NCBI GenBank assembly: GCA_000934665.2
Contig: JYFJ02000754.1
Coordinates: 1-64,000 of the forward strand
Reading direction: 5' to 3'
Source: Catajapyx aquilonaris
Lineage: Eukaryota
DNA: 64,000 bases
Position numbers and translations under genes: made by a program. A model generated the notes under the pieces. It was given only the letters and a program-made list of their open reading frames with translations. It ran no database searches and was not told the origin of the DNA. Below are positions 1 to 64,000 of this stretch, in pieces. The number at the start of each line of letters is the position of its first letter. Within the stretch, counting starts at the first letter, position 1.

Positions 1-3000
1 GTGTTCTTTCCATTGTCATTGGCTTGTTCTTAGTAACATCATTATTTTCCCTGCTTATCCCTTGCTACTGATGTGTAAGCAGGCAGAGACCCGTCGCCGG
101 GTCGTCCGCGTCACTCACTCGATTTGTAAACAGTGGCAACAATGGAAGCGCTCTCCATGGGCTGATGTTTGAATTGGCCCGCCGGCCGGGGTTGCCAGGT
201 AACGCACTACAACATAAGCAGCTTAGGCCGAATTTGTCAATAGCTGTTCGGACAAAAAAGTTGGACCACCCTGTGTATGTGTTTCTTTTGCATATTTCAA
301 ACGCACGGTCTCGTAGCATTCCTTCGTCCATCTCATCGACGAATTCTTCTGGGTGGTTGATAATATGAATTCACAGCTCGTTTGAGCACGTATGAGCTGT
401 GGGTAATTTTCCTTCCTCATGTAGGAAAGACAGTGAGGGCAAAGCGTAAAATCCCAATGGGAGGATGGTTGCCACTCCTGTGGCAGAAATGATACTGTCT
501 TTCAGAGATTCGTTGTTCTCCATCTAAAAGTGAGGTACAATGCATCAATATTTTGATGCTTTGTCGCCAAATCTCCCCCTGCTAGGCAAATAGGAAGAGG
601 TGTAGAGGTGGGCATGGCCATTATAAAGAATGTCTTCTATATTTTGTTTCCCTCTGACCATTAAAATATTTATTGCAACTTGCTTGTAATAATGCAAGAT
701 TAGAAATGAAACTCAGTTTTGTTAATCATATTCAGGGTTGTTTTCACTTTTTCATATATTATTATTAAGAACCACTCCCAATCGAAATGTTGTGGTTAGA
801 GAGGAAAACTATATCTTTAACCATGTATGTCGTGCAAGTAATTGAGCCAATTTGCCATTGCCCTCCTTTCCAGCATTCTCTTGGAGTTGTCCTCGGCAGA
901 AAAAACCGGTTGGAAGACCTCTTCCAAGTCCTCCGCAGTTATAGGCCTCGCTCCATTGTCACATAATATGTGCCTGAAGGCCCCTGGGTTTTTGACCCCT
1001 GCGTCAAGGACACCGAGGGTCTGCAACCCATTCTTGAATCTGAAGATAGGCACACGAAAAATGTGCCTGAAAATTAATTGCACTGTGGGAGGTGCAAGTG
1101 ATGACATGTACTGTACATACTGAAGAATCGCTGGAGCTGCGTTAGCAATGCCAAAAAAGTATCGCAGGCCCCTAGCAATTCCTGCTTTTCAGCCATTGAC
1201 ACTTTGCTGGTGCATCCTGCCACAGACACCAGGGTGCTGTGCTTGTCCACCGTTTCTTCCAGGGCTTCTTGGGTTTAGGATTTTTCCCATCTTCCAGGAT
1301 GATGTCCCTCTCATCGCATATAACATCTTCCAGTCGCTGTAGGCAGCATTGTTACATAGATTTTTAAAAAAATAGTCGTAGTACTGGACCTCCATTGACG
1401 AGGGACATTGCCTTCATTTGCCAGGCATAAAAATAATAATGAGCCTTGTAAAATGATTGTTCAATATAATTATGAGACATTCATCATTATAGCCTCCTAT
1501 TAAATACAGCCGTACAATAATTGGATGGAATCTTACCATCCATCTGATACACTATCATTTTGGTCCTGTCTGGGCCTTGCAGCATGTAACTGCCATGGAT
1601 GTGGTCGAGGCAGAGCCGGAGGAACTCCCTGGATGGACCTCCTGCATCTGCTGCCCCTTCTGAATCCCCATAGGTATCCATAAACTGCACGTTGATCTTT
1701 TGCGTCGCTTTGAAGGACCGCGTCTTCAAGGTGGGAATTGTGTATTCCTACACGCTCGTGCGGCAAATGTCGAACTTGCTGCTGGTGTTGCCCTCATCTA
1801 TTTGCTCAGCCAGCACTTGTAATATCTCTTCCGCTCTGCAATTTTAATTTGCATTGAAAATCGTTTACGATAAGTCACATAGTAATGCAATTAATATAAT
1901 ACGAACATCGAAGAACTTACGCTCCAATTTTTATCATGTGTAGGCGTAAGGCACAGTTTCTGTAATGTGCCTTGTGGTTTGATAATTATTAATGGCAGCA
2001 GAATGGCAATGCTACATCCTCGGTGATCATAATTATTTTGTTGTTGTTCCAACTTCTTTTCTAAACTAGTCCTTATTGCCTTTGGGCCCATAATTGTTAG
2101 TGTTTTTTTTTTTTTTTTTTACCCCAACCCATCTCGGGTTTTGGTGATGCAGAGACATGATATCCCCATACATAACCATAAAATATATAAGCAAAAAAGA
2201 AGAAAGTAACAGGAAGGGGACAAGCTGTTTTAGTGGCCATATTTTCAATCACTAATTTGAAGTCTGTGTTTTCAATATTCAGAGAACAATTATTTTGTAA
2301 AAACCAAATTATTAGGTACAACCGGCACTAAAAATTATAATTGCAAAGGGCATTATATACCCTAATCAGGCGCGGTGATCAAAGACTGGCCCAAATCACT
2401 ACTGCTGAAGTCCAGAAGTCCTAGAGGTCGTTCTTCTGCAGTGTTTGACTGTAGCCTTGATTACCTGAGCTCCGAAGTAATCAATGTGGACATCGGAGTC
2501 ATCATAGTCACTGTCAGACTCGTCGGAGTTTCTGATTCTGTTGGGTGTTAGCTCTGCTGCTATTCGGCAGTAATCACTGAAGATAAATACATTCCATGAG
2601 ATTAGTATTTAACATTTCATGTGAAGCGCACAACCTGTATGTGGAGGTTGCAAGCTGCTCCGTCTCAGCATTTCCTATCTGAGGAGGAGATGCATCAATA
2701 GATGAGATGGTGTTTTAAAGCGATTCACGCAAAATTTAATGGTTAGGAAAAATCTTAGTAATTTTTCAATGACCATGAGAGATTGCCAGTTGTGATAATT
2801 GCATATAGCTGGTGCTGGCTGATCCCCCTAGAGATGGGCTGCTCAAGCTGTCCCTCAAAACCACTGCAGCAAGACCAGTGTCAACCGGTGCTGGGTGGAG
2901 TGGAGACGCTGTCAGGGAGTCATTTAATCTATTGAACACTAACACCCACCTCATCCTCTGACTGCAGATGTATTGGGCCTGTGGCCCGCACATAGAGAGC

Positions 3001-3600
3001 CCCCCTCTTTCAGAGATTCCGTACTTAATTACATGAAGTCACCAATAAGAAACATGCATTTGAGCAATTCTTACCTTGGACGAGGGAGGTGGCCAATGAA
3101 CACTGCAAAGGCATCTTCTATCATCCCTTCCAGTTCACTCTCATCAAGAAATTTATGGAAGGAGAAGCCCGTGATTATTCTTTTTTCTCTCTGGAGATTA
3201 TTCCTTGTCCCTCTCTTGGAATGTGGGACTCACCTTGGTTGAGAATAATTAGGTCACGGTTGACCATGTCTCTCCTTCGAACTGGAATATAAAATCTAAT
3301 GGTAACGTCCCTGTTGAGGAAAGCTGTGAACATTTGCATGGGTGTTATAATTTCGTGCTGATTAAAGGTGCACACATACGGCAGAGCTGCTGCTGTTTCC
3401 CCTTTTGTTGAGTAGGTTTGCCACCTCTGTCCTGGCTTCCAGCCTGTCACCACCACCAGAAGTAGATGAGCCACTGCTGTAATTGCCTCTGCCAATGGAA
3501 TCAGACATGAGAGTGCACCACCACTACCATTAACATACCTTATGCCAGTGGCATTACCACCATGGCTGCTGCCACCGCCACCAAAACGAAACAAGGCTCT
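1..3600 (-). pseudogene. G2E3-like HECT-domain E3 ubiquitin ligase, multi-exon, disrupted; continues beyond the left edge
   Basis: Minus-strand peptide KINVQFMDTYGDSEGAADAGGPSREFLRL (HECT N-lobe DxGGxxREF motif, ~1610-1700) and further HECT-like exons at 817-1107 and 223-520. There is an in-frame TAG at 1748-1750 (ICRTSV*EY) and a frameshift near 3210 (HIPRE/GTRNNLQR). The upstream boundary is approximate. Confidence 0.75.
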
Positions 3601-4693
3601 GCCTCCACCAGTACCAAAAGAGCCACTGCTTCCACCGGTAGAACCAAGGCTTATATTTCCATTATCATCACCACCACCACCACCACCACCGGCACAGTTT
3701 CAAGTTTGAAGTAATAAGCGTTATAAAATTTACAAGTAGAGTGAGCATGACTTGGTGCTGCACAGTTCGTTACATCCGTATCCGTGTGATCCGGAATTAC
3801 ATGGCATGTAAAATATGCAGTATTGTAGGGATTTGCTATTTGTGTCTGATATGAAACTTTCGCGGTACATCGTACTATCTATTTCTGTCGACAAGGGTGT
3901 GAAATACAACTCATCTTCTGCTTTCCTATCCTGGTCGGATTTTTCCAAACGATGCGTCATTGTAACAATTAATATTTTTCTGTGGGATTGTTCTTCTGCA
4001 TTTTTTTTTTTTTTTTTTTTTTTCAATAAAATACTCGTTTCTTATATACACAAACATGATTTTTAATAGCTAAATCTGAAGTGTTTCAGACACCACCTTT
4101 TCCCGTTTTGACATGAGGTGACCCTTTTGATAAATGAAGTGGTTGCCTTACCTCTCTAGGAATTGCGTTCAAAACTACTGTAAAGATGGCGACATATGCT
4201 ATTTTTTCAAGTCTCAATCAAACATAGGCGTAACCTTACGTGCAACATAAGAGTGACAGTCTTCCGTTAAATGGAACCAGGCTCATAATGACTGAATGAG
4301 CCATTTGGTTCATAATTATTAAACACAGTTTAGAATAAAAATTGCATGTTGTCCATATAGAAAAGGAAATGACAATTTACTTGAAGTTGTAACGAAGAAA
4401 CTACGATGAAGTTTCCTAAATAAATAAGATGTGCATTCCAGTTATTTGTCGTCGAAAACGTTCAAAAACATATTATCCATGCACATTTACATCGACCGCA
4501 AAATCAATTCCTACATTGTCATGCTTGGTTGGGTGTGTCGAAAAAATGTCATGCATCCACAATAAAGTTCCACGGATGAAAGACTCGCCCGCTTTTGTTG
4601 TGTATGTCAGGCGAAGTTAACCCCAAAATGAGAGACTGATGTCCCTTGGTCACGGCACATCTGCCAACTCGTCCCAGTTATCTCTCGGATACA

Positions 4694-6118
4694 ATGATGG
4701 TTGGAGTGAGGCCTGCCCCGTCCCTTCAATGCCGGACTACACCTAAGCCGGACAGTCCTTTCTGGATGGCGTATCGTCCCGTGGCCATCCTGAGCGCCTT
4801 TTCCGGCCACTTGGAGTACCCCTGGGCCACAGACCCAAAATATTTCGGCCGGTTGTGGCCATACCCTTCAGACCATTCCAACAAGTGGTGCAAGCGTTGG
4901 CCTGCTCTGCTCCACCTCGTCTTGCTGGTCTTGTACGTGTCTGTGTTCAGCTGCAGCATGCCGTCTCACTTGAGGAACGTCCAAGAATTGGAGCTGACCG
5001 AGAAGGCCACTTACTCCGCCTACTTTGTGGTCAGCCTGGTGTGTCCTTGGGTCGTATACATCCTGATGCAGGCCAGGGTTGGACGGATCTGGAGGATCAT
5101 GTACCGGGTGTCCAATATTTGCTCCTTGCCCAGTCACTTGGAGTTGGGCAGGTACTCGGCTACCCTCGTGTCGCTTTGCTTCTGGACAACTCTCATTTGC
5201 ACAGTCGAACCCACTGGAGCCACCATCGTGTATGGACGTGGGCCTGACTCATTCCATGCTGCGAGTGTCTTGTACATATTTGCCAATTGGCATTCTTCTT
5301 TGGTCGTGTACGTCCTGCCTGTGCAGATAGCCTTCTTGGCAACTGTTCTTTGCGACATACTGAAGGAAATTAATAGAGAGATTACAGAACAGTGTTTTGT
5401 GGGGAAACAACAATTTGGCACGAAAATGGCCTTGCAGAAGCTGTCGGACAAGCTGTGCGAAACGTATCTGTTAGTAGAACTAGTGTCGGATGTGTTTGGA
5501 CTTCCACTGGTGTTGATTTATTTGGTTTCCTTCGTGACCATCACTAGCTTGTCATTTTACATCGTTCTGACAGGATTCGGGGGAGACACCTCATTGTTTG
5601 CCATAATACTTTCGGTTAAAGTTCTGTGGACAGCTGTTCTTACCACTTGGTTTACCAACGTTCTTGGATCAATTCAAAAAGAGGTGAGCCCAACAGTAAT
5701 GTTGTTTTAAGTATGTAGTACTTAATGTAATCTACTTGCAGTCGGCCACTTCGCTGCAAGATCTAATTCGAGTTCGTACACTAGAGAGGCTCCCATACTG
5801 CAAAGCACAAGTGAGTGCATGGTGTTACAGCATCTGAACTGTAATGTTGACAAGTGTCGATTCTTGTGACGCAGGTGAAAGGTCTGATTCAGAAGATGAG
5901 TGGCCCACCAGTTCAGCTGACTGCGGCCAACTTCTTCGCCATCAACCGTGGCCTGTTGACCTCAGTAAGTTGCACTGAAGTTTGGCGATATTGAAGGGTT
6001 TATATGTTTTTGTCAGATTACAGGTGCAGTCACCACTTACCTCATCGTTTTGGGCCAGTTCAAAGCAGGAGCCAAAGATGGAATCAGCAACAGCACCACA
6101 ATCTCTCAACAAATGTGA
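4694..6118 (+). CDS. Gustatory receptor (7TM chemoreceptor) 1, ~416 aa; exons 4694-5683, 5742-5810, 5875-5964, 6017-6118
   Basis: A long hydrophobic first exon is followed by three phase-0 GT-AG introns that splice in frame. The C-terminus reads QLTAANFFAINRGLLTS/ITGAVTTYLIVLGQF, containing the TYhhhhhQF Gr signature. Confidence 0.92.
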
Positions 6119-6222
6119 CTATCTTCCGACATAATGTGGCATTACTTCTTAATTTGTGTTGATGCAACTGGCTTTTTACCTGTTTAATTTAAAGTGAAAC
6201 CTCTATGTGGCTTTTTGTGCAG

Positions 6223-6638
6223 TATTATGGGGCTCAAATGGTTTTGGCCACTTTATATCCTGGTCTTGGAGCAACCCTTCGCACAGGCCCCACGGTGAGG
6301 AGGTCTTGACTAAGGTGTGGGGACGGAAGTCTGTGGTTTTACTGTAGCTGTGGGGACCAGTTCCAATTGTGGGGACATTTGTCGGTCCCCACAGTCTCAC
6401 ACACGCGAAGTGTACCATTACAGTGGGGACATGTGTAAATTAGTGGGGACATGTCCCCACTATTTTCATTTGTAGGTTTTCACAAAAGTCCATTTTTCTC
6501 AGCCTAGGTTACTTAGGGTAGGGTAGGTTAGGTAGGATAGGTTAGGTAAGGTAAGGTTAGGTTAGGTTAGGTTAGATCAGTTTACACTCGCAGTGAAAAG
6601 TGATCAATGTCCGTCCCCACGCCTTAGTCAAGACAAGA

Positions 6639-6673
<35 letters not shown>

Positions 6674-6720
6674 GGGTTGATTCAAAACCAGGTGGCCAAA
6701 ACAATTTGAGCCCCATAGTA
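6223..6720. mobile_element. Non-autonomous foldback MITE with long TIRs, internal gtggggac motifs, (ttagg)n-like tract and (gt)n
   Basis: The left end tattatggggctcaaatggttttggccac matches the reverse complement of the right end gtggccaaaacaatttgagccccatagta. An inner inverted pair is gtcttgactaaggtgtggggacgga / tccgtccccacgccttagtcaagac. Both termini carry TA. Confidence 0.85.
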
Positions 6721-7471
6721 CATCAGATGAGAGTTTTGACTAGCTCGTGATTGATGTCTGTTTGACACCGTTTCACCTATCACTTCTCCCAACCATGACG
6801 CACTTGTTGCATGTCACGAGAAAATCAATCATTAGACTGTGTAAAGGTGTATGCTTGGATAATTTATCATTATAGAGTTGGGTGTGGCTAACATGAAATG
6901 CACCACTCACTCATCATTTTCTTTATTTTTTGAACACCCCTTTACTCCTTGTTCGTCTTCTTGGCAGTTGCACATTACCAGTGAATAATGCTCGGAATAA
7001 AGTGGTAGTTGTTGCGTGACCAATGTTTCGTTATTCACATTAATCATGATGCATTTTGGCAGTGGTTCTAACACTTGCTCTTACATGCAGACAAATTGTT
7101 ACACAATGCAATCGCTACTGTCTGTTGCTAAAAGTCATGTCAATTATTTTCTTTCTGCCTTCATTCTTCATGCAGTGTTCCCGCGGAGAGATGTCATAAA
7201 GGTTATAATCAATACGCCACTTACTATGCAATCACAAATTGTACTGTGTGCAGAGACTTCCATCAGCTTAATCCAACAGTCTTCTTTGCGATAAATCAAT
7301 TCCAGCCTGCGACGGTACAGAAGTCCCAGTGTGTCAACAGCAATACCATTAACCATGTCGATAGAGGTCAAATTATTTAACTTAGAGGTGGGCATGGGAG
7401 TGTTGGCTTCGTCACACTTGTGGTACTAGCAGTCATCCAAATTCCTGCAGATAGTTAACATACTTATTGCA

Positions 7472-8809
7472 ATGGCAAGCATTGGACAGGCCAAGGTCCG
7501 ATCCTCTCTATTGTCATGTGGGCCAATGTACGTGGTTTCAGCCGCATACGGATTGTTCCCTTGGCCCTTTGAAGGGCACAGGGTGTGGACCAGATGGACA
7601 TGTCTGCTCAACATCTTCATCATCGTTTCACTTGTTGCCACTCAGGTGGCCACTAGAGGTGACTCTAAGGAAGTTGTAAAGTTACAGCTGACAATGACAG
7701 AATTGGTTGGAGTGTTTTCCTACTTCCTAACGATATTCCTACTTCCTTTTATCAATTTCTTTATAGTGACTTTGAAGTGGAAGAAACTCAGGCTGCTGTT
7801 CGACCGAGTGGACGCCTTGAATTTAAGCAGCGATATTCCAGTGCTCAGAAAATTCAGTTGGAAATTAGTTGTCGTTAGTTTCTTGGACGCCACGTTCTTG
7901 TGCTCCTCCTATGTCTACACCAATCAGGGAAAGGTGTCTGTTTGCATTTCCTGCCTTATTTTTCAAGGTGTGGCAATACGAAACCTAATAATTTCCCAAG
8001 TGCTTTTTGTCTCGAAGGCAGTAGAAAGAAAAATAAGGCGTGTCAACACTCGAATCACATTCACGTGCAATAGTCTGAGCGATGTGTTTTCTTTTCGCCA
8101 AAATTTGCTCAGTTTTAATTCTGGAGAATATTTCTCAACGTCAGCAAAGCTTTTCAGCGATATTCGAGAGATCACCGAGATCATGAGCCGAGAATGCGGA
8201 GCATCCATTTGCGTCACATTCCTCGATTTTGTGTGCGAAACCATCTTCAACATATTTGTCGCGATCAATTTTTTGAAGTCATTGCCCGCTCAGGATGTAC
8301 TTATGGTAATTGTACTGATCACTTCGAAATTAGCTTGGTTGCATTTCACAATTTGCACCGTCGGAAGCATCCCTGAGCAGGTGTGTGAGTTTGGCAGATA
8401 CAACTAGGAATATTTCCCTTAATATACCAACTGAATTCCAGGCTACCTCATCTCGAAAGGACCTGATCCGAGTACTATTATCTGAGCTGACCCCAACCTG
8501 CAGGAGACAGGTGAGGTCACCCAGATAGCACAATTTCGGTTAATTGCTTATTAATTTCCGACCCCCCAGGTGTCTGCTCTGTTGGTTGAAATGGATGGTC
8601 CACCTGTGCAGATAACTGCCTCCAACTACTTCTCCATCAATCGCAATATAATAACCTCAGTGAGTATACATGACCAATGAGTATGCCAATTAATTAATTA
8701 TGGGATGACTGGCCCTTCTTTTGTCCAGATTGTTGCGTCCATCACAACATACGTCATTGTTCTGGCGCAGTTCAGGGAAACGGACAGAGGCCCCGTGTCC
8801 ATCTCGTAA
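7472..8809 (+). CDS. Gustatory receptor 2, ~382 aa; exons 7472-8380, 8442-8510, 8570-8659, 8729-8809
   Basis: It has the same exon structure as Gr1 (69-nt and 90-nt internal exons, phase 0). The C-terminus reads VQITASNYFSINRNIITS/IVASITTYVIVLAQF. Confidence 0.92.
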
Positions 8810-9764
8810 TGTAATTATTATTAAACGGACTCACGATGAAGCTTTAACGTTCAAGTGTACGCAACAAGAGGAACACAGTCATATACCTATGATAGAAGTA
8901 GCAAGAGATAAAGATAAAGCCCCAGCCTTGGTATGCCCATTGGAAGGCCAACGACGTCCAGGCTGTCAACCGAGGCAGTTCTTCGAAGTGAGAGCCGTGT
9001 TTTCTGTAATCCGATGCGAATAAGGTCATTACGACTCCCGCGTGGGTTGTATTATCTGGTATAGGAAATAAACTGCAAGGCTCGGAACATTGACCAGCCC
9101 ATCATGAGTGACCCCTGACATTCCTGTACGTGACACACACGCTGAGCTGAATCATTGACTATATCATGTAACAGCTGCATCGTTGTCTTGGGGAGGTGGA
9201 ATGTTAGCCGCAATCATACGGGGCTACCCCTAATTAATCTCAATCAATTCTAATAAAGTAATGCTGACATTTGGGAATAGATATTGCCACGTTGTTCGGC
9301 CAGCATTGACTATAATATTATTACCGTGTCTACATAATAAAGGAAAAATCTCATTAATGAGTACAATGTTTGCATTTCAGGGGTTTCCGAGGGTTGATTT
9401 TTTTTTTAAAAAAAAATTTCCTCAACCGGTTTCGTGGTCCTAACCCCTGCGTAGCGATAAGAGAGACCTAGATCCCCCATGGGGCATAGAAGCACATGGA
9501 ATTCCTTCACTCGGTTCATGTTGCCTCAAGGGGAGCATCAGACGAGACTTCCCTTTCCACTCTCTCTTCCTCTCTCCTTTATCCCAGTAGTGTGGTGGGG
9601 TCAAGGTTTTATTTCCCCCAACCACCCCAACTCTCTTCATCTGGTATTTTGTAGGGATATGGCTTGATCAGAGTGGAGCTAGGAATGAGCTCTCTTTATT
9701 TTCTGATTGGTCTCTCTTTCTTGAGGCCCCTCCTCTACCCACAATAGGAGTGTAGCAGACCAAG

Positions 9765-9851
9765 ATGGATGGCTTCGAGGCAGACATGAGAGAAGGGCTG
9801 CTGTCTTCTTGTTCCTCTTACTCTTCCTCATCATACGAGTCACCTCCGGAA
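9765..9851 (+). CDS. GATAD1: Candidate alternative first coding exon of GATAD1 (29 codons)
   Basis: MDGFEADMREGLLSSCSSYSSSSYESPPE followed by a gtaagt donor. It is paralogous to exon 10379-10465, with the same length and phase, and has a similar upstream sequence containing ctgattggtctc. Confidence 0.5.
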
Positions 9852-10023
9852 GTAAGTAAAGGCGAGGTGGGGAAACTTGCACTAGGTCGGTTGGGGACAG
9901 TCTGGGTCTGGCTTGCATCGCACTGCTTCACTATTAATAAAATTATTGTGTGTGGATGGCATTGCGGCTCAGGCAGTGTTTCCACATTGGGCAGGCGGGG
10001 TTGCTATTTCGTTTTAAGTTTAA

Positions 10024-10177
10024 CCGTTTGATGCCTACGGACATCATATGATGTCCGAGCTTACATTGCTGGAGGGCCTAAGGACATCATATGATGTCCT
10101 GAGATTTGCCCTGCCAACTTGGGGGAAACTCCGGCCCTGGGGAAATGCAATCCCTCGAAAACTCCGACATCAAAGGG
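10024..10177. mobile_element. piggyBac-type MITE (154 bp)
   Basis: TTAA on both sides (10020-10023, 10178-10181) and termini ccgtttgatg / catcaaaggg. Two copies of the perfect 18-bp palindrome ggacatcatatgatgtcc lie at 10039-10056 and 10082-10099. Confidence 0.8.
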
Positions 10178-10378
10178 TTAAAGACATAATTAGAGCAAGA
10201 GCTGGCTGTACAGTACAGGTATAAGTTGCCACTGAAAATATGCCACCTTCTTCATCTGGTACCCCCAACTCCTCTTCGTCTGGCATTTTGTGGGGGGTAC
10301 TAGGCAGCCATGTTGGAGCTCGTGTCTTCTGATTGGTCTCTTTCCCTTGAGGCCCCTCCTCCTTCCCCTCAGATCAAG

Positions 10379-11558
10379 ATGGACGACCATATGGCAAGCA
10401 CAAAGGAAGAGCCTCTCTCTCCTTCCTCTTCGTCCCTATCCTCAGACCCGGAGGCACCTCCGGAGGTGAGTAAAGGACCAAGTTGGACAGTGGGGATAGG
10501 AGATTATTATTCATATCATTGTAGCCCCCACCATCCAAAGGCAAGTGGAGGGGTTTCAAGCCAGAGTGTGGAAGATGCCATGCCAATGATGCATTGTACT
10601 GGAGGAAGACTCAGTTGGGAGAGATCCGCTGCATCTCTTGCTCCTCGTTGGACGAGGATGATGATGAGGAGGAGTCAGACTGTGAGACGGGTGCGGTGAG
10701 GAAGCATCCAGAAGGAGGAGGTCCCAGTACGAGCAAGGCGTCTTCTGGTGGAGCCAGGGGACGAAGGGGATCCAGGAGGGGTAGAGGACGTGGCAGAGGT
10801 GGTGGGAGGAAGGCCAGAGGAAGCGGGCGGAGGAGTGCTCAGTTTAAAAACAAGGCTGTGAGTGTCCAAATTATTCAGTTTTAATTTTCAAAATTTTGTT
10901 GATAATTTCTCTCTTTTTTTCCAGCCAGCCCAGGTTCCTCCAGTCACGCCAACAATAGTGACATCTGATAGCATATTCTATCGTGTTAGTATGCAGAACA
11001 TACTCTTGAGACCTGCACACACAGTATGTACCTCAAGATGTTAACGCCTCATTGTCTTTCAGGGATTGTACTATCAGGCTGGTGACATCGTGTCTATCCT
11101 TGACGTGGGAGGAGGCATTTATTATGCTCAGCTAAGGGGCTTTATGGTGGACGAAAATGCGGTAAAAAGTGCTGTCATTACCTGGCTGTTGCCTACTCCG
11201 GCCAGTCCTAAGGATCGAAGGATCTTTAATCCTTCAACATACGTTTTAGGTAAGTGTCTTACTGTTAATAAAAAACAACTTTCTTCTTGTATTTTGTAAA
11301 CTATAGCCTCTGTTTTCGCAGGTCCTGAGGAGGATTTTCCACGAGAGATGAAGTTTTTTGAGTTTATCATGCATGCACCGCACGGTTACTTCAAGAAGCA
11401 GTAGCCCTTATCCTGTCAGCCCCAACCACGACCAGGGTGGATCCATTTGGCGAACTATGGGACAAGCCTTATTGGTACGCAGGACATGGAATAAGCTGGC
11501 GCATGTAACTCTTTTTACTGTTCAGTGGGTTAGATTCAACAGTTCTTTTGTCAAGTAA
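10379..11558 (+). CDS. GATAD1: GATA zinc finger domain-containing protein 1; exons 10379-10465, 10525-10857, 10925-10984, 11063-11249, 11322-end; frameshift near 11395
   Basis: N-terminal GFKPECGRC...WRKTQLGEIRCISC zinc finger. The conserved C-terminal domain reads IVTSDSIFYRGLYYQAGDIVS...YYAQLRGF...KSAVITWLLPT...YVLGPEEDFPREMKFFEFIMHAP. All introns are GT-AG. The frame stops at TAG 11402-11404, while the conserved tail (SSPYP...IWRTMG) continues in another frame to 11558. Confidence 0.88.
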
Positions 11559-14500
11559 TTTAGGAAGTAAGGTTTATTCCGGTCAGAATACTGCTGCAGA
11601 AAGTTGTCATCATCTAGTAATTTTACTCATTTAATTAACCGATAATTTTTTTAAATCATCCAAAGTTAGCTTATTAGTAACCCATGTGTGCTGATGATAC
11701 ACTGTTGATAGCCATGCAGTCTAGACATTGATATGGATCGTAACTTTAGTTTACTTTTTATGTAGTTTAGCAAGTCCAGTGGATATCACGCAGGATATGT
11801 TCACAAGGGAACGTAGGAAAGATTGCGAAAGGAGGTGGAAGTAGGAGGAGTGCCGAGTCAGTGGGGAGGTAATCAGGGTGTTGATATGATAAACATTTTT
11901 AAAATTTTCATTTCAATTCTCAGTAGTTATTTTACTCGGAGCAACATGATCAAAGAGGATGTACCTGATGTGCTGAAGTTCAGCTTTGAAGTCAATCAGT
12001 ATCCCTATTTTTAGCAACATTAATAAAATGTGGTTCTTAATTCTCCCCGTAATGTTTTTCTTTCAAAATGTATATGTAACCTCTATTAAGGCGCATGATG
12101 AAATGCCTTCCTCGCATTTATGCAACTGATTACAATGCATTTCAAGTTTTCAGTTGGGACCGCTCGCTGCTGTAGTGCGTACGCAGCACTGGGCACTGTG
12201 CTCCAAGGATGAATTCCTGGGCTGCAACTTTATTCGGTCATGTGACCATCAAAAACCAAGCTACTGAATTTATGAATAATTAATACTGCATTTTGCATAC
12301 TAATATCCGCACCTAACAGTCTCCTCCTCTGGTGAGGTCAGTAAATGTAAATTCTTGATTCTGATTAGCTATTGTATAATATTGTGGATGATGAGATACA
12401 TTGGCGCGGGGCTTTTATGGTCTGGTCGCCGTAACTCTGACACAGTCTCCTCTCCCGATCGTCCAGATTATAAGATAGTGTTGTTCAAAAGAGTGTTCGA
12501 AAGTTTCGCTTAGCATATATCCTGTGTGGTCTGATAACATGCCAGTGTTAATGGCCTTCTTCAGTGCCTGGCAGAACAAATCTCATCGTAAGAATATGAA
12601 AAGCCTGATAAAATATGGTTTCAGGACTGTATGTATACTAAAAGACATTTAACTTCTGATGCATGTACTCGTATTGCTCCTAAGATGTGTTGGACATGTA
12701 AGGTCACTGAGGGTTTATTGAAGGTGTGTAACATTATCTGGTTTTGAGTTTAGCATATGGGGGTCTATGCTTTGTCCTGTTACAGCTTGAGTATTATCGG
12801 GATGTATCCTGCACCCTAATGAGTGCCTCCTGAATAAGTAGGTGATTGAGACAGATCTCCTTGTGCAATGCCTTTGGTTGTTGCTTCGGTAATTTCTGAT
12901 ACTTAGCTTCTGCAATACCCCACCATAAACATCCTTGGGAAGATAGCCCAGACCATCATTGCTGATCTGTGACAAGGCAATTTTGTTGTCGTCCTTAGAA
13001 ACTACATTGAGGGTTTTTCAGAAACAGCAGCCGTGTAGTCATTTGTCTATAACCAAGTAAACATGAGTGGTAGGATTATGGCGCTGTGCAGTTACATTCA
13101 TGCCCTGCAAGTTCAGCCTTGAAAAGTTTAAAATACACATTCATAATACAATATATTAAATCATGCGTGTTAATGTGTAATACCGGTAATACCGATATCC
13201 GATAACCACACTGCAGAATATGACTTTCTTTATGTTTCACATGACAGTTGGCAAATTTTAAGTCTCACTTTATTTTCATGTGTCACTTTATTTGCTGTGT
13301 CCTCCTTCAGTCCATGGTAATGCATTATTATGGTACTTGTCAATGCCAAGCTCCTTCTCTATCCCTCCTTACTGTTGTAGGATTCTGGTGACTAGTCACT
13401 TTGCCTACAAACATCTCTCGTCGTCTCTATTCTTAAGAGGTCCACTCTGTAAACCTTAACTAATGTTCATCCAATAGGTCCTGAATGGTTTACATAACTC
13501 AAAATGTAAGGAGTGGTGCACTGGGAGGCTAAATAGTGCTTCTCGTCTTGTCGTCTGAGTTCACATGCTGAATTATTTTCACCTCTTGTAAATACGCAGT
13601 GTCTTGTCTATTAAGTTGGCTATTTAATTGGCTGCCTTTTACACTTGGACTCTGAACGCTGAACAAATATAGGCAGACTATTTTCTCTTTTTGAGCATAC
13701 TTACAATCATAATTATGTGAGAATGTTAATACCTCGTATACTGTACACTATTAATTACATTGTGGCTTTGTGTATGGTTCCATATACACGTATTATTGTC
13801 AGTGAATGATTCTGCTTCCTGACTAAGCATCTATGTATACTCTATTTGCATGAGCAACTTTGCCAATTTTTTTTTGTCAGAAATATGGAAAGATATTTTT
13901 TAAATGCTCTTCTTGGGGCAAAAAAACCAGTAAAGGTGTGATGCTTGTTATGTGGTTTTTCTGGCTTTGAGTTTAGCATGTTGGTGTATGCTTCTTAGTG
14001 TTGCGGCTGTGTGCTGGGAACGGTACCCTACATCTTAATAATAATGAGTGTTTATTGAATAAGTAGTTTATTGAAAAAGTACTCATGCTTGCAGTGGTTG
14101 CGTTGGTTGTCTTACTGTAAGATTTTGTTCCAGTGAATGGAGTGTCACCATCTGACAGAAATGCTGCTCAAAGGACAAGATGTCTGATGGCAGCATTTTG
14201 TTATGTCTGTGTCGATTGCTACTGCAGCTGCTCTTGTAATGTGTAGCTGGGAATCTTTGATTGAGTTGTTGTTGTGCATATGCTGTCTGATGTTGAGTGA
14301 AATTGCTATTAATTAGATTATTATTAACAATAGGCTTCAATCATATTATATCATTGTTACTGCCAAGCAGCATGACTTGTACTGTGACGCTAGGTTCTAG
14401 ATGGTTCACACCTAGGTCACGGAAGAGAGTACGGACAGTACTGTACTGTGCCGGACCTGGTTCGGGCTTCCGCCAACCGTACGGCTGGTGAGAGGGAAGC

Positions 14501-15139
14501 ACTTAAGTTGTCCGGTACGGTAATCCCATACTGCAGCGAACGGTCAAGTGGTACAGATCCCTCCGGACCTGACCGTTGCACTGATTGTGAGTATTGGATC
14601 GTGTATGGTTAAGGAAGATAGCTCGGCAGTACAGATCCCTGTGGGCCAAGCGTTGCACCTAGTGGTACCGACACCTGTACTGGGTCTGCCTGTAATAATA
14701 ACAACCTTTTCTCACGCCGAACTTGGACAGGACAGACAGTCAGTCGTGACCAGCCCAGGAGGGCAGAACCTCACACCTCCTGGGCTGCAGACCGACTGCT
14801 TGCCGACTGCCTGACTTGACCCAAGTACCTTTATTCAACAACTTGCTTTGTTATATGTTATCAATAACGTTGATATGGTTACAACTAGGCAACCAAAACA
14901 ATTACAATTACAATCATTACAAACACATTGATACAGTTACCATGAGTAACAGCTGGGCAACAAAACAATTATGCCCAGCAGCTCCTGCAGCTCTCCTGCC
15001 CTTGGTGGACGACCTCGGCAGGTTTTTCCTCCATAATGATGGATAGGAAGCTTGTCTTGGGTTCTGCAGACCCTGAGCTCCACATGTCATGGCCTGCAAG
15101 AGGGACTCTGCACGAGTTGAAAGGGGTGTCCCCGGACTG

Positions 15140-15525
15140 GGGGGTTTGATCAGAGTGGCGGAGGAGAAGTGGCAGGCCCGCTGGAATAAATCCTGCAATA
15201 AGCAGTATTTTCGGTATTTTCCTAGCGTCAAAATTAGCAAGGACACACTTATACATGGTCATACGGTGGCGGCTTATATCAGGCCATGGTCCTTTTTTGA
15301 CTTACCTCATCAGTGTTGGGATACGCAGAGGAGTGGGAGCTTGTCCGTGTGGTGTGGAGGCCTCCAAAATCCTGACCATATGGTATGGCATTGTCGTTTA
15401 CCGGGCCTGGAGGAGGCCCGTTCTAGGATTAGAAGTTTGTCGATGTGCTGTGGAGCAGGCTGGCTTCCGTCTGTGTATTTGGCGTCCTTTTTGAGAGCTG
15501 CAATGCTTTATGTTTGGCTGTAGAT
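15140..15525 (+). mobile_element. 3' fragment of a non-LTR retrotransposon ORF2 (R1/I-like C-terminal Cys-His region), frameshifted
   Basis: EEKWQARWNKS...RYFPSV, then RLISGHGPFLTYL...ACPCG and QNPDHMVWHC spread across two frames. Confidence 0.72.
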
Positions 15526-16122
15526 GTCCTGCTGTGAGGGAGCTGAATAAATCGGCCTGAATGGAGGCATTTGCTTTCATTTATTAGGTTTTAGTTCTAG
15601 GGTTCTCGTGCTGAGACTGTTTTTCTATTGGTAATTTTACCTCTAAGATGATGTGGTCTGTGGTTTTAATTTTTTTGTTTTGGTTTTTTTGTTTCCCCAC
15701 AGTCCACTTATTGGATTTTACTATGGGGTTTCTGTCTCGAGACGGCTTTTCCGTGGTCATTTTTAGTTTTAAGCCTGGGAGGTTCATGGTTTTAGGGTTA
15801 TGGCATTCTTGGTCCTCAACTCCAGTAGACTTTTGAGGAGCTTTGCTCCAGCAGGGGTGCACGGCAATATTGGCCGGGTCTTCCCCACTTAACTATTATT
15901 TAAAAGTGTTTACAATAGTAATTACAGATATTACATTACATAGAAGAGAATTATGGTCACTGGCCAAATGAAGCTACAGCATATTACGGTATTTGTGACA
16001 TTGGTGTTGTTCCATATGGCACGTACGATATTTTAATACATAGTGTATACTGTATAGTATAAACTTGTAAAGGCAGAGACATACGTACGGAAGCCCTGAA
16101 GGGCAAGCGTGTTTTTTTTATA

Positions 16123-16317
16123 TTAGTCCGTCACTTTTTCTTTTAGTCCGTCACTTTTTCTTTTAGTCCGTCACTTTTTCTTTTAGTCCGTCACTTTTTC
16201 TTTTAGTCCGTCACTTTTTCTTTTAGTCCGTCACTTTTTCTTTTAGTCCGTCACTTTTTCTTTTAGTCCGTCACTTTTTCTTTTAGTCCGTCACTTTTTC
16301 TTTTAGTCCGTCACTTT
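16123..16317. repeat. Minisatellite, 10 copies of 20-bp ttagtccgtcactttttctt
   Basis: Directly visible identical tandem units with no spacers; the last unit is partial. Confidence 0.97.
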
Positions 16318-17364
16318 ATATATTAGTTACAAGTGTCTCAATGTTGTTGGGATGTGATGTGCGTTCTTTTGGTGCAAACGTGCAGCTGTTGCCCAGCCTT
16401 TGACTCCAACAACATTTATCTGCTAGATTTGGATTTATTCTGACATTGCACAGCTAATGGAAGATCTGGGCTTTTCCATCTCAGTTTTATTAATACGTGA
16501 AATCTAGTTATTAACATTTATTGTTGTGCTTTATAGCACTCACTTTGGACCTTTTTGACCCAATGGCAGAAAGATGATATTCTGCAAGGCATGTTCGCAA
16601 GAAAGCAAATTAATTTTGTTTCCCCCGCACTACATAATTCGGGAAGTGTACTGGACATTATTTGTTGCTGTGTAGCAATGGGTTCTGTTTTGTGTGAATA
16701 ATAATTATATGAATAGTCGTCACTTCGAGATAATTTCTATAATATTTGTAATACTGTAATATTGTGGTATTAAATCTTCTCCAGAAGTTTTGTCATCTGA
16801 AGGGTAGATTCTACCTTCTGTTTTAGCGTGGAAATTATTTTATCTTGGCAGTAATCAGCTGATATGTATTACAATTTTGCTAGCATTTCCTAGTATGTTC
16901 GTCCTTTCGATTCCTCTGATGATGATGCATTATAATACCTGTTTTCGTCCTTCTGTTCTATCTTTTTGGCCTCCTACATCAATGTTGTCCTGGGTCATCT
17001 AACATGACACTGGGAGTGCCTACCCCTATCTGCCTATCACATCCCGACTATACACTTCCATATTTGGTTCGAAGTGGCCAATGAGTATTGTATGCCCTTT
17101 TCTTCTTTAAAGTCATCATTTTAAAGTGGTTATCAATAATGTTTGTGGTACTTGCGTGACTCAATAATTATTGGAATCCTATAGTTAGGGTGTAACCCAG
17201 TAGGCCTATATCACATGTCGCAAGATGCTGTCAGTGGGCTGCATTGACCTATGTCTAGGTTGATTGATACTCCAGGTGCTCTTGTAATGTGTAGCTGGGA
17301 ACACAAGTCTCGGAGTGAGTTCTCCATGTGCATCCTTGCTGTCTGATGTTTAGCGAAATTGCTA

Positions 17365-17960
17365 CAGGGTGTCCCACTACCACCCGAACCGGGAAAATGG
17401 CGCACAATTGGTAAACCACTTAATGTAGGGCGATGAAATTTTACGGGTACATACCTTGGTCTGTGACAGTAACATATTGTCATAGAAGATGCTGAAAGTG
17501 GCCCCCGTTTGCGTCCAAGAAAGTTTGCACACGACGCTCTATGTTCGCGAAAGTGCAGGCCAACATCTCGGGAGTTATCCCCTCAGTTGCGGCACGGATA
17601 TTTTCCTGCAGTGCTGGGATAGTTCTTGGTTTGTTTTTGTGGACCTGTCCTTTTAGGTAACCCCACAGGAAATAATCCGGTGGAGTTAAAGCGGGTGATC
17701 GTGGTGGCCAAATCCCCATGGAAATGACTCTGCCTGGGAAGAAGGAATTGATGACGGCCATGCTGACCCTCGATGTGTGGCATGTTGCTCCGTCCTGCTG
17801 AAAGTAGCCAAATCATGGATACAAGATTTGACGGAGGCTTCCGGCCACCAAACTTCTTCACGAATTCCACTTGACACTGCTTGAATGACTGGGTTCTCCA
17901 GTACGTGCGCACCAGAAACACGCGCTCTTCCAGAGTGTAGCGATACAGGGGATGGAAGCA
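17365..17960 (-). mobile_element. Internally deleted Tc1/mariner element (HTH plus C-terminal part of the catalytic domain)
   Basis: HTH-like YTLEERVFLVRTYW...FGGRKPPS and WPPRSPALTPPDYFLWGYLK...NGGHFQHLL*. One TIR, TA|cagggtgtccc, is at 17363; the other TIR was not found. Confidence 0.85.
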
Positions 17961-18203
17961 ACTGATGTTTTTAGTGCTAGTTTTTAAACCAATACTACAG
18001 TATGTCCTGCTGATAGTGATCACAAAGTCACCATTTGAATATTTCATAGCAATACAACATCCTATTCCACTGGCATAGGGCAGAGGTCTAATGCAAGGAA
18101 GACGTAAGAAAAACATTGGGTACAAGTGGTAATATCTATAATTATTATTTTGCGAATTAATTTAATTAATTTATATTGGCAACTGGATCAATTTTATCCA
18201 GAG

Positions 18204-18257
18204 ATTGCTGTGTCTGTCACTACTTATGTCATTGTTCTGGCGCAGTTCAGGGAATAA
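18204..18257 (+). pseudogene. Orphan terminal exon of a third Gr gene
   Basis: IAVSVTTYVIVLAQFRE*. The stretch tatgtcattgttctggcgcagttcagggaa matches Gr2 exon 4 at 29/30 nt and is preceded by intron-like ttaattaat...ccag. No upstream exons are visible. Confidence 0.8.
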
Positions 18258-21200
18258 TTTCCCAGGCGCGAGGCCTTTATGGTCAGGTTCACACAGTCAG
18301 CGATTAGCCTGTCAATATGCAGAGCGGCCGAGGTGGGGCACTGCTCAAAATCCAAGATTAATCCAATATATGGAATTCCAAGCAGAGCTGAGAAATACTC
18401 GAGGCCAAGACGTAAAGCAGCATACACTGTGTACAGTGGTGCATTAAAAACCTGTGGTTTTATGGTATCTACTGGGACCATTATCGGATTATCCATGGAT
18501 CTGGCGACACACTTGCATTCATGAGCACCGAGTTGCATATGGCAAAATTGTAAAATGTCGGCCACTGCCGCCTCATTACGCTATATAATTTAAGTGACTC
18601 TAGCCTGTGGAATACTGTTCGTAAAACTGGCACTGGTAATCTTATTGAATTAATTATGTGTAAAAGCACACTCGCAATGTGTCTGGTATCACTGCTAAAA
18701 AGAGTACACACGTCAACACTTTTCATGCAACAAATAGGTTATTGTAAACACGTACCTTAACGTATCGAAAATGATAGGTTAGATTGTGCTGCTGGACGTG
18801 TTGAATGGCCACCTCCTTTTCCAGGGCTTCGCGAATCTGTGACTGTCTGACATCAAAACTTTGTTTTAGGTTGATGTGCCACACCATCTGACTGACTGAG
18901 CACCCATAGAATGATTGGTAAGCATAGTCGCATAGATGGCTTTCCTAACCATCGCATCGTTTGTAGCTCAACCAACGGACGACCTCCTCCTTCAATCGGG
19001 CTCCGGTGGAGATCCTACGTAAAGCATGCGAATATATATAAGGAAAATCAAAGCTCTTGGCACTTGTAGCCTACTGTACCACCTTCAACATTGATGACTG
19101 TGTTTCAAAATGAATTTACATTTGTAATACTGTAATATTTTACCTTCTGGATACGTTTGTCTGTTGAAGTATAGATTCTAGCTTCTGTTCCACTTCTGTG
19201 ATAATATTGTTAGGTGGAAATTATGTCATCTCATTGGGCTGCCCCTGCAGTCATCGGGTGATATCGGAGACTAGGGTGATGGGACTTCCCAGTTGAAACC
19301 TCTCAATGTCATACCTCCCTATAGAGAACGAAGTCTGGAGACGATGAATTCTCTCTATTCGTCCTTCGCTTTCATGGTTATGGACTTCGGATTGATGTCC
19401 TCCAGGGTCATCCAGATGCGTTCCGTCCAGATGCGTCCTGTCCAGATGCGTTCGTCAGATCCTGACTACTCTTCCACATTCGGTTCAAAGTGACCAGCAT
19501 TAATTCATAAGAGATGTATAATTAATGTTACTGGTGAATGACGCAGAATTCATTCCAATCGTTGGTGGTGTACCACAAGTGTGGCTCTGCAGTTACATTA
19601 ATGCAGGGCAAGTTCAGCCTATGAAATACGGTATATGTTCAAAATACAATATTGTTAAACCTGTTCGTTAATGTGTAATGTTATAGCTGCAGTGACTAAC
19701 AGAAGTAACAGGTATGAGTTATTGGCAATTAATTTGTATTTTAAAATGTTTGCCCAATTATTCTGGGCAATAGGTTGCCAAAGAATAACTCAGAAATTTT
19801 ATTCATGATACTATCGCACAGGTTACCATGAGTAACCACTTCTGAATCCTGATACAAATGTGATGTGATTCTAGGAACAGGTCACAATCATGTAAACAAA
19901 TTGTTAGTTTTTATTTACAGTGATCATATTTCCAATGTATTTTTATGCAGTGTTATGCTTTGATGAGTAGTGCTAATTCTTGTTTTGTCATATGTACGGA
20001 ATTAGGTCTGTAAGTTTCTCTCACCACGTGTTCGGCGTATGACTTGTTCCAGAACTGAAGGTTGTTGCTCACCAATTATTCAAATGTGCCTTCCGACTAC
20101 AGAAATCCTATAGTTGGATGTGTGCTAGTATTTCTCAAGAAATAATTCTCATTTAATGTTATTATTCAGCTCGGAATTCACAAAGGCAGGGAAAGTCTGC
20201 ATGAACGAGTCAACTGCAATGTCTTGTGACACATTCTGTTTTAATTGGAGACACGGAGCTCGCTTTGACACGGACCACCACACTTTGACCCCACAATTGG
20301 ACGTAGGCTACTGGACACGTGTGACTCATTATGTTGGGCATTGCACATTTACCTGCAATGTGTGCTGAATCACACAGTGTCTGTAGTTCACAGTAAAATG
20401 CGCCAACATTTGCTTCTCATGACGTATATCAGTTTCAACAATATAATAATAATATATTAATACTGGTATAGAATTATTCAGAAATTTTAGCCGGGAAAAG
20501 TACTTGCTTATTTCTGTTCGTACATCTCCATGTCTGTATGGGGGCACTGCATCAAGGAACGAGATACGGTACTATTGTTATAAATATGCTAATTCTAGTT
20601 ATTGCCATTTATTGCAGTGCTGCTTTGTAACAATCATTTTGGGCCCAATACGAGATATTTTTGCAAGAAAATACATTATCTGTTGCTGTGTGCGATGGGT
20701 GACAGCTGCGATGGCGTTCGAAGCCTGTGGATAGTCGCCACATCAATAATAATAATACTATAATAATATTCATAATACTGTAATAGTGTGATGTTTAATC
20801 TTATCAATAGATTTTTTCAGCTGAAGTGTGGCTGTTCTAGGTGGAAATTATGGCATCTCTGCAGTTGTCAGATCATATTATTTTATTGTAATAATTTTGC
20901 CAGCACTTCCTATAGTTCCTCTGGATGTCATGCATAGATAGCACAATGTCTGAGGATGACGCATTAAATCCTATTAGTCCTTCCGTTTCATGGGTATTGA
21001 CTTCCTCCAGGGTCATTGTGGCAGCATACCAATGGTGCTTACTCCCATGTGTCTGTCACATCTTGACTACTCTTTCATATTTTGTTCGAAGTGGTCAGCA
21101 TAAACTCATAGAGAATAGTACAATTGAAATATAAATATAGGCGTCTTGATTCCTGAAGGTCCTCCATGATATATTTCCTGTGGAAAATCGAAATATCTCT

Positions 21201-23158
21201 GGCTAAGGCAGTCCCAGTATTTCTTCGTCAAGATTTTCATAACGTTCCTAAGAAATACGTACTGTAAAAAGGACGCTTAGTTTTGATAACTCACTGTGAA
21301 GATGAAAAATATATCAAAATTAAAGTGCCAGCGGTAATTTTGACGGGAGAATTTATTTTATTAATGTTATAATTGTAAGAATCATTAAATTGGATGTATT
21401 TAGGTCATGAAGTATTCGTACTATAGGATCTTCTTTGGGTATGTCTGGTGCTTCTTTGAATTGGATTGACGAGTCTATGGTCCTTTTCTTTCTTGAGAGG
21501 TTCATCATGGTGCCATTGGTCGGTCTTTTGTACACAAAAATGCATTACGCAGGCATTTTGGAAGCCCTTCGAATATTACGTTGAACCTAGAAGGTGATAT
21601 GATACATTTCAGCTGTGTAGAACCAGATATATTTTCTACAAATAGAATTAGAAAAATTGCAAGCGGACTGAACATGACTTCAATAACTTTTCGTACATGC
21701 CTCGTAGTGTTGGGGCTGTGTGCTGGAGACAATACCCAATATGCTTACTTAATAAGTACAAGGTAGTAGTTTGTAGTGTGGCAGCTTGATTCCCATTCAT
21801 TCAGTAATGGTGGCACAGCGTCGCTCTTTCTGTACTCTTGAGGATTTTGACTGGCCTTCCCCATATACACTCCAGCGAAATCCAACAAATATCCAGCTGA
21901 ATTCGGATAGTTGCTTGTGGCACTGCTGCTAGTTAATTGTGCTCCTGTCAGGCTCCTGTACACAACGGGATCGCTCGACGCTTGACTCAAATAAGCGACC
22001 CACAACCCACACCAGCACGATGCTCTTTCTGTAGGCCTACTCATGTCTGTGTTCGAGTTAAAATACATGTGGCAATGTTTCCCCAAACGGAAATATGATC
22101 CATTTAATTTTGTAGCATTTAATGCCCATTAGTTGCTTTGCGTTTTTCTAGCTGGATTCTCGGGTGACTGTTTATGTACATGTTTGCAAGTACGTGCAAA
22201 TTCCAGGTGTTGCAGCCAGTGTTCACGCACCCTATTATACGAACAATTAAATAAATATGGCAATATATTGCGACGTGGCGTTCTTTGGAGAGATTTTCAT
22301 GACTTTCCTAAAACTAATGAGTACGCTCATAATGAAGCTTAGCTTTTGGTAACTTGCTGTGAAGCTGAAAAATATTTTAAAATTAAAAGCGCCAGATGTA
22401 ATTTTGACTGGAGCATTTTATTCTAACGTTATAATGATAAGAATCGTCAAATTGTCCGTTTTTGTGGTAGTGATTCTCCTCGTTGAGTTTGCCTAGTATC
22501 GCTTGTGCTTCTCTAAACCAGATATATTGTCAATACCCTGAATTGGACTATTGACGAATCCTTTTTAGGTCCTTTTCGCTTCTGGTTTGACATGCACACA
22601 AAAATGCTATTTTGGCACCCCTTCGAACTTGACCTGATGCGTTGGACGTTATTGCACATTCCCCTTCCATCTTCGTAGTAATGCACACATGTCACAATTG
22701 CGTGTTTCGTCCCCCCCTCAAAAAATGCACGAAATTTATTTGCCGTCAACCCGTACGAATTTTTTCCTAATCCCTGTGGGTGTCCTAATTAGTCCAATCG
22801 TCTGGATGTTTGATGTGAAATGGCTACTGCTGGTCTCCCCATCGATTTTGGGATTCAACAAGTGTCGTCGTCAACGCAGTGGAGATACTCCTCCTGGTAT
22901 GTGTTGCCATGGTCGCCCGTCAACAAACTTTATTATTGACTCCAGATTCCGTGGAAGACACACGTTTTTTCCCCCCCTCCATCCATCCCCACCATTGACA
23001 CCAACCCTTCCAACCACCAGCAGGCCATGGAGCGCACTAAGACCAGACGACGCACCATCACTTTGGAGGGAGAGGACACCGGAGGAGGAGAACACCACCG
23101 CCATCAGAGACGCAGACCGCCCAACCAGCCCAAGAGGGTGCCTCCGAGCAGACTAAGC

Positions 23159-26100
23159 ATGGACAGCATGGGAAGGGGGAGCGAGTCCACCAGCAGGGCG
23201 GACTCTCCCATCGCCTCAGACTTCTCCTTGACCTCCATCTCAACCGAGGCCAGGAAGGAGAGCCAGGAAGGACTCGTATGGGGACCCAGGAGGCAGTTTA
23301 AGTACTTGGCCAGGACATGCAGGGACCCTAAGGTAATCAATCAATCGCTGAATAATAAGTAAATAATGAATAACGTCACAACGTAAAATGAGCCAGTCAG
23401 TCTCACGCAGGCATTGTTATGAATCTGTTTACACTTCGTACAGTCTGAAGCTCGTCCCAGAGGAATGTATCACATCGAAGCCATCCCGGTGCTGGAGTCC
23501 AACCCACCCGCCATGGGGGACGAGCCTCTGTCGGAACTCATGAGGCAGCTGGAAAGGGTGTCCAACTCTCCTCCTCTGTTCCAGACCTGCTCAAAGACTA
23601 AAGTTGCTCCTTACAAGGTGGGTGTGAGACACATCCGTGAGATTGACATGGCGTGTGATTGTCTGCAACGGACGAGTTAATGTGTGTTAATTTCAGTACC
23701 AGGAATACAGCCGCTTCCCGAGCCGCACCATAGGAGCTCACTTCACGCCTGGCTCAATCACCCTTGACATAACGAAGCTCCCACTAGCTAAACAGGACCG
23801 AAAGAGGAAGAAGGTTACACTGCCGAAGCTCACCGATGACGAGAAGTATCCTCCGCAGACCTGGAAGGTGACATATTTTACACAATATAAAATAATAAAA
23901 AAGCGTATGGCTTAAAAACAATGGCTAACATTTCATATTGTAAGTACATGTTAATTGACGTTGTAATTTGGCAGCAAATCATGGAGAAGGAGGAGCTGAT
24001 CAAGCGTTCCCATGGGATTAAGAGGCCCAAGATGATGACGGAGTTTAAGAGGAAGGCTTCATCGTAAGTACTTCATGCATCGAAATAATTGTCAAAAGAC
24101 ACCTAATATAACTACTGGCCAATTATTAGATACGAGGGCTCGAACACCGTGAGCCTTCCGTCGTCTCCGGCCGACCAGATGTTCCTTCTGCAAGAGGCGG
24201 AGGAGAAGAAGTGGAAGGAGGACGTGCGGCAAGAGGACCTGGAGAAGCTGGTCCACTACAAAGAGAAGATCTCGACGAACCTGCTTCCTCCGCAGGATGA
24301 AGCCTCCATCTCCAGGATGAAGATCCTGGCAGGGGAGCTGAAGATGACGACCTACCGCCTGAGGAGGAAGATGGGGTTCGTCCTCCAGGAGGTGCAGGAG
24401 ATGTACTACGACGGCCTGAGGGAAGCCATCATCGAGTATCTGGTGGTGGACCCCAAGTGAGTATGAAACCCGTTGGTGGTCCTGCGGAGTTAACACGTGC
24501 GTTTGCAGGGAGAAGGAGCGACTGCAGATGGTGACGGCGGTGTTGCGCCACCCACGATTCATCCTGCGGGCTCCCGTCCCCTGGCATTCCAGCACCTTTG
24601 TCGCAAAGGAGTTCATGCGGCACAACCTCTTCATGACCAATCCGGCTGTGATCAAGCTGCGAAACATGTGGGATCACCGTATGTATAGCTCGTAAAATCC
24701 TTTTTTTCTGGCTCTGACCTTATTGCTCTCGTGTCAGGTTACTGGAGCATGGTCCTGGCCGACCCGGAAAGCGTGATAATGGAGGCGTGCGAGGAGGCGA
24801 GCAAATCGTCGGAGTCCGTTTCGTCCGACATAAACCTGAACGACTCCCTGGCGAACGTAGACGAGGATCTCCCTCCTACCCCCGCCACTCCGCATAGTGT
24901 GCCCATGAAGCCCCACGAGCTGCTGATACTCGGGGTCACTCCGGACGACTTCGAGAGGGTGTTCAAGCGTCGGTGCCAGCAGACCCTGGAGCAGCTCCAA
25001 TCGCAGTGGCTGACAGAGTGCAGGAAGTGCATGGAGGACACGGTGCAATACTGGGCCTCATTGGTGCCGCACACGAAGAAGGACTCGGCTATGCAGGTGA
25101 CCTGCACACGGCAGAAATTTATCCAAAAAATACATATGTGGCTGAAATGCACATGTTACGACCGAGCAATAGAAATTTGCATTATGCAGCCTCTGGAAAT
25201 GATGCTAATTTTTGTTGCGCTACTTTCAGATCCACAAGTTTTTCAAGACCATAGCGACTCTGATGTCGATGCAGCTGAGGGATCTGGTCAGCCGTTCCAT
25301 CACCAGGCTCGTCACCTTCGTGGAGCAGTTCACGGTGAGTATACCCATGGTACGCAGTGGCACTGCTGGCTGAGAGTTAATTGTCTGACTTCCGACCAGG
25401 ACGGGAACGACTATTCGGGCGAGTTTGACGACTACAAGTACGTGGTCCACGCGATGCTCCGCATACAGCTCGTCCCCAGGTTTGGCAAGGAGCCTCCGTA
25501 CCTGGTGTTCAGTCCTTCCCTGAAGGAGGTGAGGGACATGCTGGTCCGATGCGTGAAGTACCTGGTGGAGTGCAACGAGAAGTTTCCGCGAGTCGAGAGA
25601 GCCATGTTTCCAGGTATGTTCCGTACGCTGGACGCTTGAAGCCGCCTGCAAATGCGACTTGATGTACCGTAATTGTGCAATTTTTTCTCATCACTTTGTC
25701 TTTTGTGTCCGTTACAGAGATGACACAGCTTCCCCTGTACTTGCATCCAATCACCTTGGACGAGGATCTGGTTCGCGAGGCTCTGGCCCGAATCATTCGC
25801 GTGTGGGCGTTAAACTGCCCCGGGCCCGTCAAGTACATAAGCAACTACGAGGAGTACCTCCCGCTCCTGAACGGGGAGACAGAGGCCCACGTGAGCGTCT
25901 TCCTAACCACGGACATGATCCTCAAGACCTTCGGGAAGAAGATAGACGACTACAAGGCGCTTGCCAATGAGATCATGTTCGTCGGACCATACGCTCTTCT
26001 CAACATGATATGCGTAGACTGCAATGGCCTGAACCAGAGGCTGGTCGATGCCGTGAAGGAGCTGGTGGCGAAGCTGGTCGATTTCCAGATCCATCTGTCG

Positions 26101-29100
26101 CGAGAGCACAACCACGGGTGAGCTTCGTTCGACTTGATAACTTGAGTTGATAACTTAAGTCGTCGTCTTTTTTTTTTTCAGCATTTGCTTCCAGTTCGAT
26201 TACATGTCGGACAAAGTGAGCCACCTTCCGGAGACCACCGCCGAGCTGGTTGAAATGATAGCGTATCTGGCTCAGTCGCAAGGGGATGTGGCAGGGCCGC
26301 TCAGAGAAGCCATCAAGACTTCGGGGACCAATCTCCTCTTCCTCTTGGATTACGCCGAGCTCACACGTCAGTAATAGCCTTCTCTTATTTTTTTTTTACG
26401 TATCTGACAATTACCGAAGCGGTGCCATCCACGCATTTGGATGATTGTCGTTTCAGCGGACGATATTGCGCTGAATGTACGTGTGAACCAGTGGCCCCGC
26501 GAGATGCTCTCCGTGTTCGAGCTGTGCGGAAACCGCCTGCGCCACAAGCGAGACCAGGTGGAGGAGGCCCTTCGCAAGCGGATCCTAGAGCTGGACGAGA
26601 ATCTGGAGGTCATCAATATGGAGCTGGACGTGTTCAAGAAGAAGGATCCGCCCGTGATCACCACCGAGGAGCTGGCCTTGAATGCTCAGAAGGCGGACGA
26701 GCTCGGGGAGAAGCTTAAGCTGGCCCAGGATGAGATGAACGTAAGTTCTGCCCATTTTGATGGGAGTACATGCAATGATTGTGTCGCACTTGCAGCACAT
26801 CAACGACGAAGAGGGCCTGCTGGAGTTTCCGCACACGCCCTTCACTCTCCTCGGGAACATGATCACTACCCTGGAGCCGTACGACAAGCTGTGGCACACC
26901 TCGCACGACTTCAACGTCAAGTCCGAGCTGTGGCTCAACGGGCCCTTCCGCGGCCTGGACGCAGAGGCGATCGAGGAGGACGTGGAGGGGATGTGGAAGA
27001 CGGCCTACAAGCTGACCAAGGTGTTTGCCGACCAGCCCGGTCCGAAGAGGGTGGCCGACCTGCTCAAGACCCGAGTAGAGAAGTTCAGGCAGTACCTCCC
27101 TCTGATGCACATCATCTGCAATCCGGGGATACAGGACAGGCATTGGTCAATTGTGAGTTTTGATCCCTCCCCCAGCCAAGATCGACCTGCTCTTAGCAAT
27201 ACTGATCGTGGATTATATTTTTTTTGGCAGATGAGCGACATTATGGGCTTCTACACGAGACCTTCCAAGGACGCTTCCCTGGCCAAGATGCTTGAGACCG
27301 GAATGGCCAAGTTCGTAACCCAGCTGGAGGACATTAGCCAGGCCGCGACTAAAGAGTATTCGCTGGAGCGGAACCTCAAGAAGATGAAGACCGAGTGGAA
27401 CGACATCAAGTTTGAATGTGTGCCGTACAGGTCAGTTCGCTGCTCCTGCTTCGTACAGCAGAACCCCTATTATTATTATTATTATTATCGGTCACCCATT
27501 GGACACAAAATAGGTGGGATCATCCGAAGAGGGGAATTTTAATGAAACAAAACAAAGAACATGAAATTGCGGTTTTATAAGAAATCATGAAGTATTTATC
27601 CTTTACTGTACCGTACTTACAATTTAACTAGGGCAATTTATGGAACGAATGTGGTGGTACATTACACTAATTGACGAGAAAAATATATTTAATATAGAGC
27701 GGAATGGTTGGATAATCAGTGCTCTTTTGTAGCTTCGTACACACCAGTTGTTGTTACATGCGATTGAATTTGACTATCTTTTTTTCTCTCAATGCCAATG
27801 TGCAGGGACATGAACAACAGGTATGGCCTCCTGCTTTTCCGTGCTTTAGGCCGTGTTTACATGCAATCGATTTGATCAGCGATGTACAGCTATGAATCAA
27901 TTGCTTGGGAGCGATTGGTACTTTCGCCTCAAACAATTTATTCTCAGGTAGTCGCTCAACATGTGAACGCGGCCTTATACCAATTGTACTTCCCGCTAAT
28001 GTGTGCATGGTGTCCGATAGGGAGACGGGCGTTTGCATCCTGTCCGCGGTAGACGACACCCAGACGATGCTGGACGACCACATCCTGAAGGCCCAGACGA
28101 TGGCCGGGTCTCCGTTCATCAAGCCTTTTGAGATGGAGATGGGCGCCTGGGAGCGCAAGCTGGTCCAGATGCAGGACATCCTGGACGCCTGGCTTAAAGT
28201 GCAGTCCACCTGGCTCTACCTGGAGCCCATCTTCAGCTCAGAGGACATCATACAGCAGATGCCAGCCGAGGCTCGGAAGTTCAAGCAGGTGGACCAGACC
28301 TGGCGGGTGGTGATGCAGCACGCAGTCAAGGATCCGCACGTGATAACGGCCACGGACCTGCCCAACATGCTGAGGAAGCTGACCATCGCGAACACCCTGC
28401 TGGACGAGATCCACACTGGGCTCAACGACTACCTGGAGAAGAAACGGCTGTTCTTCCCCAGGTTCGGCTGACGCTTCTGTTAATCGCGCCATCAGATTTT
28501 TACATGCCCTAATTGGCCAGGTTCTTCTTCCTGTCGAACGACGAGCTGCTGGAGATCCTCTCGGAGACCAAGGATCCACTGCGGGTCCAGCCGCATCTGA
28601 AGAAGTGCTTCGAGGGTATCAACCGCTTGGTGTTCACCCAGGCCATGGAGATCACCGGGATGGTGTCCGCAGAAGCAGAGGTCGTGAAGCTGTCCCGCTC
28701 CATACGGCCGCTGGACGCAAAGGGTCTGGTGGAGAAGTGGCTGATTCAGGTGGAGGAGCAGATGATCGAGTCTCTCCGGGACGTTATTGGCGACTCGATC
28801 AGGTCCTACGCCGTGCAGGACCGTACCGAGTGGGTCGTGTCTTGTCCCGGACAGGTCATACTCTGCGTGTCGTGCGCTTACTGGACCGCGGAGGTCACTA
28901 TGGCCATCTCGGTCCAAGATGGACTGCCGGTTGGTCCCGTGTGATTCCAGGTACGAGGGAGTCTGAGTATTAACCTTTCGGCAATTTCCGTCACAGATGT
29001 ACCGGGACAAATGCAGCGGACAGATCGACGACATAGTCGCTCTGGTGCGTGGAAAGCTCTCCGGGAACACTCGCATTTCGCTGGGTGCCCTGATCGTGCT

Positions 29101-32100
29101 GGACGTTCATGCGAGGGACGTGGTGGGGCAGCTGGCTAACCTGGGCGTGGGCTCCCCAGACGACTTCAACTGGATCAGTCAGCTCAGGTGCGGTGCTGGT
29201 TTACATGCGATTGTTCAGGGCGAAAGTAACAATCGCTGGCATGTAAACGCAGCAACGTTATATTATTATCAATCTGAGTTATACGAAAAATTTGATTCCT
29301 GTCGACAATGGTTGCCATGGCAATTCTCGTTAAAAACCGATGGATTTTATTAATATAAAACCTGCTCGGTTAAACCCTGCCTTGTATGACATTTGATGTG
29401 AAATGCGCTATTTGCAGGTACTACTGGATCCAGGAGACGCACGTCATGGACGTCCGCATGATCACCACTTGTATCCCGTACGGGTTTGAATACCTCGGGA
29501 ATTCCGGCCGTCTCGTGATCACTCCTCTGACGGACAGATGCTACCGGACCCTAATGGGCGCCCTGAAGCTGAACCTCGGGGGAGCTCCGGAGGGTCCTGC
29601 CGGGACCGGAAAGACGGAGACCAGCAAGGATCTGGCCAAGGCGGTGGCGAAGCAGTGCGTCGTCTTCAACTGCTCGGACGGTCTGGACTACAAGGTCAGT
29701 TGCCGCGAATGTCGACGGGGACATTCTCATGATGTGGGCTTACTCACTCCCGACAGGCTATGGGCAAGTTCTTCAAGGGTCTGGCCCAGGCCGGCGCGTG
29801 GGCCTGCTTCGACGAGTTCAACAGGATCGAGCTGGAGGTGCTGTCCGTCGTGGCACAGCAGATCCAGAGCATCCAGACGGCAATCGCAAGAGGCATGAAG
29901 ACCTTCCTGTTTGAGGGGACTATGCTGGCGCTCAACCCGACCTGCACCATCTTCATTACCATGAACCCCGGGTATGCATAAGTCGCCACTTGTTTTCCAA
30001 TTATATGCTAAAGTGCAGCTTGTTTACAGGTATGCCGGTCGACAGGAGCTGCCAGACAACCTGAAGGTGTTGTTCCGGACCGTGGCAATGATGGTGCCGG
30101 ACTACGCGATGATCGGAGAGATATCCCTGTACTCCATGGGATTCGTCGTCGCCAGGAGGTGCGTTCGCATGTTAAGACTGACCTGAACTTGCTAAAAATC
30201 TGCTCCCTTTTTTCCCGATCCGAAGCTTGGCTGGCAAGATAGTGGACACGTACAAGCTGTGCTCGGAGCAGCTGTCCTCCCAGCACCACTACGACTACGG
30301 GATGAGGGCGGTCAAGGCGGTGCTGACCGCCGCTGGCAACCTGAAGCTGAAGTACCCGGAGAAGAACGAGGCCCAGCTGGTCCTGAGGGCCATCATGGAC
30401 GTCAACCTCCCAAAGTTTCTGTCCCAGGACGTGCCATTGTTCGAGGGGATCATCTCGGATCTGTTCCCTGGAGTGGAACTGCCAGCACCGGACCGGGGAG
30501 TGATGCTGGCTTCTTTGGAGCGGCACTGCCGAGAGAAGTGCCTGCAGCCGACCCCGTGGTTCCTGGATAAAATTATTCAGGTATGCGGGTTAGTCGAGGG
30601 GTTTGTCGGCACTTGTGAAGGCCTCTGCACCCTTAGAAGTCCATTGTACACACTATAGTACCTCGAAGCGGAATTAGTTCAAAGTGCGCTGGATAATGAA
30701 TTGATTTCATTTGCCAGGTGTACGAGATGATCTTGGTCCGTTGGGGCCTGATGATCGTGGGTGAGCCCATGTGCGGGAAGACCTGTTCCTGGGCTATTCT
30801 GGCCGCAGCCCTGAACGAGATACACGCGAAGCCCGAGCTGGGGATGGAGGAGCAGCGGGTCATCCATCGGATAATCAACCCCAAATCCATAACCATGGGG
30901 CAGCTGTACGGCTCCTTCGACCTGGTGTCGCACGAGTGGTCAGACGGGGTCCTGGCCAACACCTTCCGGGAGTTCGCTTCCTCCCAGACGGAAGACCGCA
31001 AGTGGATCATATTCGACGGTCCGGTGGACGCAGTGTGGATAGAGAACATGAACACGGTGCTGGACGACAACAAGAAGCTGTGCCTCATGTCCGGAGAGAT
31101 CATCCAGATGTCGTCGACCATGAATCTCATATTCGAGCCTGCCGATTTGGAGCAGGCGTCGCCCGCCACCGTCTCCAGGTATGCCGCTTATTCGAAGCGT
31201 GGAACTTGTAGCTAATATTCGTGTGCGACAGGTGCGGAATGATCTACCTGGAGGGAGAGGCGCTCGGTTGGCGTCCGCTGAAGGACTCCTACCTGCAGCA
31301 GCTTCCCGACACGGTGACCCCGGACCAGAAGGAGACTCTGGAGGAGCTCTTCGAATGGCTGATTCCTCCTTGCATGTTCTTCATACGGCGGGAGTGCAAG
31401 TGCTTCCTCAACACGTCCGAACTGCATCAATTCAGGGTAAGTTATTGTTACGGGAGCGCTACGATCACACTGATCTCATCTTGTGTCCGCAGTCGTTTAC
31501 CCGGTTGTACACGTGTTTGCTGATGGACGAGAAGGGGACCATCGCGGCTCTCAGCATAAACTGGCTTCAGACGTCCTTCCTCTTTTCGATCGTATGGGGA
31601 ATTGGGTCGACCCTCACAGGTCAGTTAGATATGTTCTCATTGACATACAGAACAGAAAAGCTAACGATGCATTTCCGTGCGGCAAGGCGACGGCCGGCTG
31701 AAGTTCGACGCGTTCCTGCGTGACCTGCTGTCCGGCCAGCTGGCAGAGCATCCCAAGCCGAAGTGCTTCAAGCTCGGGAAAGCCCAGCTGTTCCCAGAGC
31801 GAGGCGTCGCATGGGACTTCTTCACGGACCGCAAGAACAACGGGCTGTGGGTCAACTGGCTGGACACCCTCGAGAAGGGGAAGACCCAGCTTCCGCCACC
31901 GACTGCCAAGGTGAACGAGCTGATCATCCCGACCACCGAGACGGCCAGGCAGGCATTCCTGCTTCAGACGCTGATGGCGATCCACGCGCCGATGCTCTTC
32001 GTGGGACCCACCGGAACTGGGAAGTCGGCCCTTACCCTCAGCGCACTGGCCAGCTTGCCGAAGGACAAGTTCGTGGTGAACATCATCAACTTCTCCGCCC

Positions 32101-35100
32101 GGACGTCAGCGAACCAGGCACAAGACATGATCATGAGCAAGCTGGACAGGTCAGATCTCTCTCGACTTATTGTGAAAGGCGCACGTCTTGAACTGTTCTT
32201 TCTGCAGGCGTCGCAAGGGCGTGTTTGGACCTCAGATCGGGAAAACATGTATCGTGTTCGTGGACGACCTGAACATGCCCCAGAAGGAGATCTACGGGGC
32301 ACAGCCTCCCGTGGAGCTCCTGAGGCAGTGGGTGGACCATTCCCACTGGTACGACCGGAAGGACACCTCCAAGGTCGAGCTGGTGGACCTCTACTTCCTG
32401 GCCGCCATGGGACCTCCCGGTGCGGGTGCTAACGAGATCTCGGGAAGACTCACCCGGCACATGAGCGTGATGAGCATCGACTCCTTCAACGACGAGACGC
32501 TCGGGAAGATCTTCACTTCCATCGCGGACTGGCATTTCGCAAAAGGGTTCGACTCAAACGTCAGCAGATGGGGAAGGGTGAGTGATCCTGGTTGAATCGA
32601 GGACGACACTTAATTTGGTCCTTTTGTCACGTGAGCGATTTGATCAATTTGATGCACTTTCGATTCGATTTGAGCTGAGTGTTGAAATCACAGTTGTTTG
32701 TAAGCGAAACGCGATGGTTACATTCGCTCTAGACAATAGGTCTCTATGCTAAGCTGCATATGCATTATCAGTGCTGTGCATCGCTGAGCGAAAGTAACAA
32801 TATATTTTCACCCCAAACAATAGGTCTCATCGCTGAAACATTGCTGATAAATCGCTTGCTTGTAAACGCGGCTTTATTTCATTTTATTTCATTTTGTACC
32901 CCGGTTCTCAGACCATAAATAATCATGAAATCACATGTAAACACGGCCTTATGTCCAGTAGATGGCAATGAAGTTAATTAATTTTTTCGTGTGTTTCCCA
33001 TTGCAGAATGTGGTCCAAGCGACGCTTTTGGTGTACAAGGCTGCCATGGACAAGTTCCTTCCGACCCCGATGAAGTCCCACTATGTCTTCAACTTGCGAG
33101 ACTTCTCTCGAGTTATACGCGGCGTCCTTCTGGTGCCGGCCACACACATGCCGGAGTCGCCAAAGCTCTTCCGGCTGTGGATCCACGAGGTGTACCGTGT
33201 GTTTTACGACCGGCTGGTGGACGACAAGGACAGGCAGGTCTTCTTCGATATTGTGTACAAGGTGGTGCAGGACATGTTCAAGCAGGACATGGGCAACCTC
33301 CTCCAGGCCGTGGTGCCCATGGGGAAGAAGCTGAAGGACGACCACGTCCGAGGCGTGATGTTCGGAGACTACATGGTGATGGACACGGAAACCAGGATTT
33401 ACGACGAGGTTGAGGACCTGGACCTCCTCGTTGACGTGAGTTGTTGCGATGCCCTCGCTGCCAATTGATGCGTTAACCCATCTCCTCTCTGACCAATAAG
33501 GTGATGGAAGCTTATCTGGAGGAGTACAACACGGTGCATAAGACCCCGATGGATCTGGTGGTCATGTTCCGGTTCGCGATAGAGCACGTCAGCCGCATCA
33601 GCCGCGTCTTGAAGCAGGACAACGGCCACTGCCTGCAGGTCGGGATCGGGGGGAGCGGGAGACGCACCTGCACAAAGATGGCCACGTTCATGGCCGGGTA
33701 CGAGCTGTATGAGATCGAGATCACCAAGACGTACGGGATGAACGACTGGAGGGAGGACCTGAAGCTGCTCCTCAAAAAGGCCGGAGCCGAGGGGAAGCAG
33801 ACCGTATTCCTACTGTCGGACACCCAGATTAAGGACGAGGCCTTCGTGGAGGACGTGAACGTCATCCTGAACACGGGGGACGTCCCCAACCTGTACGCTG
33901 GGGACGAGAAGGCGGAGATTCTGGAGAAGATGCAGGTGGGGTAGTACCTCTTAAATGTAGGGTGTAATGTCCCAATAATTGATGCTGCCGTTCGTTGCAG
34001 TCGTGAAATTCATCGACGAGATTTAAGCATTAACTCCTGAAATGTTTCAGTACGCATACATTTTTGTGTGAGAGATTATTCAGACTTTGGATTCAAATTA
34101 GACGTTGATGCATATTTAAATTTTAGGCAAAAGTGTACAGATTGCGCCGTTGCTTGCAGCTTAGAGCGAACTGCGTCTGGGTGTCTTTCAATTCGCTTCT
34201 TTTGCAGCTGATGTTTTAAATGCTAGACGACCGATTTGGGCAGGTAATGTTACATGTTTATGTGTACAACTTATTAGAGCAATATGTTTTATGTGGCAAT
34301 GTGTGTCGCAAATTTTACTGATGCACTCTGTATGTTCCATTGAGAAGGAGTTGCTTGACGCGGACGAGGTGAGTCTCGTTTCATGGTGCTCTGTAGTTAA
34401 ATGAATTCTGCATGGCATGCTAATGTAGGAGTAATTGTGGCGGAGAGGAGCTTCCTTTTTTTTTTTTTTCTGAGCGTAACTGTCATGTTGTAAAAAAAAA
34501 GTAGCACTGGAATGCTATTCAGCTCTTGATCAACTGTAGTGCTGATGGGCTTTCCTTTCGTTCGCACAGACAGCTGCAAGTGCTGCGCGCAAAAGCGACA
34601 CCTCCCCGATGGCCCTGTACAACTTCTTCATCGAGCGAGTGAAGGCCAACCTCCACATGGTCCTGGCTCTCTCCCCGGTTGGAGACGCCTTCCGTACCCG
34701 CCTGCGAATGTTCCCTTCCCTGATCAACTGCTGCACCATCGACTGGTACATGCCGTGGCCAGAGGACGCCCTGCAGAAGGTGGCCGAGCGGTACCTGAGC
34801 GGGGCCCAGGAGGACAAGAAGAAGAAGGCGAAGAAGGGCGGCGGCGGGAGCGAGGTGGAGCTGGGGCTGTCTACGGACGTGGTGAAGAGATGCGTGAGCA
34901 TGTGCATGGAATTCCACGTCGCAGCCAGAGTGCTGTCGGAGAGGTTTCTCCAGGAGCAAGGGAGGCACAATTACATCACGCCCACGTCGTACCTCGCTTT
35001 GATACAGGTAATTAACGTGACGGCGCCTTTCCCGAAATTGCTTCAACGACTCTTTGCCGCCAGACGTTCAAGACCATGCTGAGCCGAAAGCGCCTGGAGC

Positions 35101-38100
35101 TTCAAACCCTTCGCAGTCGGTACGTGGTGGGGCTGGAGAAGCTGGACTTTGCCGCCTCCCAGATCAGTGTGATGCAGGTGGAGCTGACAGAGCTGCAGCC
35201 CCAGCTGATCCTCACCTCCGCCCAGACCGAGGCCTTGATGGTCAAGATCGAGCAGGAGACGGTGGCTGTCGAGGCGAAGAAGGAGATGGTGGCAGCGGAT
35301 GAAGCCGTCGCCAACGAGGCAGCTGCCGCAGCCCAGGCCATCAAGGTCTGTTATTGTCACCGTGCGTATGCGAACATTGCGGCTGATTCTCTTAATCCCA
35401 GGATGACTGCGAGAACGACCTGGCCGAGGCCGTCCCCGCGCTGCAAGCTGCCGTGGGGGCCCTGAACACCCTGAAGCCGCAGGACATCACGATGGTCAAG
35501 TCCATGAAGAACCCTCCCGGAGGAGTGAAGCTGGTGATGGAGGCCGTCTGCGTGATGAAGGGTTCCAAGCCGGAGAGGAAGCCCGATCCAGGCGGCTCCG
35601 GAAAGATGATCGAGGACTACTGGGGCCCCTCGCAGAAGCTGCTGGGGGACATCAAGTTCCTGGACTCCCTGAAGATTTACGACAAGGACAACATCCTGCC
35701 GCCCATCATGAAGAAGATCAGAGAGAAGTACGGTTTAAGTACAGGCTGCGTTCACATGTGAGCGATTCGCTGAGCATGGGGCGAATCGCTCAAATGTAAG
35801 CGCGGCATAAATTGACACCCATCTTTTTCCAATAATTTAGGTACGGAAGCCGAGTAACGATCTTTGCACCAAACAATAGGTTTAATTGCTCAGCGAATCT
35901 GTCATATGTAATTCCGTTATTGCTAGTTTTCCGGCCAGTTTTTCCGAATGTTGTCTTTTTTTTGATCCTTCATGTGAGCTGAGTGATGAAAATCTATTGT
36001 TGCTTTTGCCCCAAACATTGGCTTCATTGCTCAGCGCAGCTCAGGGAATTGCTCACGTGTACTATAGTAAGAGCGACATTATAATGTGTCGACCAATTGA
36101 AACCCGCCATCATTGCCTTTTCAGGTACATAAACCACCCGGACTTTGAGCCGAGCCAGATCCGCAACATCTCTGCCGCCTGCGAGGGCCTCTGCAAGTGG
36201 GTCCGCGCGATGGAAGTGTACGACCGGGTGGTGAAGATAGTCGCGCCCAAGAAGGCCAAGCTGGCGGAGGCTGAAGGGGAGCTGAGCCAGCAGATGGAGA
36301 AGCTGAACGAGAAGCGGGCGGAGCTCCAGAAGGTGACGGACCAGCTCCAGGCGCTGAACGACCACTTTGCCGGGATGACCCGGAAGAAGAAGGACCTGGA
36401 GGACTCCATAGAGATATGCAGCCAGAAGCTGGACAGGGCGGAGAAGCTGATCGGCGGCCTCGGAGGGGAGAAGGAGAGGTGGAGCGAGGCTGCCAAGCTG
36501 CTGGGGGAGAGGATGGACAACATCACAGGGGACGTGCTGATCGCCGCGGCTGTCGTGGCCTACCTGGGAGCTTTCACCGTCGACTTTCGGAACGTGAGTT
36601 TCAGTAACATTGTTTTTTTGAGCGTTTGTACGACCCAGCGTGTTTTAGGATTGCATCGAGGACTGGATGAAGCTGTCGGCCAAGCAAAAGATCGCATGCT
36701 CCTCCAACTTCTCCCTGATCACCACCCTGGGCGAGCCGGTGAAGATCCGCGCCTGGCAGATCGCAGGCCTTCCGGTGGACAACTTCTCCATTGACAACGG
36801 GATCATCGTGACCAACGCCCGCCGCTGGCCCCTGATGATCGACCCGCAGAACCAGGCCTCCCGCTGGATCAAGAACATGGAGAGGCAGAACCAGCTGTCC
36901 GTAATCAAGCTGACCGACTCCAACTTCCTGCGGGTGCTGGAGAACGCCATCCCTTTCGGACGGCCCGTCCTGTTGGAGAACGTCCGGGAGGAGCTGGACC
37001 CATCGCTGGAGACCATACTGCAGAGGGAGACCTTCAAGCAGGCTGGAATGACCGTCATAAAAATCGGGGACAATGTCGTGGAGTACTCCCAGGACTTCAG
37101 GTTCTACATCATCACCCGACTGAGGAACCCGCACTACCTGCCCGAAGTGTCGGTTAAGGTTGGTTCGAGAGTTTTGGCCAACTTCGATTAGAAATTACAT
37201 GATTTGACACACGCCTTGCAGGTGACACTCCTGAACTTCATGATAACCCCGCAAGGCCTGGAGGACCAGCTCCTGGGGATGGTGGCGGCTAAGGAGAAGC
37301 CCGAGCTGGAGGAGAAGAAGAACCAGCTGATCCTGGAGAGCGCCAACAACAAGAAGCAGCTGAAGGAGATCGAGGACGAGATCCTGAGGGTGCTGTCCGC
37401 CTCGGAGGGAAACATCCTCGAGGACGAGACCGCCATCAGGATCCTCTCGTCTTCAAAGGTGAGTCCAATCGCAACGAGGGCACATCTCATTGCAGTAATG
37501 TCAGAATCTAGCACATGTCTCTCGTTGTATGAATTTCAATCAGTCGATCAATCGACTATACGTATTTCATTAAAAGCTATAATCCCAATTTCTGCCCAAT
37601 CAATGTTGAGCTCTCTGCGAATCATTGAGATAATTTTGGAGTCTGTTTGCTTTCAAGACTTGCAAAGCGTTTGTACAAATTTCAATGATTTTCAATTGCT
37701 AGTGATAAGGCGTCTTAACAAGCTTTTGTTCATAGAGCAACGTGCTGTCGATGGAGTCACACTCATTGAGTCGGGCTATGATGACACGCTATGCAATTAA
37801 AATGTACACAGTATTTTAATTAGTCATATTAGACTAATAATAGTCTGCAATTGTTGTCAAGTGTTTTTTGTGTGTGTACATTTCGAGCATAAAGTGATCA
37901 TTGCCTCGACTGCAGTTCGCATATGCTGTACGTCAGTTTATTCACACAAGTCCCCCCCTCTTTTTTTTATCCCTTTTTTTTTTTGGATCTACCAACTGCA
38001 GAGCCGGGTGTGTATGACTATTAAATCGAAGTGACATATTTTTTGACATCCCCGCCTTTTTCTAGCCCTTGACTTGGATAAAGCGGGGGGATGCATATAA

Positions 38101-41100
38101 TAACGTCCTGCACAGTTATACTCTGTCCTCTTGAATCTGTCCTCTTCATATATATATTATACCTTCGTATGTTTCCTGCAACATAGCGGCACATTCTACG
38201 TCTGCCGCTGCTGCTACTCTACTTCAATGGGTCACCCAATTTCTCTGCACTGAACGACACTGGCCGTTTGCTGGTGAAACTTCAATGACATTATACTTCG
38301 TCATGTCTACACCTAACGCTGCATCTATATACTCTCCATGACTATTTTTCAACTATACTATTCACTACAAATTATTGACTTCCGTCTTCCAGAGGATATG
38401 TCCCACAAGTCGAGGCGCACATTTTTTCTGGGAGGACTGTACTTGTTAATTAACTTTGATTGAACAGTGTGAATTGCGTGTGAGCGATTCGATCAGCGCC
38501 AAACGCTTCCAAAACGCAATTATTACTTTTTCCCCAAACTATATTGGTTTCATGGCTCAATCGCTGACGAAACCAATTTTCCTGATTTGGCTTGAGTACA
38601 CGAATGGCCAAGACTTTTGGGACAATTAACTCCTCTCGCCTTATTATTCTTCTGGACTGCACGTTATCATCGCGAAGCTGCATTGCTGTAACATGTGTTC
38701 TCTTGATCGACGCACAAAGGTCCTGTCCGAAGAGATCGGGGCGAAGCAGGAGATAGCCTCGGAGACAGAGAAGGAGATCGACTATACCCGTAACGGCTAC
38801 CGTCCCGTGGCCGTCCACTCGTCGACTCTGTTCTTCTGCATCTCCCAACTGGCCAACATCGATCCAATGTACCAGTATTCGTTAGCCTGGTTCATCAACC
38901 TTTACCTTCAGGTGCGTTTGATTTACGTTGGGACCGACAACTCCTTTGTTCGTCTTAAATATGTGCCCAGTTCTTTCCGCTTCCTAGGCCATAAGCACGA
39001 GTGAGCCGTCGGACAACCTTATGAAGCGAATAAGAATCCTGAACAACCACTTCACCAGCAGCATCTACCGCAACGTGTGCAGGTCGCTGTTCGAGAAGGA
39101 CAAGCTCCTCTTCTCCTTCCTGCTCTGCATCGAGATCATGCGGGCCCAGGGAAAGATAGACGAGCCCAACTGGGAGTTCTTCCTGACGGGCGGGGTTGGA
39201 CTGGACGTCACTCAGGAGAACCCGGCGTCGGAGTGGCTCACTGACAAGTCCTGGGGGGAGGTGGTTCGGGCCTCGGACCAGCTGTTCGACCTGTCCGGAT
39301 GGAAGACGCACGTCTCGCTGTTCCCGGAGGAGTGGAGGGAAGTTTACGAGCATCCCGAGCCGCAGGTGAGCCACGTTGTTACTGTCACTGTTGCATATTT
39401 TAATGATGGCGAGCAATATTCCAGACGGCCAAATATCCGGACGAATGGGACGACCTGAGGGGTCTGGACCGGCTGGTGATTCTGCGTTGTCTCAGGCCGG
39501 ACAAGGTCGGTGCTGCGGCGACGATACCGCCACAAGTGTTGGTCTTAACTGCTTTGTTTTCAGGTTGTTCCCGCCGTGCAGGACTTCGTGGTGAACAACT
39601 TGGGTCGGCAGTTCCTGGACCCGCCTCCGTTCGACCTGAGCAGCTGCTACTCCGATTCCACCTGCGCCGTACCTTTAATCTTTGTGCTGTCCGCAGGCTC
39701 TGACCCCATGGCCGGTCTGCTCAAGTTCGGACAGGACAAAGGTTTTGTCGGGGAGCAGATCCAGCGGATCTCACTGGGACAGGGGCAGGGTCCCATTGCG
39801 GAGAGGCTTATAGACGCAGCGACCAGAGACGGCACCTGGGTGGTGCTGCAGAACTGCCACCTGGCGGCCAGCTGGATGGGGAAGCTGGAGAAGATCTGCG
39901 AGGAGGACCTCCCGCAGGATTTCACCAACCCGGAGTTCAGGCTGTGGCTGACAAGCTACCCGTCTCCGGACTTTCCCGTGTCCGTGCTGCAGGTGAGTCG
40001 TTCAGCCATTGTTGTAAAAACTCTCTGACGTTCCTTATTGATTGTGCTCTTGCAGAACGGCGTGAAGATGACGAACGAGGCTCCGAAAGGCCTCCGAGCG
40101 AACCTATTCCGCTCGTACACCCGCGATCCTCTGAGCGACCCGACCTTCTTCAAGTCTTGCACCAAGACCTTAGAGTGGCAGCGAATGCTGTTCGGCCTCT
40201 GCTTCTTCCACGCACTGGCGCAAGAGCGGACCAAGTTCGGCCCCATGGGCTGGAACATCCCCTACGAGTTCAACGAGTCCGATCTGTCCATCAGCATCCA
40301 GCAGCTCAAGATGTTCCTGGACGAGTACGAGGAACTTCCCTTGCTGGCCGTCACCTACCTCACCGGGGAGTGCAACTACGGCGGGAGGGTCACGGACGAC
40401 AAGGACAGGCGGTGCCTCATGTCCTTGCTCTCCATCCCCTACTGCCCGGAAATTGTCAACACCGATAAGTGAGTGTTGCTGTCTACTCTCTTCCATTGCC
40501 TTAACAAGAGAGTGAACAGTGCCAACAAAAAGAACATTGTTGCATTAGGAACTCTCCATGGGAACTTTGTGATTGATTTACAATAATAACCTGTGATCGT
40601 TTCGCTCCCAGCTACGCCCTGTCGTCGTCGGGCATCTATCACGTGCCAGGTGATGCGGATTATGAGACGAGCTTGGCGTACATAAAGAGCCTGCCCCTGA
40701 ACCCGACCCCGGAGGTGTTCGGTCTCCACCAGAATGCCAACATCACCAAGGACAACAAGGAGACGCAGGATCTGCTCAACGGCCTCATCACCACCCAGCA
40801 GTCCGGAGGGGCAGGTGCGGACACAGGCGGAGGACCCACGCCCACGCAGGTAGCCGATGAGTTGGCCGGGGACATCCTGAAGAAGCTGCCGCCTAATTTC
40901 GACCTGGACCTGATAAGCGAGAGGTTCCCCGTGTTGTACGAGGAGTCGATGAACACGGTGCTGAGGCAAGAGCTCATCAGGTTCAACCGCCTGCTGCAGG
41001 TGGTGCGCAAGTCGCTGGTGGACGTCCGCAAGGCCCTGCAGGGACTGGTGGTGATGTCTGGCCCGCTTGAGGAGGTGTTTCGAGCCCTCCTGGTCGGCAG

Positions 41101-42392
41101 GGTCCCAGACGCCTGGTCGTCAAAGTCCTACCTCTCCCGCAAGCCCCTCGGAGGATACGTGGCCGACCTTCTGGTCAGGCTCACCTTCCTGCAGGACTGG
41201 ATAAATGCAGGCCACGCTCCAGCCGTGTTCTGGCTCAGCGGCTTCTACTTCACCCAGAGCTTCCTCACGGGTGTGACTCAGAATTTCGCCCGGAAGCACA
41301 AGATTCCCATCGACATCCTGGGGTTCCAGTTTGAGGTGACCGAGTACGAATCGACGATGCATCGCGAGGAGGTTCCGCCAGACTCGACTCCTGTGAAGGT
41401 TGGTTATTATTGCTTATTGTGCACTTGCTACTCTTGCAACCGCAGCGTTTACATGCGAGCGATTCGACGGATCCAATTGTTTGGGGGGTGAAAATAGTTA
41501 AAAATCGCATTTCGCTCTCAACAGTGTTGTTTTCAAAGCTCTGCGAAGATCATTGCTGCAGATCGTTGATCAAAGAGCTCACATGTATACGTGGCTTTTA
41601 AAAAGTGTTAAAGATGGCCTCTATTTATTACATGTGAATACCTGAAACATGGCGATAATAAGTCATATTTTGTTATGAGTTGACTGTAAACTGGAAGCCA
41701 TTAAAAGAGCATCACTTTTTAAATGCTCTTGATGCTTTGTAGCAACAAAAAAGCATCACGAGAGCATCAAAAAGTGATGCTCTCTAATGGTTTGCGGTTT
41801 ACAGGTAAAGTACAATCTACTACAGATTAATTATCGTAGAAAAATTGCCCCAATTTGGGATAAAGCATGCTTCAAACCCTTCCGATATGTCTTCACGTAG
41901 CATGATATTCATTAGTGCACTTAATTATGGCTTTTGGTGTCGAAATGACCATGTTATTTGTTTTATAATTACAAGCCGCAGGAAGATTCAGTGTACATTG
42001 AAGTGAGTAGTATCGTGCAGTGATTAACACTTTAATGGTAGAGCTTATGCTGCAATGTATGTCACATGTCTAATGTCTGTTCACTCAAATCCCAGGGCTT
42101 GTTCCTGGAGGGAGCACGCTGGAGTAGGGAGGCGACTGTTCTGGCCGAGTCCTATCCAAAAATCCTCTTTGATCCTGTGCCGATAATGCTCCTGCGGCCT
42201 GGAATCAAGGCGAATTTCTTCCCTGCTCCCTCGTACAACTGCCCGGTGTACAAGACCAGCGCCAGGAGGGGGATCCTCTCGACCACCGGCCACTCGACCA
42301 ACTTTGTGCTCTGGATCCTCTTGCAGTCGGACAAGCCAGAGAGGCACTGGGTCAACCGGGGTGTGGCCTGCCTCTGCCAGCTGGACGACTGA
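23159..42392 (+). CDS. DNAH3: Axonemal inner-arm dynein heavy chain, DNAH3-like, ~42 exons
   Basis: Four P-loops are present: [32 protein letters not shown]. Other motifs include [25 protein letters not shown], the stalk [20 protein letters not shown] and the C-terminus [15 protein letters not shown]. The junctions I checked are GT-AG and in frame. DNAH3 versus DNAH7/12 is judged from recalled motifs, and the start ATG is tentative. Confidence 0.93.
27849..27974. mobile_element. PIF/Harbinger-type MITE in a dynein intron
   Basis: TIRs ggccgtgtttacatg / catgtgaacgcggcc with TTA on both sides. Related decayed copies lie at ~29195-29255, 32630-32950, 35743-35810 and 41440-41597. Confidence 0.75.
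41684..41804. repeat. ~120-bp foldback (hairpin) element in a dynein intron
   Basis: ctgtaaactggaagccattaaaagagcatcacttttt pairs with aaaaagtgatgctctctaatggtttgcggtttacag, and there is an inner tgatgcttt/aaagcatca pair. Confidence 0.8.
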
Positions 42393-42479
42393 GCCTTTTT
42401 GTCCAAGCTCAACACTTTGCGGTAATTGTGTCAATGTCAGGTGGAAATACCAATTAAATTGCAACCGTGTGTATGCCTG

Positions 42480-43089
42480 GTCTGAGTCACTGGGGAAATG
42501 TTGAGCAGTGGATCGCACTTAAGCGAACTTTAGATGGTTCTGTAATAGCTGTGTTCTTATCCTCTTTGGTTCTGCACTGGGTTCTTGCAAAGTTCAATCT
42601 GTATGTGAAATGTACGGTTGAAGACCACTGCGGGTTTGATCAATTCTCCTTCTTCTGGAATGTTCATGTCGATTCGGATCTTCCTTCAACGGATATGTTT
42701 GAATGTTTCGTACTACTTCTGCTGCAAGGTGGAGTAAGTAACCTTGCCGAGACCTTGGCGGAGATGATGTGTTGCAGTATGGGATCATTGACTAATTCGC
42801 AATCTGGCCCTCTTTTCGTTTCTGTCTTCATCCGTCCCATCTGCGTCTCATATCCCAGATAGTCTCAGTTGCTCTATTGGCTCCTTCCTATAAATCAAGC
42901 AAACATAATGAGAAACAGAATTTTGGTTTGACCTTGGCCTGACTTACTCTTGATGGCCTCCTTGAGCAGCACCGACCCTGTCTGGTAGCAGGACATAGCA
43001 TCCGTGAACCTTTTCTCTTCGTCCATCTGCAGTCCCCGATTCAACAGACGTGCGAACGCTTCTGACTTCAATGTGGCAGCTACCTCCAT
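42480..43089 (-). pseudogene. MITD1: MIT domain-containing protein 1-like pseudogene
   Basis: Exon 1 is MIT-like (MEVAATLKSEAFARLLNRGLQMDEEKRFTDAMSCYQTGSVLLKEAIK) and is followed by gtaagt. Downstream remnants LVNDPILQH, ARLLT and QWSSTVH are collinear with MITD1 C-domain motifs (IEDPYIRH, IHLLT, QYSSSIH) but contain stops. Confidence 0.62.
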
Positions 43090-43584
43090 CTTCGTCTCTC
43101 TTTGTTCAGGCCTGCGCCCTGCTGCCTGCCCTGCCCACATGCCTTGCCCTCTGCGGTCTGCGACTGAGCGACTCTTTTTTTTCTCTCTATTGGCTCCTTC
43201 CTATAAATCAAACGAACAGAATGAGGAAGCCTACCCCAGTTTGGCTGATGTATAAAGAGAGTGTTGCTAACGTACTTGGCAGCAATGAACAGTGGTTTCC
43301 ATGGAAGTGTGTACATAACATGAGATTGTATGAATTCAGCAATAATCGGTCCTGTGAAATGGGCAAAAGGTTGATTGCTGTTGTGCATAATTACTTCTGT
43401 ATGCTTCGTCATTGTTTACTTGTGTATTCGCATAGTTAAGGTAATATTTTATGAAAGTAACCTATTGACAGCATTGCGTATTGCCAGTTTGCTTGCTGAT
43501 ATTTGTGATATTTGCCCAAACATTCTTACTTTACATAAGTGCAATTAAATGTCAGTAGACGAGATGTGTGCGTACATCTGGAAA

Positions 43585-44300
43585 TACCAGGGAGGGTCAA
43601 AAAGTCAAAAAGTTATCTACCTAGCAGCACCAAAATGACGTCCCCGAAGTTTTTTTTTAGATGACGAAGTCACTCTGGGCCAGGTCCAGACTGTAGGGTG
43701 GATAATTCATCACTTGGAAGCCACAGTCTCTGATGGCATCTTGAACAACACTGCAGGTGTGCACTGGGGAATTGTCGTGGATCAGACACACACTTCTCTT
43801 CCCACGTAGTTTTGAAGCAATGGCTTCTCAGTCACTTTAGTAGGTCAGTGTAGATACTGTCAGTGATTGTTATTGTCTTGTGGGGCATGTTGTTTACCAA
43901 TAAAACCCATTCAGAATCCCAAAATATGTGGCCATAATCTTGCCCCACGAAGGTTGCGTATGGCACTTCTTGAGTGGTAAGGAATTCGCATGCTTCCATT
44001 GCATGGACTCCATTATGTGTTTCAGGATCCCCGGTTTTGTCTCTGGTCACTATCTGGGGCAAAAATATGTAAATATCTGCTTCATGCACATGTCCAAGTT
44101 CATGACAGAGTGTATTCACAGTGCTTCAATTACTTGATATCCATCCTTGCCCACGTCTGCCTAGCTTCGCAACGCCCCTGCTCATTCATTTCTGAGGCGA
44201 TCGAAGTCAAATAACTTGCGCACTTGTACAAGAAGGGTTGAAAATACCTCTACTTTAAAAATTATGCCGCTAAGCCATGTCCTTCATGACCCTCCTTGTA
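43585..44300 (-). mobile_element. Degenerate mariner (SETMAR/Mos1-like) element
   Basis: Remnants IVTRDKT, IFWDSEWVLLV and YSLDLAQSDF (YSPDLAPSD-like). The TIR remnants are ta-ccagggagggtcaa and tgaccctccttg-ta. Confidence 0.8.
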
Positions 44301-47300
44301 TCTGTCGGGTATCCCCAAAGTAAAACTAAAAAAAGTAAACCTGTAATATTAGTGTAAGTGAATAATGGTTCTGATCACATTATTGCTAATTGTTTCTGGA
44401 TTGTTGATCAGCTCCACTCGTGCTTTCAACCTTTGCCCAAAATTGAGGAGAAAAAGGATGGGATTTCCCTATGTAGGGATTGGAGTGTACTCAAGGTAAC
44501 CCCAAAAATATCTGGTGAGAAAAGTGAAAAGTAATTTTCTTCATAAAGTACACTATAAGATCGTAAGAGCATGTGTGGTACACATTGTTGACGAATTGCA
44601 CGTGTGAATTATTTTGGGACTAACTCCTCCAAAATATCAGTCACGGATGACCTCCTCTGCCCTTTCTTGACCTTCACTCTGAGGTGGGTTTGAAGCCTTC
44701 CCTATACCCGATGGTTTATTGCCCATTCCAAAAATGAAAAAAAAGAACCCGAAATCTTCCCCTGGGTCCAAAAAAAGGAAGGGTCAAACATCCGGCAGGT
44801 GACGGTTGTCATTGTTGATGCGATTCACTCCAAACGCATTTAACCGACGTTGTCGCAAGTAATGCATAATTAATAAATAATAAGCAATAGTGTTGACTGT
44901 TGAAGACAATAACCTGGGTGTTGGCATCTGTATATAAATGACCTTCTGCCCTGCTTCGTCTTGAGACTTCCGAGGATAAGCTGCGATAGAGAAGAGACCA
45001 TCATCATCAGTCTGGCGACTTGGCGCCTTTCGTGTCCCTTCATTGTTGGTGAGTATTATTGTTGGGGATCGGTTGTGGGGAGGGAATGCGCGTGATTGGG
45101 GCTCACTCGGTGTGGTTCACGCAATATTATAGGGACCTCATCGCGCAACTTATGAGAAATGTCAGGTCAAAACAATAGACGGCATTTTCATTAACAGGTG
45201 TACCTTTGTTGAAACTGTTTACTCTCATTGTTGCGTAGTGTGGACATCTCCATTGTAATTTGCAGAGTAATTTGTACGTTGTGTGTATCCGCAACATTAC
45301 TGTCTGTCTTGTGGCGGCGTAGATGTTGCGTGAGGTATGGCTCTGGCAAAGCCACAATAACGTTCGTTGGCCTGCGGCGCCACAAGACGGACAGTAAATG
45401 TTGCGGTCACTCCAATGCCTCACAGACAACACCAACATCATCGCATTGCAGATTGTAAAGTGTCCACTTATTTTTCCGATTATTTTGTGCTGATGTGTAT
45501 CTGCAATTAGCGGTACTTGTCGGTACATAGGCATGGAAATCGCCGATCTACGAATAGATCATAGATACTTGGTGACAGTAGAAACTGGCACAGCTTGGTG
45601 CAGGTCAGTTTGGCCTTTTCCGATCCGCCCAGCAGATAAGCCCTGGTGCTAAATGAGGCATTTCCGTAGGGGAACTTTTGCTGACAAGTTTACTACACCC
45701 TGCCTGCTTTGGTCCAATGCCCTCAAGGCCCAAAATTGAGGGGCGGGAAAAGGGGGTTTTTCCCGAAGGATTGGAGCCGTCGAGGTCACCCCCCCAAAAA
45801 ATATATATTGGGAGAAAGAGAAAAGTGAAAGGTGCAGGCGCACAGACAAAATAAAGGGTCCACTCGACACATCCGGTAGGTGAAGTCATTGTTGGCTGCG
45901 ATTCAATCCAAACTCTTTTAGGTGACGTCGCAATTAATGCAAACACCGTTGCATTAATTAATATTAATTAATTCAGCAATAGTGTGCCATGCAGTCTAGG
46001 TGTTATTGGCAGGGCCACAATAAGGCAGACAGAATAACTTTACTGTTGCAGTCACTTCAATGCCTTACAGATAACACCAACACATTGCAGATGGTACTAG
46101 CGCATTATTGTGCTTGTTTTGAACAGGGTCCATTGTTGGGCCCACCCGGGCCCTCCTTTGGACCTCACCATGAGCCCTGCTTCCTTCCCATAGGCAGACA
46201 GGCATCCACTCCTGTCTGTCGGCTGCCTTTGAGGGGTTAGGAAATGGGCAAATGGCATGTAGATGGTAACAGCCCACTATTTCTGGGGGGGAGCAGAGGG
46301 CGCCCCATCCCACCTTCCAAGACCCACGATTGGCCACCTTCTTTTTGCCTTGCGGCTTGCTCTGACTTGTCAGGCTTGTCTTCACAGTTCACACGAGTTC
46401 GTTCAGTACTTCAGTTCGGCACTTCGGTGACTTTGGGTCGGTTCAGTGGGGAATTTGTGATCAAGTGACTGAGCAAGACGTGTCCTGCTCCGACCGCTTT
46501 TCTTGGGCCATTGTTGGTGAGTGTTAAATCATTGGGTTTGCGGTTCGCATTGTTGCAAACCTGTGGTCATTGCATACCAGATGGTGACGACACAATCATT
46601 GCACCCAGTGTGTTGCATGTCCAAAGGGTGCTAAAGAAGTGCTGATGCGAGAGATGAGGCGCGGGGGTGACAAGTAGGGGCTGGCTGTTGGAATTGTGGA
46701 GTAATGCATAAACTCATAGGCCTCCCGATTTAATGATGAATCACTTGTTGTGGATTGATTGGGAAGCGCATGGCCATCTTGGCTTCTGCAGTGGGGATGT
46801 CCCATGTGGCACCAATGGGAGGCCAGTCAGGTGTGGCTCAGGTGGTCACACCTTCTGAGGGAGCCTGGGGAGGAGGCACCTGATGCTTTTCCCTCCCCCT
46901 GCATGTGGTGTGCCAGGGCGGGAACCCCGAAAGTCATAACAATGTGTGGAAAAGGATGGGTTGGTGCACAGCTGCAATGGGAAAATGAGAAGGTGTTTAA
47001 GTGGAAGCCCCTGTAATGTGGAAGAATGGGTGGAAATTGTGCCTTCCGCCCATATTAGTGGAAGAAAATGCTTTTATATATTCCCACTTTCTGATTAAAA
47101 TTTTTTTTTCTGTCATTTTAGCTCCACAATGCCCAGGGAGAAATGGAGGAGACCTGAGCGCTACTGCCCTTACGTAAGTACACCCTACTTTGCATTGACA
47201 TTGTACGATCCAGCTGTGTGTGTGTGAGAGCCCTGGAAAAACCCACACAAACATGGAGAGAACTAATTGAAACTTTTTTTTTTTTGCGGAGTGACTATTT

Positions 47301-50300
47301 TCTTCTCAAATACCTGTTTTATATGTCACATTTCTTTGCTTTTGAATTTTCTTGCATGTAGAATGTGAACTCGCTTCAAGTTAAATGTTAACCTGTAACA
47401 CAATTTCTTATTGAAGGAGACATCCTCCTCCTCCTCCTCCTCCTGCTCCTCCTCTTCCCCATCCTCACCACCACCACCTGCTGCACCACAAGCATCACCA
47501 CCTGCAGCACCGCTACTGCCATGTGTAAGTTTTCTGAAACTCGGAACACTTCTTAGACAAAGTGACCTTCATCCTACAGTTGGAAGTATTAGAATTATGG
47601 TGCGAAATGAGTCATTGAAGGAATAAGTAGAATATTAAGAGCCTCATAGTTGTGATACAGTCTCCCTTTTTGGCTGTTCACTCAAGTATTAAGCACATTT
47701 CATATTGCTTGCCTTTATTTGATTTGAACACCTTCAGCTTATATGCAGGGGGTTCTGCCATTTGAAATTATTTTAGTGACTTGATGTTTAGTGGAGGGGG
47801 GTAATATTGCTTTGTTTGTGAGTGTCACAAATAAGACAGGGATCCAATCAGAGAAGCCTGTTTTATTATATTTTTATATCATGATAACAATGAAATTATT
47901 TTTCCAGCCGGCATACCAGCGTCCGGACGAGCCGAGGGTGTCCCATCCCCTGGTAAGAGCAGTAGGAGTTGTGAATTATAGTGTGCATGCTTTCCATAAC
48001 AAGGTTGTCACTCCCTAGATTTATTGCTGGTATCCTTTGGAAGAAGAGATGGTCCAGAAAGAGTGAATTGTTGGATCGTTTAATAAAGTAGCGGCCGTAA
48101 GTTGGAGCAGCCTCTGTACTAGAATCATTGCATTCGATAAATTTCACATAGTTCTCATGTAGGATCTGCCATTTTAACTAATGAATGGGACAAAGACATG
48201 CTGCATTGTTTTATGCAAACTTAAAACCACATTTGCATGTGAGCAATTTCATGCCGCAGTGGCCTGATGTGAAGTCCAGAGAGGGGACATGCTGCTTGCC
48301 ATTTGTTTACATTTTATATGCAGATTTACAAGGATGTGTCTGTCGAGTGTGTTTGTATTTTCATTATCATCAAACTCATCATAGCCTTTGCGTGTACCTG
48401 ACCAGTCACCATAGGTTTGTCATGTCCGGTCAAAAGAGATGTCATTGCTTTATCGCTAGTTACCCCATGCTTGGGACAATGTCGTTAAGAAATTAATGAT
48501 TATTTTAATTAATGAAAAATAAAAGAACAATCGATATGACCAAAACTTGCCAGATGGATAAAAAGTAGTAGATGTATACTTTTCATGGCCGTAATAATTG
48601 TTCTGTCATTAACAATATTTTTTCTCTCTCATCTGTACAGCTATTCGGAGGTAACCGGTGGAAGCAGATCGCCATTTATTTGGGGACAGACTACGTAAGT
48701 GATGACTTCCCTCCCTCTAATATCTAACCCCTGGCGGAGGATTTGTAGGCGGTTCAAACCAGGGTTGAACAGTGGGCGTAATTAACCATTTCCATACCTG
48801 GAGATGGAGAGAAGCTAGCCAGTGTTTCCTCTCTCCCTTTTTTCTCTTTATTTTTGTCTCCATCTGTCCATCTTTGTATCTCCTGATAGCCACAGTTGAT
48901 TAGTTGCTTGGAACACACACTTTATTGTGTGTTATGAGAGAGGGTGTCAAAAGAGGTTGAAAACCTGTGTTATATAATGAAGTTTGAGAATGACCCTTTT
49001 GCTTCATTAAAGTACTTGGAGGGTTGTCCAGAGGAATGCCCCAGGCCGATGGCCCATGCCTTCCTGGTCATGGGCGGGGCACGACCAGCGCCACCACCAG
49101 CACCACCACTAGCATTGCTCCAAACCCCCCAGCAGGGAGTGAAGAGGAGCAGTGTTGGTTGTGAGGAGCCTTCGTCTGGGCCGGTGAGTCAGGTGTCATT
49201 TATTAAATATTGGAAACCAGGACATTGGGGACACAATTTTTAAACTCAATATTTTTATTGAAGGTGGCAGCAGCAGGACGGGCTCCATCACCACCACCTC
49301 CACCGGCACCCCCACCACCAGCAGAAGGAGCAGCATAACCACCATGCCTGGTAAGTATTCACAAACTCAAAGTTCATATGACAAACTGACTTTCATCCTA
49401 CTCTACAAAACGATCACATCATGATGCAAAATGAGTTTCTCTGAACGTAAGGGGAATATGTAAAACCTCAGGTTTGAAAAATATTTGTTCATGAAACATT
49501 TAGTCAACCTTCCCTTTTGGCTGCTCACTCAGATACACTTTTTGACTGAATTTTGTAGATTTTAAAGATCTGTTCTGCTCATGCAGGATGTTTCATTTGA
49601 AGTGATCTCAAATGTAAGCAACTTTTTGGAACCAAGCTGCTTGTTTTTTAAACAGGTACTTTGAAACAGTTACTTTTAGGCGGCATAAGAAAATGTTACC
49701 TGCTAGACAACAGATTGGCAGGTTTATCAGCCTTTTTGTATGGCAAGAAATATGAAAATCCATTAATGACTGACCTAAAGTGGAAAGTGGCACCACAGAT
49801 TTTGAGGGAAAACCTCGTAACTCGCAATTTGGCCGAAATAGTTAACTCGTGCAGTTGTGCCCCGGAAAATTGTCCGGACCAATGAAATTGGGTGATTAGG
49901 TCCCGTTGCAAAACCACTTCTCCGATAGCCCACCGAGATCGGAGGCAAGACCTCGTGTTTCTTTCACCAGCCACAATGGTGCCCGTTCCTGTTGGTGAAC
50001 ATGTAGGCTTAAGTAAGGCAGTTACCACACCTACACTTATCCCCATGAAGTACTGCACCTCTTCATGACGACAGGATTAAGTATTGTCTAACAATAATGA
50101 TGCAATCAACTCACAAAGAAAAGTTAATATATAGGAGGTTTTGCAAGCCACTCATTTATCGTGTAAGCAGAAATTGTGCGAGGTTTTGCACAAACATGTT
50201 TTTCCTTGTCCTGTAAAATGACATTATCGTGAGGTACGAGGTTTTGCATTGCCGACGACAATATTCTACAATAGTGGAACTATCTTCTGAGATATGTACT

Positions 50301-50744
50301 AACTCATATTTTGACAAAAAGTGGACCTTGATCGTCCTTCCCCCAAGGTTGGCATTTAATGTCTCATCTTATTTTGTTAGCAGAGCAAATTTGACTCTGA
50401 ATTAGGCTGGGCCATATATTTTTGATGATCTCTGGATGCAGCAAATTTTTCAGCATTGATATTTTTAATGAACCTATTGCATGTAATTTTGTAGAAAGCT
50501 TTATTGTGACTAGCAGAGTGAACAGTTTTACACCAATTTCTAATACAACATTGTTTTCAGTTCACTCCATGCCATCACCACTGACCATGACCAGCTGGGG
50601 ACAAGAAATTGACTGCTACCTACTCCTGTCGTGAACCAAGGTCATGCTGGGTAGGACCACACTCACGAGGCAGCCGCTGTAGGTTGGGCTACATGTTGCG
50701 ATGGACATTCACCCCAATTTTGTGCAGGTGAGAATTGGTTTTAA

Positions 50745-51254
50745 CCCTTTCATTCCTGAATTTTTTGGGCCGTTTCTTCTCTTTTTGAAAAAAATTTGTA
50801 GTAGGAGTGATATAATGAAAAACAATGTTCTTCAATATTTATCATTTTTACTCGTGGTGGTCCTTTGGAATGTAAAAATGCCGAAAACATTCCCCTACTG
50901 GGTGTTCCAGAAAAAAAATTTAAAGGCAATTAACTTTAAATGCAATTAAATTAATTTAAATTTTTAAAATCACTATAAAATTGTTACGATGGTTGCAAAA
51001 TAATACTAAAACACTGCACTATGAGAAATTCCTAAGAGTCCAGACTTATGGGACACCCTGTAATTACGCGGCCGGGTGGGGGGTTGTTTACCTTTCAAGG
51101 GCGCGAGCAAAATATAACAATCCGACTTTGTGGGTGCTGAGTCACCATCCACTAGATGCCACAAGAAGTTTGACCCACAAAGTTTGCCTTCTGCATGCGA
51201 ACGCTTTGCCGCCAGATTAATTGTTGCCATATGGCTACAGTGGGAATGAAAGGG
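50745..51254. mobile_element. piggyBac-type non-autonomous element (510 bp)
   Basis: TTAA|ccctttcattcc ... ggaatgaaaggg|TTAA: a perfect 12-bp TIR with a TTAA target-site duplication. Confidence 0.85.
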
Positions 51255-51494
51255 TTAACATGTGCGTTTATATTTCAGCTTTGTATTTTTGCCTGGCATG
51301 AAAACCATGGCTTCTGTGAAACCAAATGTCTCTTGATCTCCAGTTATCGAGTTATGCTACAATTATATATTTCTACATTCCTTCCCGACTTAAATTGTTG
51401 CACCAGTACAAGTACATAGGAAGGAGAACTGTCCCATACACTGCCTTTAACTTGTGATGAACATCAAAAGGTCAAAGCCACTCCAATGTGTGAA

Positions 51495-52140
51495 AATTCA
51501 TGACAGCACGCTGCTTCAATTTCTTGAAATCCATCTTTGCCTACATCTGCCTAGCTTCGCACCACCACTGCTCATTCATTTCTGAGCGGATCGAGGTCAA
51601 ACTTTCGCACTTGTACAAGAAGGGTTGAAATCTACTTTAAAAATTATGCCGCTAAGCCATGTCCTTCATACCTAGGTAGATAACTTCTTGACCCTCCTCG
51701 TATCTGTCAGGTGGGTATCCCCAAAGTAAAAAAAAAAAGTAAACCCGTAATTACTGTAAATGAATAATGGTGCTGATCACAAGCTGTCCAATCACATTAT
51801 TGCCAATTGCCCATCTGATTTCACAATTTGTATGAATTTAACTCCAATTTGATTTGAGGCTCCTCCAAAAGTTGCAGATGACCCCCACTTGACCTTCACT
51901 TTGTTTCGAGCTTCCTTTGTTCAGCCCTCCTGAGTTGTCTCCTCAAGTCCCATGCTCCAGGGTGCAACATGTGTTTTTGCCTGAAAAGCAGTGCCTGACT
52001 GGGGCATATTAGGATCTGTACTAATCAGGTTAAAAATGAGGTCAGACTCCTCCACTCATGCTTTCAACCTTTGACCAAAATTGAGGAGAAAAAGTATGGG
52101 ATTTCCCTATGGATTGGAGTGTACTCAAGGTCACCCCAAT
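51495..52140 (+). repeat. Diverged segmental duplicate of ~44095-44505 (mariner end plus flanking DNA)
   Basis: Shared tracts gcctagcttcgc...ctcattcatttctgag, aaaaattatgccgctaagccatgtccttcat, gggtatccccaaagtaaaa and aaattgaggagaaaaag...ggattggagtgtactcaagg. Confidence 0.85.
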
Positions 52141-52245
52141 GTGGAGATTTGTTCATTTGAATAAATAGCGGGAAACGGGCTGTAGGACTTGAAAAAGGTT
52201 AGGACAGCCCTCATCCCCTTTTCCAGGACCATCCTGATATTCTAG

Positions 52246-53660
52246 GAGAGCGAGAGCTACGCCTCCTGGAAAGCGGCGCTCTCTTCGATGGATGAGGAAA
52301 TCAACCAACTAGCCTGCAACAGGAGAATCTCCGTCACCGACAAGGAGTCTGTTCCTGTCAAGATAATTCTTGGCGGGGACGTGAAGTTTTTATTGATGAT
52401 CATGGGACTCTGGAATGCCACATCAAACAACCCGTGCCTGTATTGTGCAGTGCACAAGAATGATCTGTGGAGGACAGATAGGACCTATGAGACCAGGACA
52501 ATTGCAACCATGCTGTGAGACCTTCCTACTGCTAGCAACGGCGTCCACCTAGTGTCGTTGCTAGCAGTAGAACCTTCGGATGTTGTGGTGGATACGCTGC
52601 ATCTGTCAATGAGGGTGGTCGATCGGTTGATGGAGAATCTCCTGATGGAATGTCAAGAAATGGATGCCCAGATTCAGGGGCCGGGAAAGCTGAAACCAAC
52701 AGCCAGCGTGGACAGTCTCCTCGAAGCAATGAGCGACTGTTTTGTGCACGTCAGATTGGAACTTCTAGGAGAGTTTTGCTCCAGAAGCTGCCCGGCAAGA
52801 TCCTGGAGCAGGGCCTTCTCCACCAGGAGACGCGACGGAAATTAGTCAGGCTATGGAATGTAAGTAAATGTGTCACGTGTTAGCATGTACCAACTAACTT
52901 ATATCGGATGTACTTTGGTGCTTTGCAGACCTTCGCGCATCTCTTGGCCCTTCTCGAGTCCACTGCTGAACCTGCCAACATCGAGATGGAAGGGAAGTCC
53001 TGGGTAGAGGAATTTGTGGCCCTTGGGGAATGTCGCCAAGGCTACTGCAGGAGTAGAGCTATATGCATATAGCGACTTGCCATCTTGGAGAATTGGTGCA
53101 GAGGTTCGGGGACATCACAGGCTTTTCTTCTCAAGGTATGTCACGTCACTACACCATATATTTGAAGTTAGTTAATGATTATAATTGCTTTGACTTTTAA
53201 TACTACTTATAATTCATATAATTGGGTAGTCATTTGGCCTTTCCGGTGTAGCACGAAACATCTATTAATCATGTCTCAGAGAGTAACACACAAGTGCATT
53301 CTCGCCCACTCTTATTTTAACACACCGTACATAATATTGCCAAGTAGTGCCCAATACCTTTTATGTAGGCCTGTAGATAAAAATGCACTATGCAGTAGGC
53401 CTCTCATGTACGAATAATGCTTATATGTATAAATTAAATGCACTAAGAAATTTAAGTAATATGTCTAAGTGTGTCAGTGTAAAATGCACAAGCCTAATCA
53501 GCAATAAATTCTGCTTCTAGCTCTTGAGAAGAAAAATGACGTACTCAAAACAGTTTTCCACAACACCAATTAGTGGAACGCAGGGGAAGATGTATTCAGA
53601 GCCCTGCAAAGAAGACACATCCTCTCTGCGTACTCGAGAAAAAAGCGGCACTATAAAAAG
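52246..53660 (+). mobile_element. Disrupted, intron-containing DDE transposase of the Transib/Chapaev/RAG1-core-like type
   Basis: ILGGDVKFLLMIMGLWNATSNNPCLYC, then VVVDTLHLSMRV, then MHIATCHLGELVQRFGDITGFSSQ spliced to ALEKKND. There are frameshifts and stops, and the N-terminus is missing. Confidence 0.7.
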
Positions 53661-54398
53661 CAGGACGATGAGTACTGGTATGGTGGAGGCATCGTACAGC
53701 AGCGAAAAATCCGCAAGCGAGGGCCAGGCGCAAGTCCAGGCCCTGCCTCCTAGCCCGACTAAAGGCCGGTATCCACGTACGAGGTTTCTCACATACAAGG
53801 AGCCAACTGTGCATGCCCGGATACGAGGAAAGGAAAAGTTGAAAATTTTCAACTTTAATCCCCTTTTCGAGGGACAAGAGGGGCCCTGAGGCAATAAAGA
53901 GTCCGTCTCGACGTACACGATTTCTCGCGTAAGAGGACTCGCATACGAGGAACTCGCACGTCGATACCGGCCTTAAAAGACTCACCAAGAAGGCAAACAT
54001 GCAGAAGAAGGCAGACGAGAAGTCCAAAGAAGATGGAGGGACATGGACAGGTGGAGCGGAGATGCGCCAGAGTTTAGGCAGGAAGATGGGAACTGATCAT
54101 AACCAGGGAAGGAGGGTTTTGGGTAGAAGAAATGGAGTCCCAGCTGACTAGATTTTACATGGACTGCATCCTTCCGGAACTGGCCGATCCCAGACACACT
54201 CGCTCCTTGAAGGTTCGCAACCCATCGTGGATTCTGCAGGCGCAGGGTGATCTGGAGGAGTAACGTAATGGAGAGAAGACGCCAGATTCCGGCAGTGGAA
54301 CAAGCAGGTAGAAGGCCAGGAGGAAACTACTACTTACAATTAGTACGTGAAGTGTTGGTGTGGAGTTAGTTCCAGTTTACAAACATTGCTGGAATACG

Positions 54399-54436
<38 letters not shown>
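54399..54436. repeat. (CAT)n microsatellite
   Basis: About 12 tandem cat units are directly visible. Confidence 0.95.
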
Positions 54437-54437
<1 letters not shown>

Positions 54438-54474
54438 CTTGCTGGTTAGTTAGTAAGTTACTATAGATAACAAA

Positions 54475-54655
54475 TACACTAAAACTTCTATAAGTCGAAC
54501 TTCCCTAAGTCGAAGAAAATGATGAGCTTGGTTGGTCACAATGTAAAATAATAGGGAATAAACTTCCCTAACTCGAAGTTCTCCATAACTCGAAGTGCAG
54601 GCAGGGCCTTACGATGGGATATCAATGCATTTTCAGTCTCTCTAAGTCGAAGTTC
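54475..54655. mobile_element. Possible pogo/Tigger-like MITE end with repeated taagtcgaa / taactcgaa motifs
   Basis: tacactaaaacttctataagtcgaacttccctaagtcgaag, with five copies of the taa(g/c)tcgaa motif. No partner TIR was found. Confidence 0.4.
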
Positions 54656-57600
54656 ATGTTGGCGAGTACGGAAAATTGTCTCATTTCCCAGCCGAAGGGT
54701 CGAGAGTAGGTCACATGTACAGAAAGGCTCAATTTCCTGATCTCCGTCAACCAGACGTAACCAAAGACGTGTTTGACTCGATTGTGACAATTGAATCCTT
54801 GAATCTAAGAGTAGGCAAATGTCCATAACGGAGTGTTTTTCTTACAATAAAACCACGAAAGAAGAACAGGGCGCTTTGGTTGAGATTGCCAGTTGCATTG
54901 CATTTATAATATTATTTGTAAGGAGAGTGTTAATTGTGTAATTCTGTGTCACTGACTAATGTTTCCCCTTTTTGTCTTTGACAGGTCTGTAAATTTCGAG
55001 TGACAACGATCTTCGTATTTTTGGAGGGGTCAGGTCGTGTTCTGAGTTCCACCTGAATGCACCTAGCCATTGATGAAGCTAACCAACCTTGCTCCAGTAC
55101 CGGCCACATTCAACAGACGTCTGCCCACATTCTGGAGGACTGAACCGGAAGGACTTGGGAGGGCAACATGGAGATAGAGGCCTCTGGGACACTGGGGTTG
55201 GATGGGCATCAATCCCGTACCATCAAGAGGTCCCTTGCGGGATGCTGGTGGGAATAACGGGCAGGTGGCAGTTGGGAAGAAGACCCAGGGGCCTAATCCA
55301 TGCCTTCTCCTTGTTCAAGACTATATACGCCAGTATCATTCCTGCATTCTTGATTTCAACTGGCAGAATGGTTCCCTCCTGCCCAAAATGTTAGGCTCTT
55401 ACGTGAAATACTTTCCACACATTGAACTGAATCAAGAATATTGTAAAACAATATTTTTTGCTGGGGAAAGCGTCTATTTTTTAAGCGTGGATGAGACATG
55501 CCATCACCACGTGTTTGGTCTACATGAACGTGCGTTGACATTGGCTTGTTCTGCCCAATTCCTGAGGTCCTCATATGTTGATCAGTCAGTCCCATATTCG
55601 TCGCATTGTTATGTCCTATTCTGGCAGGATTTGTATGCATTGTGATGATATTGGTGCATTTTCATAGGCAATGCACAGGTTTGGTACTAAATATGTCTTA
55701 TCAGAAGTGAAGTGTTCTTGTTCAAATTGACTTCGTATCATATTCTTCTGCTGGCTGCATTTTGTTGATCAAAGTGCAGTGTTTTTGGGTAGGATAGCCC
55801 CAAAATGCTGCGACTCGAATCTTGTTATTTTCTTACACTCACCGGTGGGTGAGTCAGAGTCTTGGGAAAAGGTTCACCCAGACATGAGGCAGTGTGTACG
55901 TAAGTAGATGACCGTTTCAAGGTGTACAAAATTTGTATTTTTCTTATTTGATCCACACATTAATTTTCACTGCTTCAAAATTACAGTGGGAATAACATGT
56001 GGACTGGTAAAAAGGAAGTTTCACTTGCAAACACAGTCCTAGACTTTTTTTGTGGGGTCAGAGATAGGCAAAGGGAGGCTTTCATCTCTACTTGTCTGTG
56101 TTGGTTTATACATGTACATTATACATGTATATTGTATGTACGAGTATATTGTATAGTATTAGTTTGTGAGGTTGCATCAGACTCAACCCATAAACCAACG
56201 TTTACTTGTACAAATGAGGGACCTTATTTCTCCCTTGGATACACATATATATTCACGTCGAACTGGGAAATTTTTACCTCTGGTGACAGCCTGACTCCCT
56301 GCGACACTGGTCCAAGCATTCAAAATGCTATATTTTATGAAAGCTAAACGATATAGTCATGTCTTCCTATCAAGCACTTGGACTTCTTGGCATCGTTTGT
56401 ATTTCTACTTTATCCAGCAGATCTGTACTGGATGAGACATATCCTTGTTCTGGCCAATTCGTGAAGTTGAGTCCAATCGTTCTCCATTACGGCTTGTTGT
56501 TACCTTTCAAATTCAGCCAACGAGTTTCACATTTTTCTTGTAGCGATCGTATGTTGACCCATGGGCGTAATTAATCTCTGTGAGGGCATATTCACTCTGT
56601 TCCCTAGGTTGTTTAATACCAGGACTTCATGGACATGTATGACCTTTAGGTCAGAATGCGTCTCAGTTGAGTCATTTTACATCATATTTTTGTGGTATTC
56701 ATGTGTGTTGCCTTCTCGCAGGAATTCACTGCTTTAATGGATGCACTATGTCACTCTGCTTAGAGACTGCTGCAACTGGTGACCAATATTACATGCCGCC
56801 TACACACTTATGAAATTACTTGTGAGATACGCAAGCGGCAAGGTTGACCCTACCTATTAGAGGCATATGTATGAGAATGATTAAGGATGCATTGGTGTTA
56901 AGTGCAATATTGGTATGCAAGGGTCAGTTAGCATCAGAAACAGGCAGTGGCGCTGTTTAATTTGAGTTTCCCGTTTCAGTATGTACATAGTAGTCTCCTG
57001 TCGAGACATACATGCAATTCTCTCCAGTCAGCATGTGCTGGTGCGTGTTGGCCGGAGAACAATGACTCATCCATCTCAGTTTTGTACATGGAAATTTTTT
57101 GGGCCAGGTAGACAGCCTCTGCAGCCAGTTTATTTTCAAATCCTTCACATCATCGCAAAGCACAATGGTAGAATGGAAATGGGCTTAAGTCCACTTTTTG
57201 GGATTTTTGAGTTAATACTACCATGTTACTACTTCAGTTTCAGCGTGTGTGCTGAAGGAAAATTGTATCCTGCAGAAAATGCCTAGGCATATAATAAATC
57301 TTTGTAAACATACAAGTGTTGATTCCGCATTTAGCTTAAGGGAAGCTGGAAGGCTTGGAATCTGCAAACGTTTCCAAAATGTTTTTGAAAACATCCTACA
57401 CTAAACATATTTAGCAAAAGGAAAGATGGTAATGAGTAGGACCATTTTCGTGTTTTTCTCAGCAGTTGATTCATTCTTGTTGAAATATTATGGTTCCCAC
57501 AAATGTAGAGACTGGACGCCATTGCACAATATCTTTCGCGTACCCCCAAAATTGTGTTCGCGTACCCCAGTTTGAAAACCCCTGTTCTAAGGCAGCATAA

Positions 57601-60600
57601 AAGTGGTGATAATAGACCTACTCGACACACTCCACCCATTTTGGTCTGTATTCATGATTAGTAATGCTTCATGTTCTTTGTATAAAACTGTGTTGAATCT
57701 TAGAATTAGATATGATGCAGTGCATAATGTAGCTTTGCTTGACGAAATTTATGGCTACATGCCTTTGATTTAATACATGTGGAAATGGAAAAATACTCAA
57801 CACCACGTGGGTGGCTACCCATTCATCGTCGGTGGGGGCACTTTTGAAGCTATGTTAAGGTGTATTAAAGTTAGCATAGAAAATTGGAGTAGTCCTCTTA
57901 TGTCGCTGGTTACTGGATGGTGCATGGCATTCGTCCTAATCGCTTTCATCTTCCAGTCTTTCAATTATGTTGATTGTAAGATCACTTGATAATGTCTCAC
58001 TTAGCACAAGGAACCATCTGTTCACAATTGATTCATATATATTTTGCAGAAGCTGCTGCCACGTGTACACACACCCAGCGCCATTGTCTTAAATTGTCAC
58101 ATTACATTTGTATATTATATTGCATATCCATGATGCTCTTTTCCCCCTCCCCCCAAGCACAAGGAACCATTTCTTAAATGAATATTAATTTGACCTTTTT
58201 AATGTGCTTGCTGGAATCTCGTGTTATGTAAGAGTGAACAGTTCCGCCTAAAATGAGAGCCCCATGGTTTTGAAATGTGCAGGTAATGTCAATGAAATGA
58301 TGGGCGTTGGGAGAAACATTTCGTCTGGTGGGAATTGTATGCATGGTAATTAACAGACTTTTTTTTGTGCATTTTCATAAACAATGCACATGCATCTCCA
58401 ACTCCAGGTAGCTCGACGGGAACTTCCTTCAAGGCCCCAGATAAAAACTGATCAAACAATGATCGTCTGAAACAGACTGAGTGTTGGTCATTTACAGAGT
58501 TGAAATAACTCCCAAAAATATTTTTAATTGATAAAAATAAATAAATAATGCAGTTCCCGGCCAAGAGCAATGTGCTGGGGGGGGGGGGGGAACGGGTTAA
58601 TTCCCTAATAGAGGNGAGAGGTAGGTCATCTGATGGGGCTAGTAAGTGAAAATATGATTTTTAATTCGCTTCTTTCTATGTTATGTGTCACCTTGTCACT
58701 CAGCCGCGAAGATAGCTTTCTCGTCATGATACTGGGTGATGCAGTAATTTGCATATGAAGGTATTGTTGACAAGGTTATATTAATTTTTGTGTGTGTGCT
58801 GGCAGTTAGTCGTTCTGCACAGTACCGACGACGGGGTCTCTGCATTCATGGACTTATTCTTTTTGCTCTCATCATCGATCCATGGGTGGTGCTGTTCACC
58901 TAATACTCTTGCTCTGCGTAATTTGAAGCTGTTTTAACATCAAGGGGAACCTTGTCCATATGGAAAATGTCTTGATTGCTGTTCACTTTTGCATCGACTG
59001 TGAAGTTGACATGGTGCAACTATGGCGCGCCTCCAAGTCTATGCAAAATTCATGCTGTACTTCGCTCGTCAAATCGCCCCCATGTAAGCACACGATGGTG
59101 TCAGATTTATGACATCTGCTGCCCTTGGTTGATTTCTGTGATGTGTCCAACTCGCCAAGCCAAGAAGATTTTTGAGGCCTGTAACCAATGCGTCCTTTTC
59201 TATGAACGTCAAGGTTGGTTGAACCGGATTCCTCTTCGTCTTATAACCTTCTCCATCCAATGACTTGAAATGTACTGTTGAGTGACGTTCAATAGTCGTG
59301 GTAGTAGGAATTGTCTTGTAAGAGAAATGATTTCGCACATTCCATTCAGATCGAATAGCTACTTCGGGTCTCTTCAGTTGGATTTGATGCTGAAGGGGTG
59401 GAAGAGTTATGCTTTCTTTGGGCCTTTCCCAACACTCCAGTCTCATTGTTTGATCTTTTTCAGCAGGACAGTATGAAATATATAACTTTACATACCGGAA
59501 CTAATAACGGGATCGTACAGTGGTGGCATCACAAACACATCTGAATGTCTCAGTCTGAATAGGACCGTATACTTAGCAGCTCCACATTCTTCTTCGTTGA
59601 AAGACCATTGAAAGTGGAGCCCCATGGTCATGCAATGTTCTGGCAATAGTAATGACATAATGTTGGTCGTCGAGAGGAACATTTCGTCACATTGTTATGT
59701 CATGTTATGGTGGTGTTTGGATATACAAGGAAATAGTGTGTTGGTGAATTTTCATGCACAATGCACATTTGGGGTGCTAAATGTCACTCTCAGAGGTTAC
59801 GTACATTGAAATTGTACAAAATGATTTTGAATCATATTTTTCTTGTGCCGTATTTTGTTGGTGAAAGTTCTCGGTTGGGATAGCTCTAAAATGCTGCAAC
59901 ATAAATCTTGTTATTTTCTTCCACTCGCTACTGGGTGAGTCAGAGTCTGCCTTAATAATTGGGATTGGGTGAGCGTTCTACAAGTCGGGTATGGTTCCAG
60001 AAATTCATCACGTCTCGAGAGCTCTGGGCTATATATTTATAACTTTCATAAAAGTAGTTCGTACGTATCAATCTTTTTGGCAAGTTGGTTGCAATGTCAT
60101 GGATTACAACTTAATGAAGGCTCCTGCGTTGAGCAATGCACAGAAGTGTAATGTATACAAGATGTCATACAAGGTGATTCTCTTGAATCCCAACCCAAAC
60201 ATTCCTCAGTAACTTTTAATTATTGTATGGTTTGTACCTCCCACCTTTACAATCCACTCTGCTTTACAAATTCTTGGGGTTGTCACTCACACATTCAATG
60301 AAGACTGCACATTGAGGGCAAAAAATTTATTCGTATACATCAGCCTGGAGAGTCAACTCAGTCAAGATAATCCTTAGCTTTACCATTTCCCACCATATCC
60401 CACAACAACAACTTTTAGGATATTGCCCTTTTATTTTGTTTTAGTACCTCCTTCCGGAGGGGGGGGGGGGGGTCTTCTGCTGCCAGCGCCGCCTGCTGAC
60501 CCCCATGCCTGCAATATACATCCAATATTACACTCTGTAGGTACTGTACATGCATACCTGCAGGCATCATTCACACTCATGTGTAGTATGTACTCACCCA

Positions 60601-61842
60601 ACAACGTGTCATCGTTGTGGGGGCAGCACTGGCGGCACCTGCATGGGTCCAAATTGGACCATGCCCCCCCTTGGCCTGCGCAAGTACAAGTACAAATTAA
60701 GTTAGTATGCGTTGCGGGTGCAAGTCCGAGTGATGACTTGACGACTTGACCAGCATCCTTCTGCTGGGCTGACTTACTTCTGCTGCTGGTGTACTCTTTT
60801 GGTCCATGATGCTGGCGGGTGACAACTGTAATGCAAGAGAACTTGGTCCGTTATTTGATTTCACACAATGCGGTTGAATCATCCAGTTAGTTCCATTGAT
60901 CCCAACTGGATTGATCCTAGGTGTCATGAAATTATCAAAAAAAAAAAAAAAAAAACATGGACCGAATCCAGTTGTTGCATCGACAGTTACATGATAGCAA
61001 GTGATGGGCCCCCAAATCCTGCCCCTTCACCATCAGACCCTTCACAGTGATGGCTCCCTAGCGGCCTATTATCCGACGATCATAAGAGTGAACTTTTTGG
61101 GAAATCCTTCCGCCGAAGGGCGGTCGTGATCTGCCCCGAAAGTAGTACTCATTTTTTTTTTCCATACGGACAGCAGGCAGATGCCGGGCACGGTGGGAAA
61201 TATGGACAGAGGGGTAACAGCGTGGGAAATAAGGCAGTTAGGGTGCAAAATGCGTGGGAAATGTGAAATGTTTCTCAGATTGATTAATTATACAAGTAGA
61301 TACATGATGCTAATATTGTTAGGGCTTTCTTCAGCAACTTTGCAATAAATGGCGAGCTGGTGGCAGTCGCCTCAGCAAACATGTCGTCAGCTGCAGTGAT
61401 GGCCTTAAGATAGTTTCTCCGCAGTGTTTGAGAGGAGGCTGGAAAAGCACAAAAATTTGTCCTGCTTGGAACGAGCAAGCACAGTTTGCAGCACAAAATA
61501 GCCTAGGCTCAAAAAATGTCCTGGCCAGCATTTGGTGCAGAATGTGATAATAATATGCATAACTTGGATGAAATGAGATTGGACATTACTTTGTGGTAAT
61601 TGTATTTTATTTTACTTCATAACAATTTGTGATAAGCAACGTACAGTAAGGTGGTAACATTTGCAATGCAGAAGTGAATGATAAAAACGTAGTGGATTGA
61701 GGAGGTGGAAGGTCGAATGCGGGAAGTATTGGACCTTGTGCACCTTTTGTTAGATGGGATGTTGATGCATCTTACAGAGCATCATATAGTACATGTAGAA
61801 GTCTTAAACAGGAGCACTGTAAAAAAAACTAACCCAAAAAAG

Positions 61843-63743
61843 TTACCCAACTTCATCGTCACTGGCGTTAAGGGGCACTGCCAGTACATCATCATCATCG
61901 CCAGTCATCACTAAGCTATCATCTAATACCCCAATACTGTTATATTCAACTTCCCTCCCCATCTGGTCTGCCTCTTCTCCATCACTCTCCTCACTGTCTT
62001 CATCACTGTCATTTTCACCAATCCTGATCACCAGGGGCTTGACTGCCTCATCTATGGCGACCTCTGCACTCCAACATTTGTCCATCAGCATCTGGACATG
62101 CTGGACTTCATTGGCCCACATTTCTGGAGTGATGTGTTTCAGTGCTTCTGCCCACACCTTCTTGGTTTGTGCCTCTCCAAACCCCTCCACTCCACTGTTC
62201 TCTGCATAGTACTTCTTGGCCACAGACCACACGAACTCAATCGGATTGAATTGACAATGGTAGGGGGGAAGACGTACCACTTCATGACCTGCTTCCCTGA
62301 CCATGTTATCCACAGCGTATTTCTTGTAGCCTTCCTTGTGCATCTGGGCCAGGTGAAGCAGCTCGATGCGGAGAGCATCCTCCGCGAAGGGTATGCGGTG
62401 GTCCCTCAGCCAGTCTGCCAGCTGCTTCTTGTTCCATTTGGTGGCAGGGAGAGGTTCATGAAGCATCTGTACAAAATACAACAATGATTAATGTAATGTT
62501 GATGGGTGATACCAAACTTATAACAAACTTATCCTTCCGGTAAACAGTTACATTGAGGCGGTGAAACTGACCCTAAAAGTCTAACTTGTGCTCTCTCCCA
62601 TGCAAGTCTTTGGACAAGGTGATTATATATTGTGCCATCTACGTACCGAGTGGTATGGAGCATTATCCATGACCAGGAGAGTCCCAGGCTTGAGTTTTGT
62701 CAGGAGCTTCTTGAGCCACTCGATGAAGGTGGGTCCATCCATCTGGTCATGGTAATCTTCACTTCGCTTCTTCGTAGTGAAAAGACGTCCAGCATCCTCC
62801 ACAAAGCCGTGTTCATTGCCAGCATGAATCACTATGAAGCGAGGTCCGTCTGATGAAGGCCTCTTGATGCAGGATTTGGCAGTTCCATCCTGCCAGGCGT
62901 AGGATGATGTTGTATTCATGTGGATCCAGGTTTCATCCATGTAGACGACTGGCCGAGGATTGGGCAGCTTTGCGTTGTTCCTCATTCGCCGGAGAAATGC
63001 AATTCTCTTCTCAGCTATGTCCTGCCTCTCAAGCAGCAACAAGCGGTTGTTCATCCGCTTCCATCTAAAGCCTAGCTTGCGCAGCACCGTACGCAGCGAA
63101 TCCTTTCCCCCAGTGAAGGGCACCTCTGAATTCTTCACGGCTGCAAGGATCTCCTCCATCTTGGTACGCTTTCTCTTCGCGTACATGTCATACACGATCT
63201 GGAAAAATGTGAAATTGTACTAATTGTTGTAAATTTATCAGAGTGAAAGAAAGCTAACTAAATATGGGTCCTTAATGTTTCACCTAGTGCTTGGGTGTAA
63301 ATGAGTAGCCCAATAAGATTACCAGAGGTTGCATGATGCAAATTTTTGTACAGTACATGAGTATAGGAGTGAAGGCAAAACTGGCTCACCTGTCGGATGC
63401 GGCTCAAATCAAAATCATCGAGGTCAGTCTTGGGTGCCATCCTCTTACGCTTCTTCCCTGGTGTGGACCTCTCCTCAGAATCCACACTACGGTAGCGCTT
63501 CTTCATGGTAGACAGGCCCCCTTTGCTCAGGTTGACATCGCTGTCTGCTGCTTGGGTGATGGGAATGATGGGCTCTCCTTCTTCTCCTGGTTCATAAACC
63601 ACTCCACATTCTCGACGATCTTGAACGCCTGCGTACCGATTGCACTCCCGTGGAAGCTGTGAGGTGGGTTGCTGTCTGTCGTCTGGGTTGAGGGCTGGGG
63701 TCACCTGGGCTACGTTGCCGGCTGGGTTGCTGTCGGTGGACAT
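61843..63743 (-). CDS. IS630/Tc1/mariner-group transposase with DD82E spacing (Sailor-type), ~509 aa; exons 63743-63390, 63198-62647, 62466-61843
   Basis: VYMDETW (D1), LVMDNAPYHS (D2) and RLPPYHCQFNPIE (E), with 82 residues between D2 and E after splicing. Two phase-0 GT-AG introns join without stops. An HTH-like LRTVLRKLGFRWKR lies upstream of D1. Confidence 0.88.
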
Positions 63744-64000
63744 GACTCGCGTGGCTTGACAAGGGGGGAAGAGGTGGAAGACACGGGGTATGGGACACGA
63801 GATACGGGGGACTAATTTTTCAGGCGGAAGGACACCCAACGGAAAGGTTGCCAGCTACGGATAATTCTTCACAGCTTTTAATCGTTTCCTTGAATTCTTT
63901 AAAAATGGTTAATATCAGATTCGATAGCATGAACTGGTAAATAGTCAATTCAAGCAGGATGCTTCAATGGTTCAAGTGTAGGGCTCAAAATACGTCCCTA

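Follow-up and report, generated by a model that had tools for sequence, protein, structure and literature searches.

A putative Sailor (DD82E) transposase gene with two introns and a degenerate first HTH motif in Catajapyx aquilonaris

The gene and its catalytic core

Here we describe a predicted transposase gene at the end of a 64,000-nt stretch of Catajapyx aquilonaris DNA (contig JYFJ02000754.1, positions 1 to 64,000; hereafter the window). The gene lies on the minus strand and comprises three exons, whose 1530 nt translate from the window DNA into 509 amino acids without an internal stop. No further copy was found elsewhere in the 64-kb window. The gene is organised as follows.

63743-63390, minus strand: exon 1, 118 codons, ATG at 63743; novel N-terminus, degenerate first HTH, conserved STPGKKRKR (63467-63441) and DDFD..IR motifs
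63389-63199, minus strand: intron 1, 191 nt, GTGAGC..CCAG, phase 0
63198-62647, minus strand: exon 2, 184 codons; second HTH, catalytic D206 (YMDETW) and D296 (VMDNAPYHS)
62646-62467, minus strand: intron 2, 180 nt, GTACGT..ACAG, phase 0, with in-frame stops
62466-61843, minus strand: exon 3, 207 codons and stop; Sailor-type D-E spacer, catalytic E379 (NPIE), acidic tail

The ORF of about 509 aa with two clean introns that had been proposed in an initial annotation was confirmed, and the gene model with three exons and two GT..AG introns is real. The alignment of 15 homologues was free of gaps over both splice junctions, and the match to the closest relative, the 210-aa protein P0004 (64% identity), starts exactly at the start of exon 2 and stops exactly at its end, with the same HSV read-through. 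Such common boundaries of exon 2 would fit a conserved host gene too, which speaks against a transposon copy. The C-terminal tail lengths of the 147 hits that reach the end of exon 2, used as a test for an intron shared after DNAxYHS, showed no clear peak. The sequence suggests that the transcript is spliced in vivo.

The catalytic triad (D206, D296, E379) is complete, with 89 residues from D to D and exactly the 82 residues from D to E that had been reported before. In an alignment with 43 relatives of at least 430 aa each, D, D and E occupied matching columns in 38; of these, 34 had a D-E spacing of 81-83 residues, 17 of them exactly 82. The gene has kept 43 of the 44 columns that are at least 90% conserved in 31 relatives and 70 of the 90 columns conserved at 70% or more (family range 0.73-0.91). 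The initial annotation had listed an NLS-like PGKKRKR and an acidic tail; both were found, the former at residues 94-100, and the homologue alignment identified both as general features of the family. Pfam domain DDE_3 was matched by exon 2 (E 8.2e-07) and by exon 3 (E 4e-07), and a protein search with exon 2 recovered 2593 relatives at E<=1e-3.

In the Sailor superfamily, the second spacer of the DDE triad is long, ranging from DD78E to DD111E and mostly DD82E (Shi et al. 2021; PMC8533490). Table S6 of that paper lists a Desulfobacteraceae Sailor (RPGQ01000008.1:15119-16562) as DD82E with a 422-aa ORF, and the 422-aa ORF of locus L030 (9632-10900) falls within this range. BLASTP aligned this bacterial protein with exon 2 (33% identity, E 1e-25) and exon 3 (29% identity, E 6e-17). 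The D-E spacer was aligned with a single 1-residue gap, and D206, D296 and E379 paired with D182, D272 and E355 (positions read off the alignments). By the length of the spacer and the homology to a named Sailor transposase, the predicted protein is a member of the Sailor (DD82E) superfamily, in agreement with the earlier assignment. It resembles Sailor in its DDE_3 core, in which 82 residues separate the second D from the E, and, compared by eye with Figure S4, in the blocks DETW, GKG.R.I..HAG, DYH..M, MDNA.YHS, K..L..WL and RLPPYHC..NPIE and the acidic tail; a low copy number, too, is typical of most species in Table S6 (PMC8533490). Unlike Sailor, the gene has two spliceosomal introns (the word 'intron' occurs in the Sailor paper once, within the title of a reference; PMC8533490) and a degenerate first HTH, and neither a terminal inverted repeat (TIR) nor a TATA duplication was found around it in the window.

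More distant comparisons yielded little. Five of six words of the protein were absent from the excerpt of the Sailor supplement, which is weak evidence, and the sixth occurs there in Sailor-Hydele. Searches of a set of 5.8 billion proteins with exon 1 (118 aa, near lengths) gave 10 candidates, none of them at E<=0.1; searches with exon 2 (near lengths) and exon 3 (longer lengths) gave three and two proteins, respectively. A metagenome scan returned two loci with 40% and 34% identity. Metagenome locus L001 holds an intron-less open frame of 416 aa; a 50-nt inverted pair at this locus was considered as a clean TIR and rejected, as it contains the tRNA-like GGTTCGAATCC and is not flanked by TATA. 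The PDB sequence search with exon 2 gave no match at E<=1. The AlphaFold2 model of exon 3 (mean pLDDT 80) had no match at E<=0.001 in a fold search of the PDB, in which the catalytic domains of Sleeping Beauty and SETMAR reached only E 1.2-1.9.

The N-terminal DNA-binding region

The initial annotation had called the transposase fully intact and undamaged. The degenerate state of the first HTH does not support this: its helix 1 is legible only outside the ORF frame, and its helices 2-3 were not recognisable in any of the three frames. Two features of this region are relevant.

63649-63575, minus strand: residual helix 1 of the first HTH, visible only when translated one frame (+1) off the ORF
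63734-63723 and 63676-63665, minus strand: 12-nt direct repeat, two copies, 58 nt apart

In the ORF frame, the match to the family N-terminal profile begins only at EEGEPIIP (32.3 bits), and a Pfam search of exon 1 returned no match. The off-frame helix 1 scored 8.8 bits with this profile; in a second test it scored 7.9 bits, and the next best among 1086 tile-frames of the whole window reached 2.5 bits. A third test gave 9.5 bits, with 10 of 75 family members scoring lower and the ORF frame receiving no score. Helices 2-3 differ from the family by substitution at unchanged length, and their 4.6 bits lie below the scores of all 75 relatives (minimum 10.7), whereas the following segment, which comprises the linker and the second HTH, scored 54.9 bits and exceeded 60 of the 75. 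Of the conserved columns, 2 of 12 were kept upstream of STPGKKRK in the protein versus 85 of 119 beyond this motif (p 3e-4, Fisher test). Judged by these scores, the linker and the second HTH of the predicted protein are conserved and the first HTH is degenerate. Strongly diverged helices 2-3 next to a segment that ranks among the family's best conserved look like the outcome of long selection on the remainder of the protein, unlike a freshly dead copy.

The two copies of the 12-nt repeat each read ..DSNP.., each in a different frame, and thus mark the upstream frame change; the downstream frame change sits in a purine run (63590-63575). Both changes fall within the first 170 nt of the 1530-nt ORF, compensate each other and leave the ORF clean elsewhere, an observation that runs counter to a decaying copy. 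Exon 1 also contains a 22-nt GT..AG stretch, which was discarded as a mini-intron that might restore the frame; it is too short and would not repair the second frame change. An intact, autonomous ITm transposase is recognised by a paired-like domain with two complete HTH motifs, of which the first is incomplete here. In related transposases, the first HTH subdomain reads the ends of the element (introduction of PMC8533490), and a loss of end-binding is what the sequence of exon 1 would imply.

Element ends, contig depth and a gene-less form

Sailor elements have TIRs of 18-1362 bp, which usually start with GT, GC or CC, and a target duplication of the four bases TATA, with the variants TACA and TATT (PMC8533490). 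TIRs and a TA target duplication had been named in the initial annotation as features to look for; neither a TIR nor the four-base duplication was found within the window up to base 64000. The following features were considered as possible traces of the element.

61068-61114 (left arm) versus 63823-63865: inverted similarity, at chance level
61098..61266, plus strand: four TGGGAAAT motifs, starting at 61098, 61194, 61223 and 61255
61113..63863: break points of a multi-copy joined form that skips 2749 nt including the whole gene

The inverted similarity, previously taken as a weak flanking signal, has a score of 12; this score was reached by 1.75% of random 71-nt pairs drawn from the window, whose mean was 7.3, which is no better than chance because the place of the similarity had been freely chosen. 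A wider local alignment for inverted repeats gave 21 versus 20.4 for the null, the best hit of a 20-mer scan (14/20) equalled the null maximum of 14-15, and no TIR above chance was found in the window with either approach. On the left side, no TIR was present in the approximately 900 nt scanned downstream of the stop. TATAG occurs within 60029-64000 only at 61785 and 63362, in both cases on the plus strand and without an inverted partner, and the window yielded no target duplication of the TATA, TACA or TATT type. The lack of a TIR and a target duplication in the window tempers the reading of this copy as mobile. The 8-nt direct repeat CTTCACAG (61040 and 63869, found by eye) was dropped as a target duplication, since it is asymmetric to any inverted sequence and expected by chance. 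The upstream side of the window extends over only 257 nt from the ATG to its end, so the right TIR could lie past base 64000, where the right end of the element probably is.

The last three TGGGAAAT motifs are spaced by 29 and 32 nt. The cluster holds four of the nine matches in the 64 kb, for which the expectation over the entire window is 3.55. The contig depth of its region is raised; the motifs may be subterminal repeats on the 3' side of the element.

Depth was taken from contigs of four runs of one DNA sample, which is probably the source of the window's own assembly. Contig depth, which according to the depth tool is not copy number, was 1.2-3.0 times that of the unique flank over 61215-63264, at single-copy level over 63235-63995 (exon 1 and upstream region) and several times single-copy depth over the flanks at 61001-61354 and 63833-64000. 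These contigs of one sample suggest a low copy number of the gene. The contig over 63235-63995 was identical to the window in all four runs (0 other letters, 0 gaps). The runs disagree at five coding sites, two of them synonymous, two missense and one a change of L487 to a stop in two of the four runs, which suggests that the sample contains a second version of the gene carrying a stop at codon 487. This version is near-identical, with 8 differences over about 2 kb.

The 61113/63863 joint was present in one contig in each of the four runs, at a depth of 158-289 versus 17-37 for the unique flank. With 33 letters on its shorter side and a likeness threshold of 80%, a setting at which repeats can mislead, the joint is a lead rather than proof. 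The four TGGGAAAT motifs lie on both sides of the left break point, and a deletion in the short form therefore fits better than an insertion at this locus. From this one joint in the contigs of a single sample, we infer that the gene-less multi-copy form is a deletion derivative of the element. A form that lacks the 2749-nt gene-bearing middle and exceeds the gene severalfold in depth resembles pairs of autonomous and non-autonomous (internally deleted, MITE-like) cut-and-paste DNA transposons, with the short form known here from the one joint in one sample.

Transposon copy or host gene

On balance, we regard the locus as a low-copy copy of a Sailor transposon, probably no longer autonomous. 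An intron-bearing Sailor (DD82E) DNA transposon would be present at low copy in an animal genome, and its minus-strand transcript would be spliced twice to yield a 509-aa transposase. The predicted protein would possess a nuclear-localisation or AT-hook-like TPGKKRK, an intact second HTH, an RNase-H-like DDE core and an acidic tail. With helix 1 out of frame and helices 2-3 diverged, it would probably no longer recognise its own ends, and the copy would for this reason probably not be autonomous; shorter, gene-less relatives of the element appear to be multi-copy in the genome. A cutting domain that is whole and a first recognition module that is scrambled point most likely to an ordinary, probably crippled transposon copy. 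The repeated flanks, the gene-less multi-copy contig and the stop-bearing version make the evidence lean in the same direction.

It is unlikely, though worth weighing, that the gene is a co-opted, Sailor-derived host gene whose nuclear signal, second HTH and catalytic core are under selection, and which has lost its TIRs and the first HTH, the module for end recognition, and acquired introns, a course of events that has been proposed for TLEWI genes in bivalves. Such a history would agree with the sharp contrast in constraint within exon 1 (4.6 bits for helices 2-3 versus 54.9 bits for the next segment), the retention of 43 of the 44 highly conserved columns, the compensating frame changes that leave 509 codons open, the single-copy depth of exon 1 and its upstream region, the lack of a TIR in the window and the occurrence of both exon-2 boundaries in the 64%-identical P0004. 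It is disfavoured by the repeated flanks, by the gene-less joined form at a depth of 158-289 and by the second version with its stop at codon 487, and weakly by a GC3 of 0.59 versus 0.76 in pieces of the neighbouring dynein ORF. Moreover, the Sailor entries in Table S6 often have few copies and no TIR anyway (PMC8533490).

The precedents for co-option differ in what they retain. Host genes derived from Tc1/mariner/pogo transposases, such as SETMAR and CENP-B, usually keep DNA binding, with the catalytic residues impaired or lost. Our gene shares with them a transposase-derived ORF, introns and the absence of visible TIRs, and shows the reverse pattern in that the catalytic residues are kept and the DNA-binding module is weakened, which argues against co-option. 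A like syndrome is provided by TLEWI, the Tc1-like elements with introns of bivalves, which according to Puzakov et al. (bioRxiv 10.1101/656579) have 3-6 exons, a low copy number, no TIR or target duplication and a 'blurred' PAI subdomain next to better conserved RED subdomain and DDE domain, and for which co-option is raised as an open question. The gene resembles them, as described there, in its introns, its low contig depth (a weak point), the lack of a TIR in the window and an N-terminal HTH that is weaker than the core. TLEWI are DD36E and 322-378 aa long, in contrast to DD82E and 509 aa here; owing to the different signature and superfamily, they are analogues and not fellow members. That the gene is the Sailor counterpart of TLEWI, a transposase lineage turned into a spliced, low-copy host gene, seems to us distinctly doubtful; in such a lineage selection may have kept the second HTH, the nuclear signal and a DDE nuclease that looks active while the first HTH decays.

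Equally improbable is a currently active, autonomous Sailor with an N-terminus that is functional or by-passed via another start and with TIRs outside the window. The open frame of 509 codons, the complete triad, the canonical splice sites and a core as conserved as in other members (at the level of 70% or more, 70 of 90 columns) would suit it, as would the near-identical second version and the multi-copy gene-less relatives, which could be mobilised in trans; the right TIR could lie beyond the 257 nt upstream of the ATG. These points are opposed by the out-of-frame helix 1, by helices 2-3 that score below all 75 relatives in the very subdomain responsible for end recognition in related transposases (PMC8533490) and by the lack of a left TIR in the approximately 900 nt scanned past the stop. 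It is very improbable that an assembly or sequencing artefact conceals a real gene with a canonical first HTH. On some platforms a purine run such as that at 63590-63575 does invite length errors. However, two separate frame changes would be required, helices 2-3 could not be recognised in any frame, which indel errors do not produce, and the contig over 63235-63995 matched the window in all four runs, which are possibly the assembly's own data.

Read as a probably crippled, low-copy transposon, the gene adds a further member to a superfamily that was first described in 2021. Its combination of introns, a weak first HTH, few copies and no visible TIRs is paralleled in another ITm group. It also corrects the idea that an open frame of 509 codons amounts to an intact enzyme. 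The combination of 'DD82E' and 'intron' was rare in the literature searched, and no domesticated Sailor was described there in titles and abstract openings. If co-option were true, the gene would rank among the early examples of host genes derived from Sailor, unusual in having kept the catalytic residues rather than the DNA-binding module, and a Sailor nuclease that is, by its predicted sequence, still catalytic would serve the host beyond the movement of transposons.

Gene model and family membership

The transposase gene is encoded on the minus strand in three exons, given here with the other features recognised in the window.

Features of the window (exons from translation)
63743-63390, minus strand, exon 1 of the transposase gene
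63198-62647, minus strand, exon 2 of the transposase gene
62466-61843, minus strand, exon 3 of the transposase gene
4640-5710, 7tm_7 chemosensory-receptor ORF (Pfam E 4.6e-12)
7430-8407, 7TM-looking ORF resembling the 7tm_7 ORF, no Pfam match
17583-18161, DUF4817 helix-turn-helix ORF, typical of mariner-like remnants
~25000-41500, dynein heavy chain of axonemal type, in ORF pieces that include AAA_7 and Dynein_C (E 3.9e-71)

The chemoreceptor ORF and the dynein gene indicate an animal host. The window's single N, at 58615, is a possible assembly gap or ambiguous base. When the exons were joined by script, the spliced ORF comprised 1530 nt (509 codons and a stop) without internal stops, and stops appeared in both introns (191 nt, GTGAGC..CCAG; 180 nt, GTACGT..ACAG) when these were read through. 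Both exon junctions were free of gaps in an alignment with 15 relatives, and the predicted splicing is supported by this homology, which upholds the three-exon model of about 509 aa in the initial annotation. In a Pfam search exon 1 had no match; DDE_3 was returned for exon 2 at E 8.2e-07 and for exon 3 at E 4e-07. The catalytic triad consists of D206, D296 and E379, with 89 residues between the two aspartates and 82 between D and E, so that the complete triad and exact spacing annotated initially were recovered. No second copy of the gene was found in the 64-kb window.

With exon 2 as query, 1.84 billion representative proteins yielded 2593 relatives at E <= 1e-3, of which 937 reached E <= 1e-10 and 45 reached E <= 1e-30. 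The closest (P0004, 210 aa) had 64% identity and every other at most 46%; P0004 and the gene have both exon-2 boundaries in common, which supports an intron-bearing lineage. In a triad-column alignment of 43 relatives of at least 430 aa, 38 had D, D and E in the gene's own columns (exceptions: P0113, P0118, P0127, P0128 and P0145), with a D-E spacing of 81-83 in 34 of the 38 and of exactly 82 in 17. According to the available parts of PMC8533490, the Sailor superfamily is defined by DD82E (range DD78E-DD111E), has terminal inverted repeats (TIRs) of 18-1362 bp and TATA duplications, and is absent from vertebrates. When prokaryotic genomes were searched with P0004 as query, 30 loci were returned, among them a 422-aa ORF within RPGQ01000008.1:15119-16562, an interval that Table S6 (PMC8533490) assigns to a DD82E Sailor and for which it gives an ORF of 422 aa. 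This bacterial ORF was matched by exon 2 (33% identity, 154 residues, E 1e-25) and by exon 3 (29% identity, 134 residues, E 6e-17), the D-E spacer of exon 3 being aligned whole with one 1-residue gap. The DD82E signature and the match to a named bacterial Sailor both argue for the Sailor-type assignment made initially.

The relatives in the 30 prokaryotic loci had 30-39% identity, with one short match at 47%; the hosts are mostly MAGs (Desulfobacterota-type, gammaproteobacterial, Bacteroidales and Planctomycetota), two of which carry three loci each. This spread is wider than the nine bacterial species named in the available text of the Sailor paper of 2021 (PMC8533490). A metagenome contig held a relative without introns at 40% identity, with an open frame of 416 aa; on its two sides lies an inverted pair of 50 nt (271-320 / 2155-2206) that contains a tRNA T-arm-like GGTTCGAATCC and has no adjoining TATA.

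The first segment of the D-E spacer (exon 3 residues 13-43; 62338-62430) carries the motif K..L..WL....I.......K.EL and was modelled as helix, long loop and helix (predicted structure, block pLDDT 97-98). Sub-threshold Pfam matches among 31 relatives were to Ish1 in eight (best E 0.01) and to HeH/LEM in six (best E 0.013). The segment may be a SAP/HeH-like DNA-binding motif, which remains a lead because a fold search with the exon-3 model gave no significant match; the available text of PMC8533490 reports no domain in these inserts.

Conserved core and first helix-turn-helix

Judged by its residues, the catalytic core of the transposase is well kept: 43 of the 44 columns that are at least 90% conserved in 31 relatives were retained, the sole exception being K to R, as were 70 of the 90 columns conserved at 70% or more (family range 0.73-0.91). 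The description of the ORF as fully intact failed at the first helix-turn-helix (HTH, helices 1-3) of the N-terminal DNA-binding domain. Against a profile built from the N-terminal parts of 75 relatives, the ORF-frame match begins at EEGEPIIP (profile positions 65-130, 32.3 bits) with nothing earlier in frame, and the first helix (positions 34-73) was matched directly upstream in the +1 frame (8.8 bits). In a control of 1086 tile-frames of the 64-kb window, this off-frame helix 1 scored 7.9 bits and ranked second behind the true match, the best background after these two being 2.5 bits. With a helix-1 sub-profile the off-frame peptide (63679-63575) scored 9.5 bits, a value below which 10 of the 75 family members fall, and the ORF-frame reading gave no score. 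A 12-nt direct repeat at 63734 and 63676 (58 nt apart), with identical residues in two frames, marks the upstream frame change, and the frames rejoin within a purine run at ~63590-63575.

The stretch of helices 2-3 has the length found in relatives and scored 4.6 bits, lower than all 75 members (minimum 10.7), whose scores are inflated by their presence in the training set; no alternative frame gave a match. The adjoining segment (STPGKKRK..DDFD..IR..) reached 54.9 bits and exceeded 60 of the 75. Of the conserved columns, 2 of 12 were kept ahead of STPGKKRK, where family members keep 0.38-0.92, and 85 of 119 beyond it (Fisher p 3e-4). The PGKKRKR motif and acidic tail singled out initially are both present and are family-wide features (consensus TPxKxR; S/D-rich end).

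Flanking repeats, copy number and gene-less form

Neither a TIR nor a target duplication was visible within the window, which covers only 257 nt upstream of the ATG. Local alignment of 59900-61500 with the reverse complement of 63750-64000 scored 21 (null 20.4), a 20-mer scan of 60950-61843 against 63764-64000 gave at best 14/20 (null maximum 14-15, 30 shuffles), and TATAG occurred within 60029-64000 at 61785 and 63362 only, both partnerless. The weak inverted similarity previously noted around the gene scored 12, which 1.75% of random 71-nt pairs attain (average 7.3), and lies at chance level. Many Sailor entries in the available part of Table S6 (PMC8533490) are without a TIR or have ends unknown. 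Four TGGGAAAT motifs at 61098-61262, downstream of the gene, are among nine in the window (3.55 expected) and may form a subterminal repeat array.

Two short direct-repeat sets are interleaved directly downstream of the gene at 61000-61266, where contig depth is raised: GTGGGAAAT at 61098, 61194, 61223 and 61255 (inverted copy at 60385-60392), and AGTGATGG.CCC-like at 61000, 61046 and 61125. Very high-copy repeats at 59054-59230 and 60116-60292 had summed contig depths of 621-1017 and 1196-2078 versus 17-37 for unique sequence (one sample), and with an A19 run (60937-60955) and a G14 run (60459-60472) they set the gene in a mosaic of repeats.

In contigs of the only four DNA runs with this stretch (one sample, one study), whose depth does not equal copy number, the unique left flank (58700-60095) had depths of 16.8, 32.6, 37.1 and 33.1, and exon 1 with its upstream sequence (63235-63995) stood near that level at 17.4, 34.7, 39.6 and 25.3; contigs over 61215-63264 had 31.6-89.8 (1.2-3.0 times the flank), and bins 61001-61354 and 63833-64000 had 85-368. 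Relative to the window, the runs showed eight differences in 61215-63264 and none in either of these two unique regions (58700-60095 and 63235-63995); the sample thus contains two versions of the gene, as alleles or copies. The five coding differences comprised two synonymous, two missense and one stop (T for A at 61913, codon 487 in the acidic tail, two of four runs). One contig in each of the four runs (depth 158-289) joins 61113 to 63863 and omits 2749 nt with the whole gene, the shorter side of the joint being 33 letters (likeness threshold 80). From this one joint in one sample we infer that the element also has relatives, present in several copies, that lack the gene through internal deletion. 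TGGGAAAT motifs lie on either side of the left break point, an arrangement more consistent with a deletion in the short form than with an insertion in the window.

Readings of the locus

The reading that we somewhat favour, as the most economical, is that the locus belongs to an intron-bearing Sailor lineage and is a transposon copy present in low number. The catalytic half of its transposase is whole and the end-recognising first HTH ruined, and because of this damage the copy is probably not autonomous. Co-option of a Sailor-derived gene is possible but unlikely. Two features are awkward for a freshly dead copy and would fit long selection on the remaining protein: each frame change offsets the other, and decayed helices 2-3 adjoin an excellently conserved segment. 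The apparent preserved-ORF signal is partly ascertainment, since the locus was flagged because of its open frame. In the available text of bioRxiv 10.1101/656579, Puzakov and colleagues proposed co-option for TLEWI of bivalves from introns, low copy number, lack of a TIR, a blurred PAI (N-terminal) subdomain and a conserved DDE, a pattern that this gene resembles as far as the window shows; TLEWI is DD36E and the present gene DD82E. A still-active element is slightly less probable again. An artefact behind the N-terminal frame problem is highly improbable, since the contig over 63235-63995 is identical to the window in every letter in all four runs, which may be the assembly's own data.

Sailor is a superfamily already described, and intron-split, TIR-less, low-copy ITm transposase genes have been described in another group. 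The available text of PMC8533490, its supplement being covered in part, contains 'intron' once, inside a reference title, and domesticated Sailor was no topic in the titles and abstract beginnings of DD82E literature mentioning domestication. The combination of introns, low copy number and no visible TIR may be new inside Sailor.
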